The notes beneath the pieces were generated by a model, which was given only the letters and a program-made list of their open reading frames with translations, ran no database searches and was not told the origin of the DNA. The position numbers and the translations under genes are program-made. Positions 1-46,218 of a stretch of 46,218 bases of DNA are shown piece by piece. The DNA is from Candidatus Woesearchaeota archaeon. Lineage in GTDB: Archaea > Nanobdellota > Nanobdellia > SCGC-AAA011-G17 > PNOQ01. Every line of letters begins with the position of its first letter. Position 1 is the stretch's first letter. Location of the stretch: contig CAZCDH010000002.1 of assembly GCA_964497715.1 (NCBI GenBank), positions 2,810 to 49,027 of the forward strand, written 5' to 3'.

Positions 1-36
1 ATTGTCGTTACCATAGTGAACTATAGCCAGATATAG

Positions 37-55
37 TATATAAACCTTCCTATAT
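37..55 (-). promoter_or_regulatory. BRE/TATA-like promoter element, copy 1 of a 19-bp direct repeat
   Basis: The sequence is tatataaaccttcctatat. Read on the minus strand it gives AGGAAGG-TTTATATA, about 22 nt upstream of an ATG at 14..12 (context TCACTATG) that runs off the left edge. Confidence 0.5.
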
Positions 56-69
56 CGACACAAATAGTT

Positions 70-372
70 TCAAATATGATTTTTAAGATAATTTTTCAAA
101 CCCTTATAATCTTTATCTCTATCAAGAATACAGTGTATGAGTATATGAGATCCATCGACTTCATAAATGACTCTTTTTTCTTTTCTGTTATTTTCAAATC
201 TAACTCTAAAGAGCAAATAATTAAATCCTTTAACTCTTTTATATCTATGAGGATTTTGCTTAATCAATTTGAATTTTTTTTCTAGAATTCTCTTAGATTT
301 TGAAGTTAGTTTATCTAACTGTTTAAGGAAAAATCTTGAAGGCTTAAGAACATATTCCAAATTATCACCCAT
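70..372 (-). CDS. RelE/ParE-superfamily type II toxin
   Basis: Small basic protein with the pattern ...LIKQNPHRYKRVKG..LLFRVRF....RVIYEVDGSHILIHCILDRDKDY typical of RelE/ParE. I start it at the internal ATG (M12), which overlaps the upstream antitoxin stop by 8 nt (ATGGGTGA). The ORF-track start at 405 lies deep inside the antitoxin gene. Confidence 0.7.
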   Translation of the reverse strand: MGDNLEYVLKPSRFFLKQLDKLTSKSKRILEKKFKLIKQNPHRYKRVKGFNYLLFRVRFENNRKEKRVIYEVDGSHILIHCILDRDKDYKGLKNYLKNHI

Positions 373-607
373 CCAGTTTCTCAAACAATTCTTTTTCAGT
401 TCCAAAAAGATTTTTATTTTTAGTTAGATTAGTTAATTTTTTCACTAATTTAATCTCTTCTGAACTAAGTTCCTCTTCATCAAATAACTTCTCCCTAACA
501 ACTTCTTTGATGAACTCCTGTACTGTTCCAAAACCATTCTCTTCAGCAAAAGTTTTAGCAGAACTAAGCAGATTATTCGGCATTCTTACATTTATTTGAG
601 TATTCAT
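365..607 (-). CDS. Ribbon-helix-helix (CopG-like) antitoxin
   Basis: N-terminal INVRMPNNLLSSAKTFAEENGFGTVQEFIKEVVREKL looks like a strand-helix-helix motif, followed by an acidic tail, directly upstream of and overlapping the toxin. The track start at 628 is a TTG. The ATG at 607..605 sits 25 nt below a TATA box, consistent with a leaderless transcript. Confidence 0.6.
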   Translation of the reverse strand: MNTQINVRMPNNLLSSAKTFAEENGFGTVQEFIKEVVREKLFDEEELSSEEIKLVKKLTNLTKNKNLFGTEKELFEKLDG

Positions 608-632
608 AGTGATATTAATAGATACCAATTGA

Positions 633-651
633 TATATAAACCTTCCTATAT
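633..651 (-). promoter_or_regulatory. BRE/TATA-like promoter element, copy 2 of the 19-bp direct repeat
   Basis: Identical 19-mer to 37..55. On the minus strand TTTATATA lies 25 nt upstream of the antitoxin ATG (context TCACTATG, the same as copy 1). It overlaps the stop codon of the 646..1134 gene. Confidence 0.55.
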
Positions 652-1134
652 TAACCTAGCAATAATCCCAGTCCCATTGTTAAAAAACTTAACATCAAAA
701 CTGCCATCGGAAGTACCGTCACAAAGAGGACTACTTTCTAAAACAAGAAGAGGAATAAAACCATAACTCAATTCTTCTCCGGAGAAATAAACATTATCAC
801 TGTCACTATAACTAGAAGTTATATTCATATAAGTTGCTAGAGTCTCATCTAAAACAGAACTAAAATTTTGTTCTAAAGAGTGATCCATAATACAAATCTC
901 ATCAATACCCTCAGGAATACTTATAGAGTTAGCATAAACAACACTACCATAATTATCGCTATAAACCTGATCAACCTTGCCTTCTAAATCATTAATAAAA
1001 ACACTATACTCTACACTATCTCCAGTATCAATAACTCCTGCTATCCACTTAGCTCCTATTAATAATACAAGCACAGCTACGATGACATAGAACATATAAA
1101 TAAATGGCTGACCTAATACTTGTCCACGTTTCAT
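646..1134 (-). CDS. Secreted protein with class III (prepilin-type) signal peptide, type IV pilin-like
   Basis: The N-terminus MKRG|QVLGQPFIYMFYVIVAVLVLLIGA has a [KR]G-Q junction followed by one long hydrophobic helix. The body is acidic and Ser-rich. ATGA overlap with the upstream giant gene (1131-1134). Confidence 0.55.
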   Translation of the reverse strand: MKRGQVLGQPFIYMFYVIVAVLVLLIGAKWIAGVIDTGDSVEYSVFINDLEGKVDQVYSDNYGSVVYANSISIPEGIDEICIMDHSLEQNFSSVLDETLATYMNITSSYSDSDNVYFSGEELSYGFIPLLVLESSPLCDGTSDGSFDVKFFNNGTGIIARLI

Positions 1135-4100
1135 GGATATATTGTAAAGCTCCCTATATTATCAAAATCATCCTGACATTTAATATAATAAACATCAGAT
1201 CCTAAAGGAGCATAATGTACAGTTCTATCAAGACCAGAAGATTGCATCGCATTTCCTTCTGTTTCAAATGCAAAATTAGAGACCTCATTATCATATTTAC
1301 AATTAGCTGCCTCACTCAATACAAGATATAAATAATTTTGACCAGTATAAATACTCACAGGTTCTGGCGCATCTTCATCAGACACAACATAAAATGCAGA
1401 ACTATCACTTACAACATTATCTGCAAGATCTTCACAACTAACAACTAAGTTATGTAAAGTTCCAAAAGGACTTCCACTCAAAGCATCAGGATGTTCTAAA
1501 ACAAAACTCGGTCCAGACACTTCACTGAATTGATAACTCTGACCATCTAAAGTGTAGCTACACACAGTACCACCAATCACACTCTCTGCGAATACTTGGA
1601 TCAAAGGTGTTGAATCATAAGTTAAATTTCCGTCAGCAGGACTATCTATAGTAACATTAAAACTAGGTACGATATTAAAAGTTGCATTCAAGGAATCATA
1701 CTGAAGATTCGCTTGAACAAGACCTTCATTACCACTATTGTCTCTACATGCAAATTGGTACAAATAAGTCTCAATCCCATTTAATTCAAGATCAGGAGTT
1801 CCACTAAATACTAAATCAGTACTGAACATCTGGCAATCTGCAGTCTCACTTCCAGGACAAGCCACAGGAGTTCCACCACCGAAAGAATTTTCCATAGTAG
1901 CATACTCGGAGTTATCTTGAGAATATCTACAACCTTCTACACCATTAGGATTATCTCCAACAATAATATTCCAATTAACAGAGTTTGTACCTTCAGTCCT
2001 ATAGATCCCATTAGGTGGACTCATACTCCAGAAAGTAGGAGGTAAATAATCTGGTCTATCTCCAAACTTAACCTGTACAGAATAATAATCTTCACTAACT
2101 CCTTGATGATTCTCACTTAGATCTTCACACTTAATATAATAAGTAGCTCCGCCACCCTCTTTATCAGACTCGCTAAGATCAAATAAAATATCATTAGTGA
2201 AAGGATAATCTGATCTGCTAAATAAATTCATCTCGCTATACTCCATTCCACTAGCATCACCATACCTACAATTAGCCCTCTCAGGTTCACCAGCATCATT
2301 AGTAGTATTAACATTTATCTTAATTGAACCTACATCTTCCCAACCATAAACTCCAGAAAGAGGGGCAACTAAATTATTCATATTATTATTTTCAACGCTC
2401 TCTAAATACTCAATATAATTACCTTCTAAATCATAAACATCTAATCTAATATAGCTTACATGTGGCTCTTCTGCATCTCCAGAATCAATAGCAACACACG
2501 CACCAGTACCTGGATCATCACTATTCGGTACATATGCACAATGTTCATTATCTGCACCAAGAATATTACATCTATCTTCACTACAGTCCCACTGTCCTTC
2601 AGGTCCACCGCATTGCCAGCAATGATCACTATTAGTATATGATTGTTCAGGATCACAACTTCCAGCATTGACACCCTCAGCAAGTTGATAAATAGTATAC
2701 ATAATTCCTAAAGTTCTCAAAGCAGTGTTCATAAAACTTCCAGATTCTGCAGCAACCTCATCAGAAACACTGTCTGTGAAATCTTCAGTTATTTGATCTA
2801 AATAAACTTCATTATTAGGATTAACAATCTCCCAATCGCCAGGTCCTACTTGTAATCCATCGGCACCAAAATCAGAAACATAAGAAGAACCATATCTAGT
2901 AGAATAATCACTAACAACACCGTTAGCAGCATCAAATATTTCATCTCCACTCAATCCACTAACTGCACCAAGTATGTCGCTATTAAGAGACCTTTCAATA
3001 AAATATCTTCCAAGAGCTACAGAACTCATCGCACCTTCAGAACTAAGAAGCAATCTAGCAATATCAACAACTCCTTCACCAAGATCAAATCTATCTGCCA
3101 TATCTGCAGAAACATCACTAGCTTCTAAAACTCTCTCATTGTTAAAAGTCCTAGCAATAGCAAGAGTCTTAGCTAAATCTGCCTTACCCTCATCAGTCTC
3201 AGCAGAAAAATCATACTGTTCAACTTCTGCATTGACACGTTCAACATATCCACCAACAGTACCTATAACTCCCCAAAATAAATTACTACCAAACATAGAC
3301 CAGATAGTCTGACCAACACCACCCAAAAATCCAGCATTATTAGGATCGCAAAATGGAGTAATCTGACAAATAACATACAAACTGATAGCAGTACCAACAG
3401 CAGTACCAATAACTCCTGAAGCAGCATTAACCAGAGATTCCCAATTAGCTCCTTCTGGAATGAAATCACAATCTCCAATTAGATTGCACTCTTGCTCAGT
3501 ACAAATATTAGTATAAGGATCACCACCAGCACCACAAATATTACATCTCTCTTCTAAATCACTATCAGCAACATGAGGAGAATACTCAGGTTTAGGATTA
3601 CAAGAACCAAGAGGAGACCATGCAAAGTCGTGATCATAATCACAAAGTTTTAACCCTTCATCATTCTCAATATCTTCACAATCATCAGGAGTACAATACT
3701 CTCCAACAAGAGGGAGTATAATATTTGTACCAATTCCAGGAAGGTAACCAAAAACATCTATCAGATGTCTTGCCTCTCCACACTCAAAACAAGCCTCTGC
3801 ACCATTAGTTATGAACTTAGCATTTCTCCTATCAAATTCACCAAAATCCTTTACAGTACTTATACAAATTTTTTCACCATGGTCATAATTTTCAATAGCT
3901 TCAACTTCACCATTTTGACACTCTAAAACATACTCTTTCAAAAATTTACTCTTCTGATCACTAGAAAAAGAACCACTATACATTGTTAAACAAAGTTGCT
4001 CACCATTCTTAAATTCTATAGGGTCACAATCAGGACAATCAGGGACACAAGAAGTTGTTATACACTCTGCATTCTCACTTCCACCATCTTCATCAGCATC

Positions 4101-4832
4101 AAAACAAGTGTTATCAGGATAACCACAATCTTCAACAAGATCATCTCGATTTCCGTCACTATCATACCAAAATAATTTATGAACATCTCCTTCTTCAAGA
4201 TTTCCACAATTCAAACTAGTGTGGCCATCAGGTTCACTTAACCTAGCTGAACAAGAACTAACAGAACTACATTCAGTATTAGCATGCCAAAAAATGGGAT
4301 TGACACACATACTATTAAAAGTAAATTCACAACTGCCGGCCATCTCACAACAACCAACTTGATTATCAACACACTCATTATCACAAACAGCATTATTAGT
4401 TATCATTGGATCATGTTCGCCAGAACAAATATTTTCTTCAACAACATTACAAAGACCATTACTTTCACAACAACCTAATTTACAAGCCTGAACATTTTCT
4501 TTCGGTTGAGCATAAGGTGTTCCGCCCTCTGCACTACACTGAACCCTAGGATAATTAGACAAACAAGTACCAACAGCAGGAACACAAGTATCTAATTCAC
4601 AACTATCATCACCGTAAGCACCTAACTCAGAACAGCTAGTGTACTCAGCAAAAGTATCACACACACCAACATCAGCAACATCAACACAATAATCTCCATT
4701 TGGATGAGTAATGCAACATCCATCTGCAGCATAAACTGGTTCACTCTCAAGAACAATCGCAATATTAAACATAGCAAAAACTATCAAAGCAGAAAGAAAT
4801 ACACTAACCAATTTTTTATGATTAACTAACAT
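1131..4832 (-). CDS. Giant cysteine-rich multidomain surface/membrane protein, family unknown
   Basis: The uninterrupted ORF is 1239 codons from the track start. That start at 4850 is a TTG, so I use the ATG at 4832 (MLVNHKKLVSVFLSALIVFAMF...VYA|AD), which gives a Sec-type signal peptide. There are about 45 Cys in the first ~460 aa. Next come Gly-rich hydrophobic segments and a ~230-aa Cys-free region. A second Cys cluster and four C-terminal Cys-pair modules follow. Confidence 0.85.
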   Translation of the reverse strand: MLVNHKKLVSVFLSALIVFAMFNIAIVLESEPVYAADGCCITHPNGDYCVDVADVGVCDTFAEYTSCSELGAYGDDSCELDTCVPAVGTCLSNYPRVQCSAEGGTPYAQPKENVQACKLGCCESNGLCNVVEENICSGEHDPMITNNAVCDNECVDNQVGCCEMAGSCEFTFNSMCVNPIFWHANTECSSVSSCSARLSEPDGHTSLNCGNLEEGDVHKLFWYDSDGNRDDLVEDCGYPDNTCFDADEDGGSENAECITTSCVPDCPDCDPIEFKNGEQLCLTMYSGSFSSDQKSKFLKEYVLECQNGEVEAIENYDHGEKICISTVKDFGEFDRRNAKFITNGAEACFECGEARHLIDVFGYLPGIGTNIILPLVGEYCTPDDCEDIENDEGLKLCDYDHDFAWSPLGSCNPKPEYSPHVADSDLEERCNICGAGGDPYTNICTEQECNLIGDCDFIPEGANWESLVNAASGVIGTAVGTAISLYVICQITPFCDPNNAGFLGGVGQTIWSMFGSNLFWGVIGTVGGYVERVNAEVEQYDFSAETDEGKADLAKTLAIARTFNNERVLEASDVSADMADRFDLGEGVVDIARLLLSSEGAMSSVALGRYFIERSLNSDILGAVSGLSGDEIFDAANGVVSDYSTRYGSSYVSDFGADGLQVGPGDWEIVNPNNEVYLDQITEDFTDSVSDEVAAESGSFMNTALRTLGIMYTIYQLAEGVNAGSCDPEQSYTNSDHCWQCGGPEGQWDCSEDRCNILGADNEHCAYVPNSDDPGTGACVAIDSGDAEEPHVSYIRLDVYDLEGNYIEYLESVENNNMNNLVAPLSGVYGWEDVGSIKINVNTTNDAGEPERANCRYGDASGMEYSEMNLFSRSDYPFTNDILFDLSESDKEGGGATYYIKCEDLSENHQGVSEDYYSVQVKFGDRPDYLPPTFWSMSPPNGIYRTEGTNSVNWNIIVGDNPNGVEGCRYSQDNSEYATMENSFGGGTPVACPGSETADCQMFSTDLVFSGTPDLELNGIETYLYQFACRDNSGNEGLVQANLQYDSLNATFNIVPSFNVTIDSPADGNLTYDSTPLIQVFAESVIGGTVCSYTLDGQSYQFSEVSGPSFVLEHPDALSGSPFGTLHNLVVSCEDLADNVVSDSSAFYVVSDEDAPEPVSIYTGQNYLYLVLSEAANCKYDNEVSNFAFETEGNAMQSSGLDRTVHYAPLGSDVYYIKCQDDFDNIGSFTIYP

Positions 4833-5668
4833 AGTTTCAACAAGACACAAAATCTCACATCCTCCTCTCCTTCAACAGGTATATCAACATATTGGAATTC
4901 TTCACAGGCATTCAAACCATTACTACTAAATGTTAATTGATTGGCATAATCTATCTCTCCAGCAGAATAACTATATCCGTAACCAGAAAAAGGTATACCA
5001 TTAATATTACAAAATAAATTATAATCAGGATATCCAAGATAATCTCCACTATAACAACTAACAATTGCATTTCCAGCTCTCAAAGCCCTTCCAACAGGAA
5101 TTTCAACAACTGCCAAAAGACTATCTATAGTTCCAATATAATCTCCTCTACTTAATTCAATTGGATAACTAATAGACTGCTTCATCCCATTATCTGTTAT
5201 CAATGGAGCTTCTAAAACCATTTCACTAATCTCAGTAACAGAAAGACCAACTCCTTCAAATGAATCAAACACTAATTCAATACAACTATCAAGATCTAAA
5301 TCTTCTTCCATAAAATTTCTAATCTCATTACCTACCCTTTCAACACTCGGCAAATAAGTTCGAGGAACTCTGCCATCATAAGCATAAGCAACATTAGTAT
5401 CGTTCCAAGAAAGACTAATTTCCTCCAAAGGAGAATTAATTCCACCCCTTAACATCACATGTCTAACAGCGCTAAGTAAACTCGCTTCAGCACAAGACTC
5501 AATTCCAGATCTAACAGGTTCAATCTGTGCAGAAACAAATCTTTCTGACTCTTCACCTGTCAATTCATTAGGAAAAATATTGCCACGTAATTGAAAAAGA
5601 AGTCCCACAATAGCTAAAACAACAATACCTAAAATTATGAAAATCGTCACCTGCCCTCTTTTATTCAT
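4826..5668 (-). CDS. Secreted protein with class III (prepilin-type) signal peptide, type IV pilin-like
   Basis: The N-terminus is MNKRG|QVTIFIILGIVVLAIVGLLF. A TTTATAAA box lies about 23 nt upstream of the ATG, consistent with a leaderless transcript. The stop overlaps the giant gene ATG by 7 nt. Confidence 0.55.
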   Translation of the reverse strand: MNKRGQVTIFIILGIVVLAIVGLLFQLRGNIFPNELTGEESERFVSAQIEPVRSGIESCAEASLLSAVRHVMLRGGINSPLEEISLSWNDTNVAYAYDGRVPRTYLPSVERVGNEIRNFMEEDLDLDSCIELVFDSFEGVGLSVTEISEMVLEAPLITDNGMKQSISYPIELSRGDYIGTIDSLLAVVEIPVGRALRAGNAIVSCYSGDYLGYPDYNLFCNINGIPFSGYGYSYSAGEIDYANQLTFSSNGLNACEEFQYVDIPVEGEEDVRFCVLLKLC

Positions 5669-5725
5669 AAGGCCGAAATGTTGAAAGAAATTTATAAAGC
5701 TTTCGTATATAAAACCAGAAAAAAA

Positions 5726-6475
5726 TTATTTATTTTCAACTCTCGGAGCAAGAATTGTGAACAGTTGTAATCTATCTGTAACTCTGTATTCAATTTGCAA
5801 AGGATAATCTTCACCAAATTTCAAACTAACATTATCACAAAGTTTACTTCCCTTAATTATTTTTTTAAGATACTCTACAGAATATTTTGATTTGATAATA
5901 TCTTCTCCTTCAACAACTATTGAAGTTTCCTCACTCTTACCAAGATTTATTTTAGCATCACTAGTATTTCCTTTAGCAAAAATTTCTAATTTTTCACCTT
6001 CAGCAATTAAACCTATTGAATCAGAGATTATATCCATATCTTCTACAGCTTCATTAAAAACAACTGAGCTCATACTAATTTTTGCAGGAAATTCTAACTC
6101 TGGAATTTTTTGTTGTGTATCTTGAAGCTCTATCAATCCAAGATTAAACTTCCTAACACTATCTCCACGAAGTTGAATATTCAATCTATTCTTTTCAGAA
6201 TCAAGTTCAAGAGTAATACTATCAGAAGGTCTAGCCCTTCCAAGAATTTGTTTTAAACTAGAAAGATTAACAGAAATTATTTCTTCTCCTTCAACTTTAT
6301 ACTCAACAAAAGAACTGCTTAACAACCGAAGAACAATCATAGCAACATTTGCAGGATCCATTGCAACAATCTCTAACTTGTCTGAATCAAATTTCATTCT
6401 AACATCACTAACTAATTCCGACAATACACCTATGCTATCTTTTAAAAATCTTGGTTCAGTTAATACAACTTTCAT
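5726..6475 (-). CDS. pcn: DNA polymerase sliding clamp PCNA
   Basis: 249 aa, the usual archaeal PCNA length. The two-domain repeat pattern (..FDSDKLEIVAMDPANVAMI.. / ..LKFGEDYPLQIEY..) is typical of archaeal PCNA. Confidence 0.9.
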   Translation of the reverse strand: MKVVLTEPRFLKDSIGVLSELVSDVRMKFDSDKLEIVAMDPANVAMIVLRLLSSSFVEYKVEGEEIISVNLSSLKQILGRARPSDSITLELDSEKNRLNIQLRGDSVRKFNLGLIELQDTQQKIPELEFPAKISMSSVVFNEAVEDMDIISDSIGLIAEGEKLEIFAKGNTSDAKINLGKSEETSIVVEGEDIIKSKYSVEYLKKIIKGSKLCDNVSLKFGEDYPLQIEYRVTDRLQLFTILAPRVENK

Positions 6476-6538
6476 TATTAATCAAGAGTGGTAATATGAT
6501 TTCGTTTTTAACTATTACTATTCTAAAGGATATAAAAG

Positions 6539-6868
6539 TTAGTAATCTCTCCAACGATGTGCGCATTTAGTACACTCAAAAAATCTTGTCTCTGCCTCAT
6601 CTCCAGATCTTGTTTGAACTAACCAATAATATGAATATGCGTTACTACACTTCTCACATTTATTTTTAATCTTAGGCAAAGTCTCAATCTTCTTTCCGCC
6701 ATGCACTTCGATCTGCTGATCTTTTTCAAGCTCAACCTTTTCTTTCATAACGATTTTAGAAGGTTTACTCCTAGGAGTATATCCACATTTAGGACAGTTT
6801 AATTTACCCTTCTCTCTATCGACAACCATAAGTCCACCACATTTTTGACAAAACATTTCATTCATCAT
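6539..6868 (-). CDS. tfs: Transcription factor S / RNAP subunit M family (two zinc ribbons)
   Basis: Contains CQKCGG...CPKCGY and CEKC...RSGDEAETRFFECTKCAHRW, the C-terminal Zn ribbon with an acidic DE loop. The start chosen is the ATG in ATGA overlap with the signal peptidase stop. Confidence 0.85.
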   Translation of the reverse strand: MMNEMFCQKCGGLMVVDREKGKLNCPKCGYTPRSKPSKIVMKEKVELEKDQQIEVHGGKKIETLPKIKNKCEKCSNAYSYYWLVQTRSGDEAETRFFECTKCAHRWRDY

Positions 6869-7458
6869 TTTAATATCTCCACAAAAAAGATTTTGATCCA
6901 ACCAAGGTAAGGCACTTTAAAGATTGATTTACCAATAACTCTATCTTCACTAATCTCTGTCTCACCAAGCGAATCATAACTATCTCCATTATTATCGCCT
7001 TTTGTTTTCAAATACCACTCCTCGTTATTTTTCCACTTATCTACAACTCTGTGGATTATAGGATAGTGCGAATTTGATTGAAAAACGATTACATCTCCGC
7101 TATTTATATCTTTCGATTTAGAGCCATAGAGTATGATTATATCACCTTTATTGAACCCATTCTTAAAAATCCACCCCGAATAATCATCTTTTGTTATTCC
7201 TCTTTTCTCATACCATCCTTTATTTTCTTCCCACCAGATTTCTGAACCAATACCTTCATGTTCCATACTTCCAGAAACAACAGCAACAACAGGATGACTA
7301 GTTCCACCAAGAACTAAACCTAATCCAGGATAAATAAGAAACTTAACTAATACAAATGCAATAACGAGAGAAACTATCCAAGAAGCAGGACTATCACTAT
7401 ACCATAGAAATTTCCAGGTTTTTTTAAGAAGAGATTTATATTTCTTCATCAAGGTCAC
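6865..7458 (-). CDS. Type I signal peptidase (S26, Sec11/archaeal type)
   Basis: N-terminal TM segment, then the VVSGSMEH Ser box, GDIIILYG/GDVIVF and IIHRVV boxes. Confidence 0.8.
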   Translation of the reverse strand: MTLMKKYKSLLKKTWKFLWYSDSPASWIVSLVIAFVLVKFLIYPGLGLVLGGTSHPVVAVVSGSMEHEGIGSEIWWEENKGWYEKRGITKDDYSGWIFKNGFNKGDIIILYGSKSKDINSGDVIVFQSNSHYPIIHRVVDKWKNNEEWYLKTKGDNNGDSYDSLGETEISEDRVIGKSIFKVPYLGWIKIFFVEILK

Positions 7459-7466
7459 CTAAACTA

Positions 7467-7742
7467 TTATTTATTGATCTTTAACTGATCAAGTAAATCA
7501 TTATTATTTTTCTGTATCCTATCAACTGCTACCAACAAAGCCTTTTTAGGGTCTTCTTTACCATCAGTCTCAATTATTAAAATTGGACTACCAGCCTGAG
7601 GATGTTTAACATCATAACCAGAAACTTTTATATGTGAATCATTCCACAATTCTTTTCTAATTATATTAGCTAGAGTATGATCTTCCCCAATTAATTCAAT
7701 TTTAATTTTGTTTTTTTCCGATTCCAGTATTTTGATTTCCAT
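7467..7742 (-). CDS. rpoL: DNA-directed RNA polymerase subunit L (Rpo11)
   Basis: 91 aa. The pattern EDHTLANIIRKEL...V..SGYDVKHP is characteristic of RpoL/Rpb11. Confidence 0.85.
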   Translation of the reverse strand: MEIKILESEKNKIKIELIGEDHTLANIIRKELWNDSHIKVSGYDVKHPQAGSPILIIETDGKEDPKKALLVAVDRIQKNNNDLLDQLKINK

Positions 7743-7772
7743 CTTAAGAAAGATTAAGAAATAAGCCCTATT

Positions 7773-8381
7773 TTAAAGCTTTCGTTTTAGGACCCAACAA
7801 CCAACTCTAACAGCATATTCGCCTTTTTTATGAAATTGCATAGTTTGTTTCAAAATAAATTTGAATTCCATTATACCATCAATAAGAAATCCGTGATCTT
7901 TACTAAGCGCTTTTATGAAATTTCCACTCTCAATTTTGTGTAATGAATAGATTTTATCAGAAAGTTCCATTGATTTCTCCAAAAAAACCTTATCTGCATG
8001 CTCATTCTGAACACCGAAAGGAGGATTCATTAGAACACAATCTACTTTCTCAGAAAATTTAGATATATCGCTATTAACAAACACTCCTTCAACCTCACTA
8101 TTTTCCGAGTTCTTTTTGGCAACCTCTATAGAGTTTTTATCAATATCAACAAAATAAACTTTTTTTGCTCCGAGAATTAAAGCACCTATACCAAAAATTC
8201 CATTACCGCAACCAAAATCTGCAACAATTTTATCTTCTATATCTCCAGACATATAAGCGTGCCACAAAATATGTGCAGCACTATCTGAGTCAGTAGGATA
8301 CTGTTCCAAACTAGCACTCACAAATTCTTGTTTCTTTAGTTTGGACAAAAAAATAGCCAAAGATTTTTTATTTAATTTCAT
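7773..8381 (-). CDS. SAM-dependent RNA methyltransferase, METTL5/COG2263-like
   Basis: Contains the SAM-binding motif DFGCGNGIFGIGA and an NPPFG motif. The position next to rpoL is common in archaea. Confidence 0.7.
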   Translation of the reverse strand: MKLNKKSLAIFLSKLKKQEFVSASLEQYPTDSDSAAHILWHAYMSGDIEDKIVADFGCGNGIFGIGALILGAKKVYFVDIDKNSIEVAKKNSENSEVEGVFVNSDISKFSEKVDCVLMNPPFGVQNEHADKVFLEKSMELSDKIYSLHKIESGNFIKALSKDHGFLIDGIMEFKFILKQTMQFHKKGEYAVRVGCWVLKRKL

Positions 8382-8844
8382 CGTCCTTCAACAAATCACC
8401 AATAGTAACAGCATTATCTTTAAAATCTATAGACTCATCTTTCTTAATAATATTTTGTTCAAATTGACTTATCAATGTAATATTCAAAAAGACTTCAAGC
8501 TTTTTTGCCAATTTAAAACTAGGCTTTAATTTATTGCTTTCCAATTGATGGATTACAGAAACTTTTTCAGCAATATCTTTGGCAAGATCTTCTTGTTTTA
8601 GGCCTCTTTTCTCTCTTGCCTTTTTAATCTTCTCAGAATAATCGTCAACAACACAATCTATCATCTCAACAGAAGGTTTTGTCTTGAGTTCCTTCTCCCG
8701 TTCTATTTTTTTATCAACAACAGGTTGGTTAATAGTAACAACATGACCATAACTAGAACACTCTAAACACACCCTCATATTAGCCCCTTCTACAATAGAA
8801 TCGACCACATCTCCTTCTTTCCCACACATCTCGCAAATTGCCAT
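8368..8844 (-). CDS. mbf1: Multiprotein bridging factor 1 (Zn ribbon + HTH_3)
   Basis: N-terminal CEMCG...CLEC zinc ribbon and a C-terminal Cro/C1-type HTH (RGLKQEDLAKDIAEKVSVIHQLESNK). Confidence 0.8.
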   Translation of the reverse strand: MAICEMCGKEGDVVDSIVEGANMRVCLECSSYGHVVTINQPVVDKKIEREKELKTKPSVEMIDCVVDDYSEKIKKAREKRGLKQEDLAKDIAEKVSVIHQLESNKLKPSFKLAKKLEVFLNITLISQFEQNIIKKDESIDFKDNAVTIGDLLKDDEIK

Positions 8845-8883
8845 AGTTATTTAGTAGTTAATTAAAAATTAAAAAGATTATGG

Positions 8884-9540
8884 TTATAGAAAATACTCTA
8901 TATCTTCAAGTTCAGAAAATCCACGAATAACATTATCATTTATCACAATGCTTGGGAAACTATCTATACCATACAAGGACTTCAAAATTCCTACCTCTTC
9001 AGATTCAAGATCATAATCAAATGAATAAACTCGCACAGAAGAAGGGTTCTCACTTTTTATGTAACTTAGAATGAAACCTTGCCTCTCACAATCCTCGCAT
9101 AAATCATTACCTTGGGAATCTTCTTTATTGGAATAGAAGTACAAAATAAGGTCATAATCTGAACCACACTCCTCCTTAATCTTCTTATAATGTAACCAAT
9201 CATAAATCTCTAAAAGAGTATAATATTTCTTCAAGTCCATAACCTTTTGATGAGTTTTTCCTAGCTTAGTTTCCAACTGCATTATTTCTGCAGAAACATA
9301 ACCAAACTCATTTTTCACAAAAGAATCAGACTTATAATCACAAATTTTGTCTTCAAGAAGGGCATTTCTTAATTCTAATCTAAACATATCATACCTAGTT
9401 TCATCATTAAACCTATCAACATGTTCAACAAACATTCGATCAGCAACCATACCAAATAAAAATGCAACAACAAAAATTAAACCAGTTATAACAAACGCCA
9501 GAATATAATTCTTTTTTGTAACTGTTCTTTTAACTACCAT
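8884..9540 (-). CDS. Membrane-anchored thioredoxin-fold protein with CxxC (putative extracytoplasmic thiol:disulfide oxidoreductase)
   Basis: One N-terminal TM segment (YILAFVITGLIFVVAFLFGMV). The C-terminal part reads LILYFYS...CEDC...VRVYSFD...FPSIVINDNVIRGF, consistent with a Trx fold (CxxC plus a cis-Pro strand). Confidence 0.5.
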   Translation of the reverse strand: MVVKRTVTKKNYILAFVITGLIFVVAFLFGMVADRMFVEHVDRFNDETRYDMFRLELRNALLEDKICDYKSDSFVKNEFGYVSAEIMQLETKLGKTHQKVMDLKKYYTLLEIYDWLHYKKIKEECGSDYDLILYFYSNKEDSQGNDLCEDCERQGFILSYIKSENPSSVRVYSFDYDLESEEVGILKSLYGIDSFPSIVINDNVIRGFSELEDIEYFL

Positions 9541-10787
9541 TTTTGTTTTTTACCAAATATCATATCTATCAGGATTCCAAGCCAAACAAACACAAGGAAC
9601 AAACCATATACAACTAAGTATAATGGAAGGAGAATCCACTTTTCTTTAAATAACTTTTCCTCATGATGATTTATTGCAGAAAACAACAATACCATCAGAG
9701 TAGTCGTAGCAAAGATCATCAAAAGAATATTTGCATACTCTATACTAAACCACCAGAATCCGGAAAAATCAATAAAATGTAAAATATCAAAATTAATATC
9801 ATAAAGATTAATAAAAAAATCATAAATATTACTAACTAATTTTACGATACCTATCATCATCAGTACTAAGACTAACCACCCCATAGCAAAAAATGCAGGA
9901 AATTGTAATAGACCAAAATCACCATACTGTTTATTAAAAATCATAGACCTATATTTCAAAGTATTGTAAAATCCACCCTTATACCATCGATTTCTCTGTT
10001 TGTAAAAACTTTTCCAAGTTTCAGGGGCAGAAGTTTCAACAACAACTTTATTATTCTGACGAATTCTTTTATGATGTTTCTGTAAATTTAAACTTAATTC
10101 TAAATCCTCTGTCAAATTATCCTCATCAAATCCTCCAATTTCATCAATATCTTTTTTCTTATAGACACTAAAAGGTCCTGGAGAAACCGGGATACAATCT
10201 ACAAAATCCATAATATATTTATAGAAAAATGTTACAAGATATTCAATCCATTGATATTTTAGAAGACTATTAAATGGATCTCTAACTTTTATGGCTGGAA
10301 GAACACACGCAGTATCTTTATCAATAGAAAATGTAGGTAACATCTCCATCAAAGCATTTTTTCCAACTGTAGAGTCTGCATCAAAAACAACAAAATACTC
10401 GCCTTTGGCCATCTTAAGAGCGATATTCAAAACAGCGCCCTTACCACGATTTGGTTTGCTAACTAATTTTATATTTCTATCTTTATGTTCCTTAATAATC
10501 TTCTCAACAACTTTTTTTGTACCATCTGAACTTCCATCATCCATAACAAAAAGTTCAATTTTATCGCTAGGATAATCTAAATTCAAAACAGAGAGAATAG
10601 TTTTCTTAATTCTTTTCTCTTCATTATATGCAGGAATAGCAATACTAACAAGAGGAAACTTTTTCAAACTCTTTACAACCAAAGGTTTTGCACTCTCCTT
10701 ATCAAGATATGTAAGTAACCAAAATACCAATAAATACAAACTGATAAATGTTACAAACCAATAAAATATCATATATGTCGACATCAT
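9534..10787 (-). CDS. Family 2 glycosyltransferase, processive (cellulose/chitin/PNAG-synthase-like), multi-TM
   Basis: Motifs DDGSSDGT, FDADS, TEDLELS and QRNRW (QxxRW), with an N-terminal TM and a C-terminal TM bundle. Confidence 0.8.
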   Translation of the reverse strand: MMSTYMIFYWFVTFISLYLLVFWLLTYLDKESAKPLVVKSLKKFPLVSIAIPAYNEEKRIKKTILSVLNLDYPSDKIELFVMDDGSSDGTKKVVEKIIKEHKDRNIKLVSKPNRGKGAVLNIALKMAKGEYFVVFDADSTVGKNALMEMLPTFSIDKDTACVLPAIKVRDPFNSLLKYQWIEYLVTFFYKYIMDFVDCIPVSPGPFSVYKKKDIDEIGGFDEDNLTEDLELSLNLQKHHKRIRQNNKVVVETSAPETWKSFYKQRNRWYKGGFYNTLKYRSMIFNKQYGDFGLLQFPAFFAMGWLVLVLMMIGIVKLVSNIYDFFINLYDINFDILHFIDFSGFWWFSIEYANILLMIFATTTLMVLLFSAINHHEEKLFKEKWILLPLYLVVYGLFLVFVWLGILIDMIFGKKQKW

Positions 10788-10819
10788 GTAATTTCGAGAA
10801 TTACTAAAAACTTTTAAGA

Positions 10820-11158
10820 CTATCTAACAATGAAATAAATTCCAGAAAGAATCAAAAAAACACCAAACCAATTAAATGGATTAATTTTTTCTCCCAAAAA
10901 TACAGAAGCAAAAATCATAACCCAAATATAACTAGTAGCAATTACTGGATAGAGTAAAGAAACCTCTCCAAATTTTAAAGCAAAGATAAATAAAACTGTG
11001 GCAAGAGCATACAAAAATAATCCCAATAATATATGATAATTAGTTAATATACTAAAGTCTAATTTTGCACTAGGTGCACCAAGTTTGAAGAAAATCTGGC
11101 CAATAGCACCAAGAAAAGCACAGAAAGCTACAAATAAAATCAAAATATATTTCTCCAT
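10820..11158 (-). CDS. Small 4-TM EamA/SMR-like transporter (ArnE/ArnF-type flippase subunit-like)
   Basis: 112 aa with four hydrophobic helices. It is sandwiched between glycosyltransferase genes. Confidence 0.55.
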   Translation of the reverse strand: MEKYILILFVAFCAFLGAIGQIFFKLGAPSAKLDFSILTNYHILLGLFLYALATVLFIFALKFGEVSLLYPVIATSYIWVMIFASVFLGEKINPFNWFGVFLILSGIYFIVR

Positions 11159-11164
11159 CTTAAA

Positions 11165-11857
11165 TTAGTTAGAGTACCTACCTTTTAAATTATTTTTCAT
11201 TATCTTGAAAAGCTCAAAAAGAGTAATAAGATAGTGAATAGGTTTAACTTTACTTCCTTCTACATTCTTCCAGACAACAGGGACCTCTTTAATTTTAATA
11301 TTATCTTTTTGTGCCAAAAACAGAATCTCAAAATCAAAACCAAATCCCTCAATAGTTTGTTTACTAAATAAACTATTGGCCACATCAGATTCATATAATT
11401 TAAATCCGCACTGTGTATCTTTTATTCCTTTGACAACAGATCTAATCAGCAGATTTCCAATACGGCCAAGTAATTTTCTAAAAATATTATTTTGAACTTC
11501 AGAATCTGCCAAAGCTCTCGAACCAATAACGATCGAATAAGAACTCATATACTTTTTCAACTTATCAAATTCTTCAATAGGTGTAGAAAGATCTGCATCA
11601 CTAAATAAAATCAAATCACCACTAGCCATAGCAACCCCTTCTTTTACAGAATATCCTTTCCCTTTATTTTCTCTTTTTTTATTTAATTTAATAGAATTAA
11701 ATCTCTCAACAACAGAACGAGTACCATCACTACTACCGTCATCTACAACAATGATCTCATGAAGATCATCCTTAAAGAATTCAGAAATCTTTTCAAGAGT
11801 ACTAACTATCCTTTTCTCTTCATTATATGCAGGAATTATTATTGAAACTTTAGACAT
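11165..11857 (-). CDS. Family 2 glycosyltransferase, polyprenyl/dolichyl-phosphate sugar synthase-like
   Basis: Contains VSIIIPAYNEE, VDDGSSDGT and SDADLS motifs. It is soluble and 230 aa, like DPM1/ArnC/AglD-type enzymes. Confidence 0.8.
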   Translation of the reverse strand: MSKVSIIIPAYNEEKRIVSTLEKISEFFKDDLHEIIVVDDGSSDGTRSVVERFNSIKLNKKRENKGKGYSVKEGVAMASGDLILFSDADLSTPIEEFDKLKKYMSSYSIVIGSRALADSEVQNNIFRKLLGRIGNLLIRSVVKGIKDTQCGFKLYESDVANSLFSKQTIEGFGFDFEILFLAQKDNIKIKEVPVVWKNVEGSKVKPIHYLITLFELFKIMKNNLKGRYSN

Positions 11858-13217
11858 TTTTATTCCTCAAAACATATTCTTCACACCAACTTGAATTATC
11901 ATAAAAAACAACATCATAATATCTTTTGAAATATTCTAACGGAAATTCTCCTTCAAAATCACACGAAGAATAGAATATACATCCAATACCATTAACTTGA
12001 GATCTTATTTGTGGAGTGGTCCAAGCCCCATAATATGGTTGAACATTATTCCAATGAACGGCCGCCAGAGGACTAGAGCTAGCTACCCTTACATTTTCAG
12101 AACAATATTCTAACAGTTCAGGAACATTCTCTTCGGCATAGAATTGGAGGACATCATTAGTATAGGGGAGAAGACCAAAAGTACTGAATGATACAATAAG
12201 ATAAAGAGCAAGTAAGACATATCTAGCTTTCTTAAATTTAAAATTAACAAAACCCAAACCAATTATTAGACAGATAGCAAATAATATCGGAGTGGTATAC
12301 CTCTCCTCCCTCATAGAAACAAAAAGCTGAAGGAATCCTCCAAAAATCAACATAGGAATCAAAACAAAGAATAATTTTTTCTCATTCATCTTCTTAAAAA
12401 AATGATACAATCCACTTACAAAAAATACCAATAAAAAATTAAAAAATAAAAATAAAAATACTATGTAGAACCAATCATACTGAGTTATCAAAATTGGCAC
12501 ACCATGATTAGTAGATATTGATGACAGTCCAGCTTTCAGAGAAATGAAAGCATCACCGAATTTAATATAATTATAATATAAGTACACACCAAGCATAGCA
12601 AATGCAGTTAAATTAAATCCAAAAAATCTACGAATGGATTTTGTCCTTCTTTTAATAACGTCCCAACCAAGTTTCAAACTAAGTGGAACTAATAAAACTG
12701 CAACAGGATACCTTATCAGCATTGCGAAACCTGCCAAAAATCCAGCTAAAACAGAATTAATAAATCCTCGTTTCAATATAAGATAATAAGCAAAAAGAAT
12801 GAAAAATGTAGCAGGAATACTAGAATATAATCTAAAACCCAAGAAAAAAAACAGAGCATTAAAGGCCAGAACAAAACTTGCAATCAAAGCAACTTTCTTA
12901 TCAAAAATTTTCTTACCTATTAAATAAACCAAATAAATAATTCCAAGATTACAAAACACTTCAAAAATTCTACCAAACAAAACAACATCTAAACCAAGCT
13001 TCCAAAAAATACCAAAAATAAATGGCAAACCTATGGGCCTTAAAAATTCCCAGAATCCAAAAGTTCCAAACATACTTTTTGCCATTCCAATATATACTGC
13101 AGAGTCCCACCAAATACCATTAAATCTGTTAAAGAAAATTAATCTAAGAATAATAGTAGATATAAGAATAAAAAATATGAATTTATTTTCAATAAAAAAT
13201 CTTTTTAGCTTAACCAT
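11850..13217 (-). CDS. GT-C fold glycosyltransferase (ArnT/PMT_2, GT39/GT83-like)
   Basis: More than 10 TM helices in the N-terminal ~350 aa, WWDSAVY in the first loop, and a soluble C-terminal domain. Overlaps the downstream GT2 gene by 8 nt. Confidence 0.7.
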   Translation of the reverse strand: MVKLKRFFIENKFIFFILISTIILRLIFFNRFNGIWWDSAVYIGMAKSMFGTFGFWEFLRPIGLPFIFGIFWKLGLDVVLFGRIFEVFCNLGIIYLVYLIGKKIFDKKVALIASFVLAFNALFFFLGFRLYSSIPATFFILFAYYLILKRGFINSVLAGFLAGFAMLIRYPVAVLLVPLSLKLGWDVIKRRTKSIRRFFGFNLTAFAMLGVYLYYNYIKFGDAFISLKAGLSSISTNHGVPILITQYDWFYIVFLFLFFNFLLVFFVSGLYHFFKKMNEKKLFFVLIPMLIFGGFLQLFVSMREERYTTPILFAICLIIGLGFVNFKFKKARYVLLALYLIVSFSTFGLLPYTNDVLQFYAEENVPELLEYCSENVRVASSSPLAAVHWNNVQPYYGAWTTPQIRSQVNGIGCIFYSSCDFEGEFPLEYFKRYYDVVFYDNSSWCEEYVLRNKNV

Positions 13218-13223
13218 GTAGGA

Positions 13224-13718
13224 TCACTCCGAAATATCACCAAACTTTGATTTCAATTCTTCTTGTACAACATCAAAATAATCATAAAATTTCTGAGTTA
13301 ACTTCAAGAGTTTTGTTCTTCCAAATTTTTCAGAAGTAACAAACCCTTCTTCTTTTAATTTTCTAATGTGATCATAACATTTATTCCCACGAACTGAAAC
13401 AACATCACATTGAATTGCAGGTTGTTTATATGCGACCACTGCCAAAGTTTTTTGAGTCGGCATATCAAGCTCAGCATTATCTAATAATTTCTCAGTTAAA
13501 TAAAGATAACTCTTCTTTATGTTTAATTTCCATTTACCTGCCTCTTCAATTATCTCCAAAGCAGATTCTCTCCCCTCATAATCCTTTTGAACCTCTTTAA
13601 TCAGTGTTCTTAAATAACCTGCACTACCAATACCACATAATGCACTTAGCTCTTCGAACTTTAGAAATCTACCAGTTGTAAAAAGTACAGCCTCTATTTT
13701 ATTTTTGTCATTAGACAT
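13224..13718 (-). CDS. scpB: Segregation and condensation protein B
   Basis: Two winged-helix repeats: IEAVLFTTGRFLKFEELSALCG... and ...TLAVVAYKQPAIQCDVVSVRG. Confidence 0.75.
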   Translation of the reverse strand: MSNDKNKIEAVLFTTGRFLKFEELSALCGIGSAGYLRTLIKEVQKDYEGRESALEIIEEAGKWKLNIKKSYLYLTEKLLDNAELDMPTQKTLAVVAYKQPAIQCDVVSVRGNKCYDHIRKLKEEGFVTSEKFGRTKLLKLTQKFYDYFDVVQEELKSKFGDISE

Positions 13719-13751
13719 AACTCAGAAATAGCAAGAAAGGATTTAAATAAT

Positions 13752-14843
13752 TTACTGAAGTTCATATCTTAAGAATGCTGCAACTTTTCCAATATTTCTT
13801 AATTGTTCACCCTCACGAGTCTCAACAGAAATCATAATAATCTCTGCACCAGTATCAACAGCTTTTTGTTCAAGTTTATCAATTAATTCTTGATCAGTTT
13901 TCTCAGAAACAAGAATTTTTTGAACTGCAGCCTTATCTAATGCATCAATCACATCTTTTTCACCATAGCAAACTTTCTTTGAACCTTTTGCAAGTTCAGA
14001 AAAGAAATCTTCCATTATTTGTTTCTCTTCAATTATGCTCTCTTCAGCAAGAGCCTCACTACTCTTATCAACAAGCTCATTCAAACCAAACTCTCCAGTA
14101 TAACTAAGGTCCTGAACACTTTTTATTTTAGCCTTAATTCGTGTATCCATGTAATATCCATCAATAAAATACTCCTTAGTAGGACCAGGACCACCAACTA
14201 AAAGTCCTTTCATATCTTTCAACTCTAAGAACTCTTTATTTACAGCATCGCCAATTCTCTTAAAGAACTCATGCATTGCTTCTTCTCTTAATCTAGCATA
14301 TCTCTGTTGACTCTGACCACCCTTTGTGGTTTTCCCAGGAACATTTGAAGTAAAGCTAGCCAATTCAACAATTGCAGTCCCTTTTAACATACCAATATTT
14401 CCTTCACGCCTATCAACAACAAGAAGGCCATAAGATTCTTTGTGCTCCATCATATCTTTAAGAATATCAGTAACAAATCTTTGATCACATCTGTATAACC
14501 TAGTCTGTAAAGGTTGAGGAGGTTCAACACTAAAAACTTCTATCTTAATTTGACTCTCATTTTTAGAAATATTTCCTGCGAATACAGCAAGACCATTTTC
14601 TGGAGTTTTTTTATATAATCTAAGATGACGAATAACTTTCTCAATACTATCTATAACATTTTTTCTAGTTCTAGCATCTTTAATATTTGTAGCAGTGTGC
14701 TGCTCTTGAGAGAGATGTGCAATAATCTTATGAAGAGAATATCCTACAGGAATATAATAACTAACCAACTCGGTATGCCTTCCCCTATTAGAATCTAATT
14801 CATTAACAAATTTTTTCAACTTTAACTTTTCTTTCGTATCCAT
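13752..14843 (-). CDS. prf1: Peptide chain release factor aRF1
   Basis: GGQSQQRYARL (GGQ), YRCDQRF (YxCxxxF), and TATNIKD in place of the usual NIKS. Confidence 0.85.
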   Translation of the reverse strand: MDTKEKLKLKKFVNELDSNRGRHTELVSYYIPVGYSLHKIIAHLSQEQHTATNIKDARTRKNVIDSIEKVIRHLRLYKKTPENGLAVFAGNISKNESQIKIEVFSVEPPQPLQTRLYRCDQRFVTDILKDMMEHKESYGLLVVDRREGNIGMLKGTAIVELASFTSNVPGKTTKGGQSQQRYARLREEAMHEFFKRIGDAVNKEFLELKDMKGLLVGGPGPTKEYFIDGYYMDTRIKAKIKSVQDLSYTGEFGLNELVDKSSEALAEESIIEEKQIMEDFFSELAKGSKKVCYGEKDVIDALDKAAVQKILVSEKTDQELIDKLEQKAVDTGAEIIMISVETREGEQLRNIGKVAAFLRYELQ

Positions 14844-14844
14844 C

Positions 14845-17238
14845 TTAAAATAGTATTCTTAGTTTACTTCCAACTTCAATATCTTTTGCACAACTAACAG
14901 ATTTCAAGTCACCTAAACTATCTCTCAATAAACTTTCATCATCTGCACAAAGAGTTAGAGAAATCTCTGCTTTTAAAGATTTGTTATGTTTTGCCTTAGT
15001 CTGCCTAATCTCCGTAATTACTTCAACAAATCTATCCCAAACCCCTTCATTATGTTCATCTTTCAGTTGTTTATCATATTTACTAAACTCAGAGATATGA
15101 ATACTTTCACAATCTTCAAATTTGTATAGGTGATAAATCTCCTCTGTAATGTAAGGCATAATTGGAGCAAATAATTTTAAACTATTTAGAATCAAATATT
15201 TCAAAGTGTATTGTGCACTTCTTCTTGAACTCTCTCCGCGACTATCAGGATTGTATAACCTATCTTTAGCAATCTCTAAATAATTATCACAAATCTGATT
15301 CCAGAAAAAAGACTCTGTAAGAGATTTTGCTTTAGAATACTCATATTTTCCAAAAAGTTCATGCACTTCTTTTACCATATTATTAAACTTAGATAAAATT
15401 CCCTTATCTATAGAATCTAATTTTGTAGATTTATTATCAAAATCTTCAAGATGCATAATAGAGAATTTAGATGCATTCCACAATTTATTAATCATCTTTA
15501 CACCAGTCATAACATCATCTTCAAGATATGAATAATCTTTCCCTAAAGATGAACCTGATGCCCAGAATCTCATAGCATCTGCACCATACTTATCTAATAT
15601 TGTCCGAGGATTAACAACATTGCCTTTTGACTTTGACATCTTCTCCTTATTCGGATCAAGAACAAATCCAGAGATAGCAACATCTTTCCAAGGAATCTCA
15701 CCACAATTATAAATTCCTTTAACAATAGTATAAAACGCCCAAGTTCTAATTATATCATGTGCTTGTGGCCTCAAAGACATAGGATACATTTTTTCAAATT
15801 TAACATTATTATACTCGCTACTTTTATCTCCTGCCCAGTTTAAAACAATCTGAGGAGTTAAAGAGGAAGTTGCCCAAGTATCCATAACATCTTGTTCAGG
15901 AACAAAATTATCAGAACCGCAAGAACATTTCTTCAAAGGTTTATCTTTAAATGGATCAACAGGTAATTGTTTTTCATCAGCAATAATCTCAGAACCACAA
16001 TCTTCACAATGCCAAAGAGGAAAAGAGATTCCATAAAATCTCTGTCTAGAAATGCTCCAATCCCAACTTAAGTTTTTTACCCAATTAACATATCTTGTTT
16101 TCATAAATTCAGGATACCAATTTATTTTATCAGCAGCCTTAATCAATTTAGTTTTATTTTTAAGAACTTCAATAAACCACTGTTTTGAAGCTAGAAATTC
16201 TATCTCGGTTCCACATTTATCATGAACATTAACAGCATGCTCAATAGATTTTGTATTAACCAATAATTTTTCATTTTCTAAATCTTCTAAAATCTTCAGC
16301 CTTGCCTCTTTTAATTTTAAACCAGAATAAGAATTAGCAAGATCATTCATTTTACCTTCTTTAGTTAAAACAATACGTGGATCTAAATCTCTTTTAGAGA
16401 TTGCTTCAACATCATACTTATCACCATAACTACAAATCATCAAAACACCTGTACCTTTTTCAGGATCAGCAGATTCATCAGCAAAAATAGGGACTTCATA
16501 ATCGAATAATGGAACCTTAGCACTCTTACCAACAATTTTTTTATATTTTTTATCCTCTGGATGCACATAAATACAAACACATGCTGGAATCAATTCTGGA
16601 CGAGTAGTAGAGACTACCAAATCTTTTCCATCAACTTTAAAAACAATATCATTAAAACTTGATTTGAAATTTTTATCTTCCAACTCGGCCTGAGCAATAG
16701 CAGTTTTACAATTAACACACCACATGGTTGGTGCAGTCTTTAATTTGACTAATTTTTTCTTATACAAATCAATGAAAGACTTTTGAGAAGTTTTCATAGA
16801 ATGTTCATCAATTGTTGAATAAGTTGTATCAAAATCACAACTCATACAGATATTCTTCCAATCTTGGATAAAATCAGGTTTAACTTCTTTAACAGTTTTT
16901 TGACACAATTTAACAAAATCTGATTTACTCATAGAGTTATGTTTGACCTTCTTTAATTTTTCAACCAATCTCTCAGTAGGTAGACCATTATCATCAGTAC
17001 CAAAAGGAAAGAAAACATTCTTACCATTCATCCTATGATACCTAACAAGAAAATCTTGTTGGGAATATGAAAATGCATGTCCAATATGCATATCTCCAGA
17101 AACAGTTGGAGGAGGAGTATCTACAGAATAAATTTCTTTTTTACTCTTTGGATCAAATTTATAGATTCCTTCTTTCTTCCAAAATTCATCCCATTTCTTT
17201 TCAGAAACTTTAAAATCATATTTTTTAGGTAACTTCAT
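14845..17238 (-). CDS. valS: Valyl-tRNA synthetase (class Ia)
   Basis: PPPTVSGDMHIGHAFSY (HIGH), KMSKSKGN (KMSKS) and WCVNCKTAIAQAE. The track start at 17250 is a TTG, so I use the ATG at 17238 (MKLPKKYDF). Assignment as Val rather than Leu/Ile is by motif resemblance only. Confidence 0.8.
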   Translation of the reverse strand: MKLPKKYDFKVSEKKWDEFWKKEGIYKFDPKSKKEIYSVDTPPPTVSGDMHIGHAFSYSQQDFLVRYHRMNGKNVFFPFGTDDNGLPTERLVEKLKKVKHNSMSKSDFVKLCQKTVKEVKPDFIQDWKNICMSCDFDTTYSTIDEHSMKTSQKSFIDLYKKKLVKLKTAPTMWCVNCKTAIAQAELEDKNFKSSFNDIVFKVDGKDLVVSTTRPELIPACVCIYVHPEDKKYKKIVGKSAKVPLFDYEVPIFADESADPEKGTGVLMICSYGDKYDVEAISKRDLDPRIVLTKEGKMNDLANSYSGLKLKEARLKILEDLENEKLLVNTKSIEHAVNVHDKCGTEIEFLASKQWFIEVLKNKTKLIKAADKINWYPEFMKTRYVNWVKNLSWDWSISRQRFYGISFPLWHCEDCGSEIIADEKQLPVDPFKDKPLKKCSCGSDNFVPEQDVMDTWATSSLTPQIVLNWAGDKSSEYNNVKFEKMYPMSLRPQAHDIIRTWAFYTIVKGIYNCGEIPWKDVAISGFVLDPNKEKMSKSKGNVVNPRTILDKYGADAMRFWASGSSLGKDYSYLEDDVMTGVKMINKLWNASKFSIMHLEDFDNKSTKLDSIDKGILSKFNNMVKEVHELFGKYEYSKAKSLTESFFWNQICDNYLEIAKDRLYNPDSRGESSRRSAQYTLKYLILNSLKLFAPIMPYITEEIYHLYKFEDCESIHISEFSKYDKQLKDEHNEGVWDRFVEVITEIRQTKAKHNKSLKAEISLTLCADDESLLRDSLGDLKSVSCAKDIEVGSKLRILF

Positions 17239-17287
17239 ACTACTAATCAAATCTCAAAGTTTTTATTTAAAACTTTCTAATATAGAA

Positions 17288-18109
17288 CTAAAAATTCATA
17301 GTTTTGCGATTATGTGTAGCAACAAGAGTAATAGGATCTATAGACATACCGTCCCTAGCGGCAATAGTCTGTATTTTTGATTGCATTTGAATTTGCCTTG
17401 CTTGATAAATCGGATCTTTCTCAATCATTTTTTGACCAAAATGAGTAATAATTACTAATTGAGGTTTAACTTCTTTAACAATTTTTACACAATCTTCAGA
17501 AGAAAGATTATTTTTATCTTTATACCCAAACGGACTGAGACTATTAAGGATTAAAATATCGCAACCTTTCAAATCTTCAACTACCTCAGAAGAATACTCA
17601 GTATCAGAGCTGTAACCTAAAGTAAAACTACCGTTGCTAAACTTAAAACCTATGCCATGAGGATCCTTGTGTTTAGTTTTTAATGCTGTAATATTAATAT
17701 TATTATTAAATTTGACTTTATGTCCCGCATCCAATGCAAGGTATTTTTCAATCTGTTGCCTATGGTCCTTAGTTAAATAAGGGCGCCTATTATCATTGCC
17801 ATAAACTACTGACCTACTAGCAAGCAAAATACCAGATTTATCCAAACCAGAATGAGTCATAGCTTCAATCATAATATTGACATCATTACAATGATCCAAC
17901 ATAGAATTACTAGCCAATAAAACACTAGTCTCCCTAGGGTTTATATTGTACTCTCTTGCCCTAACAAGTGCACCAGGACCAGGATCCACATGAAACTGGA
18001 TACCACTGATTCTTAAAATGATTCCTCCAGAAGCTCTTAATTGTCTTCCGACAGAAAACCTACCACCTCCTGTTCCAAGAAACACTATTTCATTTAAAGG
18101 CATACTCAA
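17288..18109 (-). CDS. Metallo-beta-lactamase-fold hydrolase (degenerate HxHxDH)
   Basis: FLGTGGGR..., ...NSMLDH..., ...SSDTEY... and ...ITHFG follow the MBL motif order. The first two His of motif 2 are replaced. Confidence 0.65.
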   Translation of the reverse strand: MSMPLNEIVFLGTGGGRFSVGRQLRASGGIILRISGIQFHVDPGPGALVRAREYNINPRETSVLLASNSMLDHCNDVNIMIEAMTHSGLDKSGILLASRSVVYGNDNRRPYLTKDHRQQIEKYLALDAGHKVKFNNNINITALKTKHKDPHGIGFKFSNGSFTLGYSSDTEYSSEVVEDLKGCDILILNSLSPFGYKDKNNLSSEDCVKIVKEVKPQLVIITHFGQKMIEKDPIYQARQIQMQSKIQTIAARDGMSIDPITLVATHNRKTMNF

Positions 18110-18189
18110 AATTAGATAACCTTAAATCACTTTTAAAGATATATGAGATATATGTAAATTAACTGTAAAAATTTTGATACTTCGAAAGA

Positions 18190-18197
18190 TTTAAATA
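18190..18197 (+). promoter_or_regulatory. TATA box for tRNA-Phe
   Basis: TTTAAATA ends 26 nt upstream of the tRNA 5' end. Confidence 0.5.
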
Positions 18198-18223
18198 GCA
18201 AATTAGAAATACAAAAGGCATAC

Positions 18224-18297
18224 GGGACGGTAGCTCAGTCTGGGAGAGCGCTAGACTGAAGATCTAGATGTCGGGGGTTCAAATCCCCCTCGTCCCA
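18224..18297 (+). tRNA. tRNA-Phe (anticodon GAA)
   Basis: Hand-folded cloverleaf. Acceptor GGGACGG/TCGTCCC (one G-U), D-arm GCTC/GAGC, anticodon stem CTAGA/TCTAG with loop CTGAAGA, T-arm GGGGG-TTCAAAT-CCCCC, discriminator A. No intron and no encoded CCA. Confidence 0.9.
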
Positions 18298-18321
18298 TAA
18301 AATTAGGTGAATTCTTAAAAA

Positions 18322-19488
18322 ATGGGACTAGAAAAAATAATCAAAAAAAGTAAAAACCTCATATTAGGTTCACTAATTGCAGCACAAGCTATCTCTTTTG
18401 GAGGTTGTGAAAGCAAGATTACTGTACCAGAAGAAGAAAACGTACCATATATAGAATATCAAAACGAAGAAACAAATCAAGAAGGCCAAGTAACATTTGA
18501 AACAGGTGAAACATTACAAATTCTAGATCAAGAAACACAAGAACCGATAGAAGACATAGCAATAAATTATTACACAGATGATTCAGAAGAATATAGAATT
18601 CTAACGATTACAGATGAAACAGATACCTATCTCCCAGCAAGAAGATATCTAGCTAATTTTGAGAACGAAACAGTTTCATTACAAAGATCACAAAATCAAG
18701 AATACACATTTAGAGAACTATCAGAAAATGAAAGAGGACCATTTATGAAATATATGAAAGAAAATATTGAAAACACAAATAATTCACAAAGAACTACAGA
18801 TTGTTCAAATTACATAAGAACAAATAGAGGAGATGAAGTACTTAGAGGAGATAATATTGTTGATAAAATGATAACCTATTTTGTGCCACATGGAGGAGTA
18901 TTAGTAGAAATAGTAAATTTCTTACAAAATCTTGAGGCAATTATTGAAGGATATAATAATTTTGAAGAAATGACTCTTTCAAATAATTGGGATTCATATT
19001 CTTTATCTACAAACGAACAAAATAGTCAATTATGTGGATTACTAATAGAAAGCAATCAACCAGTTATTAATAGCTTTACAAAAAGCATAATAGAAGAGGG
19101 AGAGTATCAAGGATATTATAAAATAGAATTAGATGTAACTGATCTAATTACTTATTTAGATGGAACAACTGACAAAACCATATCATGTACAGGAGATGGA
19201 GAGGAGCATAACCTGTACCAATGGTTAACATTTCAGAATCTAACACATCCAGGTCATGGGTGGGGGCAATGGAGTATTAATACAGATCAAGTAATATCGG
19301 AAGAAAGGGTGATATTTTCACAAATAATGGCAGGAATACCACCTCACGCATTACCTGGAGATTATCTGATCTATGGGAGAATATATGATGACACTTGTGA
19401 ATTCTGGCCAGAAGGCCATTGGGAATATAATCAATTAAACGTAGGATATACAGATACATTAGAAATCACAATTCAACCAAGAAAATAA
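18322..19488 (+). CDS. Secreted, possibly lipid-anchored acidic protein, function unknown
   Basis: Signal peptide ending in the lipobox-like AISFGGC. The body is rich in E, N and T and has no recognisable motif. Confidence 0.6.
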   Translation: MGLEKIIKKSKNLILGSLIAAQAISFGGCESKITVPEEENVPYIEYQNEETNQEGQVTFETGETLQILDQETQEPIEDIAINYYTDDSEEYRILTITDETDTYLPARRYLANFENETVSLQRSQNQEYTFRELSENERGPFMKYMKENIENTNNSQRTTDCSNYIRTNRGDEVLRGDNIVDKMITYFVPHGGVLVEIVNFLQNLEAIIEGYNNFEEMTLSNNWDSYSLSTNEQNSQLCGLLIESNQPVINSFTKSIIEEGEYQGYYKIELDVTDLITYLDGTTDKTISCTGDGEEHNLYQWLTFQNLTHPGHGWGQWSINTDQVISEERVIFSQIMAGIPPHALPGDYLIYGRIYDDTCEFWPEGHWEYNQLNVGYTDTLEITIQPRK

Positions 19489-19536
19489 GAAAACTTATAA
19501 ATAAAGATATTCTAAATTAACATAGGTGATTAATTA

Positions 19537-20058
19537 ATGAAAACTCATTCTAGTAAAAGAGGAGCAATAGAACTATCAATGACAACAATAATAGTAGTAG
19601 TCATTGGAGTAACATTATTAACACTAGGATTAACTTTTGTAAAAAACATCATGGGTGGAGCAGAAGGAATAAGCGAAGAAGCTTTCACTGAAGCAGATAG
19701 AATGATTAGAGACATGATGGGAAGTGATGAAGAATTTTATATATCGGGAATTACATTTAATGTTAGACCTGGTGAAAGAATAACTGCAGGAGTGGGAGTA
19801 AGAGATTATAACAACTGGACAACACTTGTACTAACCCCTGAAGTAACAGGTGGAGAATGTAGTGCAGATTGGATTTTACTTCCAGAGAGTACACTAAATA
19901 CAAATCCTGGAGATTTAACATCGATTCCATTCCAAATACTTGTCCCAGGAGGTACACCCGTCGGACCAACTTGTTTTTACACAATAACGGCAACTTCGGC
20001 AAACCCTTCACAAGTTTATGGATATAAAACAATAATTGTTAATCTAGTGAGTGATTAA
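19537..20058 (+). CDS. Archaeal type IV pilin-like protein (class III signal peptide)
   Basis: The N-terminus is MKTHSSKRG|AIELSMTTIIVVVIGVTLLTLGLTF. A GGTGAT Shine-Dalgarno site lies 8 nt upstream. The globular part is small and beta-rich. Confidence 0.65.
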   Translation: MKTHSSKRGAIELSMTTIIVVVIGVTLLTLGLTFVKNIMGGAEGISEEAFTEADRMIRDMMGSDEEFYISGITFNVRPGERITAGVGVRDYNNWTTLVLTPEVTGGECSADWILLPESTLNTNPGDLTSIPFQILVPGGTPVGPTCFYTITATSANPSQVYGYKTIIVNLVSD

Positions 20059-20094
20059 ACAAACTTTATATACTTCTTTTTTCTTTTATTTTCT

Positions 20095-21444
20095 ATGAAA
20101 CTTTACAATACCCTATCAAAAAAGAAAGAGAAATTCAAACCTTTGAAAAAGAAAGAGGTTGGAATGTATGTTTGCGGTCCAACGATTTATGATTATGGTC
20201 ATTTGGGACACGGACGTTCTGCAGTAAATTTTGATGTAATAAGAAGATATCTAGAATTCAAAGGATATAAAGTAAATTTTATTTTTAATTATACAGACAT
20301 AGATGACAAAATAATAGAAAGGGCGAACAAGGATAAAATTTCAATATCCGAATTAACAAAAAAATTCACAAAAATATACAATGAAGATTATAATGAATTG
20401 AATGTTCTAAAACCAACTAAAAATCCAAAACCTACAAAGCACATTAAAGAGATAATAGAAATAATAAAAGATCTTGAAAAAAATGAATTTACTTATCAAC
20501 TAGAAGACGGGTTGTATTTTAACACATCAAAATTCAAAGGATATGGGAAATTATCTCATCAAGATGTTAAACAACTTCAGGCTGGAAGAAGAATAAAAAA
20601 AGATGAGAATAAAAAAAACTATAGAGATTTTGTAATCTGGAAATTAGCAAAAAAGGGAGAGCCTGCTTGGAAAAGTCCTTGGGGAGAAGGAAGACCTGGA
20701 TGGCACATAGAATGTTCTGCAATGTCAAAAACATATTTAGGAAAAACTTTTGACATACATGGTGGAGGACAAGATTTAATATTCCCTCACCACGAAAATG
20801 AAATAGCACAATCAGAGGCGGCAAATAAAAAGCCTTTTGCAAATTACTGGTTACATAACGGATTCATACAAGTAAATAAAGAAAAAATGTCAAAATCATT
20901 AGGGAATTTCTTTACACTAAAAGAAGCATTCAAAGAATATGATCCCATGGTTGTAAGATATATGATCATCTCGGCACACTACAGAGCACCTATAGATTTT
21001 TCAAAACAAAATCTAGAACAAGCAAAAAACTCATTAGACAGAATAAGAGAATTTGTGACTAGTGCTAAAAAATCAAAAAATAACCTGGATAAAAAATTAA
21101 TACAAAAAACAGAAAAAGAATTCATAGAAGCAATGGACAATGATTTTGATACTCCGAAAGCATTGGCAACAATTTTCCAATTTATTAGAGAATCTAATAA
21201 ACTTGAAAACGGGAAAAATGCATATGATTTGATAATTAAATTTGATAAAACTCTTGGACTAAATCTGAACAAAATAAAAGATGAAGAAACTCCAGAAGAA
21301 GTAAAAAAACTACTAATAAAAAGAGAAACTGCAAGAACTGAAAAAGACTGGAAAGAAGCAGATAGATTAAGAAATGAGATTAAAAAAATAGGATATATCA
21401 TTGAAGACTCAAAAGAAGGATTACAAATAAAAAGAATCAAATAG
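20095..21444 (+). CDS. cysS: Cysteinyl-tRNA synthetase
   Basis: [16 protein letters not shown] (HIGH), [16 protein letters not shown] and KMSKSLGN. Confidence 0.9.
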
Positions 21445-21485
21445 AAACATTTTTAAACAAAAGCTAAGCCTTTCAAGGATATAAT

Positions 21486-21914
21486 ATGGCAATTGACGAT
21501 ATAAAAGCAAATGAATTGATAGAAAAATCAGCTCAGGAATTAAAAAAGATAGATGTAATCAAAGCTCCAGAGTGGGCTAAATTTGCAAAAACTGGAGCAC
21601 ATAAAGAAAGGCCTCCTGTAGAAAGAGACTGGTGGTTTACTAGAGCTGCAGCAATATTAAGAAAAGTGTATACACTTGGACCAATAGGGACAGCAAAATT
21701 AAGAGTTAAATACGGTGGAAAACAGTCTAGAGGAAGTAGACCTGAAAAATTCAAAAAAGGTTCTGGAAACATAATTAGAACAATATTACAACAATTAGAA
21801 AAAGCAGAACTGATCACACAAACTAAAAAAGGAGTACATCACGGAAGAGTGTTGACTCCAAAAGGACAATCCTTTTTGAATAAAGTAGCAAAAGATGCAA
21901 AAAAATCAGAATAA
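21486..21914 (+). CDS. rps19e: 30S ribosomal protein S19e
   Basis: PEWAKFAKTGAHKERPP..DWWFTRAAAILRKVY..GPIG...YGG is the S19e signature. Confidence 0.9.
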   Translation: MAIDDIKANELIEKSAQELKKIDVIKAPEWAKFAKTGAHKERPPVERDWWFTRAAAILRKVYTLGPIGTAKLRVKYGGKQSRGSRPEKFKKGSGNIIRTILQQLEKAELITQTKKGVHHGRVLTPKGQSFLNKVAKDAKKSE

Positions 21915-22173
21915 TCAAGAAGAATTAATAAAATTACAACAACAGCTAGATCAATTAGAAAGATTAGCTAAACAACATATGACAAGAGAAGCAATCGAAA
22001 GATATGGGAACATAAAAATAGCCCATCAAGAACTTTCAATTCAACTGATTCTCTTGATAACACAATCAATTGAAAAAAATCAATTGAGAGGAAAAATTAC
22101 AGATGAACAATTAAAAACTCTGTTAAGAGAAATTCAAAATCAAAAAAGACAAACAAAAATAAAATTTAAATAA
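21895..22173 (+). CDS. PDCD5/TFAR19-like DNA-binding protein
   Basis: Helical and Gln/Lys-rich, 92 aa. It sits in the conserved archaeal position between rps19e and rpl39e. Confidence 0.65.
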   Translation: MQKNQNNQEELIKLQQQLDQLERLAKQHMTREAIERYGNIKIAHQELSIQLILLITQSIEKNQLRGKITDEQLKTLLREIQNQKRQTKIKFK

Positions 22174-22174
22174 A

Positions 22175-22348
22175 ATGGCAAGACACATAACTCCAGCAAA
22201 AAAAGCAAGATTAGCTAAAAAAGGCAGACAAACAAGATGGGCACCATTCTGGGTTGTACCAAAGATAGCTGGAACAGGAAAAAAAATCCACCCTTCTGTA
22301 TTTACAAAAATTAAAAGAAGTTGGAGAAGAACTAAAATTAAAGCATAA
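22175..22348 (+). CDS. rpl39e: 50S ribosomal protein L39e (not in ORF track, 57 aa)
   Basis: Hand translation gives MARHITPAKKARLAKKGRQTRWAPFWVVPKIAGTGKKIHPSVFTKIKRSWRRTKIKA*. The basic content and the RWAPFWV motif fit, as does the position before rpl31e. Confidence 0.85.
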   Translation: MARHITPAKKARLAKKGRQTRWAPFWVVPKIAGTGKKIHPSVFTKIKRSWRRTKIKA

Positions 22349-22350
22349 AA

Positions 22351-22827
22351 ATGGCAGATAAAAAAGAAAGAATTTACATTATACCGCTAAGGAAAGAATT
22401 TCTAAAAGCACCTAAGTATAAGAGATCTGCAAAATCAATAAGAGCAATAAAAGAATTTATAAAAAAACATATGAAAGTAGATGATGTTCTAATAGGTAAA
22501 TACCTAAATGAAAATGTTTGGAAGAATGGACCAAAAAATCCACCATCCAAAGTAAATGTTAAAGTAGTAAAAGAAGATAAGTTAGCAAATGTGGAAATAA
22601 TTGGTGCTCCTGAGAAAAAAATAGAAGAGCCAAAAGAAAAGAAACCTGCTAAAAAGAAGACAGAAGAAAAAACTACTGAAAAGAAAGACGATAAAGAAAC
22701 GAAAAAGCCTAGTAAACCTGAAACTAAAGTACCTAAAGCTTCCGAACTAAAAGAGAAAAAAACAGAAGCTAAAAAGGAAGAGACAAAAAAAGTTCCAACG
22801 GCTTCTGAGTTAAAAGAAAAGAAATAA
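22351..22827 (+). CDS. rpl31e: 50S ribosomal protein L31e with Lys/Glu-rich C-terminal extension
   Basis: The L31e core is IIPLRKEFLKAPKYKRSAKSIRAIKEFIKKHMK...NVWKNG..NPPSKV.VKV. It is followed by about 70 aa of KE-rich tail. Confidence 0.85.
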   Translation: MADKKERIYIIPLRKEFLKAPKYKRSAKSIRAIKEFIKKHMKVDDVLIGKYLNENVWKNGPKNPPSKVNVKVVKEDKLANVEIIGAPEKKIEEPKEKKPAKKKTEEKTTEKKDDKETKKPSKPETKVPKASELKEKKTEAKKEETKKVPTASELKEKK

Positions 22828-23837
22828 TGTGCCTTCTACCATTTGAGAAAACAAAAAGAGAAATTATAGTAAAAAAAGAATCTATTTCTAACAAAGACTA
22901 TGGAAAATCTCCAAAAGAAAGAACTATTGAAGAACTAATCAAATATGGAGTAGTAAATATCAACAAACCAGAAGGGCCAACATCCCATCAAGTTACATCC
23001 TATGTTAAAGACATTCTAAAAATTGAAAAAGCAGGACACTCTGGAACACTAGATCCTAAAGTAACAGGAGTCTTGTTAATTGCATTAGAAGATGCAACAA
23101 GAATAGTTCAAACAATTCTAACAACAGGAAAAGAATATATCTGTTTAATGAAAATACATAAAGATAAACCAGAAGAAGAAATAAAAGAGGCAGTAAATTC
23201 ATTTATTGGAAAAATTAAACAGATTCCACCGATAAGATCTGCAGTAAAAAGAAGAGAAAGAGAAAGAACAATATACTACATAGACATATTAGAAATAAAA
23301 GGAAAAGAAGTATTATTGAAAGTTGGATGCCAAGCAGGAACATATATGAGAAAACTCTGCCATGATATTGGAGAAAAACTAGAAACTGGTGCACACATGG
23401 ATCAACTAGTTAGGTCAAAAGCTGGACCTTTTAATGATACAGAGTGGTACTCTCTTCAAGAATTAACAGATGCATATGAATTCTATAAAGAAGGCGACGA
23501 ATCTGAATTAAAAAAAATGATTAAACCAATAGAAGATGCAATATTTCATTTACCAAAAATTTGGATAATGGATACAACAGTTGACTCTATAAGTCATGGG
23601 GCAGAACTAAACATCCCTGGAATTTCTAAATTTCATTCCGAAATAAAAAGAAAAGATAGCGTAGCGATAATGACATTAAAAGGAGAACTTGTAGCACTTG
23701 GTGAAGCATACTTGAGTTCAGAAGAAATGATAGAGAAAGATATGGGGACCGCAGTAAAAACCAGAAAAGTTTTTATGAAAAGAGGAATATATCCAAAGAT
23801 GAAGTTTGAATACAATGGAAACAATAAAAATAACTAG
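22827..23837 (+). CDS. cbf5: H/ACA RNP pseudouridine synthase Cbf5 (TruB + PUA)
   Basis: GHSGTLDPKVTGVL catalytic Asp box and a C-terminal PUA-like region. TAATG overlap with rpl31e. Confidence 0.9.
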   Translation: MCLLPFEKTKREIIVKKESISNKDYGKSPKERTIEELIKYGVVNINKPEGPTSHQVTSYVKDILKIEKAGHSGTLDPKVTGVLLIALEDATRIVQTILTTGKEYICLMKIHKDKPEEEIKEAVNSFIGKIKQIPPIRSAVKRRERERTIYYIDILEIKGKEVLLKVGCQAGTYMRKLCHDIGEKLETGAHMDQLVRSKAGPFNDTEWYSLQELTDAYEFYKEGDESELKKMIKPIEDAIFHLPKIWIMDTTVDSISHGAELNIPGISKFHSEIKRKDSVAIMTLKGELVALGEAYLSSEEMIEKDMGTAVKTRKVFMKRGIYPKMKFEYNGNNKNN

Positions 23838-24804
23838 AGAATCCGGAATTCCATTGATGGGAGCAATTCAATTTGGAATAATAGATAGGGGAACAAACTT
23901 ATTGCAAATCAGAGCAACAACAATATGCAATTTAAATTGTCCTTTCTGTTCAACAGATGCAGGACCAAATTCAAGAACTCATAAAACTACTTATTCTGTA
24001 GATATAGATTACCTAATAGACTGGGTAAAAGAAATTGTAAAATATAGGGGTGGAAAAAATATTGAAGCAAATCTAGATTCAGTTGGAGAACCATTTGCAC
24101 ATAAAGAGTTTATAGAGTTAGCAAAAAAAGTAGCAGAGATAGAAGGAATCTATAAAATATCTATGCAATCAAACGGAACACTAGTAAAAAAAAGAGACAT
24201 AGATGAATTAGATTCGATAGGGATACCAATACGAATAAATCTATCAATACATTCAACAGATGAAAACGAAGCAAAAGAACTAGCAGGAAATGAAAATTAT
24301 AAGATAGAACAAATAATTGAACTAGCAAAATACATCAATTCTAAAAAAAATATTGAACTACTTTTAGCACCAGTATGGTTGCCAGGACTAAACGATAAAG
24401 GAATAGGAAATATAGTCGAATTAGCAAAAGAACTCAAATGTTTAATTGGAATCCAGAAATATGAGATTTACAAATATTCAAGAAAAATGAAAAAGGCAAA
24501 AAATATAACATTCTGGAAATTCTATAAGAAACTTGAGGAATGGGAAAAAGAACATAACACTCAATTAAAACTAGATCCTAAAATTTTCAAGTTTGAAAAA
24601 ATGACAAGATTTCCAAAAACAATGGATGTAAATCAAAAAGTTTATGCAGAAATAAAAGCACCAGGCTGGATAAAAGATCAAATGATAGGAGTTGCAAATC
24701 AAAGATGTGTAACAATAAACAAATGTGACAAACCAATTGGATCAACAGCAAAAGTTAAGATAGTACAAAATAAAAATAACATATATTTAGCAAATCAGCT
24801 CTAA
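23806..24804 (+). CDS. Radical SAM protein (COG2100-like), function unknown
   Basis: Contains a CNLNCPFC (CxxxCxxC) cluster motif near the N-terminus. Confidence 0.7.
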   Translation: MNTMETIKITRESGIPLMGAIQFGIIDRGTNLLQIRATTICNLNCPFCSTDAGPNSRTHKTTYSVDIDYLIDWVKEIVKYRGGKNIEANLDSVGEPFAHKEFIELAKKVAEIEGIYKISMQSNGTLVKKRDIDELDSIGIPIRINLSIHSTDENEAKELAGNENYKIEQIIELAKYINSKKNIELLLAPVWLPGLNDKGIGNIVELAKELKCLIGIQKYEIYKYSRKMKKAKNITFWKFYKKLEEWEKEHNTQLKLDPKIFKFEKMTRFPKTMDVNQKVYAEIKAPGWIKDQMIGVANQRCVTINKCDKPIGSTAKVKIVQNKNNIYLANQL

Positions 24805-24909
24805 TTCTAGTGAAATCACTACTATATTATAGTTTCAAAACGTTTAAATAACAAAAAATCATATTTAGTCTATATTTAAGTTCAAAAAATTAAAAGGGAG
24901 GTTGATTAC

Positions 24910-25260
24910 ATGGCTAAGAAAAAATCAATGTGGGATAAATGGGCTTTTACAGCAGCATGGGTAATTTCACTAGTTTTGGCAATAGCAGCAACAGTTAAGT
25001 TCAATTTGACTGGAAATTACTGGTTATTTATCTTAGTATTGCTCGGTATAGTGGTCGGATGGATGTATAAAGCAAAAGATGTAATGCCATTTTTATGGTT
25101 AACATTGATCTTTGTACTGTTATCTCAATTTACGCCAATATTAAGTAGTGGATATTATGTTGGAGTACTTGTAGGTACTTTCTTCGATGCATTTAAAATA
25201 TTCTTGAGCACAGCTGCATTCATTGTAGTATACAAGAAAATATACAGCATACTTAGTTAA
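24910..25260 (+). CDS. Small integral membrane protein (3-4 TM)
   Basis: Strong GGGAGGT Shine-Dalgarno site 7 nt upstream, hydrophobic helices throughout, and a T-rich tract downstream. Confidence 0.6.
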   Translation: MAKKKSMWDKWAFTAAWVISLVLAIAATVKFNLTGNYWLFILVLLGIVVGWMYKAKDVMPFLWLTLIFVLLSQFTPILSSGYYVGVLVGTFFDAFKIFLSTAAFIVVYKKIYSILS

Positions 25261-25265
25261 AACCT

Positions 25266-25295
25266 TTAATTTTATTTTATTTTCTTATTTTTTTT
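25266..25295 (+). terminator. Oligo-T tract (archaeal-type terminator candidate)
   Basis: The sequence ttaattttattttattttcttatttttttt lies immediately after the stop codon of 24910..25260. Confidence 0.4.
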
Positions 25296-25367
25296 AAACA
25301 ACTTAGTAAGTTTTATGTCTCCAAGAAATAGAAAAGTTTTAAATATACACAAGTAAATTGATTCAAT

Positions 25368-26831
25368 ATGTCAGAAGATAGAATAATGGATGAAAGAAGG
25401 AAAAAATTAGAAGACCTTAGAGAGAAAGGTATAAATCCTTATCCTTACAGTTTCGATAAAAAAGATGATGCAAAAGATTTGCAAAAAGAATTCTCAAAAT
25501 TAAAAAAAGAAGAAAAAACAAGAAAAAAAGTTAGTATTGCTGGAAGAGTTATGGTATCAAGAGTAATGGGAAAGATAGCTTTCTTCGAAATACAAGATCA
25601 GAGTGGACGAATACAATTATTCGCATCAAAAAAATCATTAGAAAATTATAACGATATAAAGAAAATAGATAATGGAGATTTTATAGGAGTTAATGGTACA
25701 GTTTTCAAAACAAAAACTGGAGAAATAACAATAGAAATAAAAGAATTTGAATTACTATCAAAAAGTATAAGACCATTACCTTCAAAATGGCACGGCCTTA
25801 AAGATGATGAAATAAGATATAGACAAAGATATTTAGATTTAATAGCAAATCAAGATGTCAAGGATGTTTTTATCAAAAGAGCTAAAATAATAAAGGCAAT
25901 AAGACAATTTATGGAAGACAGAGGTTTTATGGAGGTAGATACTCCTGCACTACAAACTATTTATGGTGGTGCTAATGCTAGACCATTCAAAACTCATGTT
26001 AATGCATGGGACATACCTTTGTACCTTAGTATATCTCCCGAATTACATTTAAAAAGATTATTAGTTGGAGGATTTGAGAAAGTATATTCATTAAATAAAT
26101 CATTTAGAAATGAAGGAGTAGATAAAACTCACAATCCAGAATTTACAATGTTAGAATGCTATCAAGCATATGCAGACTACACAGATATGGAAGAACTAAC
26201 TGAAGAGCTGTACAAATATGTTGCAAAAAAAGTACTAAAAACCACAAAAATAGAATACCAAGGAAAACAAATTGATTTGGGTAAACCTTGGGAAAAAATA
26301 ACTATGGGTGATGCACTTAAAAAATATGCAAAAATTGATACAAAGAAACTCTCAGATAAGGAACTTCAAGTTCTACTAAAAAAACACAAAATAACTCTAG
26401 AACCTTATAATAGAGGTTTGGCAATAAATGAATTATTTGAAGAACTTGTTGAAGATAAATTAATCCAACCAACATTCATAAAAGATCATCCTAAGGAAAC
26501 AACCTCTTTATGCAAACAAAAAAGAGACGATGAAAACCATATAGAAAGATTTGAACCGTTCATTAATGGGTGGGAGATAGGTAACGCTTATTCTGAATTA
26601 AATGATCCAATACTTCAAGAAAAACTTTTAGAAGAACAAGAGGAAGCAGGAAGAGGTGGAGATGAAGAATATCATCCTATGGATAAAGATTATATAAAAG
26701 CCTTAGAAACAGGTATGCCTCCTGCAGGTGGACTTGGATTAGGTATAGATAGAATGACAATGTTGTTAACTAATTCTAGTTCAATAAGAGATGTAATATT
26801 ATTCCCTACAATGCGTCCTGAAGAAGAATAA
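25368..26831 (+). CDS. lysS: Lysyl-tRNA synthetase, class II
   Basis: N-terminal OB anticodon-binding domain. Class II motifs FRNEGVDKTHNPEFTMLECYQAYADY and GGLGLGIDRMTMLL. Confidence 0.9.
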   Translation: MSEDRIMDERRKKLEDLREKGINPYPYSFDKKDDAKDLQKEFSKLKKEEKTRKKVSIAGRVMVSRVMGKIAFFEIQDQSGRIQLFASKKSLENYNDIKKIDNGDFIGVNGTVFKTKTGEITIEIKEFELLSKSIRPLPSKWHGLKDDEIRYRQRYLDLIANQDVKDVFIKRAKIIKAIRQFMEDRGFMEVDTPALQTIYGGANARPFKTHVNAWDIPLYLSISPELHLKRLLVGGFEKVYSLNKSFRNEGVDKTHNPEFTMLECYQAYADYTDMEELTEELYKYVAKKVLKTTKIEYQGKQIDLGKPWEKITMGDALKKYAKIDTKKLSDKELQVLLKKHKITLEPYNRGLAINELFEELVEDKLIQPTFIKDHPKETTSLCKQKRDDENHIERFEPFINGWEIGNAYSELNDPILQEKLLEEQEEAGRGGDEEYHPMDKDYIKALETGMPPAGGLGLGIDRMTMLLTNSSSIRDVILFPTMRPEEE

Positions 26832-26907
26832 AAAAGTTTATAAATCTCTTATATTAAATCAAATAAGTTGAAACACTCAACGCTATTTAAAGGGAGGAAA
26901 ATAAAAA

Positions 26908-27069
26908 ATGTTAGTTGTAAAATCTAAAGTAAAAGAATTTACTGGTGACCTAAACGTAGCTGGAGATTTCGCAGAAGCTCTTGATAAAGAATTAGAAACT
27001 ATAATTACTAGAGCATGTGAAAGATGTAAAGCTAATGGTAGGAAAACTGTACAATCAAGAGATTTATAA
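26908..27069 (+). CDS. Mini histone-fold protein, alpha3-truncated / DUF1931-like (53 aa, not in ORF track)
   Basis: Hand translation gives MLVVKSKVKEFTGDLNVAGDFAEALDKELETIITRACERCKANGRKTVQSRDL*. The ending ANGRKTVQSRDL resembles the HAGRKTIKAEDI L2 region of archaeal histones. An AGGGAGG Shine-Dalgarno site lies 10 nt upstream. Confidence 0.6.
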   Translation: MLVVKSKVKEFTGDLNVAGDFAEALDKELETIITRACERCKANGRKTVQSRDL

Positions 27070-27090
27070 TCTCTTATTTTCTTTTTTTTT
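27057..27090 (+). terminator. Hairpin plus oligo-T terminator candidate
   Basis: The hairpin aagagatt-tat-aatctctt (8-bp stem) spans the stop codon. It is followed by attttcttttttttt. Confidence 0.4.
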
Positions 27091-27135
27091 ATTAACCACA
27101 AATTATTTTAATCATATCACCAATACTATACTTCT

Positions 27136-27540
27136 ATGAAACAAAAAGGGACTAGAGCAGAAAGAGAACTTTTACATTTATTTTGGGAGAATGAATGGGC
27201 GGCTATGAGATCTGCAGGATCAGGATCAACTTCAAGACCATCTCCTGATCTGCTCGCAAGTAAAAATAATGAAACTCTTGCAATAGAATGTAAATCAATA
27301 AAAAGCAAGAGCCAGCATTTTAACAAAAAAGAGATTGATGAATTAAAATTATTTTCAGAACTTTTTGGAGCAACAGCAATAATTGGAATGAGATTTGATG
27401 GACTCGGATGGCATTTCTTGGATGTTGATAATCTAATACCTAACAAAAATGGCAATTACACAATTTCACTAAAACTGGCAGAAAAATCTGGAATAAAATT
27501 CGAGGAGTTGATTGGAAAATACAAACAAGAAAAACTATAA
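27136..27540 (+). CDS. hjc: Holliday junction resolvase Hjc
   Basis: KGTRAERELLHLFWENEWAAMRSAGSG....PDLLA......AIECKS is the PD-(D/E)xK Hjc signature. 134 aa. Confidence 0.85.
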   Translation: MKQKGTRAERELLHLFWENEWAAMRSAGSGSTSRPSPDLLASKNNETLAIECKSIKSKSQHFNKKEIDELKLFSELFGATAIIGMRFDGLGWHFLDVDNLIPNKNGNYTISLKLAEKSGIKFEELIGKYKQEKL

Positions 27541-27602
27541 TCTCCATATTAATAATCTTTTTCTTACCTAGTTTAGCAAACGCTATAGGGATCACAGAAG
27601 TT

Positions 27603-29051
27603 ATGTATGCTCCAACTCAATCAGAAGATTATAACGAATGGATAGAAATCTACAATGACGAAGATCATGAAATAAGAATATCAAATCTGACAATCTGTAA
27701 TAATAACATTTTAGAAGGGTTCATTAATCATTCGAATGGATTGGGTTACCTCCAGAACATCGATACAATACCTCCAAATAGTTTTGCTATAATTACAGAC
27801 GGAGGTTCCGGAACAGAGGCATACGATAACTTTGATATTGCAGAAAACTCAGTATCATTACATACAAGTGGTGCAACAATCTGTGGAGGATTAGCAAACG
27901 AAGATAAACTAATAATTCTAAATTATAATGAAGAACCTGAAGACGCATTACACTATTATTCAAATTGGGGAGCAAGAGATAATGGAAAAACTCTATGCAA
28001 ACTAGATAATTTGTGGAAAGAATGTACACCGACTCCAGGATATCAAAACTCTCAAGAAAACACAATCCATAACTATACCCTCAAAATAAATGAATTCCTT
28101 CCAAATCCAGAAGGATATGATAATGCGCCTATGCCAAAAGGAGAATGGATAGAATTATTTAATTATGGTACAAAAGAACTAGATCTAACAAATGCAACAA
28201 TAAGAGACAACACATTGAATAGGAAATTAATAATCTCAAACACAAACACCTATACACAATTAATAAAACCAAAAGAATATCTTGTTGTTTACTTAAATGG
28301 AGCATATTCAGGATTTCTAAATAATGATGAAGATATAGAAAAAATAATTCTTTTCTCTCCAGAAGACATAGAATTAGATAGGGTAACTTATACAGATACT
28401 AAAGAAGGAGAATCATGGTCGAAAGTAGATAATGTGTGGAGACTAACAAAGCCTACACCTGGAGAAGAAAATCCTGACGATTCAGAGAAAGTGAAAGACT
28501 CAATAATATCAATTGAAAAGCTATATTTAGGATCAGATAATAAAGCAAAATTTGGAGACAATATCCGAGTAAAATTAAATATCTATAAAGGGAATGCAAC
28601 AAAAGAAATGGTCGAGATGTATATACTCTCTGAAGAAGGAAGTAAACTAACTAAAACCACTAAAACAAATCTCGGATCAAAATATACAACTTATGACATC
28701 ACATTACCTTTGCAAATTCTACCTAATTGTAATTTAAACTATCCAAATAAAAATTACACAATAATAGTAAAGGGATTAGACGCAGAAAACAAGATAGAAA
28801 TTCCGATAAATGGAACAACAGACAAATTATGCGAAATAATCCAAGATAAATGTACAGAGGAAGAAGTTGTTGCATTGATGGAGAAGACAGGAGTAGAAAC
28901 AGTTATAAATCTCTCCAAAGACATTACAGGAGAAGTAATTTATGAATCAACAAGCAAGAAAGCTCAGAGATCAGCAATTTACTTTTTTTGCTTGATATTG
29001 ATATTAGTAATAATACAAATGGTCATAGAAAATGGAAAAAATAAAGATTAA
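27603..29051 (+). CDS. Secreted, C-terminally anchored protein with two lamin-tail domains (LTD)
   Basis: ITEVMYAP..SEDYNEWIEIYND..HEIRISNLTI and KINEFLPNPEG......GEWIELFNYGTKELDLTNATIRD match the LTD consensus. C-terminal TM segment AIYFFCLILILVIIQMVI. The true start is probably upstream of the first ATG (see findings). Confidence 0.75.
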   Translation: MYAPTQSEDYNEWIEIYNDEDHEIRISNLTICNNNILEGFINHSNGLGYLQNIDTIPPNSFAIITDGGSGTEAYDNFDIAENSVSLHTSGATICGGLANEDKLIILNYNEEPEDALHYYSNWGARDNGKTLCKLDNLWKECTPTPGYQNSQENTIHNYTLKINEFLPNPEGYDNAPMPKGEWIELFNYGTKELDLTNATIRDNTLNRKLIISNTNTYTQLIKPKEYLVVYLNGAYSGFLNNDEDIEKIILFSPEDIELDRVTYTDTKEGESWSKVDNVWRLTKPTPGEENPDDSEKVKDSIISIEKLYLGSDNKAKFGDNIRVKLNIYKGNATKEMVEMYILSEEGSKLTKTTKTNLGSKYTTYDITLPLQILPNCNLNYPNKNYTIIVKGLDAENKIEIPINGTTDKLCEIIQDKCTEEEVVALMEKTGVETVINLSKDITGEVIYESTSKKAQRSAIYFFCLILILVIIQMVIENGKNKD

Positions 29052-29436
29052 CACAATAATAGAAATAGTGGGCATGCCAAAAGAACACGTAGTAGATACA
29101 ATGCAAAAAGTAGTTGACCTTATAGAAAAAGATGAGGAAATAAAACTAGAAAGCAAAGATACTGCCGAACCTGAACTAGTTAAAGAACTTTGGTCTACGT
29201 TTACAGAATTCGAACTAGAGTTTAAAACCTTCAAAAAATTAACAGGATTTTGCTTTGATTTCATGCCATCTTCAGTAGAAATAATATCTCCAGAAAAACC
29301 AGAACTAAATTCCAAAGATATTGAAGATTTATTGAATGATGTACTTGCTAAAACTCATCAATACGATATGGCATTAAAAAGAATGATACTTGAAAAAAGA
29401 GCAAAAGAAAGACAAGAAAATTCTAAGACGGCTTAA
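29032..29436 (+). CDS. Hypothetical acidic cytoplasmic protein
   Basis: ORF of 134 aa with coding-like composition and no recognisable motif. It overlaps both neighbours. Confidence 0.5.
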   Translation: MEKIKINTIIEIVGMPKEHVVDTMQKVVDLIEKDEEIKLESKDTAEPELVKELWSTFTEFELEFKTFKKLTGFCFDFMPSSVEIISPEKPELNSKDIEDLLNDVLAKTHQYDMALKRMILEKRAKERQENSKTA

Positions 29437-30748
29437 GAAAGGGATATCCTTGATTAGGCCTATTTTTTACTTTTTTATGAAGGAAGTAACCAAGCATAAT
29501 AAGAAGAATCAATATTACTATAACAGAGATTATGCCCTTTATTGATTTTTCTTCTGGTTCAACATAACAAGAACCACTATCAGTATTACATACAAAACCA
29601 GATGGACAATCCAAATCACTTGAACACAACTCAACAACAGATTCTGCAATACAAGCTCCACTTGTCAAATTACAAAAGTACCCTATATTACAATCATCGT
29701 CATTGCCACACCCACTAAAATTATTAGGAATCGCTCCTTCAATTTCAATATAAACGGGAAAATAGTCAAAATCTGAGCCACTATTCAAAGTTATATTCCC
29801 ATAATAATGACCAGGCAACGAATTTAGATTTTCATTTATATTAATATATATTTTACTAGTTTCACCAGCACTAATAGAATCTAAACTAACAATCTCTAAA
29901 TTAAGAACTTCTTCCAAATTACCTGTTAAACCTAAATTAATTTCTGCGACCGAATAATCATAAAAATTACCAACTTCTAAAAACCCTTCTTTACTCTCAT
30001 TAGATGAAATACTTATATTAAAATTATTCACAGCAGAAACAAATGAAACTAAATTACTTTCAGAACTAACATTAGAAGTTTGTAACTCTCCTGCCCAGAC
30101 CAGAACAGAATAAAACTTATCTCCATAAAATATTTCTAAAAATTGATTATCAGTTCGATCAAATATTAAATTATCGACATATACATCAAATATTCCAGAA
30201 TTTCCAGAATTAATATACAAGCTATTACTAGTAAAGTCGATAGAATTTGAATCACTACTTTCTAGAAAAATATCTAAATCTTCAGAACCACTATTTACAA
30301 CAAAAAAATTAAACACTTCGCTAGTTGAAAATGAATCAAGAATGATAACTCCTGGAGATATAGAAAGAGTTTGATTGGACGGAACAATTGAAAACTCACT
30401 AGTTTGATTTGTTTGAACTATGAGATTATTTTTTAGATAAGATAAATCATCTACAAAAAGAGAATAATTTCCTACAATTAAATCCCTATCAAGATTAAAA
30501 TAAATATAATAATGGCCATCATCAAGCTCAAAAACAAATGGAGAGATATCGACAATTTCTCCAGTAGGATTAATTAATTCAAAATTACGATAAGTTATAT
30601 CCTCTAATAACTCTTCAGAATATTCGATCTCTGCCTGAAAGGTTTCACCAGAACTATATTCAGATCTCTCAATCTCAATAGATAGAGGATCTGCACTAAC
30701 TACTGAACAAGCCACTAAAAATATAAAAATATAAAATGCAATTTTCAT
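29423..30748 (-). CDS. Type I membrane surface protein: beta-rich ectodomain, two 4-Cys stalk modules, TM anchor
   Basis: Signal peptide MKIAFYIFIFLVACSVVSA|D. The stalk reads CGNDDDCNIGYFCNLTSGAC and CSSDLDCPSGFVCNTDSGSC. Then TM segment IISVIVILILLIMLGYFL and a short basic tail. Confidence 0.7.
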   Translation of the reverse strand: MKIAFYIFIFLVACSVVSADPLSIEIERSEYSSGETFQAEIEYSEELLEDITYRNFELINPTGEIVDISPFVFELDDGHYYIYFNLDRDLIVGNYSLFVDDLSYLKNNLIVQTNQTSEFSIVPSNQTLSISPGVIILDSFSTSEVFNFFVVNSGSEDLDIFLESSDSNSIDFTSNSLYINSGNSGIFDVYVDNLIFDRTDNQFLEIFYGDKFYSVLVWAGELQTSNVSSESNLVSFVSAVNNFNISISSNESKEGFLEVGNFYDYSVAEINLGLTGNLEEVLNLEIVSLDSISAGETSKIYININENLNSLPGHYYGNITLNSGSDFDYFPVYIEIEGAIPNNFSGCGNDDDCNIGYFCNLTSGACIAESVVELCSSDLDCPSGFVCNTDSGSCYVEPEEKSIKGIISVIVILILLIMLGYFLHKKVKNRPNQGYPFLKPS

Positions 30749-30749
30749 T

Positions 30750-32486
30750 TTATTTCTTTTTTTCCTTTAAGAGATCCTTTGCCTTTTTAATAGAGTCATC
30801 AAGCTCTTTCTCCAACCTACTGTCTTTTCTATTAGGAATATATTTTCTAACATTCGGTCGAGTAATAGCCTGTCTAGCTACAGGATATGAAGGTTTTGGT
30901 AATTCTCTTTTTGGAGCAGGAAACCCACTAGAAGGTTGAGGACCTTTAGGTTTGAACAAATTAAACTTCTTATTTTTATATGCCCAATAACCTGCAAAAC
31001 TACCACCTGCAATAACTATTATGGCTATAAACCAAGCTAACCATCCAAGTCCACCTTCAGAAAGAGTACAGTGACCACTAGTTATATTACAAAATTCACC
31101 ATCATCACAATCACTATCAAGATTACAACCAGAAGGGGCAACAGGAGTTATTTGACAAGTATGTGTAGCTAGATCACAATACTCTCCACTATCACATTGA
31201 TTATCAGAAGTACATTCAAAAGAAATTATCTCACAAGAACAACTATTAGGATTACAAGTATATCCAGTTTGAGTACAATCTACATCAGATCTACACTCAT
31301 CTGTTTCATTACAAGTTTGAACAGTTACACACTGACAATCTATACAAGTTAAATCACCAGTACAAGAAACTCCAATCTCACAAGTTTCATTACCTTCAAG
31401 AATACCATTATTACAAGAACCTTCAACAGGAATAGGAACAGGAACTTCATCACTAAACGCCCCCCACAGAACCATAGAAGTAGTTTTTACACTATCATCC
31501 CAAGAACCTCCAGAAAGTTGATGCAGTCCTAACCAATCTTTAGAATCAGAAACTAACTGACTACTTCCCAAATTTGAACTTCTTAAAGCATGAATAGACA
31601 ATGCAGTAGTATATTCGCTATTATCCCAATTACTTCCTAACTGATTTTCAGTTAACCAATCAGAATACTCGCTACCACTAGTCATTAATAATAAAAATGA
31701 GTTTCCTAAGGCATCATCAGAACAACTAGAATCTAAAAATGGAAGAGTTGCAGCATTTTCACCCAATTCATTTAAAACAAAACTAGCATATCCGGTATAT
31801 GCACAACTACAGGCACCGCCTGCAGAAAAACAACCATTTTCCAGTTCTAAAAGATTACTACCAGAATTTGTAAGATAATAATCTCCAATATATTTTTTAA
31901 ATAATAATGAAGGAGAGAATGAAGCTCCTACACAATCAATAGAAAAACTTTCATAAACATCTGCAGCAGAACCTTTAACGCAACTCTCAAAATTAATCCA
32001 ATGTTCGCCAATACAACCAGGACCACCTACGATCTCAGTACCATTTAATTCGAAAATTGTCGAAGTACCCTCATAATCAACAGAACAAGTTGATTGTTGA
32101 GTTCCGCCAGTAAATCTAACTTGAATCAACCAATCACCATCTTGCATGGCAGGATATCTATTAACTAATAACCAATCAATTTCATCACTAACATTTTCAC
32201 CAAATTTAGACAATGCTAAACTAGCAAGAGAAGTATAATATACATTACCTTCCCAATTATCTACATTTCTAGTAGATTTTAATTTTTCTATACCTTCACT
32301 AACATCATAACCAAAATTTCTCAAAGCAAGAACAGATAATGCAACCTCATCAGTATCTTTATTCCATTCAACTTCGTCCATTTCAGAAAAAAGCCAATCT
32401 GTTGCAGAAGTAACATTGAGTTCTGCAGAAACAAGACTAGGTAAACCAAAAAATATTAAACAAAATAATAAAATAATCTTTTTCAT
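30750..32486 (-). CDS. Type I membrane surface protein: alpha/alpha-toroid (prenyltransferase/terpene-cyclase-like repeat) ectodomain, Cys-rich stalk, TM, Pro/Lys-rich tail
   Basis: Signal peptide ...LPSLVSA|E. Repeats of the form ..ALSVLALRNFGY.., ..YYTSLASLALSKFG.. and ..TTALSIHALRSS..SGGSWDD. The stalk contains CTSDNQCDSGEYCDLATHTC and CNLDSDCDDGEFCNITSGHC. TM segment WLAWFIAIIVIAGGSFAGYWAY. Confidence 0.65.
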   Translation of the reverse strand: MKKIILLFCLIFFGLPSLVSAELNVTSATDWLFSEMDEVEWNKDTDEVALSVLALRNFGYDVSEGIEKLKSTRNVDNWEGNVYYTSLASLALSKFGENVSDEIDWLLVNRYPAMQDGDWLIQVRFTGGTQQSTCSVDYEGTSTIFELNGTEIVGGPGCIGEHWINFESCVKGSAADVYESFSIDCVGASFSPSLLFKKYIGDYYLTNSGSNLLELENGCFSAGGACSCAYTGYASFVLNELGENAATLPFLDSSCSDDALGNSFLLLMTSGSEYSDWLTENQLGSNWDNSEYTTALSIHALRSSNLGSSQLVSDSKDWLGLHQLSGGSWDDSVKTTSMVLWGAFSDEVPVPIPVEGSCNNGILEGNETCEIGVSCTGDLTCIDCQCVTVQTCNETDECRSDVDCTQTGYTCNPNSCSCEIISFECTSDNQCDSGEYCDLATHTCQITPVAPSGCNLDSDCDDGEFCNITSGHCTLSEGGLGWLAWFIAIIVIAGGSFAGYWAYKNKKFNLFKPKGPQPSSGFPAPKRELPKPSYPVARQAITRPNVRKYIPNRKDSRLEKELDDSIKKAKDLLKEKKK

Positions 32487-32548
32487 GTAACCACCGTCTT
32501 TTATTAGATTTAGTTAGAAAAGATTATTTAAAAAGGTTTTTGTTTTAA

Positions 32549-33172
32549 ATGACAAATTTAATTAAGAAAGGAAACCAAGAAATGAATATGTTACCAAAAT
32601 ACTTAGAAAAATCAGTTAAAGAAATGACTTACTTAACAAAGGGAAGTAGAGGAGTGATATATACCGGGATCTACAAAAATAAAAAAGTTGCAATAAAAAC
32701 AAAAAGTCCAGAATCTGAAGCAATTGGTAGATTAAAAAATGAATCTGAATTTCTAAAATTATTAAATAAATACAATATTGGTCCAATTCTATTAAAATCT
32801 GGAAAAGAATACATAATCTATGAATTTGTCGAAGGAGAATTCCTGCCGGAATTTCTAGAAAAAGAGAAGGACAAAAAGAAGAGGAAAAAGATAATAATCA
32901 ACATATTAAAACAGGCCAGGAAATTAGATAAATTAAAAATAAATAAGTTAGAATTTACAAGACCGTTAAAACATGTTCTAATTAAATATCCAAAAGTTAA
33001 AATCTTAGATTTTGAAAGATGTTATTATACCGAGAGTCCAAAAAATGTTACTCAGTTTTGTCAGTTTTTGATTAATAGAAAACTAATGAAAAAAGAAATC
33101 AAACTACTTCAACAATATAAAGAACACCAGACAGAAAAAAACTTTAAAGAGATAATAATGAAAATAAACTAA
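32549..33172 (+). CDS. Atypical small protein kinase-like protein (RIO/Bud32-like)
   Basis: A Gly-loop plus Lys pattern KGSRGVIYTG...VAIK and a later ..ILDFE.. The catalytic loop is not canonical, so this is a weak call. Confidence 0.4.
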   Translation: MTNLIKKGNQEMNMLPKYLEKSVKEMTYLTKGSRGVIYTGIYKNKKVAIKTKSPESEAIGRLKNESEFLKLLNKYNIGPILLKSGKEYIIYEFVEGEFLPEFLEKEKDKKKRKKIIINILKQARKLDKLKINKLEFTRPLKHVLIKYPKVKILDFERCYYTESPKNVTQFCQFLINRKLMKKEIKLLQQYKEHQTEKNFKEIIMKIN

Positions 33173-33984
33173 GAACTGGTCAAACCATAACATTTATCTC
33201 TAAAATTGCAAGAGGAACATTTATTTTTATTAGAAGTGATCGGGGGCAATTTTCCCTTCAATATATTATTAACATTTTGAACAGTACTGATAACATTCTC
33301 TCTAATAAATGGATTCATTGAAATTTTCCGCCTCTCGTCATGATCTATATAATGAACATACCCTTCCTTAACATTTTTATGCATTTCTTCAACTAACAAA
33401 GACATATAAGATTCAAGTTGTATTCTATCTCCTGGCCAAACTCCTTCTTTTGGCATTCTACCAGATTTTAATTCAATAGGTGTATATTCGCCATTATGTA
33501 TTTCAATTCTATCTATAGCACCTTTAAGATCTAAAGCATAAGAACTCAAAGTAACCTCTGTTAAAATCTTTGGAGATAATCTACTCCATAAACTTTCTCC
33601 ATAAACTTTCTCTCTAATCATGCACCCATAAACATTTGCTGCACGATCTCTCGCCTCGCGCAAAAACATTGGCCACATTTTATGAAAAATACCAGTAGAA
33701 TCAACACCAAGCTCAATTAATTCATCCTTCATAGTTTCAAGAATTTCAAAGAAAATTCTCGAATACTCTTTTCTAAAAACCATAATTACCTCTTCTAAAG
33801 GCATAAAACTAATAATTCCACTAACAATCTCTTTATCTAAAGAATTAACTTTATCAAATATCTCGTGTTTTAATCTTCCCCAGATAATCGCCTCCTTAGG
33901 AATTGGAGAAACTTTCAAAACATATTGTAAGTACAATTTTCTTTTACAATACAAATAACTAGAAAGCATATTTACCGAGATCAT
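33169..33984 (-). CDS. cas4: Cas4-family PD-(D/E)xK exonuclease with 4-Cys cluster (stand-alone)
   Basis: N-terminal Cys (YLYCKRKLY), GAIDRIE...PIELKSG (D..ExK), QLESY (QhxxY), and C-terminal CSSCNFRDKC (Cx2Cx5C). Confidence 0.75.
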   Translation of the reverse strand: MISVNMLSSYLYCKRKLYLQYVLKVSPIPKEAIIWGRLKHEIFDKVNSLDKEIVSGIISFMPLEEVIMVFRKEYSRIFFEILETMKDELIELGVDSTGIFHKMWPMFLREARDRAANVYGCMIREKVYGESLWSRLSPKILTEVTLSSYALDLKGAIDRIEIHNGEYTPIELKSGRMPKEGVWPGDRIQLESYMSLLVEEMHKNVKEGYVHYIDHDERRKISMNPFIRENVISTVQNVNNILKGKLPPITSNKNKCSSCNFRDKCYGLTSS

Positions 33985-34035
33985 AAGTATAGTTAGTTAC
34001 TAAAAACTTATAAAAATACCTATAATCAAAAAAAA

Positions 34036-35154
34036 CTACTCTAGAACGTATATTTCTCTCTCAATCTTACTTTTTTGATCTGCATAAACTAAAGGAAACT
34101 TAATTTCGCTCCCCAAATCAGCAATCTTAAAATTTGCACGCGCCAACATAGAATCAAAATCAAATTTTACCTTTTTCTTATTATTTACTCTAAAAACCGG
34201 AACAATTAAAGCAAGTTTTTTACCAGATCTAAGAATTGGGCGCAAACTCTTTAAGAAATCAGAGTATAGAATCTCAAGCTCTCTAGATATCTTGAGAGCT
34301 TCAATATTACTTGGATTATTCTTAAGAAATGGACCCATATAAGGTTCGCTAGCAACAGCATCAACTGAACCCTTACTGAAATAACTAGAAAGATTGGTAG
34401 AACTACCTTTAAACAATCTGAAACCTCTTTTAATATTATAATGTTTATTTATCCAATTACAATTTTTTTGACTAATCTTCGCACTCTTCTCATCTATATC
34501 TACCCCAACAACATTAGAACCTATTAACATTGCTTCTTGTAAAATAACTCCAGTTCCACAAAATGGATCTAACAATAATTCATCTTTTTTAGCCTGAGAC
34601 AAATTAACTAAAATTTTTGATAACCTAATAGAAGTATTTTTCATAAAATCATTTACTGGCCTTTCCAAGTCTCTCTTTTTATACTCTGAAGGATTTGAAC
34701 GAGCAATAACTTTAGCAACATATCTCCCATATAATAAAAATTCAAGCATATCTTCACTAACATCTCTTGGATCCAAAGTTTTATTTGTTCGCTTTTTGTA
34801 TTGTGCCCTTATTTTCTGCTCTTTGAACCACTTCTTAAGATATACTTCAAAGTCACTCCTCAAATAATCATCACCATAAGAACTCATACCATATTTTATA
34901 TTAGACTTAAAACCATCATAAGGTATTAACTCATTAAAATCACCTTCAGAAATCACTATCCCTATCTTAACACACCCTCCAAGGTCAGAAATAACTTTGT
35001 TAACTTTGAACGCCTTTTCATTTAATAAGAATACGGCAACTTCTTTGTTATGTCCCTTGATCTCATAAACAATATTTCTAGAAATAAAATATGAAACTAT
35101 TTCAGCAAATGACAATTCTGGATCCCTACCAAATACAAATATATACTCTCTCAT
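34036..35154 (-). CDS. SAM-dependent RNA (guanine-N2-type) methyltransferase, Trm11/Trm14-like
   Basis: LLDPFCGTGVILQEA and VGVDID motifs, an EPYMGP motif, and an N-terminal domain beginning FVFGRDPELSFAEI. Confidence 0.55.
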   Translation of the reverse strand: MREYIFVFGRDPELSFAEIVSYFISRNIVYEIKGHNKEVAVFLLNEKAFKVNKVISDLGGCVKIGIVISEGDFNELIPYDGFKSNIKYGMSSYGDDYLRSDFEVYLKKWFKEQKIRAQYKKRTNKTLDPRDVSEDMLEFLLYGRYVAKVIARSNPSEYKKRDLERPVNDFMKNTSIRLSKILVNLSQAKKDELLLDPFCGTGVILQEAMLIGSNVVGVDIDEKSAKISQKNCNWINKHYNIKRGFRLFKGSSTNLSSYFSKGSVDAVASEPYMGPFLKNNPSNIEALKISRELEILYSDFLKSLRPILRSGKKLALIVPVFRVNNKKKVKFDFDSMLARANFKIADLGSEIKFPLVYADQKSKIEREIYVLE

Positions 35155-35193
35155 TTTAAATAATTTTAAATATATTCCTCTAACTCCTATATT

Positions 35194-35904
35194 ATGAAAA
35201 AAATTCTCTGTTTAATAATCTTATGCTTTTTTATGATTTCATCAGTTAGTGCATGGAACTGGCCAACACACAAAGCAATAGTACAAAAGATATATTATTC
35301 TATTCCAAGAGAATTACAAGGAGACTTAGATTTGGAATTAATGGAAATAGGTTCAATAGCTCCAGATAAAGATTTTCATGATCAAAGATTACACCACTAT
35401 CCTCCGTCATATAATAAAACCCTATTTTGGTTAGACAAATTAGAACAAGCTCTCTCAATAAAAGACTATGAAAATGCTAGTTATGCTTTTGGAGTTGCCA
35501 CACACTATATTTCAGACTCGTTTGTATCCCCACACAACATAAAAGGAGAAGATCCAAATGACCATTCTAAATTTGAAAAACAAATTTCAACAATACTAAC
35601 AAAATGTGAAAAAAATAATTATGAATTAAATAATTCACTTTACATTGCTTCACAAAATGGAAAAGATTGGGAACCTTGGTTAAACTCAAAAAATCCAGAA
35701 ATACCTCAGAAAGAATTAGAACAAACAATGAAATTAATTTATTCAATAGCACTAACAGAATTTAATACAACTTGTAATGAAAGAAAAACTGAGTTCATAC
35801 AAGAAAAATATAACTTAGGAAATAAAACAAAAACCTATTTAATTATAGTATTATTGATAGGAATAATGTATAATATAAAAAAATTAAACATTCTTAAAAA
35901 CTAA
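35194..35904 (+). CDS. Secreted, C-terminally anchored zinc phospholipase C / P1-S1 nuclease-fold protein
   Basis: The predicted signal cleavage SVSA|WNWPTH leaves Trp as the mature N-terminus, a hallmark of this family. Later motifs are APDKD, HHY and HYISDSFVSPHN. C-terminal TM segment YLIIVLLIGIMY. Confidence 0.55.
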   Translation: MKKILCLIILCFFMISSVSAWNWPTHKAIVQKIYYSIPRELQGDLDLELMEIGSIAPDKDFHDQRLHHYPPSYNKTLFWLDKLEQALSIKDYENASYAFGVATHYISDSFVSPHNIKGEDPNDHSKFEKQISTILTKCEKNNYELNNSLYIASQNGKDWEPWLNSKNPEIPQKELEQTMKLIYSIALTEFNTTCNERKTEFIQEKYNLGNKTKTYLIIVLLIGIMYNIKKLNILKN

Positions 35905-36810
35905 TTGCCCAGAAACATTATCATTCAAATATTTCTCGGCTTTTTTAGCTAACTGACCTTTGCTCAAAAACAATACAGGTAACTTCTTAGATCTCGCTTC
36001 ATCTACTGAGGCAATCAAATCTGCATCAGTCACAGTTTTTTTATCTTTAAACTTAACAAAATACCTAAGAGGACCAATTTTAGAAGGAAGATCTACAACA
36101 AAATTTAATTCTTTATTTTTCCTAACAACGTCTTGAGAGATAACATACATCTCATTTTCAGAGAAAAAACCATTAAGATCTTCAACTCCTGTATCAACCT
36201 TACTAACTGGCAAACTTTCTTTAGGTTTAGGTACTTCAGAAACTTCTTCTTTGGAAGAAACTTCCTCCCCTTTAGGAGAATCTTCCTCTTCTTTAGGAGA
36301 ATCTTCTTCTTTTTTAATCGGAATATTCATCTCTCTCTGATCTTCAGAACTATCTCCCTTCACTCCACTAATTATCTCTTTTATTCTCTCTTTAGCATCA
36401 TTATTAGAGGACAGATACCATTTCCAAAAAAGCTCATACTCCTTACCTAGTTTAACATTTAGAGGAATTGCAAAATCTTTCAAACTTCTTCTTAAACTAA
36501 TCCTATGTTCTGAGATTGCAGTTTTATCCCTTATAACTACACTATTTTTCAAAGATTCATACACTACTTTATCTCCAACACTTAAAAATCTAGAAAGCTC
36601 TTGAAGTTTCTCTTCCTGACCAGAAATATAATATAGAGGAGAACCGCCTTTCTTGATACTAGTTACTAAAACTTGTTTATTTTCAGCTAATTCAGATAAA
36701 ATTGCACTCGAAAGAAGAATATTTGTATTTATTTCTTTAGCAAGTTGAGCTGGCAAAATTGGCCCTTCTCTCTTTACAAAACTTAAAGCAGAAAATCTAT
36801 CGTCTCCCAT
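35884..36810 (-). CDS. Winged-helix protein with acidic repeat linker, function unknown
   Basis: The N-terminal GPILPAQLAKEINTNILLSSAILSELAENKQVLVTS..GGSPLYY is wHTH-like. The linker is central and rich in E, S and K. Confidence 0.45.
   Translation of the reverse strand: MGDDRFSALSFVKREGPILPAQLAKEINTNILLSSAILSELAENKQVLVTSIKKGGSPLYYISGQEEKLQELSRFLSVGDKVVYESLKNSVVIRDKTAISEHRISLRRSLKDFAIPLNVKLGKEYELFWKWYLSSNNDAKERIKEIISGVKGDSSEDQREMNIPIKKEEDSPKEEEDSPKGEEVSSKEEVSEVPKPKESLPVSKVDTGVEDLNGFFSENEMYVISQDVVRKNKELNFVVDLPSKIGPLRYFVKFKDKKTVTDADLIASVDEARSKKLPVLFLSKGQLAKKAEKYLNDNVSGQLVFKNV
36270..36311. repeat. 2 x 21-bp tandem repeat inside CDS
   Basis: The units are ctttaggagaatcttcctctt / ctttaggagaatcttcttctt (1 mismatch). 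They encode KEEEDSP KEEEDSP on the minus strand. Confidence 0.85.
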
Positions 36811-36842
36811 GCAATGTGGAACTCAAACTAATTATAAAAACT

Positions 36843-37373
36843 TTATGGTTTAATCCAACCTATTTCATAATAAGTTACATCTTCTTCATTATCAACAATT
36901 CCAAGAAGTAATTTTTTCCTAGTACTATGTGCAACTCTATTTTTAGCGGCAAAATCATACCAAGTAAGTGCGTCACTCTCATAAACCGGATACACTATCC
37001 AAGTAGCATGTCCCTCTCCAGGTTTAACTCCCCTATCATAAACTCTGAAATCTGCACCAAATTTTAAAGCAGTTTTAACAACATAACCTCTAGATCTTAA
37101 ATCTTTAAATACACAATATCTTGCCCAAAAATTAGGATCGGATTTTCTAGATTTTTTAACAAAACTATCAAAACTGATTTTTTTACCATTCCCATCCAAG
37201 ATATCTAATTTATCAGTTTCAAGAAGATATAGTGCTTCAAGAGAACTATACTTGACCTTATCTTTTTTTACTTCACCAAATCTACCTTTATCATATAACT
37301 TTTTAGCAAGATTACCAAACTCGGCAGAAATGTTCTCAATACTAAACAATCCGGATATTTTCTCAACTTTCAT
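36843..37373 (-). CDS. endA: tRNA-splicing endonuclease (homotetramer-type, ~176 aa)
   Basis: Contains LEALYLLE... and ...YCVFKDLRSRGYVVKTALKFGADFRVYDRG......HATWIV. Confidence 0.85.
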   Translation of the reverse strand: MKVEKISGLFSIENISAEFGNLAKKLYDKGRFGEVKKDKVKYSSLEALYLLETDKLDILDGNGKKISFDSFVKKSRKSDPNFWARYCVFKDLRSRGYVVKTALKFGADFRVYDRGVKPGEGHATWIVYPVYESDALTWYDFAAKNRVAHSTRKKLLLGIVDNEEDVTYYEIGWIKP

Positions 37374-37423
37374 ACATTAATAAAAACAAAAATTATTTAA
37401 AAACCTTTTGATAAATTTAATAT

Positions 37424-38326
37424 ATGAAATTAACATTTTTAGGAACTTCATCAATGATTCCAACAAAGGATAGAAATCCGAGTAGTATACTTTTAACAGA
37501 TAAAAATGAAAATATCTTAATAGATTGTGGAGAGGGGACTCAAAGACAACTAAGAAAAATAGGAGTTAGCCCTACAAAAATAACAAAAATATTAATTACT
37601 CATTGGCATGGAGACCACATTTTAGGACTTCCAGGACTGATACAAACTATTGCAGCTGCAGAATATGATAAAACTCTAGAAATATTCGGACCAAAGGGAA
37701 CAAAAAAATTTATGAAACAAATGATTGAACTATTTTTAAGTAAAAGAAGTCTAAAATTAAAATTAAAAATACATGAAATCAAAGAATCTAAAAATTTCTA
37801 CGAAACAGAAGATTATTACTTAGCTTCAAAAAATTTAAAACATACGATGCCAGTAATAGGATACTCATTTATTCAAAAAGATAAAAGAAATATAAATATA
37901 GATTATACAGAAAAATTTGGATTAGTTAAAGATCCGATATTAAAAAAACTAAAAGATGGAAAAACAATCTCTTACAAAGGAAATAAAATCTCTCCAAAAG
38001 ATGCAACTATCTTAAAGAAAGGTAAAAAAGTTTCAATAATAACTGATACAGAATACTTCAAAGATATATCAAAATTTGTTAAGAATTCAGACTTACTTAT
38101 TTGCGAATCAACATTCGAAAAAAGTTTAAAAGAAAAGGCAAAAGAATACAAACATATGACTTCAGAAGATGCGGCAAAAATAGCAAAGGAAGCAAATGTA
38201 AAAAAATTATTTTTAACTCACTTTGGACAGAGATATAAAACAACAACAAATCTAGAAAAAGAAGCAAAAAAAATCTTCCCAAACACTAAAGCTGCAAAAG
38301 ATTTCTTAGAAATAAAAAAATTATAA
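37424..38326 (+). CDS. rnz: Ribonuclease Z (tRNA 3' endonuclease)
   Basis: MKLTFLGTSS..P...RN, ITHWHGDHILGLPGL (HxHxDH), and C-terminal LTHF. Confidence 0.9.
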   Translation: MKLTFLGTSSMIPTKDRNPSSILLTDKNENILIDCGEGTQRQLRKIGVSPTKITKILITHWHGDHILGLPGLIQTIAAAEYDKTLEIFGPKGTKKFMKQMIELFLSKRSLKLKLKIHEIKESKNFYETEDYYLASKNLKHTMPVIGYSFIQKDKRNINIDYTEKFGLVKDPILKKLKDGKTISYKGNKISPKDATILKKGKKVSIITDTEYFKDISKFVKNSDLLICESTFEKSLKEKAKEYKHMTSEDAAKIAKEANVKKLFLTHFGQRYKTTTNLEKEAKKIFPNTKAAKDFLEIKKL

Positions 38327-38372
38327 TTTCTCATATATCTTAAAGAGTACAATTAAAACTTCTAGAGGCAAT

Positions 38373-38948
38373 CTAACAATCAATTTTATACTCAAAATAT
38401 CTATCATAAGGATTCTCCAAAGACATCATCTCCTTGACACTTAATTTCTCAAAATACTTTCGAAAAGGGCGCATAGAATTGCCGTGTGCAGAGATTGCAA
38501 CATTAACCTTCTCCTTCTTAATCATCTTGATCAAATCCTTAACAAAAGAATTAACTCGCTTTTCAACCATTTCTATACTCTCGCCCTTGGGAAATTTAGA
38601 ACGATAATCTCTATGATAAAAATCAAATTTCTCAATACCATTATCGGAGATATACTTTTTATGAGAAATGCCTTGAACTATCCCATAGTTCCTCTCTATC
38701 ATCCTATCATCTACTAATACTACCTTACACTCAGGATGAAATTTAAGAACTTCTTTCAGAGTATTTTTAGACCTACTCAACCTAGTATGGTAAGCAATAT
38801 TGATTTCTTTATCTTTCAACCGTTTAGCAACGATTCTAGCCTGCTTATGGCCAATAGGAGTTAATTTGGAATCCTTCCATCCAGTAAATATTTTATCACG
38901 ATTATAAAAAGTCTGGCCATGTCTAAAAAGATAAATATTCTTTTTCAT
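38373..38948 (-). CDS. Histidine phosphatase family protein (phosphoglycerate mutase-like)
   Basis: FRHGQT (RHG motif), TGW.DS.LT..G..QA, and a later SAHGNSMR. Confidence 0.8.
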   Translation of the reverse strand: MKKNIYLFRHGQTFYNRDKIFTGWKDSKLTPIGHKQARIVAKRLKDKEINIAYHTRLSRSKNTLKEVLKFHPECKVVLVDDRMIERNYGIVQGISHKKYISDNGIEKFDFYHRDYRSKFPKGESIEMVEKRVNSFVKDLIKMIKKEKVNVAISAHGNSMRPFRKYFEKLSVKEMMSLENPYDRYFEYKIDC

Positions 38949-39027
38949 AGTTCAAATTATGATTTAGAATATTAAAAATCTTTCCATTACAATAAATTTT
39001 ATAAGTCTAACTAAATTTCTACAATAC

Positions 39028-39657
39028 ATGGGAAATGAAAATAACATCATAACTTATGAAAATCTCTATAATATTTTAAGAAAGGAGAAACAAAATCAAG
39101 AATTGCAAGAACTTGAAACAACATTCTATAAAGAAGTTATGACATACATAGAAGAAAAAAAGGAGATATTAGAATCCCAACAAAAAAAAGAAAGTATATT
39201 CACAACAATAGAAGTACAAAAAACCAAAAAACAGTTAGAAAATATATTCAAAATTCTGAAGGAACTTTACGAAAAAAGAGAAAATAAAATAATTTACTTA
39301 GCACTATTAAATTCAAAAACAAATAATGAAACAAACGAAGAATCATTTATGTTAGAAAAAGAAATAGAACTCTATGAATCCTTAAAAAGAGTATTAGATA
39401 ATTCAAGAAATAGTATATTTGACATTATAATTAATGGAAATGGCCATAAAGAACAGAAAGAGATAGAACCAAAAGACTTAAAAGTTGATAAAATGCCTAA
39501 AAATTCGAAAAAGATTACTATATTAAGGCCAATTGAAAGCTTTGTTGATACAAATCTTGAAACTAGAGGCCCATTCAAAAAAGAAGATACTGCAATCTTG
39601 CCCAACGAAATTGCAGAATTACTAATATCAAAAAATATTGCAGAGGAAATAAGATGA
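39028..39657 (+). CDS. GINS subunit (Gins51-like), tentative
   Basis: N-terminal ..YENLYNILRKEK.N.ELQELETTFYKEV..YI and C-terminal ITILRPIESFVDTNLETRGPFKKEDTAILPNEIAELLISKNIAEEI resemble the GINS A and B domains. Confidence 0.5.
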   Translation: MGNENNIITYENLYNILRKEKQNQELQELETTFYKEVMTYIEEKKEILESQQKKESIFTTIEVQKTKKQLENIFKILKELYEKRENKIIYLALLNSKTNNETNEESFMLEKEIELYESLKRVLDNSRNSIFDIIINGNGHKEQKEIEPKDLKVDKMPKNSKKITILRPIESFVDTNLETRGPFKKEDTAILPNEIAELLISKNIAEEIR

Positions 39658-39965
39658 AAGTACCAAAATTAAAAAAATCAAATTGTGTGCACTGTAAAAA
39701 ACATACAGAACATAAAGTAGCGACTGGAAAAACTGGTGGTAAGAGAGGTACACTAAAACGAGGTTCACTCCAGAGAGCAAAAAAAAGAGGATTAGGAATA
39801 GGTTGTGGAAACTTAGGAAAATATGGTTCAAAGGGTGCACAAAGCTCATGGAAAAGATATGGTGTTAAAACCAGCAAAAAAGAAGACTTAAAATTAACTT
39901 GTAAGGAATGTAATAAATCAAAATTGGTAAGGATGCCAAGATCTAAGAAGGTGACTATAGAATAA
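39654..39965 (+). CDS. rpl44e: 50S ribosomal protein L44e
   Basis: CVHCKKHTEHKV....GK and a C-terminal CKECNKS zinc ribbon. ATGA overlap with the upstream gene. Confidence 0.9.
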   Translation: MKVPKLKKSNCVHCKKHTEHKVATGKTGGKRGTLKRGSLQRAKKRGLGIGCGNLGKYGSKGAQSSWKRYGVKTSKKEDLKLTCKECNKSKLVRMPRSKKVTIE

Positions 39966-39966
39966 A

Positions 39967-40152
39967 ATGGTAGAACAAAAAGAACCTAAAAGTAAATTTA
40001 TAAGAATACGTTGTACAAAATGTAAGAATGAACAAATAGTGTTCAGCAAAGCTACAAGCGAAATAAAATGTCTAGTTTGTGAAGAAACGCTAGCAACACC
40101 TACAGGAGGAAAAGTAAATATTACTGCTAACGTCCTGGAGGTCCTAGATTAG
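39967..40152 (+). CDS. rps27e: 30S ribosomal protein S27e
   Basis: CTKCKNEQIVFSKATSEIKCLVCEETLATPTGGK. Confidence 0.9.
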   Translation: MVEQKEPKSKFIRIRCTKCKNEQIVFSKATSEIKCLVCEETLATPTGGKVNITANVLEVLD

Positions 40153-40929
40153 ATGTTTTATAAAAAGAAAGAAATTCCTAAAGAAGGAGAAATAGTTCTT
40201 TGTACAGTTAAGAAGATATCATATCATTCGGTATTTCTAAAATTAGACGAATATAATAATCTTGAAGGTATGATGCACATATCAGAGATAGCACCAGGTA
40301 GAATAAGAACAATCAGGGATTATGTAAAAGAAGGTAAAAAAGTAGTTTGTAAAATATTAAGAGTAAACAAAATAACAAAAAGTATTGAACTCTCTCTAAG
40401 AAGAGTGAATAAAATGCAGAGAATTAACAAATCTGCAGAATGTAAACAAGAACAAAAAGCAGAAAAATTATTAGAGTTTGTTGGAAAAGAATTAAAAAAA
40501 GATATAGAATATATGTACAAAGAAGCAGGTTATGAGTTAATCTCTAAATATGGTTCACTAAACGAATCATTTCAAAACTTTGTATTAGATAAAGATCAAA
40601 TTAACGAACTAGAAATAAAAAAAGAAATTTCCGACTTATTAATAAAAACAGTTATTGAAAGAATAAAACCTAAAGAAGTGCAGGTTAAAGGAGTATTGAA
40701 TATATCTTTAAACACAGAAGATGGGGTAGATACAATTAAAAAAGTATTAACAGATTCACAAAAAGGTACAATAAAAATCATATATATGGGTGCACCAAAA
40801 TATCAAATAACTGTAACAGCTTCAGATTATAAAACTGCCGAAGAAATTTTAGAAAATGTTACAGGAACAATACTAAAAAAGATTAAAGATGCCAAAGGAA
40901 CTGGCGAATTCATTCAAGAAAAAAATTAA
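40153..40929 (+). CDS. eif2a: Translation initiation factor aIF2 alpha
   Basis: S1 domain (GEIVLCTVKKISYHSVFLKLDEY.NLEGMMHISEIAPGRIR). Conserved rpl44e-rps27e-eif2a-nop10 order. Confidence 0.9.
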   Translation: MFYKKKEIPKEGEIVLCTVKKISYHSVFLKLDEYNNLEGMMHISEIAPGRIRTIRDYVKEGKKVVCKILRVNKITKSIELSLRRVNKMQRINKSAECKQEQKAEKLLEFVGKELKKDIEYMYKEAGYELISKYGSLNESFQNFVLDKDQINELEIKKEISDLLIKTVIERIKPKEVQVKGVLNISLNTEDGVDTIKKVLTDSQKGTIKIIYMGAPKYQITVTASDYKTAEEILENVTGTILKKIKDAKGTGEFIQEKN

Positions 40930-40930
40930 G

Positions 40931-41089
40931 ATGACATTAAAAATATTTAAATGTGAAAATTGTAAAAACTATACCTTAAAAAAAACTTGTTCTAAATGTA
41001 AAGAAGATACAAATAATCCAAAACCTGCAAAATTTTCTCCAGAAGATAAATTTGGAAAATATAGAAGATTGGCAAAAAAAGAAAAATAA
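40931..41089 (+). CDS. nop10: H/ACA RNP protein Nop10
   Basis: MTLKIFKCENCKNYTLKKTCSKC.....PKPAKFSPEDKFGKYRR. The start is taken at the internal ATG just after the eif2a stop. Confidence 0.85.
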   Translation: MTLKIFKCENCKNYTLKKTCSKCKEDTNNPKPAKFSPEDKFGKYRRLAKKEK

Positions 41090-41134
41090 TTCTAAAACCA
41101 TAATATTTTAAGGTTAAATTAATAACAAATCGTT

Positions 41135-41698
41135 ATGAATGAAGTGGATCTAGTAAAAAATACAGATATCTGTAAAAATTGTAAGAACATTGTAGTGGGA
41201 AAAGGAAATATAAATTCTAAAATCTTATTGGTTGGAGAAGCTCCAGGGAAGAATGAAGATGAACAAGGAATTCCATTTGTTGGAGCAGCAGGAAAAAATC
41301 TAGACAATTTATTAAAAAATGCAAATTTAGATCTAACAGATATTTATATAACAAATATTTTGAAATGTAGACCACCAAAAAACAGAAACCCTACTATTAT
41401 TGAGATTAAAGCCCACACCCCTTGGCTGTTAAAACAAATAAAAGAGATGAAACCAAAAGTAATCTGTTCATTGGGGAATTATGCAACAAAGTTCTTCTTA
41501 GCATTAGGTAATGTAAATGAAATGAAATTGCAACCAGGAATATCGAAAGTTCATGGAAAACCTAAAGATATAGAAATAGAAGGGATAAAAATTAAACTAA
41601 TACCTTTATTTCATCCTGCAGCAATAATCTATAATAGATCTTTAATAGATGAATGGAAAAAGGATTTAGAAATAATTAAATCCGAAATAAAAAATTAA
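41135..41698 (+). CDS. udg: Uracil-DNA glycosylase, family 4
   Basis: CKNCKN, LLVGEAPGKNEDEQGIPFVGAAGKNL and LFHPAA. Confidence 0.85.
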   Translation: MNEVDLVKNTDICKNCKNIVVGKGNINSKILLVGEAPGKNEDEQGIPFVGAAGKNLDNLLKNANLDLTDIYITNILKCRPPKNRNPTIIEIKAHTPWLLKQIKEMKPKVICSLGNYATKFFLALGNVNEMKLQPGISKVHGKPKDIEIEGIKIKLIPLFHPAAIIYNRSLIDEWKKDLEIIKSEIKN

Positions 41699-42603
41699 TT
41701 GCCAATAACCGTTACACTAGTTTCTACACTCTCTACATAATTATAGGATAGAATTATATTCAAATTATCAGTATAACTACTTGTATCTTCAACAACTCTT
41801 TCGCAGATCAATATTTTAGAATTATCTCCTAGAGATACGATTCCAGAATTTGATTTTCCGCCAGGGAAATAACAGATTACATCTGCAGGTTCTAAATTAA
41901 CATAGATTTTACCTTCATCTAAAACTCCAAATTCATCACATGAAATATCTTTAGAATAAACATCTCCAGATCCAGAATTTTCTAAAACTATAGTAAATCT
42001 TATTGAATCGCTTGAATGATAATCTTCACTAATCGAAGTTACTTGTACAGGTGCAGAAGAAACATCACCTTTGCTAATTTTTTCACCATTTATGTCACAA
42101 GTTTGTACCCCAGTTTGTTCTATAGTAGTAGAATCCATGCAAACTGTGGAAACTGCAGTAGTAGTATAAGGATAACACATCTTAGCATGAATTGAAAAAT
42201 CTTGAGAACCATAAACTGTACCAATATAAGAACCTTCGCCAAGAGAAACTATCTCTTCCCCTCCAACATCAACATCTTTTGTAATTCCAAATAATTCGCT
42301 AATAGTTGGAACATATTCTGTAATCAAACCTTCCCAAGAAGTAGGACTAACTCCAAACAATTTCACCTTAACTTCTCCGGCAAGAACATCATGTTCACCA
42401 GCATTTTTAATAAGAACTTGGAAAGGAACACTCTCTCCAGCATTAAATTGTGTAAGAGGTGCACCTTCAACAAAAGATAAACTTAATCCACTAATTCCTC
42501 CACTAAATGGCCCTTCACCATCAGAACCAGAATCACCATTATCACAACCAGATATAAATAAACCAAAAATCAAGAAAACCATTATATAAATTATATTTTT
42601 CAC
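41695..42603 (-). CDS. Secreted lipobox protein, paralog group with 42620..43507
   Basis: GTG start with a GGTGAT Shine-Dalgarno site 5 nt upstream. Signal peptide ending in the lipobox LFISGC. The body is beta-rich, with SAPVQVTSI...FTIVLENSGSGDV. Confidence 0.7.
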   Translation of the reverse strand: MKNIIYIMVFLIFGLFISGCDNGDSGSDGEGPFSGGISGLSLSFVEGAPLTQFNAGESVPFQVLIKNAGEHDVLAGEVKVKLFGVSPTSWEGLITEYVPTISELFGITKDVDVGGEEIVSLGEGSYIGTVYGSQDFSIHAKMCYPYTTTAVSTVCMDSTTIEQTGVQTCDINGEKISKGDVSSAPVQVTSISEDYHSSDSIRFTIVLENSGSGDVYSKDISCDEFGVLDEGKIYVNLEPADVICYFPGGKSNSGIVSLGDNSKILICERVVEDTSSYTDNLNIILSYNYVESVETSVTVIGN

Positions 42604-42619
42604 AGTGTATCACCTATAT

Positions 42620-43507
42620 TTATCTATCACCTGTTTTTCTTTTTAAAGCTATCGCTCCAGTACTAGCACTTATAGAATAATCATAATTTAGTTTTATAAT
42701 CAAAGAATCCATATAAAACTCTTGAGCACCTAAACTAATGAAAGAATCACATTTTACAGTTTTTCTATCTTCAATCATCCTAATTCCACCATTTCTTAAG
42801 GGATAACACTCAAAAATAGAAGGAGTACCAGCTAATTTAATATCCATCATCAAAATACTTTCCCCAGTTTCAGAAACAATCTCGCCATAAGGAGTTTTTG
42901 TAATGTCTATCTCAAGATATAATCTATTCTGTCCACCTTCTGGAACAATACTAGTTTCAATTCGATCAATAGTCACAGGTGCAAAATCAGAAGTTATTTT
43001 ATTTCCCTTAGTGAGAACATCATTAGATCTACAATTTTCAATCTCTTGAGCAGGATCTCTCTTTAAACATATTTCTCCACGAACTACAGATTCAAGACTA
43101 TACTCTAATTCAGCGGTTATAGTAGTTGTATCAATTCCCATCTCAAGATTATGATAATAATACGATCCGGTCTCTGGAAAATAAAACCTGCTCTCTTCAA
43201 CATATTTAGAATTTCCTGACAATTCTGCAGGGGCCATAAAGATAGCGCGACATTCAGGCTCTTGTATTCCTCCAAAACTATTAGCAGGAGTATCAGAAAG
43301 ACACAAAGTACCTTCAACAGCTTTTGGAAGATTATTGATCAACTCAAGACCAACCATAAAATTAGCATCCTCTCTTAGTTCATTGGGAGGTTGATTTAAT
43401 AAGAATCCTATGTCTACTCCACCAATATTAGTTTTTTCAACAGGACCAGCACATCCTGAACTAAATAATAAAACTACACTAATCAATAAAATCAATAAAT
43501 ACCTCAT
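42620..43507 (-). CDS. Secreted lipobox protein, paralog group with 41695..42603
   Basis: Signal peptide ending LFSSGC. By eye it has the same block order as its neighbour (GG.x.G..L, FAPVTIDRI...LYLEIDITK, ..IKLNYDYS). Confidence 0.7.
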   Translation of the reverse strand: MRYLLILLISVVLLFSSGCAGPVEKTNIGGVDIGFLLNQPPNELREDANFMVGLELINNLPKAVEGTLCLSDTPANSFGGIQEPECRAIFMAPAELSGNSKYVEESRFYFPETGSYYYHNLEMGIDTTTITAELEYSLESVVRGEICLKRDPAQEIENCRSNDVLTKGNKITSDFAPVTIDRIETSIVPEGGQNRLYLEIDITKTPYGEIVSETGESILMMDIKLAGTPSIFECYPLRNGGIRMIEDRKTVKCDSFISLGAQEFYMDSLIIKLNYDYSISASTGAIALKRKTGDR

Positions 43508-43548
43508 TTTAAATTAAAAAAAACTTTGAGATATAAAAATGTTTCTAA

Positions 43549-44907
43549 TTATGAAGTTATGCAAAGTTCGCCATCAAAATCACAATTACTAAAACCACAG
43601 GCATCATTATTACAATTTACTTCACTTTTATATCCTTCACAACCTATAATATCTGCAGAACAAGTCTCACAAGAACCAAAATCAAGACCATCATAATTAA
43701 TCATACATCCTACAGCAGAAATGCAATCTTCTTCATTAGATATATCTCCACAAATATCTCTAACTTCTGTTTGGACAATAGTAATAACTTCATTTTTTTT
43801 GACTTCGTATGAATAATCAGCCTCAGCTTTAATTAAACTTACAAAAAAATCATCTCCTTCTGGAAGAGGTAACACTCTAAGATTACATCGCAAATTTATA
43901 TCATTATAATCATCTACACAATCTTGTTCAAAGGGATAAACTAGATTTGCCGAACAATCTACATTTATTTTATTTTCTAAGGCACTCTCTCCAATTTCAT
44001 ATATCTTAAACTGTCCATCAACCTCTCCACTATCAACAAAATCACAGAATCTAAGATCTTGACCAAATTCAATAGCAAATGGAACATAAAGTTTCAAACT
44101 ATTAACTTTCTTTAAATTTCCATCACCTGTATCTATCAAATCTACATTAAAATTAACAAAATTATTAGATGATGAAAAAGGCTGACTTGTTTCACTGCTC
44201 AACCTAATATCTATTGGACCTTCAGTAATTCTAGATCTCATAATATTAGCAGGTTTGATTAATAGGCTATCTGTAACATGATATTTATTATTGATAAACG
44301 GATCTATACCTTCAACCAAAAAGGACTCTAAGATCTCTGAATCCATAAAGTACATCCTATATGTAGAAAGTGTAACAAAATCATACCATGAATTCAAAGT
44401 TACTTTCTTTGCAACTTCTTCTTTATCTGCAATAATTCCGCTTGGAAAAAGGCAACTCACATCCTGTCTTCGAACAACACCTTCGCCATAAACAACGAAA
44501 CCTCCAGGATAAACTTCAGAATCATAATAATAATCTTCCAATTCACATGAAAAAGAAACATTCATTCCCTCTTTTCTAAGACTTGCAGCTTCAACAACTC
44601 CAGTCAAATAAATTGCCTCCCCAGACATAAACTTATTCTTAGTTTTTTCAAACCTTATAATATCAACTCCCAAATCCACATTGAGTTCATTTTCAACCAC
44701 CTCAGATTCCCATTTAAATTGATCAGAAATCTCGGTAGGATTCCAAAAAGCATTCCAAAAATTAAACAAATCTTTTTTAATAGGTGTTCCAGAATCATCC
44801 AAAGCTACTAACCCTTCTTTAGTCATAGTTGATGCAGCACCAGATCGCCAAAGATTAAATAAAAAAATAACTCCAATTATTAATATAACAACAATAAGAA
44901 CTTTCAT
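43549..44907 (-). CDS. Signal-anchored secreted protein with Cys-dense C-terminal module
   Basis: N-terminal anchor MKVLIVVILIIGVIFLFNLW. The central blocks resemble the two lipobox proteins. The last ~67 aa contain 10 Cys. Confidence 0.7.
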   Translation of the reverse strand: MKVLIVVILIIGVIFLFNLWRSGAASTMTKEGLVALDDSGTPIKKDLFNFWNAFWNPTEISDQFKWESEVVENELNVDLGVDIIRFEKTKNKFMSGEAIYLTGVVEAASLRKEGMNVSFSCELEDYYYDSEVYPGGFVVYGEGVVRRQDVSCLFPSGIIADKEEVAKKVTLNSWYDFVTLSTYRMYFMDSEILESFLVEGIDPFINNKYHVTDSLLIKPANIMRSRITEGPIDIRLSSETSQPFSSSNNFVNFNVDLIDTGDGNLKKVNSLKLYVPFAIEFGQDLRFCDFVDSGEVDGQFKIYEIGESALENKINVDCSANLVYPFEQDCVDDYNDINLRCNLRVLPLPEGDDFFVSLIKAEADYSYEVKKNEVITIVQTEVRDICGDISNEEDCISAVGCMINYDGLDFGSCETCSADIIGCEGYKSEVNCNNDACGFSNCDFDGELCITS

Positions 44908-45000
44908 AAACTTGCCTAGTATTTCTTGGAAAGTTATTTTCCATCACCCGATATATGAATTGATTCACTAATCTTTAATCACCTTTTAATTAAACTAGAT

Positions 45001-46122
45001 TTAGACTATTCTTATTTTAAGTGTTTCTATTATAAATGAATTATCTGGAACAATCTTAATCAAATTAATTCCAGTAGACACCATTGAAGTAATATCTTTA
45101 GTGAATGATTTAGGGCCATTACTAATATCAAACTCTACCTCATTGATAATCAGTTTTGCGCCTGAACCAGATTCATCAAAAACCATATCAAGATAAACAA
45201 GATTTTCACCTAAAGAATTTACATTAAAAGAATACTCAGGAAAAATAATCTCATTAAACTCACTATTTACTTTTATATCACTAAAAACATAATCTCCATT
45301 ATTGATAACAAATTTTATTTCATTGATTCCACTTTTTATAGTACTAACATTTAAATCAATAATCCGATTAAGATTTTCACAGGACAAAGTTTCAGACAAA
45401 ATAGAATTTCCATTCAAATAAATTTTAAGTAAATTATTTCCAGAGTAAGTATTACAATACATAGAATAAGATAAACTAGCTTTTTTGATATTAGTTATTT
45501 CAAATGAAGGAATAACGAAACTATCACTTCCACTAGCATATATATCTTCATAGCCAGTTTTTATCGAAATATCAATCAAATCATAGTAACTAGTTGACCA
45601 AAAATTGGGAGAAGTGACATAAAATTTTAACTCATTGCTATCCCTTACATAATCTACAGGTAGAGTTAACACAACTATATTTCCTTCAACAAACTCAGAA
45701 AATACATCATGACCATTTAACTCCACATTTAATTCCCCTTTTTTCTCATAAATTGCAAAAGACAAAACTAAACTTTTCAAATTTTCTAAACTATCTATAT
45801 TAAAGGAGAAAGATTGATCCTTACTATTAAATAAATTTCTTTTAACTTGTGAATTCTCACTTATTGTTCTAATCTCAGGTTCATATCTAAAAAATAAATT
45901 CATTTGTTCTAGACCGTATATTACTTTAGTTTCTGAAGAAGGATAAACTAAACCTGGAGATTCAGATAAAATAACATTTCCAGAATTAGAAAAACAATCA
46001 TCAGAACATTCGAGATCTAAAAGCCTACATTTATCACAAGGAGGCAAAAGCAAGGCATAAATTATTATAAGAAATGCTATTATCAAAATTAATCCAGAAA
46101 CTGAAGCTTTTTTATTATACAT
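45001..46122 (-). CDS. Secreted or signal-anchored protein, function unknown (possible class III signal)
   Basis: The N-terminus MYNKKA|SVSGLILIIAFLIIIYALLLPP is followed by CDKC...CSDDC. The body is rich in N, S and I and appears beta-rich. AT-rich promoter region at 46123..46218. Confidence 0.65.
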   Translation of the reverse strand: MYNKKASVSGLILIIAFLIIIYALLLPPCDKCRLLDLECSDDCFSNSGNVILSESPGLVYPSSETKVIYGLEQMNLFFRYEPEIRTISENSQVKRNLFNSKDQSFSFNIDSLENLKSLVLSFAIYEKKGELNVELNGHDVFSEFVEGNIVVLTLPVDYVRDSNELKFYVTSPNFWSTSYYDLIDISIKTGYEDIYASGSDSFVIPSFEITNIKKASLSYSMYCNTYSGNNLLKIYLNGNSILSETLSCENLNRIIDLNVSTIKSGINEIKFVINNGDYVFSDIKVNSEFNEIIFPEYSFNVNSLGENLVYLDMVFDESGSGAKLIINEVEFDISNGPKSFTKDITSMVSTGINLIKIVPDNSFIIETLKIRIV

Positions 46123-46218
46123 TTTATTTATAAATATAGATTAAAAATAATATAAAAGGTTTTCTGTTAATCAAATAACATAATAATTTCTAATTCTGAA
46201 AAGATTTATAAAATAATA

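Follow-up and report, generated by a model that had tools for sequence, protein, structure and literature searches.

Gene organisation of the module

The analysed window, a 46,218-nucleotide stretch from a Candidatus Woesearchaeota archaeon, carries three overlapping genes on its minus strand. The first, g1 (p1), is an ORF of 280 aa at 4826-5668 whose product starts MNKRGQVTIFIILGIVVLAIVGLLF; the second, g2 (the giant), occupies 1131-4832 and encodes 1233 aa counted from its ATG; and the third, g3 (p3), encodes 162 aa at 646-1134 and starts MKRGQVLGQPFIYMFYVIVAVLVLLIGA. An alternative TTG is found upstream of g2 at 4850, and alignment showed that the homologues begin at the ATG position. The reading frames of g1 and g2 overlap by 7 nt (ATGTTAG, 4826-4832) and those of g2 and g3 by 4 nt (ATGA, 1131-1134). 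In front of g1, a predicted archaeal promoter on the same strand (5691-5705) combines a BRE-like CGAAAGC with the TATA box TTTATAAA at 5691-5698, and 22 nt separate this box from the g1 ATG at 5668. The sequence GAAA(G/C)NTTTATA(A/T)AT is kept 22-24 nt 5' of the p1 ATG in 11 relatives. Judged by the overlapping genes and their common, conserved BRE/TATA element, g1, g2 and g3 are one transcription unit, the transcript of which is probably leaderless or provided with a short leader. The initial annotation, which had described three coupled minus-strand genes behind a single TATA box about 23 nt ahead of the first ATG, was correct on both points by the ORF and sequence check, the spacing being set at 22 nt.

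Gene order in related genomes identifies g1-g3 as the promoter-proximal (5') half of a six-gene module of Woesearchaeota-type DPANN archaea. The order p1, giant, p3, p4, p5, p6, usually followed by the gene of an anchorless S-layer protein, occurs in at least 12 related MAGs; it is complete at the loci L001, L002, L004, L006, L008, L012, L013, L014, L016, L021 and L022, and takes a diverged form at L067, L074, L062, L058 and L056. The taxonomic range of the module is restricted to Woese-, Pace- and Nanoarchaeota MAGs. The three genes had been proposed to form a pilin-giant-pilin triad in which two pilins bracket the giant, a proposal that was to fall if relatives lacked the arrangement. The arrangement is kept in many species-level genomes, and this strong conservation means that the proposal is not refuted on that ground; the real unit, however, consists of five pilin-like genes and a giant made by fusion of two modules.

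In the window, the module is cut short after p3 by the window edge and by a toxin-antitoxin-like pair (CopG/Arc-like and ParE-like, 70-628, minus strand), which sits where relatives have the junction between p3 and p4. The pair was recognised by weak, sub-threshold Pfam matches and is not part of the system. In the closest relative, whose giant is 89% identical, p4 lies 80 nt past p3 without an insertion, and in another relative a different toxin-antitoxin pair sits at the same junction. Genes p4, p5 and p6 together with the S-layer gene would be expected beyond the window start.

Architecture and partners of the giant

The giant opens with a predicted Sec-type signal peptide (residues 1-35; 4728-4832, minus strand, as are all parts of g2), composed of MLVNHKK, a hydrophobic core and the predicted cleavage site VYA/A, and equivalent leaders are conserved in the homologues. 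It is followed by the N-module (residues 36-460; 3453-4727), an acidic ectodomain that contains 43 Cys (about 10% of its residues) and three GCC-x3-G-x-C knots; alignment of the homologues revealed invariant Cys columns in it. The N-module family comprises 484 clusters at 50% identity (E<=1e-3), and other genomes encode the module by itself, as a secreted protein of 540-710 aa without a TM segment. This region of the AF2 model of g2 is of low confidence.

The following hydrophobic, Gly-rich region (residues 461-535; 3228-3452) was delimited by hydropathy scan and composition, with 17% Gly and almost no charge. Two helices, at about 467-493 and 500-532, are predicted from hydropathy and are helical in the AF2 model; from hydropathy, composition and these modelled helices, we infer that the pair would form a hairpin membrane anchor. 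An equivalent multi-helix hydrophobic block is present in stand-alone C-module proteins. The linker (residues 536-719; 2676-3227) is acidic, helical, variable, indel-prone and devoid of Cys, ends in a weakly hydrophobic helix at about 691-720, and is the point where profile matches split.

The C-module (residues 720-1233; 1134-2675) starts with a CWQCGGPEGQWxC...C knot and continues with four Ig-like beta-sandwich repeats in tandem; every repeat contains a conserved Cys pair (855/898, 968/1025, 1091/1129 and 1178/1215) and the motif C[RKS]Y ... h-x-h-x-C-x-D-x-x-x-N. The AF2 model reaches a pLDDT of 70-88 over mature residues ~740-1198, and its Foldseek matches are generic Ig, cadherin, S-layer (including the Haloferax S-layer protein) and bacterial adhesin ectodomains. 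The C-module also exists as a separate gene in other genomes. By this comparison of sequences, the giant is a fusion of a secreted Cys-rich N-module and a membrane-anchored Ig-like C-module that are encoded by separate genes elsewhere. The Sec signal, internal hydrophobic segments and C-terminal repeats described initially were all recovered, and the Cys content given as about 45 in the first ~460 residues was revised to 43 within residues 1-455 (62 in total). Its placement in no characterised family also stands, given that neither Pfam nor NCBIfam nor PDB sequence searches yielded a match and only generic tandem Ig-like folds were recognised; in particular, Pfam revealed no S-layer model (S_layer_N or S_layer_C) and no Neisseria_PilC beta-propeller. 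A lytic transglycosylase domain is present in a giant of at least one other genome.

The two modules keep different company. A p1-like gene stands immediately 5' of the N-module gene in 24/24 cases, and p3 comes next after five of the eight stand-alone C-module genes as well as after the C-module in full-length forms. Viewed from p1, at least 199 related loci were found in Woese-, Pace- and Nanoarchaeota MAGs, and an ORF of at least 500 aa is next after 68 of 86 p1-like genes. Several paralogous p1-giant cassettes can occur per locus and per genome, with three in L060.

Leaders of the small proteins and filament machinery

Class III-type N-termini were found in g1, MNKRG/QVTIFIILGIVVLAIVGLLF, and in g3, MKRG/QVLGQPFIYMFYVIVAVLVLLIG, and likewise in p4-p6 of relatives. 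Throughout the five small families, the leader is basic, spans 4-5 residues and has Gly as its last residue; Gln occupies +1, and a hydrophobic helix of ~20 residues comes next. The hydropathy of these N-terminal helices peaks at 2.6-3.4. The KRGQV junction and subsequent hydrophobic helix ascribed earlier to both the first and the third product were confirmed, both proteins starting M(N)KRGQV. In p1, the leader MNKRG/Q and the hydrophobic helix precede an alpha/beta globular domain with 7 Cys, and the N-terminus MNKRGQVTIFIILGI is nearly invariant across 23 homologues at an overall identity of ~25%. The AF2 model of p1 (pLDDT 87, pTM 0.80) contains helices at 4-31 and 38-73 followed by the alpha/beta domain, and a Foldseek comparison with the PDB returned no pilin and no fold match at E<0.01. 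Protein p3 combines the leader MKRG/Q and a conserved GQ[VIL]xGQP with the hydrophobic helix, and its globular part is small and contains 2 Cys; the profile of this family matches 23 ORFs in related loci.

In the family alignments, the most frequent residue of a column reaches a mean frequency of 0.64-0.71 over columns 1-20 and of 0.34-0.51 over the remainder. Comparison of p1, p3, p4, p5 and p6 by hhalign gave probabilities of 70-95% over the N-terminal 30-100 columns, against <11% for the controls m8 and m9, which are neighbouring N-anchored membrane proteins, and the N-terminal segment is the only region common to the five otherwise unrelated families. The FlaFind-type motif is [KRDE][GA][ALIFQMVED][ILMVTAS]x3; compared by eye, RGQVTI of g1 fits and RGQVLG of g3 misses the last position. 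Glu at +5 occurs in 0/5 families (F in g1, Q in g3), with Glu at +6 in p5 and at +3 in p6. No match was obtained for g1 and g3 in Pfam (E<=1) or NCBIfam (E<=0.1), including Class_IIIsignal/DUF361 and Pilin_N, nor for p4-p6 in either collection at E<=0.1, and the PDB sequence search with the g1 and giant profiles was likewise negative. The conservation of KRGQVTIFII at ~25% identity goes beyond the need of a membrane anchor and suggests recognition by an enzyme or an assembly machine. In Methanococcus, the pilins processed by EppA possess leaders of 5-13 aa that end in Gly, with Gln at +1 (PMC3875500). Taken at the level of sequence, the [KR]GQ and helix N-termini are supported as behaving like class III (type IV pilin-like) leaders.

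The initial annotation had noted that the window lacks an assembly ATPase, a platform protein and a prepilin peptidase. Pfam and a scan of all six frames for the Walker A and GxGD motifs agree that a T4P ATPase, a TadC platform and an A24 peptidase are absent from it. Pfam was applied directly to ORFs of at least 150 aa left unidentified via relatives, the other ORFs being annotated by Pfam through relatives. The same motifs indicated no ATPase, platform protein or prepilin peptidase in 90 related loci. It is usual for archaeal pilin genes to lie in a locus without the ATPase, and in Methanococcus the genes of the EppA-processed pilins are spread over several loci away from it (PMC3875500). 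System 1 (Epd-type) filament systems have been reported in DPANN (preprint 10.64898/2026.04.22.720090). Apart from the module, the window carries a small pilin-like gene at 19537-20058 that is conserved in the manner of pilins and likely encodes a major pilin.

Possible roles and comparison with known systems

Roughly an even chance is assigned to the interpretation that the small proteins are a minor-pilin-like set which, together with a bipartite adhesin, serves a type IV filament system of the Epd-like kind whose genes lie elsewhere. An EppA/PibD-type prepilin peptidase, also encoded elsewhere, would cut the leaders of p1 and p3-p6. Joined by their N-terminal helices, the five proteins would then form part of the Epd-like system, either a short filament or a complex of the priming or tip-like kind. 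Sec would export the giant, and the hydrophobic hairpin would keep it in the membrane with two ectodomains exposed, the N-module as a disulfide-rich acidic head that may bind p1 and the C-module as a stalk of four Ig-like domains that may associate with p3-p6. Together, these proteins would constitute a putative adhesion or cell-contact device at the S-layer. Counting against this interpretation are the machinery genes missing from the window and from the related loci, the negative searches with pilin models, the p1 model without a pilin match in the PDB, the departure of g3 from the FlaFind-type motif, the lack of Glu at +5 and the predicted membrane embedding of the giant. The invariable pairing with p1, as far as gene order indicates, fits a pilin-like subunit that presents or anchors the Cys-rich protein. 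The earlier suggestion that the pilins present or anchor the giant thereby survives in one half, the p1-like partner being obligate, but not in the other: the giant has a predicted hydrophobic hairpin of its own, so that the pilins would not be needed to keep it on the cell, and as a membrane-embedded protein it could not, like PilY1, be carried at the end of an extended pilus.

An unlikely alternative, though one with several points in its favour, assigns the module no part in adhesion: an anchorless S-layer lattice would be tethered, or opened locally, by the pilin-like proteins together with the giant and two N-anchored proteins encoded downstream. A PF05124 (S_layer_C) gene, separate from the giant, lies 3' of the module in nine of the listed loci (L001, L002, L004, L006, L008, L012, L014, L021 and L022), and the protein it encodes lacks a C-terminal membrane anchor. 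FlaF of the archaellum, a monotopic membrane protein, is reported to bind the S-layer protein (PMC4425475), and a role in priming the envelope has been proposed for S-layer-like proteins encoded in archaeal filament loci (10.64898/2026.04.22.720090); the Haloferax S-layer protein among the C-module matches points the same way. However, the whole neighbourhood is syntenic in close relatives (eRF1, ScpB, GT2, RpoL, TFS, PCNA), so the adjacency of module and S-layer gene may simply be inherited. L067, L074 and L062 keep the six-gene module with no detectable adjoining S-layer gene, and the paralogous p1-giant cassettes resemble a variable adhesin repertoire rather than a single structural anchor.

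It is distinctly improbable that the [KR]GQ helices stay uncleaved and act as signal anchors, which would make p1 and p3-p6 type II membrane proteins complexed with the giant and independent of any filament machinery. The negative motif searches for filament machinery in the related loci, the negative pilin HMM searches, a p1 fold not recognisably pilin-like against the PDB, the missing Glu at +5 and the departure of g3 from the FlaFind-type motif would all agree with this. Against it stand the conservation of KRGQVTIFII, which far exceeds what an anchor needs, and a leader type that is common to five unrelated families, is absent from the neighbouring N-anchored proteins, and has the Gly followed by Gln at +1 of known EppA substrates (PMC3875500). 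Should the class III reading fail, the module would still be a conserved envelope complex adjoining an S-layer gene.

A bolder extension, which we regard as quite doubtful, is a DPANN-specific surface display system derived from type IV pilins. A p1-like adaptor would couple interchangeable giant effectors, among them the Cys-rich heads and the lytic transglycosylase giant, to a short filament reaching through the S-layer to the host, where the Gly-rich hairpin of the giant might contact or bridge the host membrane. If true, this would be a host-attachment or host-penetration machine without a characterised counterpart.

Five pilin-like proteins acting as the piston of a type II secretion-like pseudopilus, pushing the Cys-rich module or stand-alone N-modules through the S-layer, are very improbable: the secreted, anchor-free stand-alone N-modules, each paired with a p1-like gene, and a set of 4-5 unequal pilin-like proteins with no obvious major pilin in the operon may recall the GspH-K set, but to our knowledge no such system is known in archaea, Sec signals are already present on the substrates, the locus has no linked gene for an ATPase or a platform, and the fused giant remains, by prediction, membrane-anchored.

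The preferred interpretation, a minor-pilin-like set with a bipartite adhesin, has partial parallels in several known systems. In bacterial T4aP, the fimU-pilVWXY1E operon carries a Sec-signal non-pilin protein of ~1100-1200 aa inside an operon of 4-5 unequal minor pilins, and Myxococcus has clusters with several PilY1 paralogues. The analogy with the module is one of organisation, a large non-pilin gene inside a minor-pilin operon and possibly several paralogous cassettes per genome; the giant shows no homology to PilY1, has a tandem Ig-like C-terminus instead of a beta-propeller, and would be held by a membrane hairpin where PilY1 is a soluble tip adhesin. Myxobacterial PilY1 diversity is the subject of PMC13190605. 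Pilin-like N-termini that hold functional proteins in or near the S-layer without a long filament have precedents in the Sulfolobus bindosome (class III sugar-binding proteins and BasABC) and in FlaF/FlaG of the archaellum (10.64898/2026.04.22.720090; PMC4425475). Unlike the bindosome, the module has no solute-binding domains and no adjoining BasEF-type ATPase or membrane genes, and its families are unrelated.

The Epd locus of Methanococcus maripaludis (minor pilins EpdA-C, EppA) resembles the module in joining several pilin-like genes with non-pilin accessory or adhesin-like proteins in one operon, in the short leaders that end in Gly with Gln at +1, and in having the ATPase and platform at another locus (PMC3875500). 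In contrast to Epd, no sequence similarity, no DUF361/Class_IIIsignal match and no Glu at +5 were detected in the module, its locus contains no peptidase gene, and the 1233-aa, Cys-rich giant with its predicted hairpin anchor is without an Epd counterpart.

For the question of how DPANN archaea recognise other cells and stay attached to them, the module offers a concrete, widely conserved candidate in the uncultivated Woese- and Pacearchaeota. It consists of six gene families without a Pfam or NCBIfam model and has clear pairing rules, in that p1 goes with the Cys-rich head, whereas the Ig-like stalk goes with p3-p6. To speak of an undescribed apparatus, as was done at first, was an overstatement: archaeal loci are known in which type IV filament genes include sets of minor pilins alongside S-layer-like proteins and large adhesin-like proteins that have a signal peptide or many Ig folds and conserved Cys (PMC4858521; 10.64898/2026.04.22.720090), so the module is a known type of arrangement in a new and unannotated form. 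Clades 4B, 4E and 4G of Makarova, Koonin and Albers (2016), with Ig-rich adhesin-like proteins of the arCOG05616 type, follow the same plan, in which diverse small pilin-like proteins are joined by an S-layer(-like) protein and by one or two very large secreted proteins with conserved Cys and Ig folds (PMC4858521; 10.64898/2026.04.22.720090). Those loci were delimited by their ATPase and TadC genes and are found mainly in Thermoproteales and Euryarchaeota, whereas the module is unlinked to core machinery and confined to the three DPANN groups, and its families lack Pfam and NCBIfam coverage. The module extends the theme of minor pilins with a large adhesin to a lineage and to families outside current family models.

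Gene order, promoter and distribution of the module

Three minus-strand ORFs encode the pilin-like protein p1 (g1, 4826-5668, 280 aa, N-terminus MNKRGQVTIFIILGIVVLAIVGLLF), a giant Cys-rich membrane protein (g2, 1131-4832, 1233 aa counted from the ATG) and the pilin-like protein p3 (g3, 646-1134, 162 aa, N-terminus MKRGQVLGQPFIYMFYVIVAVLVLLIGA). The g1 stop overlaps the g2 start in ATGTTAG at 4826-4832, and g2 and g3 overlap in ATGA at 1131-1134, confirming the initial annotation, which had placed three genes with a 7-nt and an ATGA overlap behind one TATA box. An alternative g2 start, TTG at 4850, lies upstream of the ATG; the ATG is preferred because aligned homologues begin at this position with the same MLxxxKK leader. 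The TATA box TTTATAAA (5691-5698, minus strand) is preceded by CGAAAGC and lies 22 nt from the g1 ATG. Eleven related loci have the same GAAA(G/C)N-TTTATA(A/T)AT element equally far upstream of p1, and this recurrence argues that the predicted g1 promoter is a real archaeal BRE/TATA element, the transcript from which is probably leaderless or carries a short leader.

A word-indexed protein search gave seven giant homologues only, and the contigs of all seven share one order: PCNA, a ~280-aa protein, the giant, proteins of ~160, ~275, ~147 and ~140 aa, an S-layer protein (PF05124) and two small N-anchored proteins. Each of the five small proteins upstream of the S-layer gene (p1, p3, p4, p5 and p6) opens with [KR]GQ and a hydrophobic helix. 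Conservation of the arrangement in relatives thus holds on these contigs and in further loci, and what had been taken for a pilin-giant-pilin triad is instead the first half of a six-gene module, p1-giant-p3-p4-p5-p6. In the closest relative, whose giant is 89% identical, p4 lies 80 nt after p3. The site of this junction is occupied in the window by a CopG/Arc-like and ParE-like pair (70-628, minus strand; sub-threshold Pfam matches) with its own TATA-like element, and in the related locus L008 by a different toxin-antitoxin pair (PIN_2 and RHH_12). The p3-p4 intergenic spot therefore seems to attract toxin-antitoxin insertions, and the rest of the module should lie just past window coordinate 1.

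A p1 alignment scan of one genome per GTDB species returned at least 199 p1-related loci. The 80 that were kept all come from DPANN-type MAGs: Woesearchaeota, Pacearchaeota and Nanoarchaeota/Nanoarchaeia, together with two contigs of one Diapherotrites-labelled MAG and a few labelled "uncultured Methanosarcinales". Family profiles built from four loci recovered the full six-gene order in L012, L013, L014, L016, L021 and L022, and a diverged form of it in L067, L074, L062, L058 and L056. Exhaustive HMMER searching with a profile of the N-module, the Cys-rich N-terminal part of the giant, gave 484 representative clusters at E<=1e-3, of which 141 pass E<=1e-10 and 33 pass E<=1e-30, and the matches fell into two length classes of ~600 aa and ~1100-1400 aa. 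The window itself has ~30% G+C and carries archaeal housekeeping genes, among them those for PCNA, TFS, RpoL, eRF1 and aminoacyl-tRNA synthetases. Most closely related to it are MAGs labelled Woesearchaeota or "archaeon", with the isolate names SI037_bin53 (contig set JABHIB01; p1 92% identical) and SI048_bin40 (JABICB01), and JGI metagenome contigs. An origin of the module in a mobile element or virus was rejected on the grounds of its stable synteny with housekeeping genes.

The reading we favour, at a probability close to even, is that a minor-pilin-like set and the giant serve a type IV filament system as a device for adhesion or contact. An S-layer anchoring or remodelling complex, suggested by the anchorless S-layer gene that adjoins the module, is unlikely: the whole region is generally syntenic, and the S-layer gene adjoins the module only in the closer set of loci, the adjacency being lost in the diverged genomes. 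After the S-layer gene, L006 (18631-19786, plus strand) and its equivalents in L001, L002 and L004 encode two small N-anchored proteins (~165 and ~212 aa), which are mutual paralogues (hhalign probability 98%) and unrelated to the pilin-like families.

Unannotated surface proteins are unusually numerous across the window. Two adjacent secreted proteins of 578 and 441 aa (29423-32486, minus strand), without a Pfam family, combine Cys-rich stalk repeats of C-x-x-D-x-D-C type with a C-terminal membrane anchor; upstream of the PCNA-p1 clusters of L039, L043, L058, L060 and L074 are secreted proteins of ~590 aa with similar signal peptides. Four secreted or N-anchored proteins in a row (302, 295, 452 and 373 aa; 41695-46122, minus strand) likewise have no Pfam family, two with a lipoprotein-like ...SGC leader and one with a Cys-rich C-terminus. 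The gene at 27603-29051 (plus strand), which is syntenic in relatives, encodes a 482-aa protein in which two lamin-tail (LTD) domains are combined with a hydrophobic anchor at the C-terminus. A 218-aa N-anchored protein (8884-9540, minus strand; no Pfam match) adjoins a GT2 glycosyltransferase in all relatives, and its C-terminal part, which looks thioredoxin-like, bears a CEDC motif; the protein may bear on how disulfides form in the many exported Cys-rich proteins.

The giant protein and its partners

The giant opens with a Sec-type leader (predicted cleavage VYA|A after residue 35), and 43 of its 62 Cys residues lie within residues 1-455. Residues 36-460 are strongly acidic, with ~10% Cys and three GCC-x3-G-x-C knots, and dozens of Cys residues in this N-module are invariant in homologues. 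A pair of Gly-rich hydrophobic helices (residues ~467-532) and an acidic, Cys-free helical linker prone to indels (536-719) lead to the C-terminal part (720-1233), which comprises a CWQCGGPEGQWxC knot and then four repeats; in each of these, C[RKS]Y lies close to the start and h-x-h-x-C-x-D-x-x-x-N close to the end. The initial description of a Sec leader, a Cys-rich N-terminal part, hydrophobic segments and C-terminal repeats was correct.

An AF2 model of the giant built on an 8-sequence alignment reached a mean pLDDT of 52, and only mature residues ~740-1198 scored 70-88, forming tandem beta-sandwiches. The N-module and the membrane region stayed below 50, so the model says nothing of the Cys-rich fold. 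Foldseek matches in the PDB were generic multi-Ig ectodomains only (receptor Ig/FnIII, cadherins, a Haloferax S-layer protein, Salmonella SiiE and Aureispira GhpA), with query-normalised TM <=0.15. Pfam, NCBIfam and profile searches of PDB sequences gave no match, in agreement with the earlier view that no characterised family is recognisable in the giant.

Profile matches to the giant divide at the central linker. Several genomes encode a stand-alone N-module (540-710 aa, Sec signal, ~43-45 Cys, no membrane segment) and a matching stand-alone C-module of 530-790 aa, in which an N-terminal hydrophobic segment and a block of hydrophobic, Gly-rich helices precede the Cys knot and Ig-like repeats. 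The giant is a fusion of two modules that are separate proteins elsewhere. A p1-like gene lies directly upstream of the N-module gene, fused or alone, in 24/24 cases; stand-alone C-module genes have p1 upstream in none and p3 downstream in 5/8. Among the 86 p1-like genes with enough downstream sequence, 68 have an ORF of >=500 aa (the longest 2475 aa) behind them, and just 24 of these ORFs belong to the giant family. Several genomes contain two or more such cassettes. The minimal unit is therefore a large secreted protein together with a p1-like one; in the window it is extended by an anchored stalk of Ig-like repeats and by four further pilin-like genes. In another Woesearchaeota MAG, a 612-aa p1-like protein is partnered by a 2475-aa giant (L089, 11827-19254, plus strand), and the SLT lytic transglycosylase domain at residues 2184-2279 of the latter hints at bacterial cell walls as the target of some p1-associated giants.

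Pilin-like proteins and the search for filament machinery

The leader of each small protein comprises 4-5 residues, is basic and ends in Gly, followed by Gln at +1 and a hydrophobic helix. The class III-like [KR]G|Q junction noted in the first and third products was thus found again and extends to p4-p6. The EppA substrates of M. maripaludis have leaders of 5-13 residues ending in Gly, also with Gln at +1 (PMC3875500). The first 20 columns are the best-conserved part in all five families, and MNKRGQVTIFIILGI is nearly invariant among p1 homologues only ~25% identical overall. The five families are linked to each other only via their N-terminal 30-100 columns (hhalign, probability 70-95%), and two neighbouring proteins with ordinary N-terminal anchors, used as a control, score <11% against them. 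Glu at +5 is present in none of the five. Curated pilin models matched none of the small proteins, no module protein has a Pfam or NCBIfam match, and the p1 profile matched no PDB sequence. The AF2 model of p1 is confident (pLDDT 87, pTM 0.80), with helices at 4-31 and 38-73 followed by an alpha/beta domain, and Foldseek found no PDB match at E<0.01.

A further small pilin-like ORF (19537-20058, plus strand; 173 aa, MKTHSSKRGA|IELSMTTIIVVVIG) is a conserved stand-alone gene just before CysRS and a candidate major pilin. Its 68 homologues are 110-191 aa long, most of them 160-180 aa, and in many the resemblance is mainly to the first third. The secreted protein encoded before it varies, being 388 aa long in the window and PD40/Tricorn-like or CBM96 in relatives.

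As initially reported, the window yielded no assembly ATPase, platform protein (TadC) or A24 prepilin peptidase. Among the related loci collected, scans for Walker A (PilB-type) and GxGD multi-pass motifs gave nothing usable, a GxGD match in L019 being identified as SRP54, and two neighbourhoods of homologues of the 173-aa pilin-like gene contained no filament core genes. The ~590-aa and ~430-aa genes upstream of PCNA-p1 clusters in other genomes were rejected as pilus ATPase and platform because their N-terminal sequences, by eye, resemble secreted surface proteins and DNA-primase-like proteins. The pilin genes of M. maripaludis are spread over at least four loci separate from that of the ATPase (PMC3875500), and Epd-type "System 1" filament systems have been reported in DPANN (10.64898/2026.04.22.720090). 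With these searches on one side and the shared leaders on the other, uncleaved signal anchors that involve no filament machinery are a somewhat poorer explanation than an S-layer complex, and a secretion pseudopilus made of the pilin-like set is highly improbable.

Proposed mechanism and relation to known systems

For the adhesion or contact device, the operon would be transcribed from the conserved promoter, and the giant would be exported by Sec and retained via its hydrophobic hairpin with both large domains outside. We infer this out-hairpin-out topology because the separate N- and C-modules are each of extracellular type and bear Cys, Lys and Arg are scarce in the acidic linker, and the membrane helices must be even in number. 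A peptidase from elsewhere in the genome would cleave the five pilin-like proteins at G|Q, following which their N-terminal helices may associate to give, within a type IV filament system, either a short filament or a priming complex. In such an assembly, p1 would hold the Cys-rich head and p3-p6 would associate with the Ig-like stalk, giving an adhesion or contact device at the S-layer. Both function and leader cleavage are inferred, and the module supplies specific candidates for DPANN cell contact that lend themselves to testing.

No account of the p1-giant-p3-p4-p5-p6 cluster came up in literature searches, nor do papers on low-oxygen and sulphidic marine waters refer to it. Earlier work has already described pilin-like sets that are accompanied by large adhesin-like proteins, Ig-rich and Cys-bearing, and associated with the S-layer (PMC4858521; 10.64898/2026.04.22.720090). 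New features are the lineage, six protein families without a curated model, a strict p1/N-module pairing, and a giant that undergoes fusion and fission and has a hairpin anchor. Although homology is not detectable in either case, the module is organised like the bacterial minor-pilin/PilY1 operon and the archaeal loci of Makarova et al. (PMC4858521).

Follow-up and report, generated by a model that had tools for sequence, protein, structure and literature searches.

A conserved cluster of four predicted membrane-tethered proteins, A to D, in Woesearchaeota-type archaea

Class III-signal binding proteins carry a basic N-terminus followed by a helix that is kept on the mature protein, together with a large extracellular part that is not a pilin, and they depend on an A24 peptidase. 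The first product of the four-gene cluster described here (proteins A to D) resembles those of the Sulfolobales in its short basic [K/R][G/A] N-terminus and hydrophobic helix, its predicted A24 dependence, and its large globular extracellular part without a pilin fold. It differs from them in consisting of jelly-roll repeats rather than a substrate-binding-protein fold, in having no adjoining ABC transporter, and in being co-operonic with three beta-sandwich proteins on other anchors. Two of these, C and D, resemble lipoproteins of the Haloferax volcanii AliA/AliB pathway, with an h-region ending in [L/V/I/F]-x-[G/A/S]-C; unlike those lipoproteins, their ectodomain family lacks a named relative, and their lipidation is predicted from sequence. 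Predicted lipoproteins and the lipidation enzyme AliA have been reported as prevalent in DPANN archaea generally (PMC12462473).

Layout and conservation of the cluster

The sequence analysed, referred to below as the window, is a 46,218-nucleotide stretch from a Candidatus Woesearchaeota archaeon (GCA_964497715.1, CAZCDH010000002.1:2810-49027). The organism is a tiny archaeon of symbiotic type. The original prediction, made from this sequence, had placed four consecutive minus-strand genes at 41695-46122, and the open reading frames (ORFs) were found as claimed:

46123..46218, no strand: AT-rich intergenic stretch between A and a divergent Peptidase_A24 (prepilin peptidase) gene, upstream of both
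45001..46122, minus strand: gene A, ORF of 373 aa, first gene of the cluster
46039..46122, minus strand: residues 1-28 of A (MYNKKA / SVSGLILIIAFLIIIYALLLPP), putative class III signal and hydrophobic anchor helix
43549..44907, minus strand: gene B, ORF of 452 aa
43552..43761, minus strand: C-terminal tail of B, residues 383-452, with 10-12 Cys
42620..43507, minus strand: gene C, ORF of 295 aa
41695..42603, minus strand: gene D, ORF of 302 aa with a GTG start

In the window the genes are separated by 93 nt (A-B), 41 nt (B-C) and 16 nt (C-D), and the stop of gene D overlaps a convergent uracil-DNA glycosylase gene by 4 nt. Each of the four proteins has exactly one hydrophobic segment, at its N-terminus, in agreement with the export-type N-termini that had been assigned to all of them. 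Judged from these features, the cluster is operon-like and encodes four uncharacterised, predicted exported proteins of unnamed families. The A-B-C-D(-like) order is kept in 29 distinct Woesearchaeota/Nanoarchaeota genome loci, representing at least 29 related species; the single locus that had seemed to lack C carries a divergent C (E 3.6e-9). Median gaps are 17 nt (A-B), 9 nt (B-C) and 12.5 nt (C-D). The original prediction was to be given up if the proteins lacked profile similarity, or if the genes were unlinked and absent in close relatives; the genes prove to be linked, and they are present in relatives. Shine-Dalgarno (SD)-like motifs occur 5′ of B in 12, of C in 9 and of D in 17 of 22 loci, and 5′ of A in 3 of 22. 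In the neighbourhoods compared, other genes are inserted 5′ of A or 3′ of D and never within the A-D block. The neighbourhood as a whole is syntenic, comprising EF-1beta, the A24 peptidase, geranylgeranyl reductase, A-D, a PHP protein and aIF2alpha. Median identity to the window is 26-39% for the cluster proteins versus 45-55% for the neighbouring housekeeping genes, and this faster sequence divergence is the pattern of surface proteins.

The C/D family and its relation to B

The lipobox reads LFSSGC in C (Cys19) and LFISGC in D (Cys20). A cysteine ends the h-region in all 46 C/D family members, which supports the two lipobox signals originally proposed; 38 of the 46 relatives fit a loosened lipobox in which extra residues are allowed at positions -3 to -1, and a few members have Q at position -1. 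Two further cysteine pairs are kept in all 46. As to residue type, conserved columns are listed as Cys, Tyr, Pro, Gly and Asn only; as motifs, they comprise the lipobox Cys, G-G..G-hydrophobic-x-hydrophobic-x-F, A-P-V, G213 and L285/Y287/Y289, so that the sequence motifs named earlier are real conserved columns in the alignment. Direct BLASTP of C against D gives E 0.055 over a colinear 208 aa, while one family member (L003_C2) links the two transitively, with E 5e-7 to C and 3e-71 to D. By HHalign, C and D match with a probability of 99.8% (E 8.9e-29), or 99.5% with signal peptides trimmed. By this sequence evidence, C and D are certainly paralogues. At 50% identity their family falls into about 3,500 clusters, and neither Pfam nor NCBIfam has a model for it. 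The AlphaFold model of D is all-beta (pLDDT 73.7, pTM 0.71), and the ectodomain of C and D is predicted to be a double beta-sandwich on a lipid anchor. Residues 49-83 of D give weak, sub-threshold CARDB/DUF11 matches, and its structure neighbours in PDB and BFVD are generic tandem beta-sandwiches only (TM 0.2-0.3).

B begins with a signal-anchor helix, which is followed by a linker modelled at low confidence, by an ectodomain of two beta domains (residues ~76-381) and by a Cys-rich tail that is lineage-specific (AlphaFold pLDDT 77, pTM 0.62; ectodomain ~88). In B orthologues, 20-270 additional cytoplasmic residues stand ahead of the transmembrane (TM) helix, which is therefore an anchor and not a cleaved signal. 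BLASTP finds nothing between B and C/D. HHalign of the B and C profiles aligns B163-381 colinearly with C124-292 (84.7%, E 6.7e-6); with TM regions trimmed the match is 58.8% (E 9.4e-5), and its score of 40.5 exceeds those of the reversed profiles (13-14) and of the 20 block-shuffled controls (28 or less). The independent AlphaFold models of B and D each contain two unusually long strands of ~25 residues (D133-157 and 277-300; B163-187 and 353-377), which fall exactly on the HHalign-aligned columns, and the order of elements is the same in both. The PDB neighbour lists of the two models also overlap, in integrin alpha legs, transglutaminase beta-barrels, RbmA, WxLIP and Vps26C, as well as a sialidase Ig linker and complement C5. 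These profile and model comparisons lend moderate support to homology, and the two-domain beta module of C/D is probably present in B as well. The three-way paralogy of the original prediction is upheld for C and D and in part for B; the GG-containing N-terminal strand, which it had assigned to all three proteins, is absent from B. Duplication of a beta-rich module as the origin of these genes is accordingly certain for C and D, by sequence, and probable for B.

Only about 6-7 of the 23 orthologues of B have its Cys-rich tail, a region with a model confidence of 50-80. The original prediction had seen Cys-dense modules common to this cluster and to the left-hand operon at 646-5668. Here the resemblance proved compositional only: the 70-aa tail does not match the 1239-aa Cys-rich protein significantly (best E 0.53), and the 646-5668 proteins have no match in the cluster or related loci. 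Both operons have class III N-termini, in the left-hand one those of the 162-aa protein (MKRGQ) and the 280-aa protein (MNKRGQ); these two motifs and SKRGA-IELS are textbook class III N-termini of other window proteins.

The N-terminus and ectodomain of A

Cleavage of the window A protein is predicted from its sequence to fall after KKA (MYNKKA/S), and its sole hydrophobic segment spans residues 8-26. The orthologue N-termini follow the consensus MKK[G/A/S]Q-x(5-8)-hydrophobic about 20-LLLPPxER..LL, and the class III motif is kept in essentially all A orthologues with an intact start. A strict form of the class III pattern fits 19 of 23 orthologues, and a relaxed one fits three of the other four (MKSGQ, NKRGN, SRAGQ); in the last (L015), the ORF begins inside the hydrophobic segment, without the motif, and its start was judged to be miscalled. 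Most orthologues place 5-8 small or polar residues (e.g. QTQAGS) between the motif and the hydrophobic core, a spacer that is shorter in classical pilins. On contigs carrying the exact window A protein, a divergent Peptidase_A24 gene (294 aa, PF01478) lies 114 nt upstream of A, its start codon ~19 nt past the window end. Its product has D23, a GGGD motif and ~7 hydrophobic segments. Close relatives have the same divergent arrangement, and the peptidase gene lies ~0.1-5 kb upstream of A in 14 of the 16 distinct loci with enough flank. The orthologue consensus and the divergent peptidase strengthen the class III signal first proposed for this protein. Since the whole neighbourhood is syntenic, the adjacency of A and the peptidase could also be a matter of conserved gene order, without functional coupling. 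Searches of window A against Pfam and NCBIfam (E<=1 and 0.1, respectively) matched no pilin or class III model; a textbook-looking small pilin at 19537-20058 is also without a match, which leaves such a search little power to discriminate. Genes for a type IV pilus ATPase or platform were found neither within +/-10 kb in the 29 loci nor in the 46-kb window.

Behind the prepilin-like N-terminus, A consists of a Cys-containing linker and two to three tandem jelly-roll/CBM-like repeats. Residues 102-188 and 199-286 align with each other in HHalign (97.8%, E 7e-13), and a third repeat is weak; these internal repeats had been missed by the original prediction. Its statement that none of the proteins has a nameable motif holds for the window proteins in Pfam and NCBIfam, window A itself having no BcsB or CBM-like match in Pfam. 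Beyond the window, some A orthologues score above the Pfam cut-offs of BcsB (in its N-terminal carbohydrate-binding domain) or of a CBM-like domain. These matches lie near threshold: positions 5-104 of the 606-position BcsB profile are matched in 5 of 23 A orthologues (27.0, 24.1 and 22.2 bits; cut-off 21) and correspond to the second repeat, while the CBM-like match (29.7 bits; cut-off 27) is to the first repeat of one orthologue. Identity of A with BcsB was rejected, as the full-length layout, two pairs of a carbohydrate-binding and a flavodoxin-like domain with a C-terminal TM anchor, is absent and a single jelly-roll domain type is shared. HHalign finds no similarity between A and B, C or D. 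The Pfam matches in orthologues weakly suggest a jelly-roll/CBM-like domain type for A; ligand binding by A is conjectural.

Proposed role, alternatives and comparison with known systems

None of the four families conserves catalytic-type residues, and an invariant pattern of His, Ser, Lys or Asp is likewise absent from A and B, which favours a binding or scaffolding role over an enzymatic one. We tentatively propose, at somewhat below an even chance, that A-D form a surface module that is tethered to the membrane and occurs throughout the Woesearchaeota-type DPANN lineage, where it would serve as a structural or adhesive complex, and not as an enzyme, on the outer face of the cytoplasmic membrane. 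The four genes would be co-transcribed from the AT-rich region that A shares with the divergent prepilin peptidase gene, as their tight spacing, conserved order and the SD-like motifs before the internal genes, though not before A, suggest. Going by the conserved motif and the adjacent peptidase, the latter may trim the short basic N-terminus of A and leave the hydrophobic helix, which would either act as a membrane anchor, like that of the Sulfolobales binding proteins with class III signals, or insert into a type IV filament. On its flexible linker, A would then present two to three jelly-roll/CBM-like modules for putative binding of glycans or surface ligands. B, through its signal anchor, and C and D, through lipid anchors, could provide a membrane-proximal scaffold, plausibly a hetero-oligomer, whose double beta-sandwich ectodomains would be braced by the conserved disulfides. 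Within this scheme, B/C/D paralogy and the anchor types are read from sequence, and complex formation is the conjectural step.

Several other roles have to be weighed against such a surface module. A-D could instead be building blocks or anchors of the Woesearchaeal S-layer or envelope lattice, core wall components and not a ligand-binding adhesin. Such a role would suit a cluster that is near-universal, usually single-copy, roughly stoichiometric in its operon layout and fixed in order among housekeeping genes, with conserved residues of structural type only, and whose all-beta Ig-like domains and Asn/Thr-rich membrane-proximal linkers recall archaeal S-layer glycoproteins. However, all four proteins are tethered N-terminally and of modest size, and no solved S-layer protein was matched in the sequence or fold searches, so that we consider this role unlikely. 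We are similarly doubtful that A serves as a modular minor pilin, or as the tip adhesin, of a type IV filament whose machinery is encoded elsewhere, with B, C and D as pilus-associated accessory or base proteins. The class III-like motif and adjoining prepilin peptidase, the further pilin-like genes inside the window, the type IV filament loci reported from DPANN genomes (bioRxiv 10.64898/2026.04.22.720090) and the modular pilins with grafted lectin modules known from bacteria (PMC8179133, PMC9934059) all point that way. Against it, ATPase and platform genes are absent from all neighbourhoods fetched, B, C and D have no class III signals, the polar spacer before the A helix is atypical, and A, with 373 aa and three domains, would be a bulky filament subunit.

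Less probable still is that A-D are independent surface proteins of no common function, which only inherited synteny and local duplication have made neighbours. Synteny extends equally to the flanking housekeeping genes, and A shows no sequence relationship to B, C or D, but the very short or overlapping gaps and fixed order persist at 25-40% protein identity, and gene insertions flank the block (5′ of A and 3′ of D) while none lies inside it. Very unlikely is a part in polysaccharide handling, with A-D as processing or secretion accessories that guide or modify an exported glycan in the manner of BcsB, and not as an adhesin. This would account for the BcsB carbohydrate-binding-domain and CBM-like matches among A orthologues and for the membrane GT2 and PMT_2 glycosyltransferases also in the window. 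Yet the BcsB profile is matched over only about 100 of 606 positions, the glycosyltransferases are about 30 kb off and unlinked in other loci, and conserved catalytic residues are lacking.

Taking the tethered surface module further, A-D might be the conserved core of the Woesearchaeal cell-surface apparatus, a heteromeric complex with three anchor types (prepilin-type helix, signal anchor and lipid) that serves envelope cohesion or host docking, a speculation that we regard as improbable. If true, a class III-processed, CBM-bearing subunit would be used outside any filament, and the fold arrangement of B/C/D, a double beta-sandwich, would have no solved relative. In Foldseek, the B and D models come closest to Vibrio RbmA, Enterococcus WxLIP, AglB C-terminal domains and integrin alpha leg domains, which, like B and D, have at least two serial Ig/FnIII-like sandwiches and serve extracellular structural or binding roles. 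At TM 0.13-0.30, rmsd above 14 Å and 6-15% identity, this is a generic beta-sandwich likeness, and the two ~25-residue strands of both models have no counterpart among the Foldseek matches. A resembles BcsB (PF03170) and the CBM-like family PF14683 through the carbohydrate-binding jelly-roll matches of its orthologues, and both A and BcsB are membrane-tethered and extracytoplasmic; unlike BcsB, A has no flavodoxin-like domains and no synthase partner, and it is anchored at the N-terminus rather than the C-terminus. Streptococcus sanguinis PilB and PilC are bacterial, lie inside a complete pilus locus and have been shown in filaments, whereas A has no assembly ATPase or platform gene nearby. 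What A has in common with PilB and PilC is the fusion of a pilin-like helix at the N-terminus to binding modules, of lectin type or other.

Order and conservation of genes A to D

The window has a G+C content of about 30% and carries archaeal housekeeping genes, among them those for PCNA, a TFIIS-type zinc ribbon protein, aIF2alpha, Nop10, aRF1, the ribosomal proteins S19e, L31e and L44e, Hjc and several tRNA synthetases. The subject of this part is a run of four neighbouring genes, designated A to D.

Genes A to D, from the ORF listing
46122-45001, minus strand: gene A, 373 aa
44907-43549, minus strand: gene B, 452 aa
43507-42620, minus strand: gene C, 295 aa
42603-41695, minus strand: gene D, 302 aa, GTG start

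The genes are separated by 93 (A-B), 41 (B-C) and 16 nt (C-D), and the stop of D overlaps a convergent uracil-DNA glycosylase gene. Each protein has one hydrophobic segment, located at the N-terminus. The original prediction found no motif it could name in these proteins, and none of the window's four has an above-threshold match in Pfam or NCBIfam, with D reaching only sub-threshold CARDB/DUF11-like similarity in Pfam. A scan for sigma-70 promoters and terminators gave counts no higher than the shuffle expectation, the sigma-70 scan being, as expected, uninformative for an archaeon.

A genome scan with an alignment of D-type orthologues recovered 29 distinct loci in Woesearchaeota/Nanoarchaeota metagenome-assembled genomes (MAGs), and because the query was built from D-type orthologues only, this taxonomic range is a lower bound. 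The nearest genomes are all MAGs and carry the labels Woesearchaeota, Nanoarchaeota or "archaeon", which places the source organism among Woesearchaeota-type DPANN archaea; its closest relatives come from Saanich Inlet samples. Two of the loci lie on closed chromosomes, GW2011_AR20 (CP010426.1) and CP066683.1. ORFs were predicted in each locus and searched iteratively with HMMs that started from the window proteins. The order A, B, C-type, D-type is identical in every locus with enough sequence, so the genes are linked and present in relatives. The sole locus that had seemed to lack C contains a divergent copy (E 3.6e-9) with its own lipobox, and one MAG has three C/D-type genes. Insertions of further genes, among them giant secreted proteins of 1,100-1,600 aa in some species, fall outside the block, either upstream of A or downstream of D. 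Across loci the median A-B, B-C and C-D gaps are 17, 9 and 12.5 nt, and a Shine-Dalgarno-like motif precedes B in 12, C in 9 and D in 17 of 22 loci, and A in 3 of 22, which is the pattern expected for a single transcript starting from A. Median orthologue identity to the window proteins is 32% for A, 26% for B, 28% for C and 39% for D, lower than the 45-55% of aIF2alpha, GINS and L44e from the same loci; the module is kept yet fast-evolving, in the manner of surface proteins.

Two further arrangements were encountered among these loci. The MAG RIFCSPHIGHO2_01_FULL_29_27 holds two full A-B-C-D clusters (loci L018 and L035) with 47-70% mutual identity, so that either the whole module was truly duplicated or two related organisms share the bin. 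An apparent in-frame, Rosetta-stone-like fusion of B and C (locus L022, 7654-9948) proved to be an artefact: its junction is a stretch of masked N, translated as XXXX.

Predicted membrane anchors and the domains of protein A

The three kinds of N-terminus in the set suggest three kinds of membrane attachment. Orthologues of A begin with MKK[G/A/S]Q, followed by 5-8 small residues, a helix of about 20 hydrophobic residues and LLLPPxER..LL, and the window's copy begins MYNKKA-SVSG ahead of its helix. On sequence grounds such a layout is that of archaeal class III (prepilin-like) signals, and the consensus strengthens what had been offered as a possible class III signal. Pfam class III models do not match A, and the obvious small pilin in the window is equally unmatched. 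In contigs encoding an identical A protein, a gene for a 294-aa prepilin peptidase (Peptidase_A24, PF01478) lies on the opposite strand 114 nt upstream of A, its start falling about 19 nt past the window's right edge, and close relatives have the same divergent arrangement. Among the 16 distinct loci with enough flank, 14 have a Peptidase_A24 gene within 0.1-5 kb, in a neighbourhood whose wider gene content is syntenic as well. This peptidase carries both expected Asp motifs, and no other gene in these neighbourhoods is recognisable as encoding a prepilin peptidase. In one short contig with an identical A protein (locus L039, 161-550), the ORF upstream of A encodes 129 aa and is not an A24 peptidase, possibly through a strain-level rearrangement or an assembly break.

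Behind the helix of A, a linker (window 45940-46040, residues 28-60) is Asn/Thr-rich and sequon-like in most orthologues, and is replaced by CxxC...CxxxC in the window's lineage and in loci L009, L020, L028 and L032. The body of the protein is repetitive: residues 102-188 align with 199-286 (HHalign probability 97.8%, E 7e-13), and residues 296-371 form a weaker third copy (E about 1e-3). A Pfam scan of 23 A orthologues matched BcsB in five, three of them above the gathering cut-off of 21 bits (27.0, 24.1 and 22.2), and a CBM-like family in three, one of them above its cut-off of 27 (29.7), along with isolated matches to GH2 sugar-binding domains. The BcsB matches are limited to profile positions 5-104 of 606, which we read as the first carbohydrate-binding jelly-roll of BcsB; on this account A itself was rejected as a BcsB protein. 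As predicted from these alignments, A consists of a prepilin-like helix, a linker and two to three galactose-binding-like jelly-rolls.

The remaining proteins appear to be anchored differently. B orthologues have 20-270 cytoplasmic residues ahead of a single transmembrane helix, which is therefore an N-in signal anchor as opposed to a signal that is cleaved off. C and D had been assigned lipobox-type signals, an assignment that extends to their family: a Cys stands at the end of the h-region in 46 of 46 C/D-type proteins from the loci, and a loosened lipobox pattern fits 38 of them, a few having Q at -1. C and D are thus putative lipoproteins. In a recent study, predicted lipoproteins and the lipidation enzyme AliA are reported to be prevalent among DPANN archaea (PMC12462473).

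Relationships among B, C and D

The original prediction took B, C and D to be three copies of one module. For C and D this is borne out. Direct BLASTP gives a weak, colinear match (E 0.055 over 208 aa), which reaches significance by way of intermediates: C matches the C/D-type protein L003_C2 at E 5.5e-7, and L003_C2 has 41% identity to D. When the C and D orthologue groups are compared as profiles, they align over their full length (HHalign probability 99.8%, E 8.9e-29), and with the signal peptides removed the values are 99.5% and E 9e-23, identifying C and D as paralogues by sequence. The lipobox Cys, the pairs C147/C159 and C234/C253, and Tyr275 (C numbering) are invariant in 46 of 46 members.

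For B the relationship is probable. B gave no match to C or D in direct BLASTP, so that profiles were needed: B163-381 aligns colinearly with C124-292 (HHalign probability 84.7%, E 6.7e-6), and B scores 40.5 against a pooled C/D profile with transmembrane regions trimmed (58.8%, E 9.4e-5), compared with 13-14 for reversed profiles and at most 28 for 20 block-shuffled B profiles. AlphaFold models of D (pLDDT 73.7, pTM 0.71) and B (pLDDT 77.2, pTM 0.62; ectodomain about 88), built from separate alignments, have a common layout of two sandwiches, the first of them N-terminal, each followed by a very long strand, the second of which is C-terminal. The long strands (D133-157 and B163-187; D277-300 and B353-377) coincide exactly with the segments aligned by HHalign. 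The Foldseek neighbours of B and D in the PDB also overlap heavily, including integrin alpha legs, transglutaminase-2 barrels, RbmA, WxLIP, Vps26C, a sialidase Ig linker and complement C5. B is therefore best described as a probable membrane-anchored paralogue of C and D, as judged from profiles and models; A is unrelated to B, C and D by HHalign.

Fold searches of the PDB with both models, and of BFVD with the D model, returned only generic tandem beta-sandwich neighbours (TM 0.13-0.30), and A-family and B-family profiles had no usable match among PDB sequences. Homologues of D are few in the word index. Searched exhaustively as a profile, the C/D alignment reached 3,489 representative clusters at 50% identity with E<=0.001, of which 2,512 have E<=1e-10; almost all have members of about 300 aa. 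All ten B orthologues retrieved by exact-sequence look-up are named "hypothetical protein" or unnamed.

Neighbouring surface genes and possible roles

An operon at the left of the window had been proposed as kin to A-D through Cys-dense modules.

Left operon and giant proteins of other loci
646-5668, minus strand: left operon, encoding proteins of 280 aa (MNKRGQ-VTIFIILGIVVLAIVGLL), 1239 aa (63 Cys) and 162 aa (MKRGQ-VLGQPF...)
L017 2851-6486, L021 953-6418, L022 1607-6451, same strand as A: giant secreted proteins upstream of A

This proposal did not hold. The best local alignment of the Cys-rich tail of B with the 1239-aa protein has E 0.53, that tail is confined to 6-7 of 23 B orthologues, and no left-operon protein matches any fetched locus. 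The left-operon proteins have no significant Pfam match and no similarity to the A-D cluster or to the giant proteins upstream of A in other species. What the two sets have in common, by sequence, is class III N-termini, which are of textbook form in the small left-operon proteins (MKRGQ-VLGQPF in the 162-aa and MNKRGQ-VTIFIIL in the 280-aa protein), as in a 173-aa protein elsewhere in the window (SKRGA-IELSMTTIIVVV). Apart from the link to the left operon, the earlier interpretation mostly stands, the cluster being real and better than chance. In several species giant secreted Cys-rich proteins (1,135-1,614 aa) are encoded directly upstream of A on the same strand; BLAST excludes those of L017, L021 and L022 as homologues of the window's 1239-aa protein.

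Several other loci in the window are of related interest.

Other window features
18322-20058, plus strand: 388-aa lipobox-like (AISFGGC) protein, then the 173-aa pilin-like protein (..SKRGA-IELSMTTIIVVVIGV); no Pfam match for either
29423-32486, minus strand: a further uncharacterised secreted pair, adjacent Sec-signal proteins of 441 aa and of 578 aa with 29 Cys; no Pfam family for either
27603-29051, plus strand: 482-aa protein with two Lamin Tail Domain stretches (Pfam E 1.6e-19); as called, the ORF does not obviously begin with a signal
9534-13217, minus strand: glycosylation block of a membrane GT2 (417 aa), an EamA-like small transporter, a second GT2 and a PMT_2/GT22-like glycosyltransferase, with a possible bearing on surface glycans; unlinked to the A-D cluster in other genomes
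70-405, minus strand: 111-aa ORF with a weak ParE-like toxin match (E 2e-4) that stays below threshold (21.6 bits, cut-off 28)

Of the readings compared, the one with most support takes A-D as a conserved, co-expressed four-protein set held on the outer face of the membrane by three kinds of anchor, a model that is quite possible though a little short of probable. Here, B, C and D, as paralogous disulfide-braced double sandwiches, would form a membrane-proximal scaffold, and A, trimmed by the adjacent prepilin peptidase, would present its CBM-like modules. Gene order, paralogy, anchor motifs, domain types and family size come directly from the sequences and models, and it is from these that co-transcription, the processing of A, lipidation, assembly into a complex and the binding of a ligand are inferred. 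An enzymatic role is unlikely, since an invariant His, Ser, Lys, Asp constellation is absent from all the families; the positions they conserve are Cys, Tyr, Pro, Gly, Asn and hydrophobic residues.

The assembly itself could be of several sorts. A tip or base complex associated with a pilus would have in its favour the class III N-terminus of A and the neighbouring peptidase; no pilus ATPase or platform gene lies near A-D, and in those parts of the literature on archaeal type IV filament systems reached by keyword search the cluster goes without mention. A host-contact adhesin and an envelope or S-layer element are the rival possibilities.

Woesearchaeota and their relatives, with their tiny genomes, rank with the most abundant of the uncultivated archaea and are thought to be attached to other cells. 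To our knowledge, almost nothing is known of their envelope and contact machinery, and A-D, an unnamed, clade-wide surface gene cluster drawn from nameless families with thousands of members, offer a testable handle on this cell surface. They are candidates for antibodies or tags in enrichment cultures and for density assignment in cryo-ET, and a way to test whether DPANN archaea make real use of class III signals and lipoboxes. Should they prove to be merely another Ig-like surface set, their value would lie mainly in annotation, as two new protein families and as a correction to "hypothetical protein" in thousands of genomes. Nothing in evidence points to an unprecedented mechanism; A-D are not a new kind of system and belong among the known class III-anchored and lipobox-anchored surface proteins of archaea.
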